Assembly: GCF_964355755.1 (NCBI RefSeq)
Contig: NC_092679.1
Coordinates: 24,163,432 to 24,227,431 of the forward strand
Direction: 5' to 3'
DNA: 64,000 nt
From: Antedon mediterranea
Taxonomy: Eukaryota > Animalia > Echinodermata
Shown: positions 1 to 64,000 of the stretch, piece after piece
How the letters are laid out: every line of letters begins with the position of its first letter
Numbering within the stretch: the stretch's first letter is position 1
Notes under the pieces: model-generated
Told to the model about the DNA's origin: nothing
Seen by the model: the letters and a program-made list of their open reading frames with translations, nothing else
The model's database searches: none
Program-made: the position numbers and the translations under genes

Positions 1-751
1 TAAGTATTATTGATATACTGTTAAGTATTATTAATATACTGTTAAGTATTATTGATATACTGTACTGTTAAGTATTATTGATATACTGTTAAGTATTATT
101 GATATACTGTTAAGTATTATTGATATACTGTTAAGTATTATTAATATACTGTTAAGTATTATTGATATACTGTTAAGTATTATTGATATACTGTTAAGTA
201 TTATTGATATACTGTTAAGTATTATTGATATACTGTTAAGTATTATTGATATACTGTTAAGTATTATTGATATACTGTTAAGTATTATTGATATACTGTT
301 AAGTATTATTGATATACTGTTAAGTATTATTGATATACTGTTAAGTATTATTGATATACTGTTAAGTATTATTGATATACTGTTAAGTATTATTGATATA
401 CTGTTAAGTATTATTGATATACTGTTAAGTATTATTGATATACTGTTAAGTATTATTGATATACTGTTAAGTATTATTGATATACTGTTAAGTATTATTG
501 ATATACTGTTAAGTATTATTGATATACTGTTAAGTATTATTGATATACTGTTAAGTATTATTGATATACTGTTAAGTATTATTGATATACTGTTAAGTAT
601 TATTGATATACTGTTAAGTATTATTGATATACTGTTAAGTATTATTGATATACTGTTAAGTATTATTAATATACTGTTAAGTATTATTGATATACTGTTA
701 AGTATTATTGATATACTGTTAAGTATTATTGATATACTGTTAAGTATTATT
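1..751. repeat. 21-bp minisatellite (TAAGTATTATTGATATACTGT), about 36 copies, truncated by window start
   Basis: Near-perfect 21-bp period read directly; occasional G>A variant (TTAATATAC). Explains the repetitive 49..777 ORF. Confidence 0.97.
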
Positions 752-2640
752 ATACTAACTTTATTCCAAACTGTCATAATGCTTGAAAGTCATTTTCCAT
801 TCCAACCGCGGTCAGGATGCCGTCGTAATTTTACGAATTCTACAGTTGCCAATTCCTTTTTTGCTGCGTATTGGTGTTCATTTTACCAAATCTTTTTGCT
901 GTAATTAAAAATAAAATAGTTGTTGCTGTAGATGTTGTATGCTCACTGCACGCACGACAACACTGTTATCGCAGTGACTCAAATGCTGATGATTTCTATC
1001 TTAAATTCTACTTTTCATTATCATTTTTAGTAAACTTTAAATTTAATTTGGTTATATCAGGGAAGAGTGTATTTCACTGTCCTCTGGTTATATTAATTTA
1101 GACATTACTGGTTACTGTATATTCTTGTGAATAAAACATAGGATAAATAATCAAAGTTGAATACTCAAAAGCACTATGATTTTCATATACAATGGCTGTT
1201 TCGAATCAACTAATCCAATACCGGTTTAAAGCTGCTACAAAGCTTACAGCAATTTGTGCATAATAGCACCATGAATATATTCTTTAAAGATACTTGGATT
1301 TTAATTATTATTCATTTCATTATCATTCTCACAATAGATATAATCTACAAAAACTACTGTATTGAAAAGTACTTATTAGAATTCCTATACTAGGTGCCAA
1401 GGCAGCCATCTTACTATCCATGCATTCAACAACACATGAACAAAATGAAATTTAATTGTTTATTTTTTCTTTTTATAAGTGGAAACATTGGTTTTCATTT
1501 TTTTTTTTATGGAAGAGATTAACTTTATTAAAACTACAAATGAAAGTCTGATTTTATTAACCTTCATTTTTCATGTTTTTGAAGGTTTTTTCCCTGTGAA
1601 ACAAACGAGGGCCAATTATAACACTATAACGAATCTCTCATTTTTACATTTAAATCAATAAACTCGGGTAGGCCAAATTTTTATGGTAATTTGTAAAATA
1701 TAGAATTTTCAACTAAATTATTTTGGTCATATTTCGTATACACAAGAATATGCAGTAACTCGGGCATACCAGTTATTTGGATTAGGTTACAGCTTGTAGT
1801 AAACACAAACGCGTACAGAATGCATGGTTACGATTATTTATGTTATTTTTTTTTCATATTTAATCAAATTGTACACATTTTTAATGAATGTTATTTGTCT
1901 TTGTATATAATGTAAAAATTAATATGCATGTTATAGGTATGTTTACTAGGGTAGTTCCAAAAAAATTGCTTTATTAAAAAAAACATACATTTCAGTATTT
2001 TATTGACTAGGAATGTTATATTCACTATATATTTTTTTTATTCATAGAAAAGAGAAATAGAGTTTTAGATATATAGTATATTGGATTAAAATGATTTATT
2101 TGTTCTTATTTTATTTGAAAATTGCCATAATGACCCATTTAAAAATGCATAAATTGTTTTGAAGTTTGGAAAATAATAATAATAATAATAATAAAAAATA
2201 ACAATGTACGATTGGATTGAACAATGAAAGGGCCCATTCTAGTATGTGATTGTTCAAATGGTTTTTCTGGTTTTTGCTTCTTTCAAAACCATACCTTTAT
2301 CATAGCAGTATTGCTATTAGTAAGATCCAATGTTAAAATCCATTCTAAAATCCAATTAACATAAACATATTTGTTGCTACGTTTTACAATAAATCAGAAA
2401 TCTAAATATAGAATCCCATAAGTGTTGTTACCATGGTAATAATGTTGTAATGTGGCTACATCAAATCTTTTATATTCCAGTCATTTGTCATCATTTTAAG
2501 TTTGTATCTTAAAACACCTGTTGTACTTTGAATGCCAAAGAGTCATTTTCTTTTAACAAACAATAACATATTTACTTGGAAACAAGATATTTTACGATAA
2601 TTTAATAGCATTTTGTTGCTATTAGCTACCAAAAATGCGG

Positions 2641-2913
2641 TCAACTAGATTCAGTGTTGAGTGTTGATCTAAATGTTGTTTTGTCCTTATTGCATTTCAA
2701 CTAGATTCAGTGTTGAGTGTTGATCTAAATGTTGTTTTGTCCTTATTGCATTTCAACTAGATTCAGTGTTGAGTGTTGATCTAAATGTTGTTATCCTTAT
2801 TGCATTTCAACTAGATTCAGTGTTGAGTGTTGATCTAAATGTTGTTATCCTTATTGCATTTCAACTAGATTCACTGTTGAGTGTTGATCTAAAGGTTGCC
2901 ATCTTTATTGCAT
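2641..2913. repeat. 54-56-bp tandem repeat, 5 copies
   Basis: TCAACTAGATTCAGTGTTGAGTGTTGATCTAAATGTTG... starts at 2641, 2697, 2753, 2807 and 2861. Confidence 0.93.
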
Positions 2914-3149
2914 GTTCATAACAATATCCATCTGAAAGCTGCCTCTCGTTCAGACACTATTGATTTGAAAACATATGTCTAGAAAATATTTATAACATTT
3001 TTAACAATTCAAATTTATGTTTTACTCTTTTTATCCAGTATTGTCTGGGTAAACACGATATTATCTCATTATTTCCTCTTTTCTATTTCTTGAATATGTT
3101 GTGAGGGCATCTTGATTTTTTTTTGCTTCAATTTCTTTTTTATTTTTCT

Positions 3150-3330
3150 TAAAAATCTTGTCAAGATCTTGTCTCAGTTTTTGTTTTTTGTTCCATTTTT
3201 CTTTCACTGTTTCTTGGTTGCAATCTGTCATTCACTTGCTCCATCTGCTGCCCTCCCTTCTTGCTATTTGACGTCACATGCCCCTCTCCATTTTGGTTTA
3301 CAAGATTTGTGTAGGCCCATTGTTGCCCAG
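3150..3330 (-). mobile_element. Highly degenerate RTE LINE 3' fragment
   Basis: Mixed-frame translation (KPKWR / GHV / IARREGSRWSK / LQPRNSERK / RQDL) parallels the RTE C-terminus at ~10410-10540 ([10 protein letters not shown]...RW...WQPR...RWRDDL). Confidence 0.45.
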
Positions 3331-4267
3331 CTATGATTTTGTTTCCCAAGTCTCAATTGAATATTCACAATTGCAAACATGCCATTTGTGATAACTCGTG
3401 ATAAATATGATTATTTTAGTAAATGATTTTTTTAAAATTTTACTTACAAATTATTCCGATAAAAATTAAAGAATTGCAAACATTGCTTTAATGTATTTAG
3501 TACAGGTCTCCAATTGAAGACCAATTTAGGTACAACAATTTTGTGTATTTGCTAATTTTGCTCTGTGATAAAATAGTTATTTTGGACGAGTCATTTAAAC
3601 ATAATTGTATACATATTGTATAATCTACTGTTTCCAATTAGATTTGCTAGTAAAATTGTAACACAATTAAAGAAGTAAAATAAATTTAAATACTTTTAAT
3701 TAATAATAATAATTCATCTGCTTTCATAATTTTTTTAAGCGAGGTACTTTTTCTTTGAACCAAATATGTTTGGTACAACGTTCATGTATTAATCTTAAAT
3801 GTTCCTCAAACGAATGAAATAATAGTAAAATATAATATTAGCTAGTAATATTGTTAGGATATGTTTTATTGTTAAATCAGCAAATACTGTATATGGTAAA
3901 AATAAGCTAAGATGATCACTTTGCATATTAACTTTATATACAGTGGAACCCCTATACCCCTATTAAGGGGATAAATTTAAAGTGCGGAAGGTTTCCCCTT
4001 ACTGTATAAACATTTCAGCAAAATAATCAACCATTTGTTCTCTATATACGTTACAAACAGGTTTAAATGCCGAATATAAATGTACATAGTTTATTTATAA
4101 CTGTAAAGCTACTTCTAGCATTACATAGTTTATGTTATCCTGACGAGTATAGACGTTTAAATGCATCACTGTATTCTAGAAATAAATGTTTTATCAGAAA
4201 ATGTATTGAATTGTGACTTCCTAATTATTATTTTTTGTGTTTAAAAATGTACTCATTCTAATCTGAA

Positions 4268-6255
4268 AATCCCTGGTATAGAGACTTTTTCAAAAATAGC
4301 CAATTTTACTTAACTGGTTTCTATGGAAAGATGATGATAACGCAATATAATGATCATATAAAGCTATATTATCGAATAATAATTGAATTTTAAAAACTTG
4401 ATATTTTGGCCATTTTTCGAAAAAAATCCCTGAACTATAGTACAGGGATTTTTTCCAAAATAGCCAATTTTCGACCATTTTATTTTTCAACTTAACTGGT
4501 TTCTATGGCACTATAAGATGATGATAATGCAATATATGATCATATAAAGCAATATTATCGAATAATAATTGAATTTTAAAAACTTGATATTTTGGCCATT
4601 TTTCGAAAAAATCCCTGAACTAATAGTATAGGGATTTTTTCCAAAATAGCCAATTTTCGACCATTTTATTTTTCAACTTAACTGGTTTCTATGGCACTAT
4701 AAGATGATGATAATGCAATATATGATCATATAAAGCAATATTATCGAATAATAATTGAATTTTAAAAACTTGATATTTTGGGCTTTTTTCGAAAAAATCC
4801 CTGAACTATAGTACAGGGATTTTTTCCAAAATAGCCAATTTTCGACCATTTTATTTTTCAACTTAACTGGTTTCTATGGCACTATAAGATGATGATAACG
4901 TAAAAATGATCATATAAAGCAATATTATCGAATAATAATTGAATTTTAAAAACTTGATATTTTGGCCATTTTTCGAAAAAATCCCTGAACTATAGTACAG
5001 GGATTTTTTCCAAAATAGCCAATTTTCGACCATTTTATTTTTCAACTTAACTGGTTTCTATGGCACTATAAGATGATGATAATGCAATATATGATCATAT
5101 AAAGCAATATTATCGAATAATAATTGAATTTTAAAAACTTGATATTTTGGCCATTTTTCGAAAAAATCCCTGAACTATAGTACAGGGATTTTTTCCAAAA
5201 TAGCCAATTTTCGACCATTTTATTTTTCAACTTAACTGGTTTCTATGGCACTATAAGATGATGATAACGTAAAAATGATCATATAAAGCAATATTATCGA
5301 ATAATAATTGAATTTAAAAAACTTGATATTTTGGCCATTTTTCGAAAAAATCCCTGAACTATAGTACAGGGATTTTTTCCAAAATAGCCAATTTTCGACC
5401 ATTTTATGTTTCAACTTAACTGGTTTCTATGGCACTATAAGATTATGATAACGTAAAAATGATCATATAAAGCAATATTATCGAATAATAATTGAATTTT
5501 AAAAACTTGATATTTTGGCCATTTTTCGAAAAAATCCCTGAACTATAGTACAGGGATTTTTTCCAAAATAGCCAATTTTCGACCATTTTATTTTTCACCT
5601 TAACTGGTTTCTATGGCACTATAAGATGATGATAATGCAATATATGATCATATAAAGCAATATTATCGAATAATAATTGAATTTTAAAAACTTGATATTT
5701 TGGCCTTTTTTCGAAAAAATCCCTGAACTATAGTACAGGGATTTTTTCCAAAATAGCCAATTTTCGACCATTTTATTTTTCAACTTAACTGGTTTCTATG
5801 GCACTATAAGATGATGATAACGTAAAAATGATCATATAAAGCAATATTATCGAATAATAATTGAATTTTAAAAACTTGATATTTTGGCCATTTTTCGAAA
5901 AAATCCCTGAACTATAGTACAGGGATTTTTTCCAAAATAGCCAATTTTCGACCATTTTATTTTTCAACTTAACTGGTTTCTATGGCACTATAAGATTATG
6001 ATAACGTAAAAATGATCATATAAAGCAATATTATCGAATAATAATTGAATTTTAAAAACTTGATATTTTGGCCATTTTTCGAAAAAATCCCTGAACTATA
6101 GTACAGGGATTTTTTCCAAAATAGCCAATTTTCGACCATTTTATTTTTCGACTTAACTGGTTTCTATGGCACTATAAGATGATGATAATGCAATATATGA
6201 TCATATAAAGCAATACTATCAAATTTTAAAAACTTGATATTTTGGCCATTTTTTC
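4268..6255. repeat. 184-185-bp tandem repeat (about 10.5 units) with an internal palindrome
   Basis: CTTAACTGGTTTCTATGGCAC recurs near 4491, 4676, 4862, 5046, 5231, 5415, 5599, 5784, 5968 and 6152. Each unit contains GAAAAAATCCCTG-AACTATAGTA-CAGGGATTTTTTC. Confidence 0.96.
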
Positions 6256-6879
6256 AATATGTATTGAGGTAACATGCGCAAAACACATCAGTGTAAAATA
6301 TAGATCTATATTCCATTATGAAAACATAAAATTTTCTTAAAACAAATATAATAAAATTCATGTATTATAAAAAAATATACTTTCATCAAAACATACCTAA
6401 ACTCAACATACATAATTAGATTATCAACCCAACTCCACTTAAATGTAGTTTAAAACAGTCCCAGTGCAATTCTGGTGCTGCATTTCCTAATCCTTAATCT
6501 TTACTGGAGAAATTCAAATATTGTTTTAAAACCTTCCCTGTACAATTGGGGTCATTTTGATACCCCATGTGTATGACGTTTGCTTTTGAAAACAAATTTG
6601 TATGGCCCGCCACACGAATATACACACAATATTGTATCACAACACATTTCTATTTGTTTTTAACATTCATAATCTACAGTACAACTGACCGAAAGCATTT
6701 TGAATGTTTACCACTTCATTTCTTTTCGTTTTTTTTTTGTATTTAGGAAAATTCATACGATTATACTATATGTTACGATTACATAAAAAAAAAATAAACG
6801 CCTCCCAAACAATAAATTCCTCACGACGTGTATTTGAATAAATACGGTATATAAAACTTTCAGCTGCTAACGAGTAAAC

Positions 6880-9800
6880 TTATTTAGATTGTAACTTGAT
6901 AGACTGTGACCTTTTTCTACGAGTTTTTGTTTTGGCATCTGGTTGAGAATTAGCGTTACTTGTTCCATGGATGTCAAGAGGAGCAACTCTGTGTGAAAAA
7001 GCCTTTCTTTTACAAACACATAGAAACACAGCGAGAAGAAGAGCAGCAGCAATTGCTGAGAACACCCATACTACTACAGATGATGACCCTTTAGAATCTG
7101 TTGTAATGAAGTCTTCAACTATCCTACAATAACAATATTAATAATATAATACGTCTTTTTAATCAAAACACCAAAGATCTGTATTTGTTTAGAATAATAT
7201 ACAGCCCATGATATTTATAGCTATTTTTAAAACCTAAAAAATATATTTTTTAGCAATATTGTATTTTAATTTATCTTCTTCAATCGCTTATTTTAAGGCT
7301 GCTCTGAAAAAACTAACCCTTTTAAACTCTTGTTTTCTCTTAGTTTTCTGCTTTTTATTTTCTTTTTTGTGCACTGAGGCTTTGCATAATGCGCTATACA
7401 GTAAAAGCCCCATTTATTATTATTATGGTATTTTATATTTTAAATATTTTAATGTTTTAATATTTTTAAAATATTGAAATGTAATTGTTTTTAAAATGTT
7501 ATATGAATTTATTTGCCAGTGTTAAAGTGTTACTATCTTGATTAGTAGTCGCTACCCCTACTGACAACACGCCCTGCCAGCGCGTCAGTATATGGCAAAA
7601 AACCCACATAACAAATATGGAGAAAGTTTATATAGGAGGCCGTAGAGCCCATGGCCATAACGGGCGCAACATTAGTTGCAATTCGACCAGTAAAAGCATT
7701 GAAGGAGCTTCTTCTTCGTATGATGTTTTGCAGTCAAAGCCTTCGGGAAGCTGTAAAATGGATGAATGTAATAAATCTGGTCACAACGGGAAAACTGAAA
7801 TCAATATATGCACTTATAATGTCAGAACTTTGAGAAACAAGGAAAATATCGAAAGCCTATTAGAGGAACTAGATGGATTCAAATGGGATGTTATTGGGCT
7901 AGCAGAAACCAAGATACATGGTGAAGGATTAACTGAACTTGAGGGAGGTGTATGGCTTTACAACAGGGGCAAAACAGAACAGGACAAAAATGCAAAAGGA
8001 ATTGGATTCCTGATTCATACGAAATTTAAGGACTATGTCAAAGAAGTAAAAAGTGTCTCTAATAGGGTAGCATACATGATGGTACAACTAACAGGAAAAA
8101 CTGAAATGTGCATCATACAAGTTTATGCTCCCACAAGTGATTATGATGATGCAGTGGTAGAGGAATTGTATGAAGACATCAACAAGATCATGACAGATTT
8201 TCCAAGTACATATACAATACTAATGGGGGACTTCAACGCTAAAATTGGACAAAGAGAAGAGGGGGAAGAAAACATAATGGGAACATTTGGATTAGGAGAA
8301 AGGAACAAGAGAGGAGTTAGAATGGTAGAATTTGCAATGGAACACAACCTAAATGTGGCAAATACGTATTTCAAAAAACACAAAACTAGGTACTGGACTT
8401 GGGAGAGTCCCAACAGAAAACACAAAAACCAGATTGACTACATACTAAGCAACCAGCGGGGAATAATTCAGAATTGTGAAGTAATAACCAGTGTAGATAT
8501 TGCAAGTGACCATAGAATGGTCAGGGCAACTCTCAAAATCAACAAAAGACTAGCCAGGCTGAAGTTTATCCAAAATAAAAAGAAGAGAAGAATTAACATC
8601 ATGAAGTTGAAAGAGAATAGAGAGGAATTTCAACTAAAAATAAAAAACCGCTTCGCAGGGTTGGAGTTGGAAGAGTCGGATATTGATGAGCAATGTAATA
8701 TGGTGACAACCATTATGTTAGAAGAAGCCAGAGCTGTAGCTCCAGCAGAAAAAAAAAAGGTCCAAAGATCGGAGGAGGATAAAGAAATAGAGGAGTTAGA
8801 TCAAAGAAGGAAAGAACTTAGATTAAAAGAAACAATGTCTGTACATGAAAAGGTGGAATATGCTGAAGTAGTGAAAACAGTGAAGAAGAAGCGCAGACAA
8901 AGAAAGAGGCGGAGAACTGCTAAATTCATCTTAGAATCACTGGAAAGAGGAAGGGGGCCAAAGACAATACAAAAAAAGCAATGCAAAAAATCTAGAATGA
9001 GTAAACTAAAGAAAAAAGATGGAACTGAAACCTCAAAGAGATCTGAACTGCTAGATATTTGTGCAGATTTCTACCAAGATCTCTACAAATCATCAACCCA
9101 ACAGTCTGAACATATAAACATTTCATCAAGAAATACAGATATACCACCGATACTGGAAAAAGAAGTGGAGGAAGCATTAAAGAGCATGAAGGATGATAAA
9201 GCACCAGGAAAAGATGAACTTACAAGCGACATCATCAAGCAAGGAGGGGAGGAGATAATCCAACAGCTAATAAAACTTTTCAACCAAATCTTAGTGATAC
9301 AGAAGATACCAAGAGCATGGAAAGAAGCCAAGATCATTCTTTTGTTCAAGAAAGGGGACAAAGCAGATGTTAAAAACTACCGTCCCATTAGCCTCTTGTC
9401 TCATCTGTACAAAATCTTCACTAAAATAATCCATAACAGAATAAGAGATGTTTTAGACAACAACCAACCTAGAGAACAAGCAGGTTTCAGAGCAGGGTAC
9501 TCGACAATAGATCATCTACAAGCAATAAACCAGCTAATTGAAAAGGCAAGTGAATACCAACTCAAACTCTGTCTTGGCTTTGTGGATTACCAAAAGGCAT
9601 TCGATTCTATTGATCATTTGGATATGTTTGAGGCGCTCCGAAAAATAAATGTTGATGAAGGTTACGTCAGAATCATAGAAGATATCTACACTGATGCAAT
9701 AGCCAGAATCCATATTGATAATGATATATCAAGAGAGGTTCATATACAGAGGGGGGTACGACAAGGTGATACTCTGTCCCCAAAGATATTCACAGCAACC

Positions 9801-12800
9801 ATCGAAGAAGTATTCAAAAAGGCTCAGCTTAATGGAGGTATAACTATTGATGGAGAAATGCTTACAGACCTTCGTTTTGCGGATGACGTGGCATTGATTT
9901 CAACATCAGTTGCAGATATGAAAAACCAACTCTCAAGTCTGAATAAGGAGAGTAAATCAATCGGACTAACTATGCACAAAGACAAAACAAAATACATGAC
10001 TAACTTTGACACACAGGAAGACATTGAAATAGAGGGCCGGAAACTAGAAAAAGTGGAAGAATATAAATATCTAGGACAAACACTGAAAATGGAAGACACC
10101 ACGAAGGAAGAAGTTATGTTAAGAACAAAAGCAGGATGGATGAATTTTGGCAGACACAAACACATGTTGACTGACAAGAGTATACCAATGTCACTGAGAA
10201 AGAAATTATTTAACCAATGTGTGCTATCAAGTATGACATATGGTTCAGAGACATGGGCAATAACAAAGGAACTTGAACAGAAACTTACAACTACTCAAAG
10301 AGCAATGGAAAGGAAGATGATGAACTTATCGCTTCGAGACAGGGTAAATCATACAATCATAAGAAAAAAGACAGGTGTTACAGATATAATGGAGAAAGTA
10401 AGACAATCAAAATGGAGATGGGCTGGGCATGTGGCGAGATTTCAAGATAATAGATGGACATACAGATTAACAGAATGGCAACCAAGGGTAGGAAAGAGGA
10501 AAAGAGGAAGACAAAAAAGAAGGTGGAGAGATGATCTAACAACATACATTGGAACGGCTGCATGGACTAGGACAGCAAGAATTAGACAGAAATGGAAATG
10601 TTATGAGGAGGGCTTCATTCAACAATGGATGAACTAATTGCCTAGATAGATGTTAAAGAATTGAACCACAATCTATTAATATTTTTGAAATAAATAAAAA
10701 ATACCTTATTGTTATTGCTGTGAGACTTTGATTGTTATGAGAGACTATAAAGTTGCCAGATTCAATAGCAGTTTCTAATGAGTTGTATACATCATATGAA
10801 GCTATTCCTGAAAAACAATGTGTGACATAAAAACATGATAACACACTTACTTTCCAAGATAGCCAATAATACTACGAAAAATCATTCACATCATCAAACT
10901 TTGTATTTTCCATCTATTTATAATCTGTACATGAAATAGTACTGTAGTGTTTGTTAACTTTTTTTCATTATATTATTAAGAACCGTTTTCATTTACATGG
11001 CAACAATTTAAAAAAGAGGTTCCGAAAAATTTGAAAAAGATCACACAGAAGAAGATCTAAATTTCTATTTAGAAAATAAAAATATTACTTACTACATTGA
11101 GGAGTGGCATGCTGTATAGTTAATGTTACAAAGATATCATCATTTATGATCTTCATCTCATACACTTCCAATCGATCCCTAACAATAGAAATAGAAGAAA
11201 AATATTTAAAAATCTGGTATTTGATAAATATTATAAATTGTAAATACACTTGAACCTTGACATTACATATTGTTTTTCCAGTTATGGTCAATGTAAATAT
11301 GTAATGTAATATATAAATTTGATCAGTGTTATTGCACTTACTGTGATATATTAGTTAATGTAAGAACCATTTGATTGACAGCATCTAAGAATTCTTCATC
11401 TTTTTGTTCATCAAGTGAATTGGATGTGTCATTAAACTCAACCTCAATCACTAGATCGTCATCTTTGGCAAGACTTAAGCCGGTCTCTGTCAAAAATATT
11501 TAAAAAAAATAAGCATGGACATCCATAGATAATGTTTACAACATTTTAAGAACATTGACATTCAAGATAAAGGGTTTAATCTATGTTTTAATTGTCAATA
11601 ACAAATTATCTGACTCAACCTGTAACAGTCTGTAGTGTGCACACAAAACATTGATTTTTTTTTAATTTATGTACGTTGCTCTGCTTTTGTATTGAGCACT
11701 GTTTATGCCTTCCATCAAGCCCAACACACAGATTATTATACAAATTATACAAATTAATTAATTAAATTTCAGTATATTACCGGGCGGTTTAGAATTAATG
11801 TTCTTTGCCTGATTTGTTTATATATATATATATATAAATCCAAAGGCAAATTACTGAAAAAAATGACAATGCTGTGGGTATCAGTGGCTGGATCTCAATG
11901 GAGATACAAAAATAAAAAGCGAAAATCTAAATCAAATCGATAAAGTAAACAGCCAGAAAAGTTGGCAGAGCTTTCGGGCAACACTAGCCCTTCATCAGTG
12001 CAATATATATATATATACGTTAAGTCTGGAAAAGCAGTAAAAACTACAGTTTGATCTCTACAGGCTTGTTTCGTGAGTCGTGCAACTCACTCATCAGGAG
12101 ACTATAATGAGAACAATCAATTACAACGTTGCTTAAGCACATTTACTTGTAGAATTAGCATTTACAGGTGATATGTTTTGGAATGTCAGCTGTTATGTAA
12201 CAATGCTTTCTTTCTGTGCCGGCAGGCGGACACGAGTTTGTTGCGTTTGTTTAATGTCGATAATTCAGGGTGGCGGATGATAAATAATTTCCCTTTGAGG
12301 CAGAGGTTGCATTTTTTGTTTGCGCTACTATATGCTTTAGTAGATGTCAAGATGCGCCATGTGATTGAATAGTCTGTGTTGTTGTCCTTGAGTGTCCAAA
12401 TATGTTTACTGAGTTCGGTTGAGTTTCTAGAACGTGTATGACGGAATGATGAGGTGTGATTCCTGTATCGCGTTTTAAAATCATTTTCAGTGAGTCCGAT
12501 ATAAGTTTCCGAGGTGGATTTGTCTTTGCGTGTAACTGTGGCTTGGTATATTATAGATGAGTGTAGGCAATTTCCGTTTAGCGGGCATGTGTTTTTCTGT
12601 CGGCAGTTGCATGTTTTGATTTCTTGCGTATTTTCCATGGATGTTGTTTCGGGCTGGTTGAGTATTCTCTTGTTGTGACTGTCTATTATCTGTTTCATAT
12701 TGTTCATACAACTGTAGCTAATCTTGATGGTGTTTCGGTTGAAGATTTTTCTTAGTTTGTTATCTTTTGGAAAATGTTTGTCTACTAGGGATAGGAATTT

Positions 12801-15800
12801 CTTGCTGAACGGTGGGTTGTACCACAGAATGTCTTTTCGTTGTCTGTTTTTTCGTCTTGTCTGGGTTACCGGCTCGTATTTTAGTGTGTACTGGTATCCA
12901 CTGTCGTTGAGAGTTTTCTGGTATACAGGGGCGGCTTGGTTGAATGAATTCTTGTCGGATGACAAGGACGAGAGTCGTTTGTTTATTCCGGCGGGTATAT
13001 TCTTTAGGATGGTCGGTGGGTGGTTACTTTGTTGATGGATATACTGTAACGTGGCGTTTGGTTTGGTGTAGAGCTGGTATGTGTTCCTCGCTAGGTTTAG
13101 TGTGACGTCTAAGAAGTTAATGACTTGTTTGTTTGCTTCTATGGTAATGCGTAGGCCGTTATCTTTGAATATTTGGCATATGTCTTTTTTAATGTTTTCT
13201 GTGCTTTTAGGTGTGGTGTCTGTGACAGCAAGGCCGTCATCTCTGTAAAGTCCTATGTTGATTCCGAGTTTCTGTTGTAATTGGTGTAACAGGAAGCTTC
13301 CAACAAGTTCACACGTTTCTGCGCCATCATAACTACCCATAGTCACATCGAATGCTGTGGGGCCTTTCTTTTGCCATGGTTGCTGTTTGTGTGATAATAT
13401 TGATGTTTTGGTATGTACGATGATGTCTCTTTCGTCGTTGGTAATATCATCGTATCTATTAGCGAAGTCTAGTGCTTTATTCAGCAGGTCATTGCTGATA
13501 GAGGGGTAAAATTCTACGATGTCGAAGCATATAAAGTTGTGTTGTTGTTTCTTGTCGATGCTCTTAAACCATTCGATGACCAATGAGGTATTTTTCCATT
13601 GATTGGTGCGTAGTTTTGATGTAATTTTGCTGTTAATACGATCGAGTATAGTTTTGCTTATCTTGCCTATCTCTGATTTGGTCGGGTTTATTAATCGGCA
13701 AGTAGGTTTGTTAGTGAAGTTCGGTTTGTGGTCTTTGAGGGTTATGAAAGCATCTTTATTTGCAGTTGTATCCACTCTGTCGGCGATGTTCAATTTTGTT
13801 GCAATACTTTTGTTTTTTCTATGAATCGTTTGTACGAGTTCAGATTCTGCTTTCTTGTATGATTTGGTGATGTTTTCTTCTAGGAGGTTGTCATACGTCG
13901 GTGGGTCTAGTTTGTAGAAATTTGTGGTTTTAGCTCTACTTTACCGTATTGAGCACTTTTTAGACGGTTACATTGAACCGAACATTTATATATATATATA
14001 TATATAAATCCAAAGGCAAGTTACTGAAAAAAATGACAATGCTGTGGGTATCAGTGGCTGGATCTCAATGGAGATACAAAAATAAAAAGCGAAAAGCTAA
14101 ATCAAAACGATAAATTAAACAGCCAGAAAAGTTAGCAGAGCTTTCGGGCAACACTAGCCCTTCATATATATATATATATATATAAATCCAAAGGCAAATT
14201 ACTGAAAAAAATGACAATGCTGTGGGTATCAGTGGCTGGATCTTAATGGAGATACAAAAATAAAAAGCGAAAAGCTAAATCAAAACGATAAAGTAAACAG
14301 ACAGAAAAGTTAGCAGAGCTTTCGGGCAACACTAGCCCTTCATCAGTGCAAGTGAAGGAATTTGGACGTCATAGTATAAAGCTGGCGAGTGCTGCCTGGG
14401 TGGACAGGAATAAAAGAAATATAACAAAGGGAACCAGGGTGGAGTCTGAATAAGAGCAGAAAACAAAGAAGGTAGCTTGGTAGAGATATAAACAATTTTG
14501 GAATGAGACTAAAAATAATAATAATTTTACCGATCTGGGAGTATGTTCCTAATGTTAAGTCCAAAAGGTTTTGTGGTTTTAAGTAGTAATTCCCAGTGGT
14601 TTTCTTTGTCTTTGCGAGTTTTGTCGCTCCATTTGACATCGTGGTCTATTGCAATAACTCTGAAATTTGCAATCGAGTGACCAGCTGAATTAAAATGTTC
14701 GGCTACAGGTTGATCAAGCTTTAATGTTTTGATAGCTGATCTATGTTGTGTCATTCTCATACGGAGAGTGTTTTTTGTTTCTCCGACGTACTGTTTGCCA
14801 CAAATATTACAGTATATGAGATAAATGACGTTTTTGGTTAGACAATTAATTGATTGTCTTATCCGAAAAATGCGGCCAGTTTGGTTACTCTCAAATTTTT
14901 CAGTAGAATCAACCAATGAACAAGTTTTGTAAGATTTGCCGCAAAGGTGACTGCCCAAATTTTGGCTGTCATGAGAGTTAATTTCACTCTTAAATTTGGA
15001 TCTGACTAATATATCACGAAGGTTGGGAGGTCTACGAGATTCAATAATGGGTGGTTCCGGAAAAACAGTCCTGAGACGTTCTGTGGACTGTAGAATGGGC
15101 ATATGTTTCTCAACATATATATATATATATATAAACAAATCAGGCACAGAACATTAATTCTAAACCGCCCGGTAATATACTGAAATTTGATTAATTAATT
15201 TGAAACGATAAAGATGAGGAAATCTGTGAGAATGAGAAAAAGTCGCCCCAACCGAGACTCGAACTCGGACCGCCTGCTTGATATGCAGATGTCCTAACCA
15301 TTAGACCACTGGGGCTTTCATGGTATTGTTCGAACTCGATTGGATAGCGACTCTTTAACATTCTCGGCGTGGTACGGCGGAACAGCACTAGTCCTCAGTT
15401 GTACGCACGCGCACCAGAGATCAAATTGATACGCCCTCATCTTACAGTATTTTTATTCACGAGGCGGGATCTCAGAAGAGATACTTTTATATATATAAAC
15501 AAATCAGGCACAGAACATTAATTCTAAACCGCCCGGTGATATACTGAAATTTAATTAATTAATTTGAAACGATAAAGATGAGGAAATCTGTGAGAATGAG
15601 AAAAAGTCGCCCCAACCGAGACTCGAACTCGGACCGCCTGCTTGATATGCAGATGGCCTAACCATTAGACCACTGGGGCTTTCATGGTATTGTTCGAACT
15701 CGATTGGATAGCGACTCTTTAACATTCTCGGCGTGGTACGGCGGAACAGCACTAGTCCTCAGTTGTACGCACGCGCACCAGAGATCAAATTGATACGCCC

Positions 15801-18800
15801 TCATCTTACAGTATTTTTATTCACGAGGCGGGATCTCAGAAGAGATATATATATATATATATACATTAAAACATTAGGCAATGAACATTAATTCGAAACT
15901 GAATATATGGCATATATATATATATAATATGGCAAACTTTACTCTATATTATACTATAATCGTGACAGTTTACCTTCATTCCTGGTGGTAGGAGGCAATG
16001 TGCTGGGTTCAGCAATGACTGGAAGGGTATTTATAAGAGTAAGTATGGAAGACAAATTGTGACAAATTAACTCAAACGAAGGACAATGAACTTGACCGCT
16101 ATAACCACTGATCTGAAAATAGAAAAAATTAAAATCAATTGATACTGTGGCCAGTAAGTTGACAGTTTATCAAGAAACGAAATGTATCTGCGTACGGTAG
16201 AGTTCAAAGGTGACTTACTGAAAGGACATTGTCAGATTGACAAGTATACCATTGCGATTCATCAACTGAGATCTCATAAGTTCCTTGCTCTATGTTGCAT
16301 CGGGTTTGGTAACACTGCCCTCTCAGATCATCTTCTGTAGACGTCTATATAGCAACAAATATTTTAATTTAGGGATCATGTCAAAATTATTCTACTGCAG
16401 CATACTAAATATATTTGATTGCATAATTTCAGTTTTGTTTATGTAGTGTTTATGAGGCAGTCCCTGCAATAAACAGTATATATGATTACTGAGAACAGAT
16501 TGTTCTCAAGAGTAATTACCTTTATGTCATTAATATTCAGGTTATTTATATATTCATTATTCTCTATATTCATTAAAACCTGACCACGATACTAAATAAA
16601 ATATATTTACGAATTCGAACCTACTTGATTTAAGTTGCTGACAAAACACTTGCTACCAATGCCAAACTGCTCTTCACTATGTTCTGAATCTTCAGAAACA
16701 TATTTTTCCACAAAACAAGATTCCTACAAAGATATGAAATGAATCAAATATGGCCAGCTGTTTGGGAGTTCAACCAGGACTTTTTGATTTGCAAATGCCA
16801 ACTTAGACAGTGTCGTACGACAAGGCCAGATGAAACAGTATTGATACGTCGGTTCTGTCTTAATTGAACTCCAAAGAGACATGTTGTCTTGTCATAACTT
16901 CGGGCGTAGTTTTAGATTATTTAATATTCAAAGCATGTACAAAAAGAAATGTTTATACATCATTTGAATAAAAAAAAAGTTTATAGTTTCAATGTCGGGA
17001 GAACATTAAACATGTTTAATTTTCTCCCGACAAGATGACTTGTCGGGCCTGGTGGTACGACGTAGTCTGAGTTGGCCTATTTGAGAATGTGCATCTTGCC
17101 ATATGCTCTGTGACTAAGATACAAGTAGACGTATGAAGTCATAAAACTGCGTTTACGTTTACTAAAACCATCAATCAAATGATCTCGCGATAATTTTCTG
17201 GGAATGTAGTACAAAATCATGGGGTAATCGACCATTTATTTCTGCAGCTCCACTTCTCTTTCTTTCAACGATGTTTTAGTTTAATTCTATTTGACTACAA
17301 ACTGTGAATTATCAATTTTTTAAAGGTTATTTCAAATATCAATAGGACTATTTTATCTTACCGTGACTTTAAAAAGAAGACAAGAATCTAAGTAAGTGGT
17401 AGTGGAGCAGCTTGCTTTGTCATTGTGAAGGTAATGACATCCTGGTAAACTGAAAATAAAACAGAGATTAATTTACTTTCAATCAATAAAAAAAGTAAGT
17501 TTCAATGTTATTTTGACAGAGTTCTCTACTTTCTATAAATAATGTCAGTAATCGGGGTAAACAATTTCTGTAGAAAATATAAAAATTGATTAGCTTATGC
17601 ATAACGCCAAATAGTCATTATGCATAACTGCAGTAGAATATTTTTTACATATTCCTTGTTGAGACTTTTGAATGAAAAACCAAATTATTAAAATGTTTTT
17701 ACCTTTCATTCGTGCAAAAGAAAAGTGAATCTGTACAGGTGTCAGGTAGTCCAAAGTCACAGCCTGCATTCATGCCCCACAACATGCTCTGAGCATGCTC
17801 AAAGTTAGCCTTGTACCAACCTGTATCTTCAAATAATGCTAGAGTGATAGGATCCAGAAATGTTACATGGGCCTAGAATAAAAATTTCAAAAACGCTGAT
17901 AATTAATTCCTAACATTTATTTCAATATGCAGGCCTCATCTTTTGAAGATGGTATGTGTGATACAAATTGCACTCCTTAATACATTCAGGGATGCTGTAG
18001 GTGTGCCGTTTGTATATTGGTGTGTAGAAGTTTACCAAATTTAAGTGTGTTGATTGCACTCCTCAAGGGCAGTTTAGGAGGTTGTTAGGTGTTAATATGA
18101 CAAAGGCCTTAGTACGACAATGATAACTTTGAAACGGTATGTTCACATTTGAGGGTCAAATTATTTTAAACAGTTTAAATATACTAAAAGAAAAAACTCA
18201 CTAAAGTAAAACGATTTCAATAAAGTAAAAGTTCTAAATTCCTATAATCTCAAAACTTTTGCTGAAAGTGTATTAAAAGGATACAGTTCTGGAATGGACA
18301 AATGCAATGTCCTCTTCTACATCAACCAACATTGTATATGATCCAGAACAGGCTATGACTTTACCCAATTAAAATAGATATATAGTTCCCACTTTTAACA
18401 TTGCTAGAAATCAAGATTCTTTACTAAAAATGGAAATCTGTTTTCTAACTTCAGTTTGCATTCAGTTCACACTGGCATTCTTACCTCTGTAATAACAGGT
18501 GCCATGATAGATCCAGCCATTACTCTCATTTCCCAGTGTGAACGAGATTGCTGTTGACAATAAAGAAAACCGTTTAATAATACAATATCATTGTAAAGAT
18601 ACTGCAAGTATTTTTGTCAATGTAACTTACAGTAATGAACATGATTCAACAAAGTAATAAAATATTATTATATAGTTTAAAACACAAAAATAATGGAAAA
18701 ATGTTTTAACTTGTGTGCAATATATAGTACATAAAGTACAATAAACCTGCTTTCCATGTAAATGGAGGATTAAAATTGTATTTTATTTTATTTTATTTCA

Positions 18801-21800
18801 TCAAACCCAACAGCAACGAAAGAAACAGAAAAAAGATACAATAAATTATATGAGACAAACTTGAAAATAGATTTGATAGTAACATTCAAAACTAAAGCAA
18901 GTACATTTATTTTGCTTCCTTGTTGTGAAATGATAAATTGATAATCTGTATTTTAAAGTACCACACAGCAACTACAAACAAACACTCACTCAGATATTAA
19001 CTTGGATTTCCACAAACAGATCTATTTAGATGATGATGTAGATGAAAGGTGTCTTTGAAATCTATTAATAGCGTCTTTATAATGGTGATCTACTTGCTGA
19101 TTTTCAGATATGGAGTTCTAGAAAGTTGTGTCCAGTTTGACAATCATTATTATTATCATTATCAAGATCAATCGGTTAAAATCATAGCATCAAGTGAAAT
19201 ATACCAGGTGATTTTGGTTGGAGAAGGTTAGCCTTCAAAGCGGACATTAAGCACTAATTGGTCGAAAAAGATCATTACAGTTAAATGTTCACTGTTGATA
19301 TAATTTCATGAACAACAAGTACTATATACACATGTCAAAATGATGATCAATTACAATATGTCATTCATTCATCAGACGTCACATGGAGAAGACAAAGTGA
19401 CAGTAACACATTTTCTTGTGAATGTTTGAAAGACATCATTGATGGAGAAGAATTCATAGTTCCGTGTAAAATAAGCAGACTGAGAGGCAAATCACAAGTC
19501 ACAAGTGGATGGATCCAAGGAAATCACAGCATTATACATTCTTTCGAATCAGATACTGGAAGTGATGTCAGTTATAATCAGACATTTAAAAGTTTTATTC
19601 TGGAGAAGGATTATTGTTCTACTGTGTTTTAACTTTAGAAAGACATAGTAACTATTATTTATAAAATCTGGTGCCACACACTAACATTGCATGATAAATC
19701 CTAAAATAGTTTACCCATCCTATAATTGGTGAGTTTGTGCTCGCAATTGGATGCGTATGAAAAATGAATGAAAAAAAAATCCATTTTGATCAAGTTATCT
19801 TGCCTGGTGGCAGTATTGTGTAATACTGTTGTACTATTAAATCAAACGAAACATGCAATGTTTTTTTAGTTAACGTGAGCATTTAAAAAAAATTTTGATA
19901 TTGATATTAAAAACAAAAACAAAGGAATTTTGTTGTTTCCTTGTTGCAAAATGATAAATCAATACTTTGTACTAAGTACAAACATCACATACAAACACTA
20001 ACACAGTTATTACTTTGATTCTCCAAAACAGATCAAACTACAGTAGTTTGTAAGATGTCTTTGAAATCTTTTAATAGCGTCTTTGTAATGGTGATCTGCT
20101 TGCTGATATTCAGACATGGAGTTGCAGACAAGTTTGTTCAGTTTGATAATTATTATTATTATTATCATTATTCCTATAGCTCTGTTCAATCTGTGAAAAT
20201 CATACCATCAAGTGAAATTTACCAATTTGTTAAGACAATTACAACTGATTTTACTATTAAAGACAACTCTGAAAAGCACCTCTCACACTATTATTGGACA
20301 GAAAAGCCCACTACAGTTAAATGTTCACTGTTGATATCATTTCTTGACCAACAAGGACTATACACATGTCAAGATGATGATCAATTACAATATATCATTC
20401 ATTCATCAGATGTCGGATGGACAAGACAAAGAAACAGAAAAACATTTTCTTGTGAAGGTTTGAAAGACATCATCGATGGAGAACAGTTTGTAGTTCCATG
20501 TAAAATAAGCAGACTGGATGGCGAATCTGAAGTCACAAGTGGATGGATCCAAGGAAATCACAGCATTATACATTCTTTCAAATCAGATACTGGAAGTGAT
20601 GTCAGGTATAATCAGACATTTAAAGGTTTTTATTCTGGAGAAGGATTATTGTTCTACTGTGTCTTAAGTTTTGCACAATATAATAACTATAATATAAAAA
20701 CTTGGTGCAACACACTAACATTGAAAGTTCACTCACGATTAATTGTTGAGGTCAAAAGGTTATATAAAATGTCTGACACTTCTCCTGTGCTTAATTGCTT
20801 TAAAATTAAATGCTATGCAGAAGGTAGATTTGGTGACAACAAAATTTACCATTGGAGTTTAAATGGAGATAAACTTTCAGAGGATGATGAAAACCAACCA
20901 AGTGAAAGGTGCTTCAATAATTTACAAGCTGGTAAATACACTGTCAAGTGTCTGGTGAGTACTGATGTTCAGAATACCTCAGCTGAGATAGAATTCACAA
21001 CCAAAGATGTTCAGAATGTCTCAGCTGAGACCACAGATAACAATACCAGTACAACAATAATCACAATATTGGCGATTATCGGGAGAATTGGGGTATTAAA
21101 ATCATAGCTTCAACTGTTCTATTAAATGAATGCAACATGGAAAATAACATAATTTTTAAAGTTTAAATAAATTGCATACAAAACAATGTTTATAGTCGCA
21201 TTTATTTTTTCATGTAAAGTGAATATGCTCAAATTTACTAGGCACTGGCGTAGTATTTTGCATGTCTAAGCAAGGGGTTTTATATGATTGACTAATTTTG
21301 CTTCAGCCATACTGTAAGTGAAATGTTCACTTGCCCTTTACTTTAATCATAGCCATAAACTGGATTATTTCAGAAATTTTAAATAATTATAAATAAAAAG
21401 TTACTTGTCTCACCTGATTTTCTAGAGGAACACTGAAGTCTGCCTGAGAACAGTTAAAGTGTTCTTTAGCCTTTTGTTGTACCTTAGGAGTGAGCATGAC
21501 AGTTTGTCCATTATGGTCTGTTGCCAATGTATTCTCTCGTATAGGGCAATCTAATCCTGTTTCTAAAAATACATCATAGAATCTTATAGGTCAGGGTTCA
21601 TAGTTCATATTATTTGTCCAAAGGAAATTCATATTTGATGAACTTATGGAAGGTATAAGAGAGACTTCTACAATGATGAAAAAACTCAGTAATTGCTTTT
21701 GTTGAGACATTTATGGTCTTACATTTAAAAAAAAAAATAATAATAATTTTCTAAAGATGTTTAAAACTGTGGTCATTTTCAACAACCTTCTTCTTAATTT

Positions 21801-24800
21801 ATTCTTTTGGAAAATAAAATTGCTTTGAATTGAACTATGACATTACTATATAGGAGTTTGTGTATTTTGTAAATATTTAAAAATAAAAACAATATTTTAT
21901 TCTCTCTCTTCCCTTACTTTTGCATATTGTAAACAAATTCTTTATAAAGTCTTTCGAGAGTGGAGTTGTTTTGTTGCCATAAGAAACAATCCTGATATTT
22001 TGTTTAGATAAATGAAAGAATAACAACAACAAACTAACCTGAATCTGAGCAGTCTCTAAACTTATCATACAAATGCTGTGTGAAACCTAGTATATGGAAC
22101 ATCTCATGTACCGTTACCTATAAAACAATAAATATATATAAAATATATAGTATCATTAGGCCAAACTAAACATTCTGAAGTTACATAGTTATGTTTTAAT
22201 ATATTTTTAAATTTTACTGTAATGTTATGAAATGAATGAGCAACACCATGTTTGTGGATGCATTCCTGTTGGAAAATACAAAATTTATTAGTTATCGTAT
22301 TTCACAACTTGAGAGCAAAATTGAAGATATTTGGCAGTAAGCAAGATTTGTGGACATGTTTAGGAGTGGTGATTCTCCCAGAAATATATGCCCTTTGAAT
22401 AATAAAACAAAATGTTAAACATACTGTTGTGAGTATATCCAGATCAGAATCTAACTGGTGTGGACACAAGTTTAGCACACCAGCAACTGGCCTTCCATTT
22501 TGATCTACTCTGCAATATTTTGCTTCAGCTAGTACTCCCTATAAAAAAACATAAACAACCATCAGAGTTAATTTATAATTTCAGTGTTTGTCTTACAATC
22601 AAGCAATAAGTAGAGTTCAGATGCACCTCTACCTACATTGGTAAGCAGTTGTGTTTACTATGGTGTCCAGTGCAATATAGTTTGTTTTAAGTTTCATTCA
22701 TTTTTTATATGCACTGTATTTTCACCAGAAAATTTGTTGCTGTGACTACAATGTTTCTCAGAGAAAAAATTGCAATACACTTTCCACTACAAAAGTGTGA
22801 TTTATTAATTTGCATTGCATGACTGCTGAGCTTGTCAATTCATGTAAGTGCTTATGAAAACCCATGTCAACTCATTTCATTTGCTCTGTTGGTTACGATT
22901 TTTTTCACTTCACTAAAAGTAGAAACTGTTCAAACTACTAATTTCACTCAAGGAACTAGAATTTGCCGCAGAATGGGATTTGGAAGATGGAAGAATACGA
23001 ATGCGTATAGCCGACGCTTTCGATTCGCACAAACAGGCTTTAACAAAACAAATTTCCTTACATCTGATGGACAGTCTATAGATGTTACATAGATAACAAC
23101 ATCTGTCTTTTGTAAACCACTGCCCTGTGGTTTAATCTCATGTACTGGGGAGGATTGGGTCGAATCCCACAACCATGCTCCTTCTAGATGATCATCTGGA
23201 ATCTAATAATAAAAGTAAACACATTTTTTAATTTGAATTCTGGAAAATTAATTAGTTTTTGATTTCATTTTGTTCTTTTCTCTCCTCACTTTAATCTATA
23301 TTACGGTTTTTTTTTGCATGTGTTTAACCATTTCCAAAAATGATTGCAACTTTATGAACATTTAGCTCTTCTTTTTTTTTGGAGTCAATCATTTAATATA
23401 ATTTTACATATACTGATTTATGCACAAGCTCAGATTGTGAAGATGAACTTGAGTTAACAATTGGATGCAATTTAAAAAACAGGAATACTTTAAACAGTAA
23501 GAATAATTTTTTTAAAGTTTCAGTTTTAAACAAGAATAAATTTGAATTGAAATAAAACGAAAATGAAGCATCAAAGGGTTATTTTCTTTTCAATATTATA
23601 CAGAATTATTATGTACATTCTACAATCACTTTTTACTTAAATAATTTCATTGTTTAGTAGAAGTTGATAGGACCTTGATGAGTAATTGAATCACTTGAGA
23701 AATATGGTAAATTGTTCTTTTGTAAATACAGGATTTGGGTTTTAATGGCTTTTTATAATGACAAAAGGAGGATTTATTCAAACAATGGAACATACAAAAT
23801 AAATATTATAATTGCAATAATGAATGTTTATGAATTGGATGGCGAGTTGAGTTGAAAGATTTAAGTTAAATATAGCATTCAATCTTTCATCAAATGAATA
23901 TAAACATTCATTATATGTTTTATAACATACCTACTAATTAACTTTTATTCAATTTATCCATCATAAATCAGGGGTTAGGAAGCTAGGCCATTCAAAAAGG
24001 CAGTGCTCCAAATTTGAAGTAGAACAGTTTATAGATGATGCACAATACATATTTTCAATCAACAACCTCGCATGGCAAAATTCTCAAAATGTTTACGGAA
24101 AAGTTAAACATGGATTAGAGCCCATTACCGTCATTAGGTAACTAATACCGAACAACATGTGATGCATATTATCCAATCAAATTTCAAGAATACAATAAGG
24201 TGTGTTATAATAGAATGTATGAACTTACTTGTACAGAATCACAGACTTCATATGCATATCCATGCTGTGCTAACGAACACCTATAACCCATTCGAAAAAT
24301 TAAAAAAAGCTTATGAATTTCAGAAACATTTAGACATGTCAGGGAATTTAAAAGTAGTCACATGCCTACTGTAACTGTAGCTGTATTACAGAAATACTGA
24401 CATTTTAGAATGGGACTGGACCAAGTTTATACATACATTTATGAGACACAGTATAACGGCTATGGAACCAAGGTGGTAGTTGTCCTAGGGGGTAGTTAAC
24501 CTAGGTTAATTGTTTGGGTGGTAGTTGTCCGGGTGGTAGTTGTCCTGAGGGTAGTTGTCCGTTACAATTATTGTAACATAACATTCAACTTACTTTCCTT
24601 GATTAATGCCACTACTGAGTATTCCACTACAGTAATCGTTTAGAGTTCTTTGAAAGATTAGCGTGCCAACCACAGGGATAACTTGAAAATAAAAATGTTT
24701 CAAAATACAGTGATAAGTAAATTAAAACTAATCTATAACAACAATTTCACATATCAGGACACTCGGACAGGAGGTGGGGGATAGACTACCTGTACAATAG

Positions 24801-25208
24801 TTAATTCATATTTTAGGGTGGGGTGCCATTCTCAGATTTCCATCCTCCCTAATTCATCTCCTACAGGCTCAGTAATCCTAAAAACAATTAAAAGGTTTTA
24901 AATTTACTGTACATACCTGATAAAACATGCTGAACTAAATTACTAGCCTTTTCCACTGCAATTACCACTTTATCTTGTCTCTCTGAATTTAATTTACTAA
25001 TATCATAATAGTACGGAGTAATCCGTATGTTTTTGTATACAGCACTTGCATCTCGTTTATTTCGCGTTGGATCAGCATAGTTAAGGGTTGCACTGTGAAC
25101 GTGAGTAGTTGGCTGTTCATCATGAATGCATTTATGAACAGCCTGTTGGTGGGATTCAACCATTGATAGAATAATCAGAATGTTTGAGAACCATAAAACA
25201 TAGTTCAT
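6880..25208 (-). CDS. CIROP: Leishmanolysin-like (M8) metallopeptidase, CIROP/LMLN2-like, type I membrane, about 726 aa, 17 coding exons
   Basis: Exons 25208-24917, 24681-24594, 24280-24229, 23202-23062, 22538-22425, 22117-22039 (HEMFHILGF zinc motif), 21562-21414, 18550-18485 ([15 protein letters not shown]: third His and Met-turn), 17872-17703 ([15 protein letters not shown]), 17449-17362 ([12 protein letters not shown]), 16723-16625, 16344-16219, 16112-15974, 11486-11342, 11178-11093, 10807-10705, 7123-6880 ([24 protein letters not shown] plus tail). All junctions are GT-AG and phase-compatible, and there is an N-terminal signal peptide. LDPITLA and GCHYLH match my recollection of CIROP rather than invadolysin; the symbol needs phylogenetic confirmation. 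Confidence 0.88.
7528..10650 (+). mobile_element. Full-length RTE-clade LINE, antisense in the last intron of the CIROP-like gene
   Basis: Single intact ORF, short (TAGA) tail after the stop, and candidate 8-bp TSD TGTTAAAG at 7520-7527 and 10651-10658. Confidence 0.92.
7617..10637 (+). CDS. RTE LINE ORF: APE endonuclease plus reverse transcriptase (1006 aa)
   Basis: APE motifs [30 protein letters not shown] motifs [41 protein letters not shown]-type end WRWAGHVAR...FIQQW. Confidence 0.96.
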   Translation: MEKVYIGGRRAHGHNGRNISCNSTSKSIEGASSSYDVLQSKPSGSCKMDECNKSGHNGKTEINICTYNVRTLRNKENIESLLEELDGFKWDVIGLAETKIHGEGLTELEGGVWLYNRGKTEQDKNAKGIGFLIHTKFKDYVKEVKSVSNRVAYMMVQLTGKTEMCIIQVYAPTSDYDDAVVEELYEDINKIMTDFPSTYTILMGDFNAKIGQREEGEENIMGTFGLGERNKRGVRMVEFAMEHNLNVANTYFKKHKTRYWTWESPNRKHKNQIDYILSNQRGIIQNCEVITSVDIASDHRMVRATLKINKRLARLKFIQNKKKRRINIMKLKENREEFQLKIKNRFAGLELEESDIDEQCNMVTTIMLEEARAVAPAEKKKVQRSEEDKEIEELDQRRKELRLKETMSVHEKVEYAEVVKTVKKKRRQRKRRRTAKFILESLERGRGPKTIQKKQCKKSRMSKLKKKDGTETSKRSELLDICADFYQDLYKSSTQQSEHINISSRNTDIPPILEKEVEEALKSMKDDKAPGKDELTSDIIKQGGEEIIQQLIKLFNQILVIQKIPRAWKEAKIILLFKKGDKADVKNYRPISLLSHLYKIFTKIIHNRIRDVLDNNQPREQAGFRAGYSTIDHLQAINQLIEKASEYQLKLCLGFVDYQKAFDSIDHLDMFEALRKINVDEGYVRIIEDIYTDAIARIHIDNDISREVHIQRGVRQGDTLSPKIFTATIEEVFKKAQLNGGITIDGEMLTDLRFADDVALISTSVADMKNQLSSLNKESKSIGLTMHKDKTKYMTNFDTQEDIEIEGRKLEKVEEYKYLGQTLKMEDTTKEEVMLRTKAGWMNFGRHKHMLTDKSIPMSLRKKLFNQCVLSSMTYGSETWAITKELEQKLTTTQRAMERKMMNLSLRDRVNHTIIRKKTGVTDIMEKVRQSKWRWAGHVARFQDNRWTYRLTEWQPRVGKRKRGRQKRRWRDDLTTYIGTAAWTRTARIRQKWKCYEEGFIQQWMN
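11836..12003 (-). mobile_element. Solo pseudo-LTR of Penelope-like family B, flanked by (TA)n
   Basis: Near-identical to 14006-14165 and to the terminus (14184-14352) of the GIY-YIG fragment; contains the hammerhead motif. Confidence 0.85.
11965..12003 (-). ncRNA. Minimal type I hammerhead ribozyme (family B pLTR)
   Basis: Minus strand TTGCA-CTGATGA-A-GGGC-tagtgtt-GCCC-GAAA-GC-TC-TGC: conserved core boxes, stem II, palindromic AGCT stem III, and a short stem I. Confidence 0.8.
12055..12102 (-). ncRNA. Type I hammerhead ribozyme (family A 3' end)
   Basis: Minus strand TCTC-CTGATGA-GTGAGT-tgcacg-ACTCAC-GAAA-CA-agcc-TG-TA-GAGA: perfect 6-bp stem II, GUA cleavage triplet, stem I TCTC/GAGA. Confidence 0.85.
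12186..13793 (-). CDS. Penelope-like RT/GIY-YIG endonuclease (partial ORF)
   Basis: [59 protein letters not shown]. Confidence 0.9.
   Translation of the reverse strand: MNIADRVDTTANKDAFITLKDHKPNFTNKPTCRLINPTKSEIGKISKTILDRINSKITSKLRTNQWKNTSLVIEWFKSIDKKQQHNFICFDIVEFYPSISNDLLNKALDFANRYDDITNDERDIIVHTKTSILSHKQQPWQKKGPTAFDVTMGSYDGAETCELVGSFLLHQLQQKLGINIGLYRDDGLAVTDTTPKSTENIKKDICQIFKDNGLRITIEANKQVINFLDVTLNLARNTYQLYTKPNATLQYIHQQSNHPPTILKNIPAGINKRLSSLSSDKNSFNQAAPVYQKTLNDSGYQYTLKYEPVTQTRRKNRQRKDILWYNPPFSKKFLSLVDKHFPKDNKLRKIFNRNTIKISYSCMNNMKQIIDSHNKRILNQPETTSMENTQEIKTCNCRQKNTCPLNGNCLHSSIIYQATVTRKDKSTSETYIGLTENDFKTRYRNHTSSFRHTRSRNSTELSKHIWTLKDNNTDYSITWRILTSTKAYSSANKKCNLCLKGKLFIIRHPELSTLNKRNKLVSACRHRKKALLHNS
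14006..14165 (-). mobile_element. Second pLTR copy of Penelope-like family B (truncated within the hammerhead)
   Basis: Same sequence as 11836-11995, with (TA)n on both sides. Confidence 0.85.
14184..15114 (-). mobile_element. Penelope-like family B 3' fragment (GIY-YIG endonuclease plus pLTR; Neptune-like by inference)
   Basis: ORF 14527..15147: [38 protein letters not shown]...RMTQH...VAEHF...PFGLN. Terminal repeat at 14184-14352; (TA)n at both ends. Confidence 0.9.
14313..14352 (-). ncRNA. Minimal hammerhead ribozyme (family B, element-attached copy)
   Basis: Same CTGATGA...GGGC/GCCC...GAAAGCTCTGC motif as 11965-12003. Confidence 0.8.
15244..15315 (-). tRNA. tRNA-like cloverleaf, anticodon ATC (Asp-like), within a repeat element; probably a pseudo-tRNA
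   Basis: GCCCCAG/TTGGGGC acceptor stem, GTCT/GGAC D-stem, TCTGC-ATATCAA-GCAGG anticodon arm, CCGAG-TTCGAGT-CTCGG T-arm, then a TTTTT terminator. Confidence 0.7.
15608..15679 (-). tRNA. Second tRNA-like copy (D-stem mismatch)
   Basis: Same as 15244-15315 except GGAC>GGCC in the D-stem. Confidence 0.6.
16797..17077. mobile_element. MITE with imperfect ~40-bp terminal inverted repeats
   Basis: GCCAACTTAGACAGTGTCGTACGACAAGGCC ... GGCCTGGTGGTACGACGTAGTCTGAGTTGGC. Confidence 0.6.
18905..19700 (+). pseudogene. Degraded tandem duplicate of the 20055 Ig-like gene
   Basis: Aligns with ~19930-20725 including upstream sequence. Start codon is GTG; it has stops and frameshifts (ORF pieces 19049..19231 and 19426..19632). 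Confidence 0.85.
20055..21107 (+). CDS. Intronless signal-peptide protein with divergent Ig-like domains, nested antisense in an intron of the CIROP-like gene
   Basis: 350-aa ORF with signal peptide. Ig-type C...W...YxC patterns ([32 protein letters not shown]), a T-rich stalk and a short hydrophobic C-terminus. Confidence 0.65.
   Translation: MSLKSFNSVFVMVICLLIFRHGVADKFVQFDNYYYYYHYSYSSVQSVKIIPSSEIYQFVKTITTDFTIKDNSEKHLSHYYWTEKPTTVKCSLLISFLDQQGLYTCQDDDQLQYIIHSSDVGWTRQRNRKTFSCEGLKDIIDGEQFVVPCKISRLDGESEVTSGWIQGNHSIIHSFKSDTGSDVRYNQTFKGFYSGEGLLFYCVLSFAQYNNYNIKTWCNTLTLKVHSRLIVEVKRLYKMSDTSPVLNCFKIKCYAEGRFGDNKIYHWSLNGDKLSEDDENQPSERCFNNLQAGKYTVKCLVSTDVQNTSAEIEFTTKDVQNVSAETTDNNTSTTIITILAIIGRIGVLKS
24470..24560. 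repeat. Short ~15-bp GGTAGTTGTCC tandem array (probable non-autonomous DNA element remnant)
   Basis: About 6 imperfect copies read directly. Confidence 0.6.
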
Positions 25209-27448
25209 GATGAACTATTTGTACAAGCATATCAATTCTATATAGTAACAGAACTAATGCTTAACCATTGATGGAGACTTTGCCCATGTTTATTTTTGTT
25301 TGCAATGATTTGTACATAGTGACATGAACTAGAGCATGGCGACTGTAAATTAACTGGAAAATTACTTTCTTTCTTTCCTGTAAAAACAAAAACAATATGG
25401 TTTGTGGAGTATGAAGCAGGAATTATACATTTTTATCAATTATAAATAGGGTTATCAAAATAAATGAATGACTGGCATTACACGGAGAAAGCTTTTAACT
25501 AAGTACATTTGAATCGCCCGTTTGTTATGGGATTGGGGTAATTGGGTAACAAAATGACCAGACTGAGAATTTTACTGGGGAACTTTTTATAGTTCGAAAG
25601 TTCCCAGAGTTTGTAGACTTTTCCTGAGTTTTCATTATATTTCTCCCCTGAAAAAATTATTTGTTTACATTATTTGTTGATGAATATGCCATTTTAATGG
25701 AGCTATGCTAGGCCTGTGCTCTATGCCTTATTCTAGGCAATGCCTACTAAAGTAGTTGACTGAAGGAGAAGAAGTATAGGCCTAGCTAGCCTCCTACTAC
25801 TAGCCTGACTGTGAGCTATAAGTAATCTAGCTATGGATGCACTGCTGGTCACTGCTTATCTAAATAAAGGCCTAGCTAGTACACTAGCCTACTAGGTAGG
25901 CCTAGTCTAGCCTGGCCGGCGCTGACTGAGATAATATAGAATGCCTGAATGCATAGATTAGCAACGCATTACTGTAGTTCAAATAGTATTAAAATGATTC
26001 ATATTAACATACTTTACCCTCTCTTTTATTATTCTTTGGACGACACAAAAAGTTAACCCAACTCAACTTCACTTCTTCTTTGTTTACATTTCCTTCCTTG
26101 AATTTGTGAAAGCGCCATCAACGTTTTGATAGTGAAAACTTTTGTGAAGAAAAGAAAATTATTCGAATGTTCTTCATAATAAGAGTTTTGCTCTTCAAAG
26201 TACGCTACTATCAAATCAGTTAGGCCTTTCTGGTATTTATCTGGTATTGGTAGGCTAAATTTTTTTAATAATTTCTAATTATTGGAGTCTACCTATTATA
26301 TTTAGTAATAACTCTTTTCGTTTACACTTTTTTTAATCAAAAATTCTAAATCTACAATCCGTTCCAATCCATTTATGAATATCCTAGTCTTCTAGATTAT
26401 TCCACTAAACTATCATCACAATTGATCGATCAGTCAATTACAAAAGCAAAATCGATCTTTAAGATTGTTATTCGGTGTACCATTAGGGTACTCGTTCGTA
26501 CTGTCTGTACGCAATTATGTTCCTCTTGTTTACCGATCATCATCTGCCGAACATTCGTTTTCAAAGCTTGGCCCGTGGAATAACCTCACTAAAACAATAC
26601 GCAATTCAAGTCAATGGCAAATATTTTATTTTAAAAATTCCTTGTGTCTTAGCTTAAGTGAAATGTTGTCCTATAAAGGCATCCTTCTATGTTATACTAT
26701 TTCATTTCAATCTCTAAGTTTTGATCTACTTTTTTATTTTGTATATTATGGAAAATAAATGAAATTAATGAATGAGTGAAGGAAAACACAATTTTTCCTA
26801 ATTTTCAAAATAATGATTGGTTATTGTACGAAGCTATAAATGATAATGTTAATGGTTAATGTAACTAATACTAAAAATATAAATAATAAAGTTTCCGATT
26901 ACACTCTTTCCATCTACACATTTATTCTCTTTTTTGTGTGTGTTGTTCTATGTATATTTTACCGTAAGTATGGATACTTATACCGTACGATAAGCCAGAG
27001 ATATATGTCTCTAAATAAGCTTACATTCGATGAAGATTAGAGATTTGTATCCGATCTGTTTTTGCTTCAAAGAAAGATGTGCATGAGATGGTGGCTCTCC
27101 ATCAAGTCTGTGTTCCCGCGACTGTCATTTATTTCCGTACAAGATAATACAAAATGAAGCAAAAGCTGAAAACATTGTATTTACAAACGATATAAAAAAA
27201 CACATTACTACCATTTATAGTAATGAAAAAGAAGTTTAAAAAAACATATAAAATTGTCAATTGTATAATGTGTAAAGGATTTAACAAATGATACACGTCG
27301 TTCCTTATGGAATACAATGGAAGGGGATCTGCTCCAGTTAACAGAAGGCCTATCTATTAAAATAATATGTTCATTTAAAGATCCCTTTTCATCTTCTCAG
27401 ACTAAATCGAATCGAATTTCAATTCGTGATACTGATTAGTGTACTTAA

Positions 27449-30400
27449 CTACACAGTTAAGTTCAAAGATGTTATATCTGATAAAACATCTAATCTTTCC
27501 ATGTTTTTGAATATTTCTAGAATTTCTTCAAGATCATGCTTTTCATCACCAGACCTTGTAGATTCCCAGATATTAAGCAGCTCATTGGTCGGACTAAAAA
27601 TCAGACCTTTACGAAGCTGATCCTCCCATTGGTGAATGCAGTCGTCGTAACCAATGGAGTAGGCTAGGTGTTTCCAGTCTTTTCCGAGTGTGTTAGGCAC
27701 GTCCAGCTTCTTTCGGATGCTTTCCCGTAAAGGGTAGGGCAACAGAAGACGTCTACGAACGAGTCTAGTATTTGGAACTTTTTCAGGTTCAGCAGATTTC
27801 TGTAAAAAGAAAATACTATGATAAACAATGTTGGTATTAGTATTAATAGTGGTAACAAATCTTACAGGCCGCGTATGTATAACAGTACCAGTTACTGACT
27901 GAACTGTTTTGATTCGCATAAGAAAAAAAAAAACATTTTTAAACATGCAACTGCTCTCACTGACGACGTTCAAACTATTGTATCTTCGGTGTCAGTTTCG
28001 TCGTAGTATGTATGCCACAGTAGTAATGTAGGTGGCATGCAAGAGTGTTTGAAGCAACAACTACACTGCATGAAATAACAAGTCATGTAAACATATTATA
28101 CCTGCGTTTTTACTAGTACATCGATAATTTTACCATGCGATTCTTCACGCTCATCTTGAGTCACGTGTACACGACATTTCGTTGACGTCACCATTTTATC
28201 TTTATCGTACTCAAGTAGATATACACATGGAACTCGCACATTTTCAATTAAACATTTCCTTGAAATTACCTAATAGTTAAAAATTGTGACTGGAATATTA
28301 GCTTCACAATGTTTGTGTTTGTTTTAGTTTTAAATATTATACTGTACTTTATCAGTGACGCATTTCCACTTATGAAGGGGCGTACATAAAATGTAAACAA
28401 AAAACATCAAACGAATAAATTTCTACTAAAAACCACCAATGCAAGTTCAGAATCATTGGTACTGTTATGGCAATGGGCTACAGAGACTGAGTTGTACGAG
28501 CATATTGTGCTTGCCGTTCATTTCTATACTTATTCATCATACAACAATAGGCCTAACAAATAGTTCAATCACAATTTCAATAGGCCTACGGATACATGAC
28601 TCGTAAAAATAGTATGATTGTTCTCATTGCCAAACAAAATTATACAAAACAATATTCCTCCGCCAAACGAATATGGTAGGTTGTTAAATTCCAATACTTA
28701 ATTGTGAGGTTACCTGTTTGGTTTTACCTCCAGTCACTGTCCAATCACCTTCAGGGTTTAAGAGAACAGTTAAGTCACTGACATGCGCAAACAGGAACGG
28801 GGTTGTAGGCGAGCACATGGAACCGTTGAGAAGACGTTCATCTTCCAAAATGAGCTTGCAAATGACAATTGATAAATTTTATTTACTAAATTAAAAAAAA
28901 TTGTTTTACGTTTAAAATTTCTATAATGTATTTGATGTTTTACTTTTTAAATATCACGTCATAGTCAAAACAGGCTGCTGGTTGTGTAAACTATAAAGTC
29001 AAAAACTTCAGCCTGCAACTTTACACTTATCTTTGTTATTATCATGGTTTATGTTGTAATGATCATTTGCATGATGGGATTTGCTTTCACTTTTCACTAG
29101 ACCTAAATGTCGCTGCATTAATAAGTTTATGTATGAAGTACCAAACATTTACGAAAGTAGAACACATGTTACTAGTTCTATAAAAAAAAACAACATACAT
29201 ATCTAGCATCAGGAGTTTGGTTGGAGCAATACAGACGAACCTGTAAGTAATACTCATCTTCCTGCATTTGTGACGAAAACAACATCAGATCAAGCCACTT
29301 TTCTTGGACAATAGGTACAGATTCTTGTTCACACTGTACTACAGTAGTGTGTCCAGTAAAGTGAGGCAGCATCAGAGTCACTGTGTTCCCTTTAACTAGC
29401 GTTAATGAATCATTGTCGTCAGAGAGGTTATAGAAATTTGGAATTTGATCTGGTTCTGTTTCTGTTCGCAGCGTAATCAATTCAACATTGTTGTTTATAA
29501 TGTTGGCACAGTGTTGATACGACAGTAATACTCTTTCGTTAAACTTCATTCCAGAAGGACCACAGAATACAACCGGGCTTGTTGCCATCATATTCGAAGT
29601 TATCCCTAAACTATTCTGGTTTCCATTGTGTAAATATATGTATATTAACTGAGGTGTTGGTTGCTGAATGGCACCGGGTGGTATCAACAAGGTTATACCC
29701 GCTTCTTCAAACGTTAACGAACCACCACGTTTGTCAAAAATACCAGCTCGAAAATACGGAAGGCAGAACGCGTTCTGGTCATAATTCGTAGAAGTTAAAG
29801 CACTTTTCCAAACTTCTGCTTTCTCAATACATGTTCTAAAGGCACTATCTTTATTAATAATTTCACATTCTGTCTCAACGTATAGATATCCTTCGTTGAC
29901 ATTGCCCGTTTCTCTTTGAAGAACATTGCTATTGAGTTCAACTGTTTCCAAATCATTTAAATCTTGTATTTGTGACTCAGAATTCTCTTTATGAGGTCTA
30001 GATTTACGTCTGCGATGGAAAATTGCTGCAAATCCAAAAAAACAGTTATGATTCATAAGAATTAATATGATATACCGAAAAACAACAGGTTTAAATCGTC
30101 TATTAATAAATACATTTTATTTATTTATTACGGAATAAAACAACATATAATAAACAACAAGCAGCCCAAAAGCCGAAAACGTTAAACTTACAAAAATACA
30201 ATTGGATAAAACATATAGACTATGTATATAAGAGTTACACTTAGGCTATAGATGTAACATAACATTGCACACATCTAGAGGAGCCATATTCTAAAATTCG
30301 TGTTCATCTCAACCACAACACACCAATCATGGTGATGCTGAGATGGGTTTGGACTCTCCAACTGATAAACGGCCGCAAACAAAAATAATCACATTCAGAT

Positions 30401-31159
30401 GCCCTCCATTTAGGCCTACTCTAAATCCATTTATTAACAATCTATCAGCTGGCACAATAATATTTTGTTATTAAGGATTAACTTTTCTATTAACAGTATG
30501 TTTTCAAATATTCACATTCTCCTTATGACGCACATGATTGAAAGCATCTAACAATAGTGCAGGGTTAAACACAGACGTCAATACTATTAATAACACATAT
30601 AACAAATACAATACTGTATCCAGCATTACTCATGCAACAAACATGTAGGTTCAGTTTATTTTTAATAAACGTAGTATAGCTACAACGCCTTTACCAATAC
30701 ACAATGTATACAGCATACTAAGTTTGATCTTTAAGATGACGTTAGCATTCCATTATAGTTATTCTTTATCCCCGCCTGAGTTAATCGAGGCTTCAAGTTT
30801 TATAAATATAAAATAAATAAAATACCATGACTAATTGTTATTTGTACATTTGAATAATCAAGTATGTTTAAAAGAAATCCACAACTTGAAAAGCTAAAAA
30901 AAACCGCACTTTTTTTATAGACCGTGTTACCGGTAATAATTATCACGGTGGTTACCGTACTTTATCATGGAAAGCACAAAAAACACATATACATACCTAT
31001 CAACGGTGGTAGAACAGCGAAAAGAAAAAAAGCAATCAGAACACATGACACGAGTAGAACTATACCACTACCTTCTACGGCTAAGCAGCACTCACAGTTG
31101 GCACACGAATAAGGTGTGAAATAAGGTGTGACATCTGTTTGATTGTAATCTTCCTCCAT
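27449..31159 (-). CDS. UNC5C-like (UNC5CL/ZUD-type) TM-ZU5-UPA-Death domain protein, about 549 aa, 5 coding exons
   Basis: Exons 31159-30997 (MEEDY...TM), 30025-29199 (ZU5: GGSLTFEEAGITLLIPPGAI, SPVVFCGPSGMKF, QHCA, HFT), 28854-28714, 28269-28102, 27799-27449 (Death: LDVPNTLGKDWKHLA, SPTNELLNIWE, MERLDV). GT-AG and phase-consistent. Confidence 0.88.
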
Positions 31160-31649
31160 ATTAGCAAAATCTATTGCATTGCATTCCACTATTCATAGTT
31201 TTCTTATGACCCACTAAAACGATAGAAACATAGAATTTCTATATATAGTATACAGTTCCATGGACTAGAGAGTTCTTTAGTCCATAGTTCTGATGACGAA
31301 CAAATTGTGCAATATCCGATAGAGACGTCAGCAACATACTCTATTTAAGAATCATTCAGGCAACAAATAGGTTCCTTTCGGCTTTGTTACAGCCGCTTAT
31401 TGTCGGAACAACAATTCACCGGAAATGTAGTAAAACCTCCAGCTAATGTAGAAACACCAACAGCTTATGTAGTAAATAAAAAATCAACAGCAGCTAATTT
31501 AGCACAGTCAACGGCTAATATGTAGTAGCGGAAGTTGCCTTCCAGCTAATGTATTTACTATCGCCAGCAAATGTAGAACATTGTATATATTAATTGACAA
31601 ACCTATGTCTAAATGTGTGCAAATGCATCTCTTGCTTAGCTATCACCTC

Positions 31650-31860
31650 TCATAAGCGATCAGCTCCCCAATACGACCATCTATCGTAAGCGACCACCTT
31701 TGTCAACGACTAACTCTTCAAATAATCGTTAAAGAAAACCTCTCGTAAGCGACCACAACTTTAAACGACCACCTTTTGTATATAACCGCTTCTCATAATA
31801 GGTGACCACTTCGTCACCTCTTGTCAGGAATCGTGACGACAACCTTTCGTTAACAAGCTC
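31650..31860. repeat. Degenerate DNA-transposon/MITE remnant with repeated TAAGCGACCAC motifs
   Basis: Motif at ~31653, 31687, 31746 and 31762, with further degenerate copies. Confidence 0.45.
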
Positions 31861-32339
31861 GTTTTTTAGTATTCTTTGGCTTCTTTTCAAGATGGGCTTC
31901 TTCTTTTTTAGATTACTTTTGCGAACTAAAGAGGGGGCTTCTTTTCGAAATGAGTGCTGTAAAGTTTGTAAATTGCTACTACAATACTGTAATTGTTTAG
32001 ACATTACCTGCCAATTTTACATAGTTTGTGATCAAAATACCATTTTAAACTGTAAAATAAATGTATGATATAAATCATCATCATACATTATAGGCCTATC
32101 TGCATCAAGTTATCTGGCATTAAATCATCTTGTTCCTTTGATATTCAAAAATCTCAAAAAGAATCCCATACTATCTTAAAGAAAAGCTCAGTGGGCTTGA
32201 TTTCGAGATGGGATTATTTTCGAAAAGAACTTGAATATAAGAGTATACTGTAGTTCTTACGTTGCGTCGTTGAGTTTCAGCTGGAGTTGTTTCTAGTGGA
32301 AACCAAGTTTTAGTGGCCGCTGGGACTGTTTCTGCTGCA

Positions 32340-32597
32340 TAGCGCCGAATAAACCGTTAACAAAATTAGGCCGATCGCGTTTCTGATCCAAAATAAACCG
32401 TTTACATTGGATGGTTGTTAACTAATAACGTTAACATTAACCAAAATGCAATGCGATCCTGAGGTCAAACGTTCAAGATACTACAGCTCTCAATAAAATA
32501 ACCGTTATGTTGGCGTTACAGACATCGATAACCGGTTCAAATCGCGTTCTAACACCGAGTCAACTGGTCGTTTTAACCGTTATATTCGGGCTGCTAT
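32340..32597. mobile_element. Probable MITE with imperfect TIRs
   Basis: TAGCGCCGAATAAACCGTTAA ... TTAACCGTTATATTCGGGCTGCTA. Confidence 0.5.
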
Positions 32598-32986
32598 AAG
32601 TTAGGCCTATTAACAATTTGTCCTGTATCTGCTTCCAAAAAGTTTGGGTTAATTTATACAATATAAGTCCATGTCGACACAATTCAATATTTGATTGCAA
32701 AGTTTTTCATATTTATACAAATCATCAATCTCAGTTTCGATTGACAGAAATTCATCTCTGCCAGAGGCACACAGAGCTATGAATCTAATTCAACATCGAA
32801 GCTATTCAATACATAAATCAATATCAGTTTGACCGACACATATCAATCTTTAAGTGTTTTACCGTTACAAAACGTAATCTCAGTCTCGGTTGACGTAACT
32901 ACTAATTTCTCAGGCAAAATTAGTCTATGTAAATGATGATACTCAAATTATATTAATTCTCAAATATTTACAAACGAAAAACCAAT

Positions 32987-33777
32987 TCATTGACAGAAGA
33001 CCGAAATGATGTCTTCTTTTATTTTACTAATACCACGTTGAAAGTCTTTGTACACGAGGCAATAGATAAACGGATTAACCATCATATTTATAGCAAAACA
33101 TAACATAGAAACGTTGTACACAGTGTTCTGAACTTCATAACTCCATAAATATAACGTCAGTAAACCAATAAAATGTGGAGGTAATGTAACAACATACACT
33201 GTTCCTATTAAAACAAGAGTTTTTATCAAATTCAAATTATTTGGTCTGACGCTTGGCTGATGTGATTGCGGTACTATTTTATTGATTGACATTTTTAACG
33301 TTAACATCATTTTCAGGTAACTGTATTTCCTAATAATTGAAAACCTACAGGAGAGAAGGAACCACAAACGTATGATGAAATAATCGAAGAATATGTATTC
33401 TTTTTACTAAGACCCCTCTTACGATAATATACTGGATAGATAATAGCAATGTATTTTTCAATTGTAAGCGTAATAAAGTTCTGTGTAGATGCTGCTGTCA
33501 AAGCGAAAAAAACAATATGTAGTTTACAAATAGTTTCTGTAATGTTACCAGGACAAATAAACAACAAAAATGCCAACGACCCCAACAGATCAATAATGGT
33601 CTGGTTTAAAAGTAGTTTAAGCGACAGAAACTTCTTGTACGTTTTGTTGTAAACAAAAACAGCTATAGCAATAGAGTTTCCAATTATACCCGTCGACGAC
33701 GCAACAATCCATCGAAATATTACTAGAACCAAATGATCCTGCCGCATTTCGCTAAATAAAGTGTCATTTACAGCCAT
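32987..33777 (-). pseudogene. Intronless rhodopsin-family GPCR, disrupted by an internal deletion and frameshift
   Basis: 33777..33313 gives TM1 (GIIGN), TM2 (NQTIIDL), TM3 (TIEKYIAIIYP) and TM4. Overlapping frame 33367..32987 gives the end of TM5 (YSYLKM), TM6 and TM7 (NPFIY). ECL2 and most of TM5 are absent. Confidence 0.8.
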
Positions 33778-33932
33778 TTATCGGCGCTATACAATCTTTG
33801 GTGATACACTGCTATGGGTGGCCTGCTACCTACAGTAGCCTCTACCTTAGCCGACTGTATCCTGGTAAACCCACTTGTTGTTTGATGGTTTTAAACAATT
33901 GCAAAGCTATCTGTTTGTTGTTAATCACTATC

Positions 33933-34052
33933 AATAAGCAACTTCGATAACTTTGGAGGGCGCCATATTTCAAAGGTCAATCGATGGAACTATTTTTGTT
34001 CCGTTTGACCTTTTAAATATGGCGCCCTCCAAAGTTATCGAAGTCGCTTATT
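33933..34052. repeat. 120-bp near-perfect hairpin (palindromic MITE-like)
   Basis: AATAAGCAACTTCGATAACTTTGGAGGGCGCCATATTTCAAAGGTCAA is answered by TTGACCTTTTAAATATGGCGCCCTCCAAAGTTATCGAAGTCGCTTATT, plus an inner GGAAC/GTTCC pair. Confidence 0.9.
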
Positions 34053-36370
34053 AGAAACTGTCATAATAATAGTAACAACAACAATAATTGTTCTATTCTA
34101 GAAATACGTCACTTTTCTTAATGCCATTGTGCACTGTGTATTCTGGTATGTACTTGTTTGTTGGTTTCAATTATGTGTTTTTCAGATGTCATTAGATCAG
34201 AAGCTATTAAGGCGAACATTATGCCTACAGGACTATATGAGGACGACACGTAACGGTACTCACGAAGGCTACTACTAGCCGTACTTTAGCACGATAACGA
34301 TCGACAATAAATAAATAATTCATTCATTGATTTCCATTTAATTTGAAAAGCTAATTGAAAAAATAATTTGTCTTCATTGTTTATTTTCATTTGGTTTTAA
34401 AAAGCGTATAAAATAATGATCTTGGCTTCAATGTTAGTACTCTAATTTTGTGGCAATATTATTCTCATTTATTTCAGAAAGGTCATTAAACAATTATAGT
34501 AACTTAAAATAATTTTCATTAAGCATTACAAATGTACATAATTGCAACTTACAAGTGCTGTAAACAAGTCACAGTGCCAATTTCATTGTTTATTAAAAGT
34601 TGACAGAAATAGATGAGTGAATGAATGTGAACATTATAAATATAATTACATAATTGGAGCATACACATTAAGCAAAACGGTAGAATTAGTGATGTTGCCT
34701 ATTACCAAAAGTCTACGAAAAAGATGTTTACTACAGTAATAATACAAGTCACCACTGACACTTTCTTTAATACATAAAGTTGACTAAAGCGAACAAACCT
34801 TCCGGAATTTACGCAGATACTTATTGCTGTACACTTTTGGATCTTTTAATTCACATTCCGTAACCTAACAAATTATATATAAAACTTATTTTTAGAAAAA
34901 AATAATCCAATTAATAATCTAAAAACAATAAAATCGTAACAAAACAACGATTATGACATCGTTTGATTTTGAAAATAGTATAAATTTTTTTTTGTAAAGG
35001 AATATTTATCTATTTATCGTGTTTAGTATAAATGGACGTATCATTTCGAATTTGATTTTAAAATATCTTTACCAACTATTCTTTCTTTTCTTTCCTCAGC
35101 CATCGTCCAAATTCTGTGTATTTTACAGTTTATTATACATGCAAATTCTTACTTTAAAAATACAATCAGACAAAAAGTATCAAAAAGGCCTTAGTAGCAG
35201 TAGTAGTAATAATAAATATTTCTATGTACAAGAATTAATAATAACACATAATTATATTGATATTTAAAGGACTTGATTGATTGATCTTTAAAACCCTGGG
35301 TCAATATTGTTCCACAGTGGAGGACATGTGCAACAAACATAAAAGCTACATTTCTACTTTTGCCTTCACTGTTGGTTTCAAATGAAATCATCATCAAATG
35401 ATCAGCTATTTAGCCAGGTCAAAAAATACAAGTCAGAGTTTATATAATCATGGTATTCTCTTTTACAAATTAAACAAATATAATAACAAAAAGGAATCTG
35501 GAACGTAATACAACGTTTTTGTTACTGTGATTGGTGTATTCCTAATTTCTTGGTACATCTCAGTTTAAGCTTACGTTACACAAATTAAAAAGTTATCTTC
35601 TAGTTTTACTTATTAGTACTTATCCAAACAGTTATATTACCTCAAACCTCCGTACACACGGAAATCAAGCAATTCCTAACAGCTTTACCACGGATTCAGA
35701 ATCTCATGGCAAATCATCCTCCTTGATTCCACTATTTTCAATAAGTAAACGCTATTCTCTTGTACGTATGGTTCGAGCCACAGTAAAGCAACGTGTGTTT
35801 ATTAACATATTCATAGAACTCTTTAGAGTTCTCACCTGTATGCTTAATACATATTAACCGAAACGTCGAGCCATTCTCAACTGATTTTATTTTGGAAACA
35901 CATGGTCTACGGTAGGCCTACCTACACAAACATTAATTTACTACAGTACGCCATGCGAATATTACATTCATTCATTCATTCATTTATTCCTTCATAATCA
36001 ACATAAAATACATGATTACATAACAATGTTACAATACAGAAAGTTAAAACTTGAGGCTCACAATTAAAAGGAGGAAAAAATGTTATAAACAATCTAAAAT
36101 AATGCAAATGTCTACAATATTACATTGCATTATTAATGCGATGAACATGAACCTGGATTCAGTTTGAAATTTGTAAACTCGAATTACGAGAGAAAACGTA
36201 GGGTCTACTACACATAATACAACAAGTTCCCCTATTGTTTGTCACTATTATGGCTTGAGGCCATTAAAATAAACTATGTTCGTAATTGATTTAATTTTAC
36301 ACGTCAAAATATTAAAAACAATTATGGTTTGATAATCTTTACCTTGAAAATGTGATAAAAGAGACGGAGG

Positions 36371-36667
36371 GCCTACTGGTGCTCGGCTAAACTGGTGGTA
36401 GTCAGTGTGTTGTGCAATGTGCAAAATTTTCTTTTACAACGGTTTTCTTTTACCACGGTTCGAATCCTATTGTCGGTCTCCATGTGGACGGTTAGTATAC
36501 ATGTATATGAGATGTTAAGCCGTTGGTGGCGTGTGCAACATAGCTATGGGGTACACAGAGCACTCTTCGAAAAAAAGTAGAGGATCATGTACTACCCTGA
36601 GTTCACCACTAGAAGGATCCCAATACTAATATATATCTATCTATACACACAATAAAACCAAACAAAC
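36371..36667 (+). mobile_element. tRNA-derived SINE with a Deu/Nin-like central domain
   Basis: B box GGTTCGAATCC near 36447. TGAGATGTTAAGCCG...GCACTCTTCGAAAAAAAGTAGAGG resembles the Deu/Nin core as I recall it. AATAAAACCAAACAAAC tail. Confidence 0.55.
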
Positions 36668-36961
36668 TCCAATAAAAAGAGATTTCATGAATATAGAACT
36701 TCACACATCCAATAATAGATCAAGATCTTTGTTCTTCCGTACGCCATACATGCGTACGGTAGTAATTGTCATCAAAAAAATTAATTGTTTTAATCATGGA
36801 TTAATAATTCATTAATTATTACTCCATGTTTTAATGTAGCTCTACGTGTATATATATTTGTCAATTGATACGGATTTTACGCACACCATTGATTGTGAAC
36901 GTTACCATTTAAAATTTAGTGCCAAATATTGGTAATTGGTAAAAGTGGAGAATGAAGATTA

Positions 36962-39900
36962 TTAACAGTGCTTAACCAGGTTATACGACTGTGACTCCTT
37001 CTGATAATATTTAACATCAGATTCGTACGGCTCCCCAATATTGGTCAAATTATACTTTGAGAACAGAATACACGATTTCTTCACACGATGAATTTTGAAT
37101 CCCTTACAGCATGTTCGCTGCAAACACATTTTTGCGCAGTTTAACTTCGACGATTCGGTGCTGGTATGCATTTCAGTTCCTGTGATAATTTTGGCTGGAT
37201 TCAGCTTAACAAATTTACCATTTGCATTGAATTGCCATAGTACTGAAAACAGACAATAATTCGGCTTACTTTAGTATACAATGACAATATTTATAAATTT
37301 CTAAGAGTGTTCCTCGCAACTATGAAGTTTTAATATATACATATATATAAATTCAAAGGAAAATTACTGAAAAATCACAATTCTTTGGTTATCAATGGCT
37401 TGATCTCAATGGAGATACAAAATAAAATAAGCAAAAAGCTAAAACAAAACGATGTAAAACAGCCGGAAAATGAAAGATAAATATATCAAGCACAAGGTTC
37501 CGGTTTCGAATCTCGGCTGGGCCGACTTTTTCTCATTCTCAGAGATTTCCTCATCTTTATCGTTCACATTAATTAATTAAATTAATGAACTACAGGAATG
37601 AGCACATGTACTCTAGTTATCCCTTGATCACGACAGCTGACAAGGACACTTGGGTTAAAATATTGAGTGTTTCCAAGGAAGAGTGAACTCTTCCCTGGTG
37701 TTCCCACATAGAACAAGTCGCCCAACCGAAATTTGAACCCAGGGCCTTCTGCTTAATATGCAGATGTCATAACCATTGGACCACTGAGACTTTCATAGTA
37801 TTGTTCAATACCCGATTGGATAGCGACTCTTTAACACTCTCAGCGTGTACCTCGCAGCACTAGTTCCTCATTTGTACGCCCTCATCTTTCAGTATTTTTA
37901 TTCAAGAAGCGGGATCTTTTATATATATAAACAGAAACACACAAGAATCTCTTGTAAAGGGTCTGTAATATAACAACTTAGATCACTAATGCAGCTTACT
38001 TTGCACATCTCTCGCTGCTTTTATTTCAGATTCATTTAATGCACGATCATATAGCTGCAACATGGCCACTTTCCCAATGAATTTTCCATCTGAATTTCCA
38101 ATCCGTAATTTACCAAAAAAAGTTATTTCAAAATTTGAAATTCCTGAACTGGCGATTTCTCCATTTCTCCATAAGGTAAGTCTTCTGTTGTTAGCATTGT
38201 ATGTAACTGCAAGGAATATCCATTCCAAAGGAATGAGCACATGTGCTCTCGTTATCACTTGGTCACGATAGGTGACTTCGACACTTGAGTTAAAATATTG
38301 GGTGTTCCCAAAAGTATATGTCTGTGTAATCTGTAAAGGATTTGGACCCATTGTGCTGAGGAACAGACCAGAAGAGGATTGATGTACATACACGTACAAC
38401 GACAATGTAAACGAAAATACGTTGTTACCGTTGAACCACCGAGTGTCAATAGGGTAATCTTGAAATATAGGCTCCTGATTTTTAAATTGAAAGTCACAGA
38501 ACACGTTCATCGTTTCTGATGTTTTATAGGCAAACCAAGAGGTCAAACAGGTCAAATTCAGTTCAAACATATTGACAGCATTTAAACGTTGCCAAATTGC
38601 TGCCGGGTCTGTTGACAAGATAACAAGTAAAGAATGTTTATAAATTAAATATATACTTCTCAGGAAACAATAAAAAAAAAATGGGTAAATTATCTTTAGT
38701 TCTATTTAAAAAAAATGTTCCGAAGTTATTTCTTAATTGTTTTCATAGTTTTTATCAGTATGGCTCTTATATTTATTTGACTGACACTGTGATAACAAAA
38801 TTCTTTTTTTTTAATTTTGGAAAAAAAATTACCTATATCAAGTTCATACTCGCTGTAAACACGAATCTGGCACATTTGAAGTTTTATCTGGCTTCTTAAC
38901 ACAACATATCGGCCGGGCACTTCCTTATCACACATAATATCAACAACACTGCTCGCTAGAGTTTGCTTATTCGAAATGCGTTGTTTTGTACAGTACTGTC
39001 CAGTCTGAGAATGATCGTTGGCACCGATTGTAATTCTGGCATCTCTTAAACGCCAGCCATTATATTCTGAAAAAATAATGAAATGTAAAATGTAAAGTCT
39101 CAATATTCCCGGAAGATTGCTCGTAGCGGTCTACAGTAGTACAAATTAAATTTGGAACACTTATACAGTATAATTTGGTTTTATACAAAATGGCGGATAT
39201 CCTTTTCGAAAGGTGAGAGGGCAACAAATATTCACTACTTTGTGGGCAGAGAGTCAGGGGCCGCCAAGGGACTCCGGTGGGTCTAGAGAGAATCCCCCTG
39301 GAAGCCCGGCTCCCTGAGAAATTGTACGTGTCCACAGTTTATCCGTGCGTACTAACACAATTAAACGACGGAATAAAAAAAAACAATTACTTCTTAACTA
39401 ATACAAAACGGTGTTCTGGAATGGGATTGATATACTTGGTGGTCAAATACAGCACCAACTCAGCCTCACAATCGTTGGAACTGAGGGAAAATATGCTTAG
39501 GTGCCCAGAACTCTTTTATACTCACTAAAATCTCAGTACCAGAAGACTATCTTTAGAAGGTTTGAACTATAATGGTGCTAATGTGAGGCTGAATTCTAGA
39601 CCCGTTCACATCTCAAATCAATCAAGATTGCACTCAATGTTTTCCAGAGAATTATCAAGAGTAGAGATTTCCATTTATTACGCACACGGTATCAAGTGTG
39701 AAGTAATTGAATCTTTAAATGTCACAGCAATGCGTTTTGGCATCAAATTTATTAAGAAGATAAAAGTTAGTGCTATTACCAATAGTCGATTTGTTATTCT
39801 GTATAAAATGATTACGAAAGTATTACTTTCACAGCAATAACGAATTTATAGTTTATAAAAGGATACGAAATATATTACCTTCAGTTAATTGATTTATAAT

Positions 39901-42269
39901 TGTCACTTTCGTTACATTGTATTCTTTGCCCAAATCTATTTGAATCCAATCCTTTTTATATGCTTTATTATCTGAATAAAAATGAATAGCATACAAAATT
40001 TAGGTTTGTGTAATAATCCATTTATATGTAAGTAACACATTTTGTTGTGCATAAATGTTGACACTTGACCTGAAGTCTATGTGTAGTGAATGTAATTGAT
40101 ATCTGACAAGTAGATACGATAATTCACAAAATGAAGATTACGGTTGAGTGTAACAAGTGCAAAAGTGCCCTGTTTTCAAAGTATGTCCTGCTATTTTTAA
40201 TTACAAATTATTCGGAAAAGGCTTTATCTGCAAATTGACCCCCTAAAAATAAAAAATAATAATAATTGAAAACTATGCCATGTACTTCTGAAATATATTC
40301 AGTTGAAAATAAAATACTGTCAATCAAAGTAGATGTGTTCAACAGGCCAAGCGTCTATTTTCACATAGTGCTCTGACTCTCACAGCTGATCTACAGAGAC
40401 GGATAAAAGCCCTGGAAATGAGATGCTACCGCAAGATCTTGAACATCTCATATAAAGACCGTGTCACAAATGAGGAAGTCAGCAACAGGATCAAGAGAGC
40501 AATTGGACCATACAAAGACCTGCTATCAATTATGAAAAGCAAAAAGCTGGATTGGTACGGACACGTGTCGCGATCCAGTGGGCTGGCCAAGACCATCCTA
40601 CGGGGTACCGTACCAGGAGGGAGAAGGAGAGGCAGAAAGAGAAAGAGGTGGGTAGACAACATCAAGGAATGAACAGGTTTTCAGGACTCACAACGAGCTA
40701 CAGAGGACAGAAATCGATGGAGGAGGATTGTCCAAAAGTCAGCAGTGATGCCTCAACAACCCTACCAAGGGTTAGGAGACTGAACATCACGCCATTGATT
40801 GGGATAATTTGAGAGTAGTTGACAGGGAATCGGTCAGATTAAGACGCTGGGTTAAGGAATCCATCTGGATCAGGAAGACTCCCAATTTTAATAGAGATGA
40901 GGGCGGTTACAAACTCAGTCAAGTGTGGACCAATGTGTTGACCCCGTCATCTAGAGGTCAACTGTGACGTGTCACTACACTTTGAAAAAGCCAACTGATA
41001 GTTGGCGAAACGTCAGGTAAATAAAATAATCGTTATTTACTATTACTATTACGGTTGAGATATAATTAACTATTATATTTTACTACTTTGTACTATTTAA
41101 TAAAAACAAGTTTTGACTAACATGTTTGAAAACACTTTGCACCATATCCTGACACGTCATTTCCGTCTGTGAGTCTATTAGGAACACCGCTTTGAATAGT
41201 TGAGGCAGTTACTATCTTCTTATATGATAAATATGCTGAAACAAATAACATTCTCAGGTTAAATAATGTTTCGCGTCTATGAATTCAAATGTCATGATAT
41301 AAATTCGTTATTATCATGGTGTTTGATGCGTTCATTTAATTTCATCTTAATTTATTCATTCTTTCATTCATTCATTTATTTTCTTTATTTCGGATAGTAG
41401 TATACAAAACATACACACAAAAAAAATCAAAAAGAGAAACAATTTCACCAGAAATTAACAAAATAATATTAATAATAATGTTACATAAATTATATTACGG
41501 TAATTTTAACAATAAGAATAAATAAATAAAAACAGATAATTATCAATTATGGGGCTTGGCGTATTCATAAGTTTATTCAGACGACAACTAACTACTGATG
41601 GACATACATAAATATAATTTAATAATAAAAAAAACCAATAGATTTAAAAGGAAATTTAAAGTAATAAATTATAGTTTATACATAGCATACGTAGTTTCTT
41701 TTAATGAAAATGTGGTATATGTATTTGAGTAGAATTCAGAGTAATAGAAGTGTTAGGATGAATGGTACAATGTTTCTACAGGGTAATTAGAAAAAGTGAA
41801 TGTTAGTCGAAGGAAACACTTTACCAAAGTTTCAACCACAGTAAATTAAAACTTATTTCTAATTGACAACCAATAAACTCATTATCTCATTGTAATTTTC
41901 TAAATAACTACCTGATCTTATTTTTTTTACCACATTACTGAAGAAAAGAAAAGCAAATGATTATATTTTATCATTATTATCTTTATTAGAGAACATTAAT
42001 TAAACAATATTTCTTTTATCGTTTATTTTTTTTTTTAATTTTGAAATTATTATTGTTTGTCTTATTTAATCTTTTCTAATAAGCGGAACTTCTAGAAACA
42101 CATTCTTTGTGTTATACTTACCGTTCAGAATTTTACGTTAAGTATCATGATCAGCAGTGCTATATGCCTATTATAATACATTACAAAAAAACATACCTGC
42201 ATGGGCATTGAAGACATTTAAAATAAAACCACAACAAAGAAACACAGTTGCACTGGCGTAGATCTTCAT
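36962..42269 (-). CDS. Secreted F-type-lectin(F5/8C)-like, LamG/pentraxin-like and PAN/apple domain protein, about 467 aa, 6 exons
   Basis: Exons 42269-42197 (signal peptide MKIYASATVFLCCGFILNVFNAHA), 41235-41122 (RLTDGN...CFQT), 39971-39879 (WIQIDLGKEYNVTKVTIIN), 39066-38833 (RLRDARITIG, GRYVVL, LQMCQIRVY), 38608-38000 (WIFLAVTYN, LRIG, FIGKVAMLQLYDRALNESEI), 37242-36962 (CAKMC...CCKGF...CIL). All introns are phase 1. Confidence 0.85.
37349..37470 (-). mobile_element. Diverged family B Penelope pLTR fragment after (TA)n
   Basis: AAATTCAAAGGAAAATTACTGAAAA...GATCTCAATGGAGATACAAAA matches 11836 onward. Confidence 0.8.
37715..37920 (-). mobile_element. Diverged copy of the tRNA-containing element (tRNA-like part ~37719-37790)
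   Basis: Colinear with 15240-15475; ends in (TA)n. Confidence 0.8.
40370..40782 (+). mobile_element. RTE (BovB-like) LINE 3' fragment
   Basis: TLTADLQRRIKALEMRCYRKILNISYKDRVTNEEV...KLDWYGHVSR...GRRRGRKRKRWVDNIKE. Confidence 0.85.
40783..41035 (+). mobile_element. Penelope-like family C 3' fragment with a degenerate hammerhead
   Basis: Translates HAIDWDNLRVVDRE...RWVKESIWIRKTPNFNRDEGGYKLSQVW (PLE endonuclease C-terminus). Followed by TTGAAAA-A-GCCAAC-tgata-GTTGGC-GAAACGTC at ~40980-41016. Confidence 0.78.
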
Positions 42270-42825
42270 TATTGCTTGAATACTGTTAGATAAATGATAT
42301 GTGTCTACAAGCTCGCACGCAGTTCTACTCAACTTACTTTGATATCTGTATTGTTATATATTAGGTATTTGTAATTCGTTCATGTTTATTAAATCGACTG
42401 AGAATCGTGGACATGCATTAATAGTGTTTTCAGTTTCCGTCCTACGAAATGCTAACCAATCAATATATGAAAATGAATTTCATATTAAAAAAACAAGAAA
42501 AAAAATTACAATAGTAACAATGCTTTACCTTGATGGTGATGTTGCAGCAAAAATGCACCGTCACTCCTTAGATGCAAATGCCATACTTACTGAATTAGTA
42601 ATGTATAATTTAACCTTCAATAAAAAAAATAGCTATAACGATTATCCACGCGTATGATGCAGCTCAAACGTCTTATAACAAACATCTCATCCAACCCCTC
42701 CATTTCTTCCTAACAAACGAACACAATCACACGTTTCATTAAACCAGAACATTTTTATTCATGATCAGAATGATTATTTCTCGAATACGAACATAAAGCA
42801 CAAATAAATTTAAGATAGCAACTAA

Positions 42826-42964
42826 AGCTCTGTCTACACGATCAAACTAGTTTGACAAATATGGTAGTGATATGCCCAAATATGGTAGTGTATGACGTCA
42901 TCATGTCCATATGGTCACATCCCTTTTTTTTTAAATCATAACGTTTGGTAGTGTAGACAGGGCT
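42826..42964. mobile_element. PIF/Harbinger-type MITE (TAA TSD)
   Basis: TAA-AGCTCTGTCTACACGATCAAAC ... GTTTGGTAGTGTAGACAGGGCT-TAA. Confidence 0.75.
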
Positions 42965-43170
42965 TAAGAAGCAAGAATATAATTAATTATATCTATTTTA
43001 ATCACACCAAATTTAAGAAAACATGAAAATAATTTCTGACTGACTACTAAGAAGAACAATATAATGTTGTGGTCAAAGCAATATAATGACATTGAAATAT
43101 AATTTAAATTATTTAGGCGTTTTCAATAAATTATTTAAGCGTAAATCAAAATAAAACGTAGGATCTTCTT

Positions 43171-46100
43171 TCACATCACATCTTCCACGTGGTTCTCCAG
43201 TTTCTGGTATGAAAGGCCACTATGCTTCCTTAAGCCAGTAATGAAAACAATACATCCTATTGTGAAGACAATCAGACTTAGGACCATTAGCGTTGCTGGA
43301 ATTGCGGGAAATATTCTCTTTGATTTTGACTCTGAAAAAATAATTTTTTTTCTTTAATATAACATGGTACCATACACATATTACATTGTTTAAATGTTTG
43401 CATGGCGAATGAACACTGGTGAAGTTAGGTTTGCGGCACACCATGTGTTTTCCAAAAGAAAATAAAGTATGGTTGTTGAGAATATCTTGATGTATCGGTT
43501 GTTCTGTTACTACCGTCTTCTGGAAAAATGCTAGGCACACCATCTTTTACTTTTGGGAAACACAAAACAAACGTTATTAAACACAAATATAATTACGATG
43601 AAATTTGCATTGCAATTAGAAGCCTACCATACCACAATGTAAAAACGTTGGTAAGCAGCAGTTTTTGCTTAGTTTAATACACATTATGATATAGCAATAT
43701 AGCATAAGTCAGTATTGGGTTTTGTCAGTACCTTTAGCTTCGAGTTCAATGTTTGAATTTGTATCTGGCCGTTTTAACACCAAAGGTCCAAGTTCAATTG
43801 AAATGCTATCAGACAATTTATTTGGTACAGTGACGTCACGGCGTTGTCGTTGGTTACAGTTTCTAGAGCATCTCCAATCACTATCATTGCAGATGGACAA
43901 TAGACAATGAACAAACACCTGCATATAAAGATGATTTTTAAACAGGATTTTACAATCGAGTGTAGTTCACATAACGCAGTTTAAAAAATAGCTCAAATTA
44001 GGTCGAATTAATTTGTAAATCAGTTTAAATAATAATTTTTTTGCATAAAATTTCCAAGATCAAGGACTTATTGCATTTACCATAATGTGAAGATGGCTCA
44101 GTTGGGTCTTACATGTGCTTCATTCTTCCTTTCACATACTTTTGCTATGCTAATGATCGAGATAAGCCCGATATTCGCACGCTCAGAATTGCGTTGCACT
44201 GAATTGAATTTAATAGTTGTCACAGGTTAAAATCAGACTGACTGACTGGGTCAAAACCAAACAAATATATGATTTTTTAAAGATGTCCCTTGAAACACAA
44301 AAATGAAGGTCAAAATATTCTAAATTTAAATTGGCCATATCAAAGTAATATTAAAGTTATTCACTTTAACTCGAAAATTCGAGCCAAAAACAACAAGTTT
44401 ACGTAATTAACAGGTAAATTAATTTGATTACATTTCATCTGGAAAATCGTCGTGACCGAGTAAACAAAGATTTCAAACCACGAGTATGCATTATGCATGA
44501 TGCTAATTAGGATTGTTTACAACTCGTAAAGGTTGAAAAGGTGTTTTAACACAGATCACGAGGAAGTTTTATGATTATGTATACAGAGTAGCCAAACGAG
44601 CGCGTTGCATTATGAGATATGTTTTGATAAAAACTTTGACTGGAAGTCAAAGTTATTTTTTGAACAAAAAAACGTCTGTATTTTAGTTAAATTATTTTTT
44701 TTCCGACTAATTTTTTGTGAAAGTTAATAACTATTATGATACTTCAAAATGACCCACTTTTTTTCGAAATCTTTTTTTTTTTTTTTGGAATTAGTCAAAG
44801 GGACAATACATCTTTAAGCAATACAATTACATTTTTATATGTAGTAAACATAATAGATAATTACACTTCATTTATAATTAGTTTCATGTTATTATTTTAC
44901 GGTTTGGCATGACAAATGTGTTAACTGACTGCAAATAAGTGGAATTGATACTCCTATTTTGCACTGTTTACCGTAAATTAATCCAAGGCTAAGCGCCCCC
45001 ACCCCCCCCCCCCCACCCTCTCTGCGAAAAGTCTAATGAAAAAAAGGATGTGAGGCGGGGTATGAGTATTCCTGATAGTGATAGTGATACATTGTTAAAG
45101 CAGGGAGTTGTTATTAGAGGTTAAAGTGTAGGAACTTTATTATGTTTGAGCATGTACAGATCTGGCTCATTAGCATAACAAAAGAAAGCGAAAGTCAAAT
45201 GCCCAAACGAGCTAGCGTTATATATTGATAATAGTTGCAGCTCCTCATACTGTAGAACAATCTTCCCACCCAATCTAGAATTACCTTCACTCTGTTTTCT
45301 TTTTGTTTCATTATTATTATTATTTTAAGCGAGGGACAATCTGCTGAGTGCTATTTAAATTATATTTAACAATTCTTTCTTTTTCATCTATCGTGATGAT
45401 ACGATATGTTTGTCTAATTTAATAATAATTCTCCTAATCTACTGATTCATACCGTTGAGTATTCGCCGCTGAAGCCAAACGTTTCAAACGAAAAGAATGC
45501 ATGAGATAAATCTCCGTAAGCTGATTTTCCATCAAAACTGACAGTCGAGTCTACACCACAACTACAAGAGAAAAAAAATTATTGAATGTATCGGTTTCCA
45601 ATAAATATAAAGAGTGAATTGTTTGCCTTTTGTTGAACTCAATTAAACATATCGATATTTTATCTTAAATTAATTCGTCAACGACCTGCTGACTTATTCA
45701 AACTGAAAAGCTAACATACATTAATTAGTTAGTTTGTTCAACATAAAGTGAAATCCACACTTAAAAAATATTTATTGTAGTAAAATATATCTTAAAGATG
45801 TATTGTCCCCCTGAAAAAATAATTCAGAAAAACTTATTTTTTGAATATTCCATTTTAATGTAACATAATAGTTATCCACTTTGACCAAAAATTGGATCGA
45901 AAAAAAAATGTATTTACCTGAAAAAAATGTAATTTAAAGCAACAAATTGTCAAATTGGCTGCCAGCCAATGGATTTTTGGTTGAATTTTGACATTTTACA
46001 AGTGAACATATTATTTTTTCTATGAAAACATATTCAAAGTCTGATTTCATTAATCTTAATTTTTCATGTTTTTGGGGAACAATACATCTTTAAGTAATTA

Positions 46101-49100
46101 TCAGTTTAAAAATATGAAAATACAAACATACAGTATGTTTTAAAAATTCTGTTCGGTATCATGTGTTGAAATTAATTAATTACGGCTTTGATAGTCACTT
46201 GGATATCTATAAGTTATCATCATTTATAATCAAATTCTTCAATTACCTATTTTTAATTAAGTCATATTTAGGCTGAGCATCAGGGTCTGGGTTTGGTGTG
46301 GCTTTGCACGAATCGACAAACAGAACCATATCGTTACTAAAAGTCTTCACACTCGCACCAATAAACACTTTACTTCCAAGCTCCAATTCGATTGGATACT
46401 GCCAGCTCGGGTATGGAGTAGAATAACTGCTGTCTGTATACAGCTCCATTGCGAATGTAAAGTTGTCATGTTCGCGTTTTAGGAAATCTTTTTGTGTTCC
46501 AACTGGGTCAAAACTAACGGATGAGTGACCTGCATTTTTAAGTTCACACTCGACCGTAATGCGACTGTCATCTCTCCTGTATACCGTTGAATCGCCTTCG
46601 TTTGATACGATCACTTGGTTTTGGTAAGTTGTCGAAATCAATGTCGACTAGAAAGAAAATATAAAGACATACACGATGTTGTATACAAGATGTTCTTTAA
46701 AACAACAAAAGGCCCATACAAACACTGTAAGTAAAATGTAGCAAGCGATTTAATCTCATCTCTTCCATACATTTTTATAGATTTATATTATTTGTAAAAT
46801 TAATGATATAGTCCCGTTTGGTGATATTCTGTCATTGTTCATGTGAGTATAATTCTTTTTGTTACCTTTATTGTTGTTTTGCATTGGTCGTATCTAGTAT
46901 ATAAATACAGCCAATACATTCCGTTGCGATACGTGTATCCCATCATGCCACACGTCGGGTCTATAAAGTGTGCGGTGCTATTACTTCCAAGTGAAGCCGC
47001 GTCAAGGTAAACTGTCATGTATGAATTACTGCATACAATATCTGGAAAAAGTGTTGTTAATGTAAAAGAATAGAACATAATAATAATTAATTAATGAAAA
47101 CTCATATTAGAACATGGAACCGTAAACAAAATTAACCATTTGATGTCCTTTTGTTTACCGTACCTCAATCCAACAATTGACACATACGAGTTCGTTTACT
47201 ACGTTGTTTTAAAGCAGAAATCATGAATAATTAATTATCAGTATCAAACTAACCTGTACATTCATACTGATGTAAAATCATGTCGAAATCGAAGATTTTG
47301 AATGAAGCAATGTAGCCTTTTTTTAAATGATATCTGATGTAGGCTTACAAGTTACTAAACGTTCAAACAGTGTACACATTTCCATTCTGTAAACTTACCG
47401 GTTTCTATATATTCAGGGGTTGTAATAATTGATTGAGTGGTAGGCAACACTGTACTCTGTGATTGATCTGGAAATCAAATGAAAAAAACATTAGTATAAA
47501 ACACTTGGTATTTTTGTATAAAACACTTAGTATTTTTGTATAAAACACTTAGTATTTGTATAAAACACTTAGTATTTGTATAAAACACTTATTATTTGTA
47601 TAAAACACTTAGTATTAGTATAAAACACTTAGTATTAGTATAAAACACTTATTAATTGTATAAAAACACTTATTATTTGTTAAAAAACTTAGTATTAGTA
47701 TAAAACACTTGGTATTTTTGTATAAAACACTTAGTATTTTTGTATAAAACACTTAGTATTTGTATAAAACACTTAGTATTTGTATAAAACACTTATTATT
47801 TGTATAAAACACTTATTATTTGTATACAACACTTAGTATTAGTATAAAACACTTATTATTAGTATAAAACACTTATTAATTGTATAAACACACTTATTAT
47901 TTGTTAAAAAACTTAGTATTTGTATAAAACACTTAGTATTTTCTTTTAACTTTGCTTTCTAAATCTGTCAACTATAACCCAAGTAAAACCATAATGATAC
48001 TATGGGAAAACAACATTTCATCAATGTTTTTAAACGTTATTATTTACTAGTTGACAATTATTTATGTAATTTATTTTTGTTTCTACAATATTTCATAACA
48101 AACTTCACATAACTTAGCCATGGTTATAATGTTCAAATAAGCATTCAACAACAAAAATTAAACACGAGTAAATGTATAGGCTACGATAAATTGCCGTGTT
48201 TATGTATATACCTAGACCTATATGAGGCTTTTAATATAAACACAGTGATGTAAAAGCTTGAGACATATTCAACATTATTCAAGGTTCTAAGGAATAATTT
48301 AGTCCATAATCCCGACGCGAAAAGCAATAAAAAAACTGGTATTTTATTAGTAAATTTTATTTTATTTTATTTTTATTTTATTTTATTCAATCGAAACCAA
48401 CAGCGATAATTACCGCCACTAACAGGTTTGATACAAACAAAGCCAGGACAGTTTAAAGCAGCTTGATTGGTCCTGACATTGATCAAGGGCTTCTCTCGTC
48501 CAGTGCCCACCTTGACCAGCGGTCTGAGGCAGATACTAGATACAGGGGCTGCCATAAGAGTCAGCAGTGCTGATTTCAAATGCCTAACGGGACCCCAGCT
48601 CCGTATACAGCACCCGCTATTCCTAGATGGTCTCCCATCCAAGCTCTAACCAGGCCCAACGTTGCTTAACTTCGGTGATCTGAGGAGAACCGGTGTTTCA
48701 ACGTGGTAAAGCCGTAATTATAATTACATACTGTATATTATTATATTCAATATATGATAATCCGTAAACAAATGTACTATTTATTTATGAGCTATTTAGA
48801 AGAAATAAAAGTGAACAGAGATCCATAAAAAAAAGCTATTCTGTCAGTAAACAGGTATTCGTTTGTTGCACTCAAATAGAAATATTAATTTGTTTATCAA
48901 TCGTGTATCAGAATGGTTATATTTGTATACCTCCCTGGTTAAACCAAGCCAATATAACAACAGAATGTTGAGCTTCGTTAGTTCAAAGTGTGTATGTGTG
49001 GTTGCTACACGATCTGTTGCACGCCCCTAAACTTTTGATTGATTTCCGATTGGTCAATTGGCTTTCTCAAATGTTTGGTTGTATAATGATAATGATGAAT

Positions 49101-52100
49101 AATGTACACAATTTGTCGCAGCCAATCATAAGATCAAAGTTTATTTATTTATTTATTATCATCTTTACTGAGGGTAGCCTATCCAGTTCCTAATGGAACT
49201 GATCATTTAGGGCCCTCGAAGTATTGTAATAATGCCCTATATTGGCAAGGCGAGCTCAGTATCATAATATTTTTACTACGTTTGTGTAAATTGTAACAGA
49301 GTAAATGAAAAATAAAGTTACCACTTGTTGTTTCTATGTTGTTTGATGTTGTAGCCCATTTAGTAGAAACCAAGACGGTAGTAGAATCTTTATAGACGAG
49401 AAAAACGAGAAAATGGAAAACTCTTCACGTAGTTAAACTTAAATACTTGGAATTATTTATTGGACATGAACGTTATTTTGTCTTTAGTGACATCACCGAG
49501 AGAGACAAGTAGTTGATGTCAATGACGACATCATGCCACACGTGGATCGATGAAATGTGCAGAGCTCACGTCAATGCGTCAATGTAAGCTGTCATGTAAG
49601 AATTACTGCATACAACATTATATTACAGCAGTTTAAAACAGGGAGTTGTACTCCCTGGTTTAAAACATTACATTAAGGAATGTTTGACTTACCTGTTGTT
49701 CTTGACCAATCAGTTTTCGAAACGGTATAACCGGTAGTAGTGACGTCAGGTACAACTACACACAAACAGTTGAATTAGATATCATAAATCAAAGCAATGA
49801 TGGGGAAGAAAGAGAGAAAGTATTTTAAGAGATATATAATTTTAATATCAAAGAAGTTAATGCCAGATAACTTGTATTGCAGATATGATCGAGTTGATAT
49901 CATATATCTATTTTACAGTTTAAAATTATATTTTGAACACAAATGTTTAAAATTGGCAGGCAATCTATTTATTTTAGTGCAATTCACAAAATTTACATAA
50001 TTCATTTCGAAAAGAAGCTTCCTCTTCAGTTTGCAAAAGTAATCTCAAAAAGACAAAGTAATCTTGAAGAAAACCATCTTGAAAAGAATGCCACCCAAGA
50101 GCACTAAAAAAGAATCCTATGGGCTTCTTTTTGAGGTTTTACGGTACCGAATATAAAATATGTTGTTAAAAAGCCATTTAAACTGTGTGTATGTTTATTG
50201 TTCTAATTGGTATGATACATGTTATAACTAACAGTACATGGACAAATAATATTGAACAAAACTTACCAGGATAATCAGAGCATGCGCCCTCGCTAATATA
50301 AACATCGTCGACAGCAACTATTGCTGTATCACCGGTGTCACCATATACTCTACCGTCAATTCTCAATAAAGAATTAAATCTATTCACAAGGTTAACAGTA
50401 ACACTTGCAGATTTCCATCCTGGAATGTTGTCATGATATTTGTTGAAAATGCTGGTGGAATAGTAGTTGTTATAATATTGATCGATGTAAATGTATTGGT
50501 ATGAATTTCCACTCATATAGTAATGAAACCTGGCACACGCTTCTTCCCACCTGTCTGGTAGATATGGGCTTTTAATGTAGCCAAATTTGTATCCATTTTC
50601 ACCATTGTCTTTTCCAACATAAATGTAATAATCATCTGAAAATATTTATAAATTAAATGAATATGTAAAATGGTTTCAGTGATTTTTTAATTTCGAGTTA
50701 TATTTAGTTATTATTCTTTATTTTTGACATTTGCTTTACTAAGGTATTATACATAAGTAAATTTCGAACAATAATTACATTCTGAAAATAGCTTATCTTG
50801 GTCAATGAGTGTTAGCATCCAGCAAAGAAACTGATAAAGAAGTTAAAGCTAATTAGGTACTAATTTCTAATTTTCAAGAAATACTTTATATAGGCCTATA
50901 CGCATGCGTATAAACCAATGCTTTCGATCTATTCTATTTTTCAGAATATATAATGATATTTCTATTTCCATTAAAAATAATAATATTTAAATTTCTTATT
51001 AATAAACACAATTATGTAGTTAAAAAAATGTGCATTTAATTGAAACGGTATAATAATTTCTAACATAAATACCAAAAGTCTAATCTATATATCACTTTTA
51101 TTCAATTCAATAACATCTATGTAACATCTCGTGGCCAAAGGCCAAATTGCTAGTTACAAATTACATAAAAATTGTACCTATTAAAATTAAACATCCACAG
51201 AGACATAAAAATGTATAAAATAGAAAACAGAATAAAAAAAAAGAATCTGATCACTTTACAATATCATGCAGTAAGCATTTATAACATCTCAGAAAACATT
51301 ACTTGATAATTTATTTATTCATCAGATTAATCTTGTTACCTGATCCTGAATAACGGTTTCCTAAATCGTCAACATTATAATTTCTTTCTGAGGATCTTGT
51401 CCATAGATTGTCACTATAATGAGTCCATCCAGAAAATCCATTGTTGAAATCAGAACAAAAACCATCTGAGAATAGAATGAATTTATAGGAAAATGTCAAA
51501 GCGTAAGAATTCAAATTGCTTCATTCTTGTTTTGTCCGCGTAGGCTCATAATCCCAAAACGGCGATATTACCAATATACATACAGAATAATAAGGCATAA
51601 TGAAAACTAATTAAATTGAATTCACCAAGTTTATGTTTTACCAAATGTACGAAAAACAATGATTTAAATGTTAAAACGTTCAATTAAAATGTAGGTATTC
51701 TTTGTTCAAAATGATTTCCTTATTCATAGGATTCTCTATATCTCCACATTATGGCATTACCTAGCCGTATCATAGGCAAATTATGTAAAACAGTGCCTGT
51801 GTTATGTTAAGGTTAGGGTACAAGATGTCATAAGTTATATGTGACAATGTATTACAGAATTAGCTATGATACAGTACTACTGTGCAAATTATTAATACAG
51901 TGAATCGGTTACTTTATTATTAGTGTATTAGTTTAAGAAAAAGGAGTGATGTGACTACGAGTCACCTTACAAAAATTAAATGTTATAATAAACGATCGTT
52001 TAATAGTGCGTACTATTGCAAGCTATGTGACCCACATTCGTCCAATCAAATGACAGGAATTTATTTAGGTGTTATATATAATACGGTATATCTTATAACT

Positions 52101-54377
52101 ATATGATTCCTACCTGGAGCGTCAGGGTAGACAGATACTTTAGCCTGAAATCCTCTATACATCGCACTGCTATCTGTACTGAAAACTACTGTTATTGCGT
52201 TAATAGTTGATATGGTTTTTGGCGGCGTATTAGAACCGCCGAATCTACCAATCATGTCTCCATCACTGTATATAGTTACATAGTCGCAGCATCCTTCAAG
52301 ATCAAAATCGTAGAATTCAACAGACAGCAAACTTCTGACGTGAGTAGTGAATGTCCATTCGATGTACTGGTTGTTTCCATATTGATTTGGATATCCAGGA
52401 GATGATAGGAATTGAGTATCATTCCCACAGAGAAATGGTTTTGTTTCTAAAGAAGGTGCTGAGAAACATTTTTTAATATATTGATTAATTCAAAGGAAGA
52501 CACCTTCGGGAGCCACAACAAGTATCTCCTTAATAGGGGTGTCCCCTGAATAGAAGTCAGGGGACACCCTTATTAAGGGATGTAGGCCTTTTCGCGGAAA
52601 AAACAAACAAACAAATATACCAAAATTAACAATAATTGATTGACACAAGAAATTGTCCCAAAATAAGTTTCCCCGTTCTATTAGTGTTAAAACATATATT
52701 GGCCCTCAATTTTGGGAATGTATCCACGAAGCGTTTAACAAAAGAAAGAATGCAAATAGTACATTTATGCGATAAATTGCCGTGTTCGTGTGTAAATACG
52801 GTATATTTTACCACTATGCTAAATGAGAATTTAATATAAAACCGTGATTCAACAGCCAGCTAGCGCCGGCATATTCAACTGTATTAAGTGTCTGAGGAAT
52901 AATTAAGTTCATAGGCCCTATATCTACTGCAAAAAGATAAAGTTAAAAAATAAGTTATTATATTTATCATTAAATTATAATTATATATTAAAATCTCGGT
53001 TGGGACGACTCATTGTCACAGTACAGGTTTCCTAAAATTATTCCTTGAATTCTATGAAATAAAAATTGGTATATACTTATTTTAAGAAGAATATTTCTTG
53101 AAACAAGAATTCTCTAAAATAGAATTTTTATTTAATTTAAGAAAAATATTGCTTGAAGTAAATATATTTTTACTTGAGCATCTGGGGTATTCTTGGTAAG
53201 AGTAGTATTTAGTACTGATTTCAGACAAAAATATAAAAATTATATACTGCTCAAAACAAGAATGTCTTAATTGAATAAAAAAACATTCACATATCTTGGT
53301 AATAATAATTATTGTTTTGAGAATTGTTATTTCTTACTACGAATTATTTTCCTGATTACAATTTTTTAGATTCTTGGTAAGAATTGTCGGATTCTAAATT
53401 TGTAAGTTAAAAAAGTCTTTTTATTCATTGGGGAAAAATAATATTAACAATACTTACATTGTACTTGTAAACTAGTTGTTCCTTGTTCTTGACCATCACT
53501 AGTAGAGAATACTGCACACAGATACGACATAGCATCCTCTTTAGTGACATTATGAATTATTAAACCAGCTTTACCCTGGAAAGTATCAGCAACCTGGAGC
53601 TCCATACGTGGTTTGAATTCAGGAGTCACTTCACTTCGTACTACCAAATTAGTAATTTCGCTTTCATTGACTCGAGTCCACGAGATATCAACCCCCGTCG
53701 CACTGGTTGGCGTGTAGTCGCATGCCAGTAACGCGTCTGAATTCTCGGGAAATACTTGCACATCACTTATTGTGATCTCTAGTGCAGCAGTCATAGGCAC
53801 TATGGTAAATAAAGAAAATAAAATATTGATATTCAATTTCATGACAATATCAATTTTGAAATTCAATTCGTCATTATTAAAATACTACCGAACTTACCAA
53901 ATGTCCCACTGTATAATATGTGTTTATATATAAATCCAAAGGCAAATTACTGAAAAATGACAATGCTGTGGGTATCAATGGCTGGATCTCAATAGAGATA
54001 CAAAAAAAATGGCGAAAAGCTAAATCAAAACGTATACACAACTATGTAGATTTCATGAAGAAATTATTCGCTTTATCGCCAGTAATAACATGGTTGTCTT
54101 GTATCAACAAATATGTTTTTGATATTTTAGTGTATTAATTGTGTTTGTATAATATATACATTTTATACAGTGGCACATTTGGCAAGTTCGGTAGTATTTT
54201 AATAGTTCGAAATTAAAACAGTAAACACAAGTTAATTAAAAAGAAAAGTATAGTTAAAACATACAACAAAAATCTAAAATAATATTAAAAACGCTTGCTT
54301 ATAAATACATATTGTAAACATTTCTTACCTGTGGCATAGGACACACAGTACAACAAAAGCAGCGTACTGTAACACAT
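43171..54377 (-). CDS. Ig-CUB-MAM-(S/T-rich)-ZP domain type I membrane protein, about 820 aa, 13 coding exons
   Basis: Exons 54377-54329 (signal peptide), 53799-53458 (V-type Ig), 52458-52114 (CUB: SSPGYPNQY, DLEGCCDYV, FSTDSS, RGF), 51465-51340 and 50635-50267 (MAM: CARFHYYMSG, VAVDDVYISEGAC), 49755-49693, 49387-49322 and 47467-47399 (T-rich), 47041-46866, 46647-46247, 45561-45453 and 43918-43732 (ZP, furin site RQRR, ELGPLVL patch), 43331-43171 (TM plus YQKL tail). Phases are consistent and the total is 2463 nt. Confidence 0.9.
44281..44813. mobile_element. Kolobok-type MITE (TTAA TSD)
   Basis: TTAA-AGATGTCCCTTG ... CAAAGGGACAATACATCT-TTAA; shares termini with 45796-46089. Confidence 0.7.
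45796..46089. mobile_element. Kolobok-type MITE (TTAA TSD)
   Basis: TTAA-AGATGTATTGTCCCC ... GGGGAACAATACATCT-TTAA. Confidence 0.75.
47491..47941. repeat. 19-22-bp minisatellite (GTATAAAACACTTAGTATTT) with a ~205-bp higher-order duplication
   Basis: Variant order in 47491-47695 is repeated from ~47696. Confidence 0.92.
48353..48719 (-). mobile_element. 5S rRNA-derived SINE (SINE3-type): 5S head ~48719-48606, unique body, (TAAAA)n tail
   Basis: Minus strand TACGGCTTTACCACGTTGAAACACCGGTTCTCCTCAGATCACCGAAGTTAAGCAACGTTGGGCCTGGTTAGAGCTTGGATGGGAGACC...GGTGCTGTA is a diverged 5S rRNA. It has no terminator and reads on into a ~220-bp body and an A-rich tail. Confidence 0.88.
49528..49617 (-). pseudogene. 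Degenerate duplicate (pseudo-exon) of the ZP-N exon
   Basis: VVCSNSYMTAYIDA...SAHFIDP..CGMM versus the functional IVCSNSYMTVYLDA...TAHFIDPTCGMM (47041-46866); contains indels. Confidence 0.75.
53875..54204. mobile_element. MITE with ~45-bp TIRs carrying a nested family B Penelope pLTR fragment (~53932-54032)
   Basis: TATTAAAATACTACCGAACTTACCAAATGTCCCACTGTATAA ... TTATACAGTGGCACATTTGGCAAGTTCGGTAGTATTTTAATA. Confidence 0.8.
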
Positions 54378-57300
54378 TTCTTACCTGTGGCATAGGACAC
54401 ACAGTACAACAAAAGCAGCGTACTGTAACACATTTCTTACCTGTGGCATAGGACACACAGTACAACAAAAGCAGCGTACTGTAACACATTTCTTACCTGT
54501 GGCATAGGACACACAGTACAACAAAAGCAGCGTACTGTAACACATTTCTTACCTGTGGCATAGGACACACAGTACAACAAAAGCAGCGTACTGTAACACA
54601 TTTCTTACCTGTGGCATAGGACACACAGTACAACAAAAGCAGCGTACTGTAACACATTTCTTACCTGTGGCATAGGACACACAGTACAGCAAAAGCAGCG
54701 TACTGTAACACATTTCTTACCTGTGGCATAGGACACACAGTACAACAAAAGCAGCGTACTGTAACACATTTCTTACCTGTGGCATAGGCTACACAGTACA
54801 ACAAAAGCAGCGTACTGTAACACATTTCTTACCTGTGGCATAGGACACACAGTACAACAAAAGCAGCGTACTGTAACACATTTCTTACCTGTGGCATAGG
54901 ACACACAGTACAGCAAAAGCAGCGTACTGTAACACATTTCTTACCTGTGGCATAGGACACACAGTACAACAAAAGCAGCGTACTGTAACACATTTCTTAC
55001 CTGTGGCATAGGACACACAGTACAGCAAAAGCAGCGTACTGTAACACATTTCTTACCTGTGGCATAGGACACACAGTACAACAAAAGCAGCGTACTGTAA
55101 CACATTTCTTACCTGTGGCATAGGCTACACAGTACAACAAAAGCAGCGTACTGTAACACATTTCTTACCTGTGGCATAGGACACACAGTACAACAAAAGC
55201 AGCGTACTGTAACACATTTCTTACCTGTGGCATAGGACACACAGTACAACAAAAGCAGCGTACTGTAACACATTTCTTACCTGTGGCATAGGACACACAG
55301 TACAACAAAAGCAGCGCACTGTAACACATTTCTTACCTGTGGCATAGGACACACAGTACAGCAAAAGCAGCGTACTGTAACACATTTCTTACCTGTGGCA
55401 TAGGACACACAGTACAACAAAAGCAGCGTACTGTAACACATTTCTTACCTGTGGCATAGGACACACAGTACAACAAAAGCAGCGTACTGTAACACATTTC
55501 TTACCTGTGGCATAGGACACACAGTACAACAAAAGCAGCGTACTGTAACACATTTCTTACCTGTGGCATAGGACACACAGTACAGCAAAAGCAGCGTACT
55601 GTAACACATTTCTTACCTGTGGCATAGGACACACAGTACAGCAAAAGCAGCGTACTGTAACACATTTCTTACCTGTGGCATAGGACACACAGTACAACAA
55701 AAGCAGCGTACTGTAACACATTTCTTACCTGTGGCATAGGACACACAGTACAACAAAAGCAGCGTACTGTAACACATTTCTTACCTGTGGCATAGGACAC
55801 ACAGTACAACAAAAGCAGCGTACTGTAACACATTTCTTACCTGTGGCATAGGACACACAGTACAACAAAAGCAGCGTACTGTAACACATTTCTTACCTGT
55901 GGCATAGGACACACAGTACAACAAAAGCAGCGTACTGTAACACATTTCTTACCTGTGGCATAGGACACACAGTACAGCAAAAGCAGCGTACTGTAACACA
56001 TTTCTTACCTGTGGCATAGGACACACAGTACAACAAAAGCAGCGTACTGTAACACATTTCTTACCTGTGGCATAGGACACACAGTACAACAAAAGCAGCA
56101 TACTGTAACACATTTCTTACCTGTGGCATAGGACACACAGTACAACAAAAGCAGCGTACTGTAACACATTTCTTACCTGTGGCATAGGACACACAGTACA
56201 ACAAAAGCAGCGTACTGTAACACATTTCTTACCTGTGGCATAGGACACACAGTACAACAAAAGCAGCGTACTGTAACATATTTCTTACCTGTGGCATAGG
56301 ACACACAGTACAACAAAAGCAGCGTACTGTAACACATTTCTTACCTGTGGCATAGGACACACAGTACAACAAAAGCAGCGTACTGTAACACATTTCTTAC
56401 CTGTGGCATAGGACACACAGTACAACAAAAGCAGCGTACTGTAACACATTTCTTACCTGTGGCATAGGACACACAGTACAACAAAAGCAGCGTACTGTAA
56501 CGCATTTCTTACCTGTGGCATAGGACACACAGTACAACAAAAGCAGCGCACTGTAACACATTTCTCACCTGTGGCATAGGACACACAGTACAGCAAAAGC
56601 AGCGCACTGTAACACATTTCTCACCTGTGGCATAGGACACACAGTACAACAAAAGCAGCGTACTGTAACACATTTCTTACCTGTGGCATAGGACACACAG
56701 TACAGCAAAAGCAGCGTACTGTAACACATTTCTTACCTGTGGCATAGGACACACAGTACAACAAAAGCAGCGTACTGTAACACATTTCTTACCTGTGGCA
56801 TAGGACACACAGTACAACAAAAGCAGCGCACTGTAACACATTTCTTACCTGTGGCATAGGACACACAGTACAACAAAAGCAGCGTACTGTAACACATTTC
56901 TTACCTGTGGCATAGGACACACAGTACAACAAAAGCAGCGCACTGTAACACATTTCTTACCTGTGGCATAGGACACACAGTACAACAAAAGCAGCGTACT
57001 GTAACACATTTCTTACCTGTGGCATAGGACACACAGTACAACAAAAGCAGCGTACTGTAACATATTTCTTACCTGTGGCATAGGACACACAGTACAGCAA
57101 AAGCAGCGTACTGTAACACATTTCTTACCTGTGGCATAGGACACACAGTACAACAAAAGCAGCGTACTGTAACACATTTCTTACCTGTGGCATAGGACAC
57201 ACAGTACAACAAAAGCAGCGTACTGTAACACATTTCTTACCTGTGGCATAGGACACACAGTACAACAAAAGCAGCGTACTGTAACACATTTCTTACCTGT

Positions 57301-60300
57301 GGCATAGGACACACAGTACAACAAAAGCAGCGTACTGTAACACATTTCTTACCTGTGGCATAGGACACACAGTACAACAAAAGCAGCGCACTGTAACACA
57401 TTTCTTACCTGTGGCATAGGACACACAGTACAACAAAAGCAGCGCACTGTAACACATTTCTTACCTGTGGCATAGGACACACAGTACAACAAAAGCAGCG
57501 TACTGTAACACATTTCTTACCTGTGGCATAGGACACACAGTACAACAAAAGCAGCGTACTGTAACACATTTCTCACCTGTGGCATAGGACACACAGTACA
57601 GCAAAAGCAGCGTACTGTAACACATTTCTCACCTGTGGCATAGGACACACAGTACAACAAAAGCAGCGTACTGTAACACATTTCTTACCTATGGCATAGG
57701 ACACACAGTACAACAAAAGCAGCGTACTGTAACACATTTCTTACCTGTGGCATAGGACACACAGTACAACAAAAGCAGCGTACTGTAACACATTTCTTAC
57801 CTGTGGCATAGGACACACAGTACAACAAAAGCAGCGTACTGTAACACATTTCTTACCTGTGGCATAGGACACACAGTACCGCAAAAGCAGCGTACTGTAA
57901 CACATTTCTTACCTGTGGCATAGGACACACAGTACAACAAAAGCAGCGTACTGTAACACATTTCTTACCTGTGGCATAGGACACACAGTACAACAAAAGC
58001 AGCGTACTGTAACACATTTCTTACCTGTGGCATAGGACACACAGTACAACAAAAGCAGCGTACTGTAACACATTTCTTACCTGTGGCATAGGACACACAG
58101 TACAGCAAAAGCAGCGTACTGTAACACATTTCTTACCTGTGGCATAGGACACACAGTACAACAAAAGCAGCGTACTGTAACACATTTCTTACCTGTGGCA
58201 TAGGACACACAGTACAACAAAAGCAGCGTACTGTAACACATTTCTTACCTGTGGCATAGGACACACAGTACAACAAAAGCAGCGTACTGTAACACATTTC
58301 TTACCTGTGGCATAGGACACACAGTACAACAAAAGCAGCGTACTGTAACACATTTCTTACCTGTGGCATAGGACACACAGTACAGCAAAAGCAGCGTACT
58401 GTAACACATTTCTTACCTGTGGCATAGGACACACAGTACAACAAAAGCAGCGTACTGTAACACATTTCTTACCTGTGGCATAGGACACACAGTACAACAA
58501 AAGCAGCGTACTGTAACATATTTCTTACCTGTGGCATAGGACACACAGTACAACAAAAGCAGCGTACTGTAACACATTTCTTACCTGTGGCATAGGACAC
58601 ACAGTACAACAAAAGCAGCGTACTGTAACACATTTCTTACCTGTGGCATAGGACACACAGTACAACAAAAGCAGCGTACTGTAACACATTTCTTACCTGT
58701 GGCATAGGCTACACAGTACAACAAAAGCAGCGTACTGTAACATATTTCTTACCTGTGGCATAGGCTACACAGTACAACAAAAGCAGCGTACTGTAACATA
58801 TTTCTTACCTGTGGCATAGGACACACAGTACAACAAAAGCAGCGTACTGTAACATATTTCTTACCTGTGGCATAGGACACACAGTACAACAAAAGCAGCG
58901 TACTGTAACACATTTCTTACCTGTGGCATAGGACACACAGTACAACAAAAGCAGCGTACTGTAACACATTTCTCACCTGTGGCATAGGACACACAGTACA
59001 ACAAAAGCAGCGTACTGTAACACATTTCTCACCTGTGGCATAGGACACACAGTACAACAAAAGCAGCGTACTGTAACACATTTCTTACCTGTGGCATAGG
59101 ACACACAGTACAACAAAAGCAGCGCACTGTAACACAATTCTCACCTGTGGCATAGGACACACAGTACAGCAAAAGCAGCGCACTGTAACACATTTCTTAC
59201 CTGTGGCATAGGACACACAGTACAACAAAAGCAGCGTACTGTAACACATTTCTTACCTGTGGCATAGGACACACAGTACAACAAAAGCAGCGCACTGTAA
59301 CACATTTCTTACCTGTGGCATAGGACACACAGTACAACAAAAGCAGCGCACTGTAACACATTTCTTACCTGTGGCATAGGACACACAGTACAGCAAAAGC
59401 AGCGTACTGTAACACATTTCTTACCTGTGGCATAGGACACACAGTACAACAAAAGCAGCGTACTGTAACACATTTCTTACCTGTGGCATAGGACACACAG
59501 TACAACAAAAGCAGCGTACTGTAACACATTTCTTACCTGTGGCATAGGACACACAGTACAACAAAAGCAGCGCACTGTAACACATTTCTCACCTGTGGCA
59601 TAGGACACACAGTACAACAAAAGCAGCGCACTGTAACACATTTCTCACCTGTGGCATAGGACACACAGTACAACAAAAGCAGCGTACTGTAACACATTTC
59701 TTACCTGTGGCATAGGACACACAGTACAACAAAAGCAGCGTACTGTAACACATTTCTTACCTGTGGCATAGGACACACAGTACAACAAAAGCAGCGTACT
59801 GTAACACATTTCTTACCTGTGGCATAGGACACACAGTACAACAAAAGCAGCGTACTGTAACACATTTCTTACCTGTGGCATAGGACACACAGTACAACAA
59901 AAGCAGCGTACTGTAACACATTTCTTACCTGTGGCATAGGACACACAGTACAACAAAAGCAGCGTACTGTAACACATTTCTTACCTGTGGCATAGGACAC
60001 ACAGTACAGCAAAAGCAGCGTACTGTAACACATTTCTTACCTGTGGCATAGGACACACAGTACAGCAAAAGCAGCGTACTGTAACACATTTCTTACCTGT
60101 GGCATAGGACACACAGTACAACAAAAGCAGCGTACTGTAACACATTTCTTACCTGTGGCATAGGACACACAGTACAGCAAAAGCAGCGTACTGTAACACA
60201 TTTCTTACCTGTGGCATAGGACACACAGTACAACAAAAGCAGCGTACTGTAACACATTTCTTACCTGTGGCATAGGACACACAGTACAACAAAAGCAGCG

Positions 60301-63300
60301 TACTGTAACACATTTCTCACCTGTGGCATAGGACACACAGTACAGCAAAAGCAGCGTACTGTAACACATTTCTTACCTGTGGCATAGGACACACAGTACA
60401 ACAAAAGCAGCGTACTATAACACATTTCTTACCTATGGCATAGGACACACAGTACAACAAAAGCAGCGTACTGTAACACATTTCTTACCTGTGGCATAGG
60501 ACACACAGTACAACAAAAGCAGCGTACTGTAACACATTTCTTACCTGTGGCATAGGACACACAGTACAACAAAAGCAGCGTACTGTAACACATTTCTTAC
60601 CTGTGGCATAGGACACACAGTACCGCAAAAGCAGCGTACTGTAACACATTTCTTACCTGTGGCATAGGACACACAGTACAACAAAAGCAGCGTACTGTAA
60701 CACATTTCTTACCTGTGGCATAGGACACACAGTACAACAAAAGCAGCGTACTGTAACACATTTCTTACCTGTGGCATAGGACACACAGTACAACAAAAGC
60801 AGCGTACTGTAACACATTTCTTACCTGTGGCATAGGACACACAGTACAGCAAAAGCAGCGTACTGTAACACATTTCTTACCTGTGGCATAGGACACACAG
60901 TACAGCAAAAGCAGCGTACTGTAACACATTTCTTACCTGTGGCATAGGACACACAGTACAACAAAAGCAGCGTACTGTAACACATTTCTTACCTGTGGCA
61001 TAGGACACACAGTACAACAAAAGCAGCGTACTGTAACACATTTCTTACCTGTGGCATAGGACACACAGTACAACAAAAGCAGCGTACTGTAACACATTTC
61101 TTACCTGTGGCATAGGACACACAGTACAACAAAAGCAGCGTACTGTAACACATTTCTTACCTGTGGCATAGGACACACAGTACAACAAAAGCAGCGTACT
61201 GTAACACATTTCTTACCTGTGGCATAGGACACACAGTACAGCAAAAGCAGCGTACTGTAACACATTTCTTACCTGTGGCATAGGACACACAGTACAACAA
61301 AAGCAGCGTACTGTAACACATTTCTTACCTGTGGCATAGGACACACAGTACAACAAAAGCAGCATACTGTAACACATTTCTTACCTGTGGCATAGGACAC
61401 ACAGTACAACAAAAGCAGCGTACTGTAACACATTTCTTACCTGTGGCATAGGACACACAGTACAACAAAAGCAGCGTACTGTAACACATTTCTTACCTGT
61501 GGCATAGGACACACAGTACAGCAAAAGCAGCGTACTGTAACACATTTCTTACCTGTGGCATAGGACACACAGTACAACAAAAGCAGCGTACTGTAACACA
61601 TTTCTTACCTGTGGCATAGGACACACAGTACAACAAAAGCAGCATACTGTAACACATTTCTTACCTGTGGCATAGGACACACAGTACAACAAAAGCAGCG
61701 TACTGTAACACATTTCTTACCTGTGGCATAGGACACACAGTACAACAAAAGCAGCGTACTGTAACACATTTCTTACCTGTGGCATAGGACACACAGTACA
61801 ACAAAAGCAGCGTACTGTAACATATTTCTTACCTGTGGCATAGGACACACAGTACAACAAAAGCAGCGTACTGTAACACATTTCTTACCTGTGGCATAGG
61901 ACACACAGTACAACAAAAGCAGCGTACTGTAACACATTTCTTACCTGTGGCATAGGACACACAGTACAACAAAAGCAGCGTACTGTAACACATTTCTTAC
62001 CTGTGGCATAGGACACACAGTACAACAAAAGCAGCGTACTGTAACGCATTTCTTACCTGTGGCATAGGACACACAGTACAACAAAAGCAGCGCACTGTAA
62101 CACATTTCTCACCTGTGGCATAGGACACACAGTACAGCAAAAGCAGCGCACTGTAACACATTTCTCACCTGTGGCATAGGACACACAGTACAACAAAAGC
62201 AGCGTACTGTAACACATTTCTTACCTGTGGCATAGGACACACAGTACAGCAAAAGCAGCGTACTGTAACACATTTCTTACCTGTGGCATAGGACACACAG
62301 TACAACAAAAGCAGCGTACTGTAACACATTTCTTACCTGTGGCATAGGACACACAGTACAACAAAAGCAGCGCACTGTAACACATTTCTTACCTGTGGCA
62401 TAGGACACACAGTACAACAAAAGCAGCGTACTGTAACACATTTCTTACCTGTGGCATAGGACACACAGTACAACAAAAGCAGCGCACTGTAACACATTTC
62501 TTACCTGTGGCATAGGACACACAGTACAACAAAAGCAGCGTACTGTAACACATTTCTTACCTGTGGCATAGGACACACAGTACAACAAAAGCAGCGTACT
62601 GTAACATATTTCTTACCTGTGGCATAGGACACACAGTACAGCAAAAGCAGCGTACTGTAACACATTTCTTACCTGTGGCATAGGACACACAGTACAACAA
62701 AAGCAGCGTACTGTAACACATTTCTTACCTGTGGCATAGGACACACAGTACAACAAAAGCAGCGTACTGTAACACATTTCTTACCTGTGGCATAGGACAC
62801 ACAGTACAACAAAAGCAGCGTACTGTAACACATTTCTTACCTGTGGCATAGGACACACAGTACAACAAAAGCAGCGTACTGTAACACATTTCTTACCTGT
62901 GGCATAGGACACACAGTACAACAAAAGCAGCGCACTGTAACACATTTCTTACCTGTGGCATAGGACACACAGTACAACAAAAGCAGCGCACTGTAACACA
63001 TTTCTTACCTGTGGCATAGGACACACAGTACAACAAAAGCAGCGTACTGTAACACATTTCTTACCTGTGGCATAGGACACACAGTACAACAAAAGCAGCG
63101 TACTGTAACACATTTCTCACCTGTGGCATAGGACACACAGTACAGCAAAAGCAGCGTACTGTAACACATTTCTCACCTGTGGCATAGGACACACAGTACA
63201 ACAAAAGCAGCGTACTGTAACACATTTCTTACCTATGGCATAGGACACACAGTACAACAAAAGCAGCGTACTGTAACACATTTCTTACCTGTGGCATAGG

Positions 63301-64000
63301 ACACACAGTACAACAAAAGCAGCGTACTGTAACACATTTCTTACCTGTGGCATAGGACACACAGTACAACAAAAGCAGCGTACTGTAACACATTTCTTAC
63401 CTGTGGCATAGGACACACAGTACCGCAAAAGCAGCGTACTGTAACACATTTCTTACCTGTGGCATAGGACACACAGTACAACAAAAGCAGCGTACTGTAA
63501 CACATTTCTTACCTGTGGCATAGGACACACAGTACAACAAAAGCAGCGTACTGTAACACATTTCTTACCTGTGGCATAGGACACACAGTACAACAAAAGC
63601 AGCGTACTGTAACACATTTCTTACCTGTGGCATAGGACACACAGTACAGCAAAAGCAGCGTACTGTAACACATTTCTTACCTGTGGCATAGGACACACAG
63701 TACAACAAAAGCAGCGTACTGTAACACATTTCTTACCTGTGGCATAGGACACACAGTACAACAAAAGCAGCGTACTGTAACACATTTCTTACCTGTGGCA
63801 TAGGACACACAGTACAACAAAAGCAGCGTACTGTAACACATTTCTTACCTGTGGCATAGGACACACAGTACAACAAAAGCAGCGTACTGTAACACATTTC
63901 TTACCTGTGGCATAGGACACACAGTACAGCAAAAGCAGCGTACTGTAACACATTTCTTACCTGTGGCATAGGACACACAGTACAACAAAAGCAGCGTACT
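54322..64000 (-). repeat. 56-bp satellite (about 173 copies, open at the window end) whose unit is the ATG/signal-peptide exon plus the 5' splice site of the ZP gene
   Basis: Minus-strand unit ATGTGTTACAGTACGCTGCTTTTGTTGTACTGTGTGTCCTATGCCACAG|GTAAGAA encodes MCYSTLLLLYCVSYAT plus a phase-1 donor. Confidence 0.97.

Follow-up and report, generated by a model that had tools for sequence, protein, structure and literature searches.

The 56-bp array and its repeated 5′ splice sites

Which splice donor can a gene use when the end of its first coding exon has been multiplied into a row of near-identical copies? The question is raised by a 64,000-nt stretch of Antedon mediterranea DNA (the window), in which a 56-bp tandem array fills the minus strand of positions 54322..64000 with 172 full units and one cut by the window edge. 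The earlier note on this DNA had described about 173 tandem units, each with an ATG, open codons and a GT, and the description holds: 173 anchors were found, spaced by exactly 56 nt in 172/172 intervals with zero indels, and TRF reported 173.0 copies at 54313-64000 with 98% matches. The copy number is at least 173, since the array runs past the window end at 64000. The ATG is kept in 163 of the 172 full units, while the 16 open codons, the GT donor and the AG/GT junction are present in 172/172. All units are 99% alike; their mean distance from the commonest unit is 0.98%, produced by 12 distinct changes. The donor 9-mer is CAG/GTAAGA in 155 units, CAG/GTGAGA in 14 and TAG/GTAAGA in three, which agrees with the previous reading of the array as a row of 5′ splice sites; these are identical and strong.

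The array holds 347 ATGs, each unit having a second one that is out of frame. When the unit was shuffled base by base 20,000 times, a strong donor arose in 168 shuffles, a donor plus an in-frame ATG in seven, and these plus a hydrophobic stretch in three. GC content is 43% in the array against 25-35% in the flanks. No further unit match longer than 14 bases was found in positions 1-54300 of the window, neither AATAAA nor ATTAAA is present in the array, and an Rfam scan of the array up to position 56000 returned no family. A coding repeat was considered and rejected, the longest open stretch across the six frames being 55 codons.

The gene adjoining the array

The gene model on the minus strand has 12 exons with an Ig-CUB-MAM-ZP-TM layout (TM, transmembrane), a 798-codon frame free of stops, and GT-AG at 11/11 introns. 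The earlier note had proposed that the unit donor is in frame with the acceptor at 53800. This was recovered: the phase-1 donor at 54329/54328 and the acceptor AG at 53801-53800 join in frame, opening the 798-codon frame over 12 exons. The features are as follows.

54322..64000, minus strand: array; each unit, phased at the microhomology, takes in 52 coding bases from the end of the leader exon (E-M-C-Y...A-T plus G) and 4 bases from the start of the intron
54329..54377, minus strand: exon part of the last, gene-proximal unit, running from its ATG to the donor; a leader-exon copy with a predicted pseudo-donor
53800..54328, minus strand: unique part of intron 1, 529 bp, acceptor AG 53801-53800
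53458..53799, minus strand: exon 2, predicted end of the signal peptide and Ig V-set (Pfam V-set, E 7.6e-12; 86% to P0001)
52114..52458, minus strand: exon 3, CUB domain (domain match, gene model, homology by exon)
51340..51465, minus strand: exon 4, start of the MAM domain (gene model, homology by exon)
50267..50635, minus strand: exon 5, remainder of the MAM domain (domain match, gene model, homology by exon)
49693..49755, minus strand: exon 6, Thr-rich linker (splice signals and frame only; no homology support)
47399..47467, minus strand: exon 7, Ser/Thr-rich linker (splice signals and frame only; no homology support)
46866..47041, minus strand: exon 8, start of ZP-N (gene model, homology by exon)
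46247..46647, minus strand: exon 9, end of ZP-N and start of ZP-C (domain match, protein search, homology by exon)
45453..45561, minus strand: exon 10, ZP-C (gene model, homology by exon)
43732..43918, minus strand: exon 11, end of ZP-C and a basic RQRR site (gene model, homology by exon)
43171..43331, minus strand: exon 12, transmembrane helix, short tail and TGA stop (gene model, homology by exon)

The RQRR in exon 11 is presumably a furin-type site. The unique part of intron 1 contains a high-copy element between inverted 61-bp arms. CUB, MAM, ZP-N, ZP-C and TM follow each other in the order seen in crinoid DMBT1-like proteins, and the closest named proteins to the gene model are crinoid. 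Crinoid DMBT1-like CUB-MAM-ZP proteins (XP_071963925.1, XP_033121892.1) resemble the CUB, MAM, ZP and TM exons of the window (48-89% by exon), while the Ig exon is matched by crinoid CEACAM/LSAMP-like Ig proteins (XP_071958655.1, XP_033096787.1; 84-87% and 48-54%). The window gene differs from both in uniting the two groups; none of the nine proteins from the exon searches combines Ig with CUB, MAM or ZP in its Pfam list, and three such searches (2, 1 and 6 matches), a kind of search that is weak for long proteins, returned no protein with the whole Ig-CUB-MAM-ZP layout. The P0001 model starts at the Met of exon 2, and the nearest Ig-family database models are without this leader, an annotation trap.

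Single copies of the leader exon in a related organism and a paralog

The sample comparison took in four of the eight runs X1 to X8, namely X1, X5, X7 and X8. X1 is possibly the window's own sample, X8 is another sample from another study, and X5 and X7 are two samples of a related organism, B. Record 13 of X7 (1,086 bp) carries one unit copy with unique flanks and loose ends of 255 or more letters on both sides, and records 9-11 of X5 likewise show one copy between unique flanks. Unit depth in organism B (36 and 123) is like that of single-copy neighbours (26-29 and 63-117). Cover is zero at 54085-54249 in X7, and the leader contig of that sample continues into a different intron, as does X5 record 10; judged by depth, this contig looks like an allele, though it may be a paralog, and the unit is single either way. 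In addition, X1 contains a paralog with one unit copy, which has 9 differences in 51 and whose likeness ends three bases into the intron.

On this sequence comparison, the unit is most of the leader exon of the Ig-CUB-MAM-ZP gene, because it occurs as a single copy between unique flanks in organism B and once in the paralog. The earlier note had taken it for the leader exon and had proposed a search for a single-copy exon in relatives or paralogs; the two samples of organism B and the X1 paralog now provide it. The leader exon is a short first coding exon with a phase-1 donor, in frame with a domain exon.

Organism B has an in-frame ATG four codons upstream of the unit ATG (M-R-A-E-M-C-Y), and the paralog, which has CTG at the position of the unit's ATG, begins M-M-R-V-D-L-C-Y; both were read by hand from loose ends. 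In these single copies, then, the conserved start codon immediately precedes the unit, and internal units are not whole first exons. The earlier proposal that each unit could serve as a first coding exon with a competing start is not supported, the conserved start being outside the unit in both organism B and the paralog. The predicted signal peptide has a core hydropathy of 2.49 over 8 residues, and the Arg at residue 2 of its N-region is known only from organism B and the paralog. The T-A-A before the Ig start aligns with V-Q-S in P0005, an Anneissia relative with a hydrophobic N-terminus that starts M-R-V and stands directly ahead of the same Ig domain (the relatives inspected, P0005 included, were 7 of the 150 listed matches).

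Comparison with known donor-spanning repeats

By its sequence organization the array is a very large donor-spanning (‘mirage’) minisatellite: its head-to-tail units span an exon-intron boundary, derive from the gene's own boundary and keep the splice signals. Lancelet mirage minisatellites were reportedly the subject of an earlier paper, Canestro 2002. Such repeats are also present in human genes; the accessible text of Borensztajn 2006 (PMC1557585) describes them in F7 intron 7 (37 bp, 5-9 copies), 6-16 (25 pseudo-sites), CBS intron 13 (15-20), lamin B2 (100 bp, 10-15 copies) and PDGF intron 4 (81 bp, 16-18 copies). There, as here, the first unit spans the exon-intron boundary, so that the donor is repeated unchanged through the intron. 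Unlike these cases, in which the accessible text either calls the preceding exon internal or does not say that it is first, the present array has at least 173 copies, its unit is mostly exon (52 of 56 bases), the exon is the first coding one, and each unit encodes an in-frame Met together with the hydrophobic core of a predicted signal peptide.

The available sections on lancelets (PMC3087553, PMC3902484) list mirages in Adh3, the globins BflGb6 and BflGb9, troponin C and PGBD5. These share with the array tandem exon-intron boundaries, live-looking splice signals, homogenised units and a marine invertebrate deuterostome host. Compared with the globin mirages (1-6 units in those sections), the array is much longer and its units are more alike (99%); its host is an echinoderm, and a single-copy relative gives the direction of change. 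Avian ‘exon stuttering’, which likewise copies a coding-exon edge and splice site in tandem into the adjoining intron, involves 1-44 copies (median 4), spans of up to 23.5 kb and strong length variation according to the sections available (Hron 2026, PMC12954441). It is linked to GC-rich dot chromosomes, whereas the array has at least 173 copies in DNA of about 30% GC, with low-GC flanks and crinoid relatives. Internal tandem repeats at exon-intron boundaries also occur in human duplicated genes, as stated in the accessible part of PMC2812944. A narrow literature search, mostly of open-access text, returned no case of such a repeat in a signal-peptide exon, although first-exon cases may be listed in the supplements of PMC12954441. 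The kind of repeat is already known; what is new is its size, the leader exon and the single-copy sister state.

Choice among the repeated donors

We regard it as fairly probable, from precedent and frame analysis, that splicing still proceeds from the most upstream copy and that the other copies form a long, mostly harmless first intron. The promoter, the 5′-UTR and the true start (M-R-A-) would then lie beyond the window, before the first unit, and the authentic leader-exon copy is expected past 64000, at the gene-distal end of the array; the M-R-A start is carried over from organism B because the 5′ end of the array is outside view. Only this most upstream donor can yield the full protein from the first ATG. 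Donors 2 to 7 give only 37-65-codon frames from the first unit's ATG (37, 65 and 54 codons) and the units hold an out-of-frame ATG, so extra copies can only subtract output. The cap-binding complex and a 5′-to-3′ donor choice would favour the first donor, and a limited spill-over to the copies that follow would produce short frames, likely degraded. In the accessible text of PMC1557585, the most upstream of the 5-9 identical F7 donors alone is used, as is the authentic donor of lamin B2 and PDGF, whereas 6-16 and CBS use two more; globin constructs with duplicated donors gave opposite outcomes in two laboratories. Lancelet mirages leave splicing undisturbed according to the available sections of PMC3087553 and PMC3902484, and the cap-binding complex aids U1 binding at the cap-proximal donor (available part of PMC4889658, citing Lewis 1996).

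The published cases with transcript data cover 3-26 copies in the accessible texts, which an array of 173 copies and at least 9.7 kb far exceeds; if each copy leaked 0.5%, more than half of the mRNA would be lost. It is conceivable, if doubtful, that the array diverts splicing or blocks transcription, lowering or abolishing the protein. The acceptor at 53800 would be joined to copies close to it, the last donor being 529 bases off, and the first exon could then reach 10 kb and contain many upstream ATGs; alternatively, silent chromatin would form over the repeat. In either case longer alleles would express less. In favour of this reading, beyond the GT common to 172/172 units, 155 of them match the U1-type consensus CAG/GTAAGT at 8/9 positions and equal or better 10/11 donors of the gene model, those at positions 2 to 7 all lead to short frames, and the use of extra donors has the 6-16 and CBS precedents in the accessible text of PMC1557585. 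Scaled to two high-copy repeats, the relative array depth of X8 is about one third that of X1 (0.076 vs 0.24), a hint of length variation that comes from contig depth, which is no copy number.

Against diversion, the frame below the array is unbroken in 11/11 downstream exons, none of the 11 acceptors is damaged, two samples from separate studies both carry the array, and the published cases mostly splice normally as far as their accessible texts go. The unbroken frame is compatible with recent silencing: under rough assumed rates, a dead gene would be lesion-free with P 0.22 at 0.5% divergence and 0.002 at 2%. Going by the published cases, copy-number tuning or silencing appears less likely than no effect. 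In a further form of this reading, which we consider improbable, the array would act as a brake on a chimeric Ig-ZP surface protein, confined to this species and variable in length, and its length would set the dose from full to none: with more than 170 perfect donors ‘first donor wins’ would fail, and each added copy would divert a share into short doomed frames.

Transcription might instead start within the array, as suggested earlier, many units being alternative first coding exons with their own ATG and donor. The last unit's ATG and donor do give, with exon 2, the 798-codon frame and a hydrophobic N-terminus, and the ATG is retained in most units. However, the units are without the 5′-UTR or promoter sequence of the single copies and lack the three codons that open these, the paralog reads CTG where the unit has its ATG, and ATG-destroying changes have spread to nine units, making this origin of transcripts very unlikely. 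Equally hard to credit is a stepwise removal of the array, by recursive splicing or by the AGGT tandem-duplication route to a precise intron. Each unit ends in CAG/GT, so that the first donor joined to a later unit's AG would rebuild the same donor, AG/GT is found in 172/172 units, and AGGT duplications can be removed precisely by splicing (accessible part of PMC3443670); yet in a rough, small acceptor model trained on this gene's 11 acceptors the unit CAG scores −5.8, which is lower than 11/11 real acceptors (leave-one-out range −2.7 to 6.5) and ranks at the 47th percentile among 331 intronic AGs.

The locus is an unusually hard natural test of 5′ splice site choice, in which the first coding exon is followed by at least 173 strong, identical donors. 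A wrong choice always destroys the frame, unit-specific variants distinguish the copies, and the one-copy relative serves as control. Normal expression of the gene would mean that the cap-proximal rule still applies with well over ten times as many copies as in F7; otherwise, the slippage-prone end of a single exon would be able to switch off a gene with its coding frame untouched.

Depth and extent of the array in the samples

The array is real. Contig depth over the unit, which is no copy number, is about 116-129x that of the flank in X1 and 36-68x in X8; with depth so far above the flank in both samples, the array is no invention of the assembly. Its exact length is less sure, because a 46-unit block recurs without difference 99 units (5,544 bp) on.

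55834..58409, no strand assigned: 46-unit block with a variant pattern that recurs exactly at 61378-63953, period 99 units
61378..63953, no strand assigned: the 46-unit block again, truncated at the window edge

The second block reflects either a recent unequal crossover or an assembly over-extension, and there is a limited chance that the array length was inflated by assembly. The exact internal repeat of 99 units speaks for inflation, as does the X1 depth, which gives about 135 units per flank depth (117 divided by the share of units with those words, 148/173). This figure is too low if flank depth represents one chromosome, but sufficient if it represents both and the other allele is shorter. 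That there is no large array at all is barely credible, given that unit depth is tens to more than 100 times flank depth in two samples, each from its own study, and about one in organism B.

The commonest variant has a share of 53% in X1 and 22% in X8 (site not given). X8 carries the label ‘RNA?’, a candidate reading that was rejected: it acts as thin genomic DNA, covers the intronic piece 49917-50130, contains a paralog contig that extends 3-4 bases beyond both ends of exon 4, and has high-copy repeats at about 0.24 of the X1 level. No exon-exon joint was seen among the 15 of 82 joints listed, to which no evidential weight was given. No RNA run holding the gene was listed among the eight, which speaks neither for nor against expression. 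None of the X8 records crosses a unit junction with 31 letters per side (the best has 24 and 18); head-to-tail order in X8 follows from that best record, an 8-letter loose end and depth. The upstream array flank is absent among the contig ends listed for X1.

Probable origin at a short microhomology

Two look-alike arms lie at the unit ends.

54368..54380, minus strand: upstream microhomology arm GAAATGTGTTACA, codons E-M-C-Y, in each unit
54313..54324, minus strand: downstream microhomology arm, intronic (GAAATGT-TTACA), shorter than the exon arm by one base

The arms share 7 exact bases, or 12/13 with one gap, and short direct repeats of at least 3 bp stand at both ends. The contigs of organism B align over both arms (54307/54310-54380) with three differences, their places not listed. 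Sequence likeness suggests that the array was probably born at this 12-13-nt microhomology. A first duplication, likely by slippage, would have occurred between the 13-nt arm (codons E-M-C-Y) and the 12-nt arm at intron +5, and growth would have followed by unequal exchange after the split from organism B. In microhomology-mediated tandem duplication, as described in the accessible part of PMC13167724, a single-copy segment between short look-alike arms duplicates and then expands. The present locus has the look-alike arms at both unit ends, but these differ by one base, and the copies are far above the 1x-3x states given there. No selection for unit function was seen among the 12 distinct changes: two destroy the ATG, and sparing of the GT is expected by chance (P 0.65). 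The locus would show how a large minisatellite can arise from a 12-13-nt microhomology in the time that sequences take to diverge by a few percent.

Structure and size of the array

A tandem-repeat search placed a period-56 array at the end of the window (54313-64000; 173.0 copies, 98% matches). Cut at a fixed anchor, it yielded 173 units, spaced by 56 in all 172 intervals. An ATG was present at the unit start in 163 of the 172 full units, and every full unit kept 16 open codons and the GT donor (as CAG/GTAAGA in 155). The anchor cut and these counts bear out the earlier note's description of some 173 copies of an ATG, 16 open codons and a GT. There were two ATGs per unit and 347 across the array. 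In a shuffled-unit control, only 3 of 20,000 shuffles combined a strong donor with both an in-frame ATG and a hydrophobic stretch. Units differed by an average of 0.98% from the commonest unit, with 12 distinct changes; selection on the unit copies left no sign, the ATG being hit by two of the 12 changes and zero GT changes being expected with P 0.65. The array contained an exact higher-order repeat of 99 units (5,544 bp), the 46-unit block at 55834-58409 matching that at 61378-63953 with zero differences. Shorter variant motifs were held in common at periods of 49, 50 and 94 units.

Word depth in run X1 of the array-bearing organism A was about 3,000-3,350 over the unit and about 26 in the flank (ratio 116-129). 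This run is possibly the sample from which the window itself came, and is not independent. Run X8, from another sample and study, is independent and behaves as thin genomic DNA; it gave about 176-215 over the unit and 3-5 in the flank. Because word depth does not count copies, it serves here as an order of magnitude alone: roughly a hundred copies for organism A versus one for the related organism B. The X1 depth corresponds to about 135 units for each flank depth. A total of at least 173 would agree with this only if the flank depth represents both chromosomes and the second allele is shorter. Three alternative letters in the X1 flank contigs suggest the presence of two alleles. X1 and X8 were unlike in their variant shares (22% versus 53%; sites not given), a hint that the array may vary between animals.

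The unit corresponds to a single leader exon in a close relative

Divergence from the window is about 3-4% in contigs of organism B (e.g. 49 letters in 1,152). In its run X7, a 1,086-bp contig matched 54307-54380 with three differences and had unique sequence on either side. In its run X5, one contig covered the unit once and then continued into unique sequence; two intron forms joined it, one like intron 1 of the window (54116-54339) and one different. Depth over the unit (36 in X7, 123 in X5) was like that of single-copy neighbours. At the point matching window 54307, two different intron-1 sequences lay directly behind one single leader in organism B, both at about equal depth in X5; only the second was seen in X7. 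A paralog in X1 also contained the unit once, with nine differences in 51 letters and a GTATGT donor kept. Its likeness stopped three bases into the intron, so the leader exon is conserved and the intron is not. In P0005, an Ig-family protein of Anneissia, a hydrophobic N-terminus lies immediately ahead of the same Ig domain. Judged from these three sequence comparisons, the repeat unit is the leader exon of the Ig-CUB-MAM-ZP gene; the single-copy exon that the earlier note proposed seeking among paralogs and orthologs was found in organism B (X5, X7) and in the X1 paralog.

On the minus strand, a hand-read loose end of organism B (one contig per run) has an in-frame ATG four codons ahead of the one in the unit, giving M-R-A-E-M-C-Y. 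The X1 paralog, also hand-read from one contig per run, starts M-M-R-V-D-L-C-Y and has CTG at the position of the unit's ATG, and the N-terminus of P0005 also reads M-R-V. GTTTTC(G/A)AA precedes the first ATG in both organism B and the paralog (one contig per run). The upstream ATG, the CTG and the M-R-V together place the conserved start codon outside the repeated piece. The earlier note had read every unit as a potential first coding exon; its identification of the leader exon with an in-frame donor holds, but the units are not whole first exons.

Origin of the array and comparison with known systems

The single-copy state of organism B fixes the direction of the change and its breakpoints. 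The repeated piece spans the E codon to intron +4, and the unit ends look alike (GAAATGTGTTACA in the exon, GAAATGT-TTACA at intron +5). Flanking arms of this kind fit microhomology-mediated tandem duplication as described in an excerpt of PMC13167724. One slippage event at these arms probably founded the array, and unequal exchange would then have enlarged it. The 99-unit block would have been added late, in a single large step, or else is an assembly error.

The array is a very large form of the already known donor-spanning kind of minisatellite. In its predicted working and in the features tested it resembles these 'mirage' minisatellites, with length variation only hinted at and normal splicing a prediction. 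Avian exon stuttering, as described in part of PMC12954441, has the same anatomy, but with 1-44 copies, spans of up to 23.5 kb and a location in GC-rich dot chromosomes. New here are the very large size, a unit that takes in almost all of the leader exon, including an in-frame Met, and the single-copy close relative. A like case was not found in a narrow, weak literature search.

The host gene

A 12-exon minus-strand model with one unit as first exon gave an uninterrupted 798-codon frame, with GT-AG borders at all 11 introns; two short linker exons were placed by splice signals and frame alone. Pfam searches of single exons found Ig V-set, CUB, MAM and ZP-C, and database proteins supported the CUB, MAM, ZP, TM and Ig exons. 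Protein searches with three exons gave nine matches, all to crinoid proteins of Antedon mediterranea and Anneissia japonica (best 86-91%), which makes a feather star near Antedon the likely host. The Ig exon groups with CEACAM/LSAMP-like Ig-only membrane proteins (P0001, P0002, P0005), and the remaining exons with DMBT1-like CUB-MAM-ZP proteins (P0154, P0156, P0157), whose Pfam lists contain no Ig. The gene (43171-53799, minus strand) thus looks like an exon-shuffled chimera, in which a leader and Ig V-set exon of the CEACAM/LSAMP-like family would have joined a DMBT1-like CUB-MAM-ZP gene. Organism B contigs (52381-53555, X5 and X7) bridge the CUB and Ig exons, and the fusion therefore predates the split from B. 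In a named relative the two families come from contigs of unequal length (28.6 and 25.0 Mb).

Predicted consequences for splicing

The promoter and true start would lie ahead of the first unit, which would make donor choice decisive. Modelled from the first unit's ATG (the upstream start adds four codons), donor 1 yielded the complete frame; with donor 2 the frame stopped in exon 2 after 37 codons, with donor 3 likewise after 65, and donors 4-7 gave a 54-codon frame with a stop in unit 3. The last unit's ATG would sit behind hundreds of others. Given these short frames and this buried ATG, extra copies could only subtract.

The extra donors are probably mostly ignored, with the most upstream donor used and gene output mostly kept. 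This reading is favoured by precedents, by the array having no AATAAA or ATTAAA, and by the clean frame below it. According to excerpts of PMC1557585, F7 has 5-9 identical donors and splices from the most upstream alone, lamin B2 and PDGF splice from the authentic donor alone, and 6-16 and CBS use two additional donors; lancelet mirages leave the mRNA normal (parts of PMC3087553 and PMC3902484), and the cap-binding complex aids U1 at the cap-proximal donor (part of PMC4889658). However, the copy number here is far beyond the tested range, and duplicated-donor constructs gave opposite results (also in PMC1557585). Less likely by those precedents, though possible, is that the extra donors divert splicing or that the array silences the gene. 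At assumed rates, a dead gene would be free of lesions with P 0.002 at 2% divergence but P 0.22 at 0.5%, so the clean frame rules out long silencing only and is compatible with a recent one.

Recursive removal through the AG/GT of each unit has a known AGGT route (part of PMC3443670), but is rated very improbable because, in a small model, each of the 11 real acceptors outscored the unit AG (47th percentile of 331 decoys). Transcription starting inside the array is likewise given little chance.

Other features of the window

1-751: tandem repeat, 21 bp x 35
2641-2918: tandem repeat, 54 bp x 5
4308-6224: tandem repeat, 184 bp x 10, partly palindromic
7542-10637, plus strand: young LINE with an unbroken 1,031-codon frame (endonuclease and reverse transcriptase domains)
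12186-15153, minus strand: presumably Penelope-like, with tandem terminal repeats; one frame of 584 codons carries a YRDD motif and a GIY-YIG frame lies close by, the sole Pfam match being GIY-YIG in this second frame
15117-15865: tandem repeat, 364 bp x 2, a tRNA match in each
17000-25214, minus strand: metalloprotease-like exons, taken from their motifs to be of leishmanolysin type; zero Pfam matches on three single exons
18861-21107, plus strand: two related frames (DNA 79% alike) inside the metalloprotease-like gene, on its other strand; one has 362 codons, a hydrophobic start and end, and zero Pfam matches
27449-31192, minus strand: presumed UNC5-like protein, from exons that encode a TM segment together with ZU5 and Death domains
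32987-33777, minus strand: rhodopsin-type GPCR sequence in two frames, likely a pseudogene or frameshift
36962-42270, minus strand: neighbouring gene with LamG-like and PAN domains and an ordinary single leader exon near 42200-42270
47490-47941: AT-rich minisatellite with a 20-bp unit in 22 copies, which stops about 20 bases ahead of the exon 7 acceptor
48602-48719, minus strand: presumably a 5S-derived SINE within intron 6, made up of a full-length 5S rRNA match (74 bits), about 200 further bases and then an (AAAAT)n tail
49529-49618, minus strand: decayed copy (76%) of the ZP-N exon start, in intron 6 of the host gene
53875-54204: very high-copy element in inverted 61-bp arms, in intron 1 of the host gene; its core recurs at 11820, 13990, 14168 and 37331
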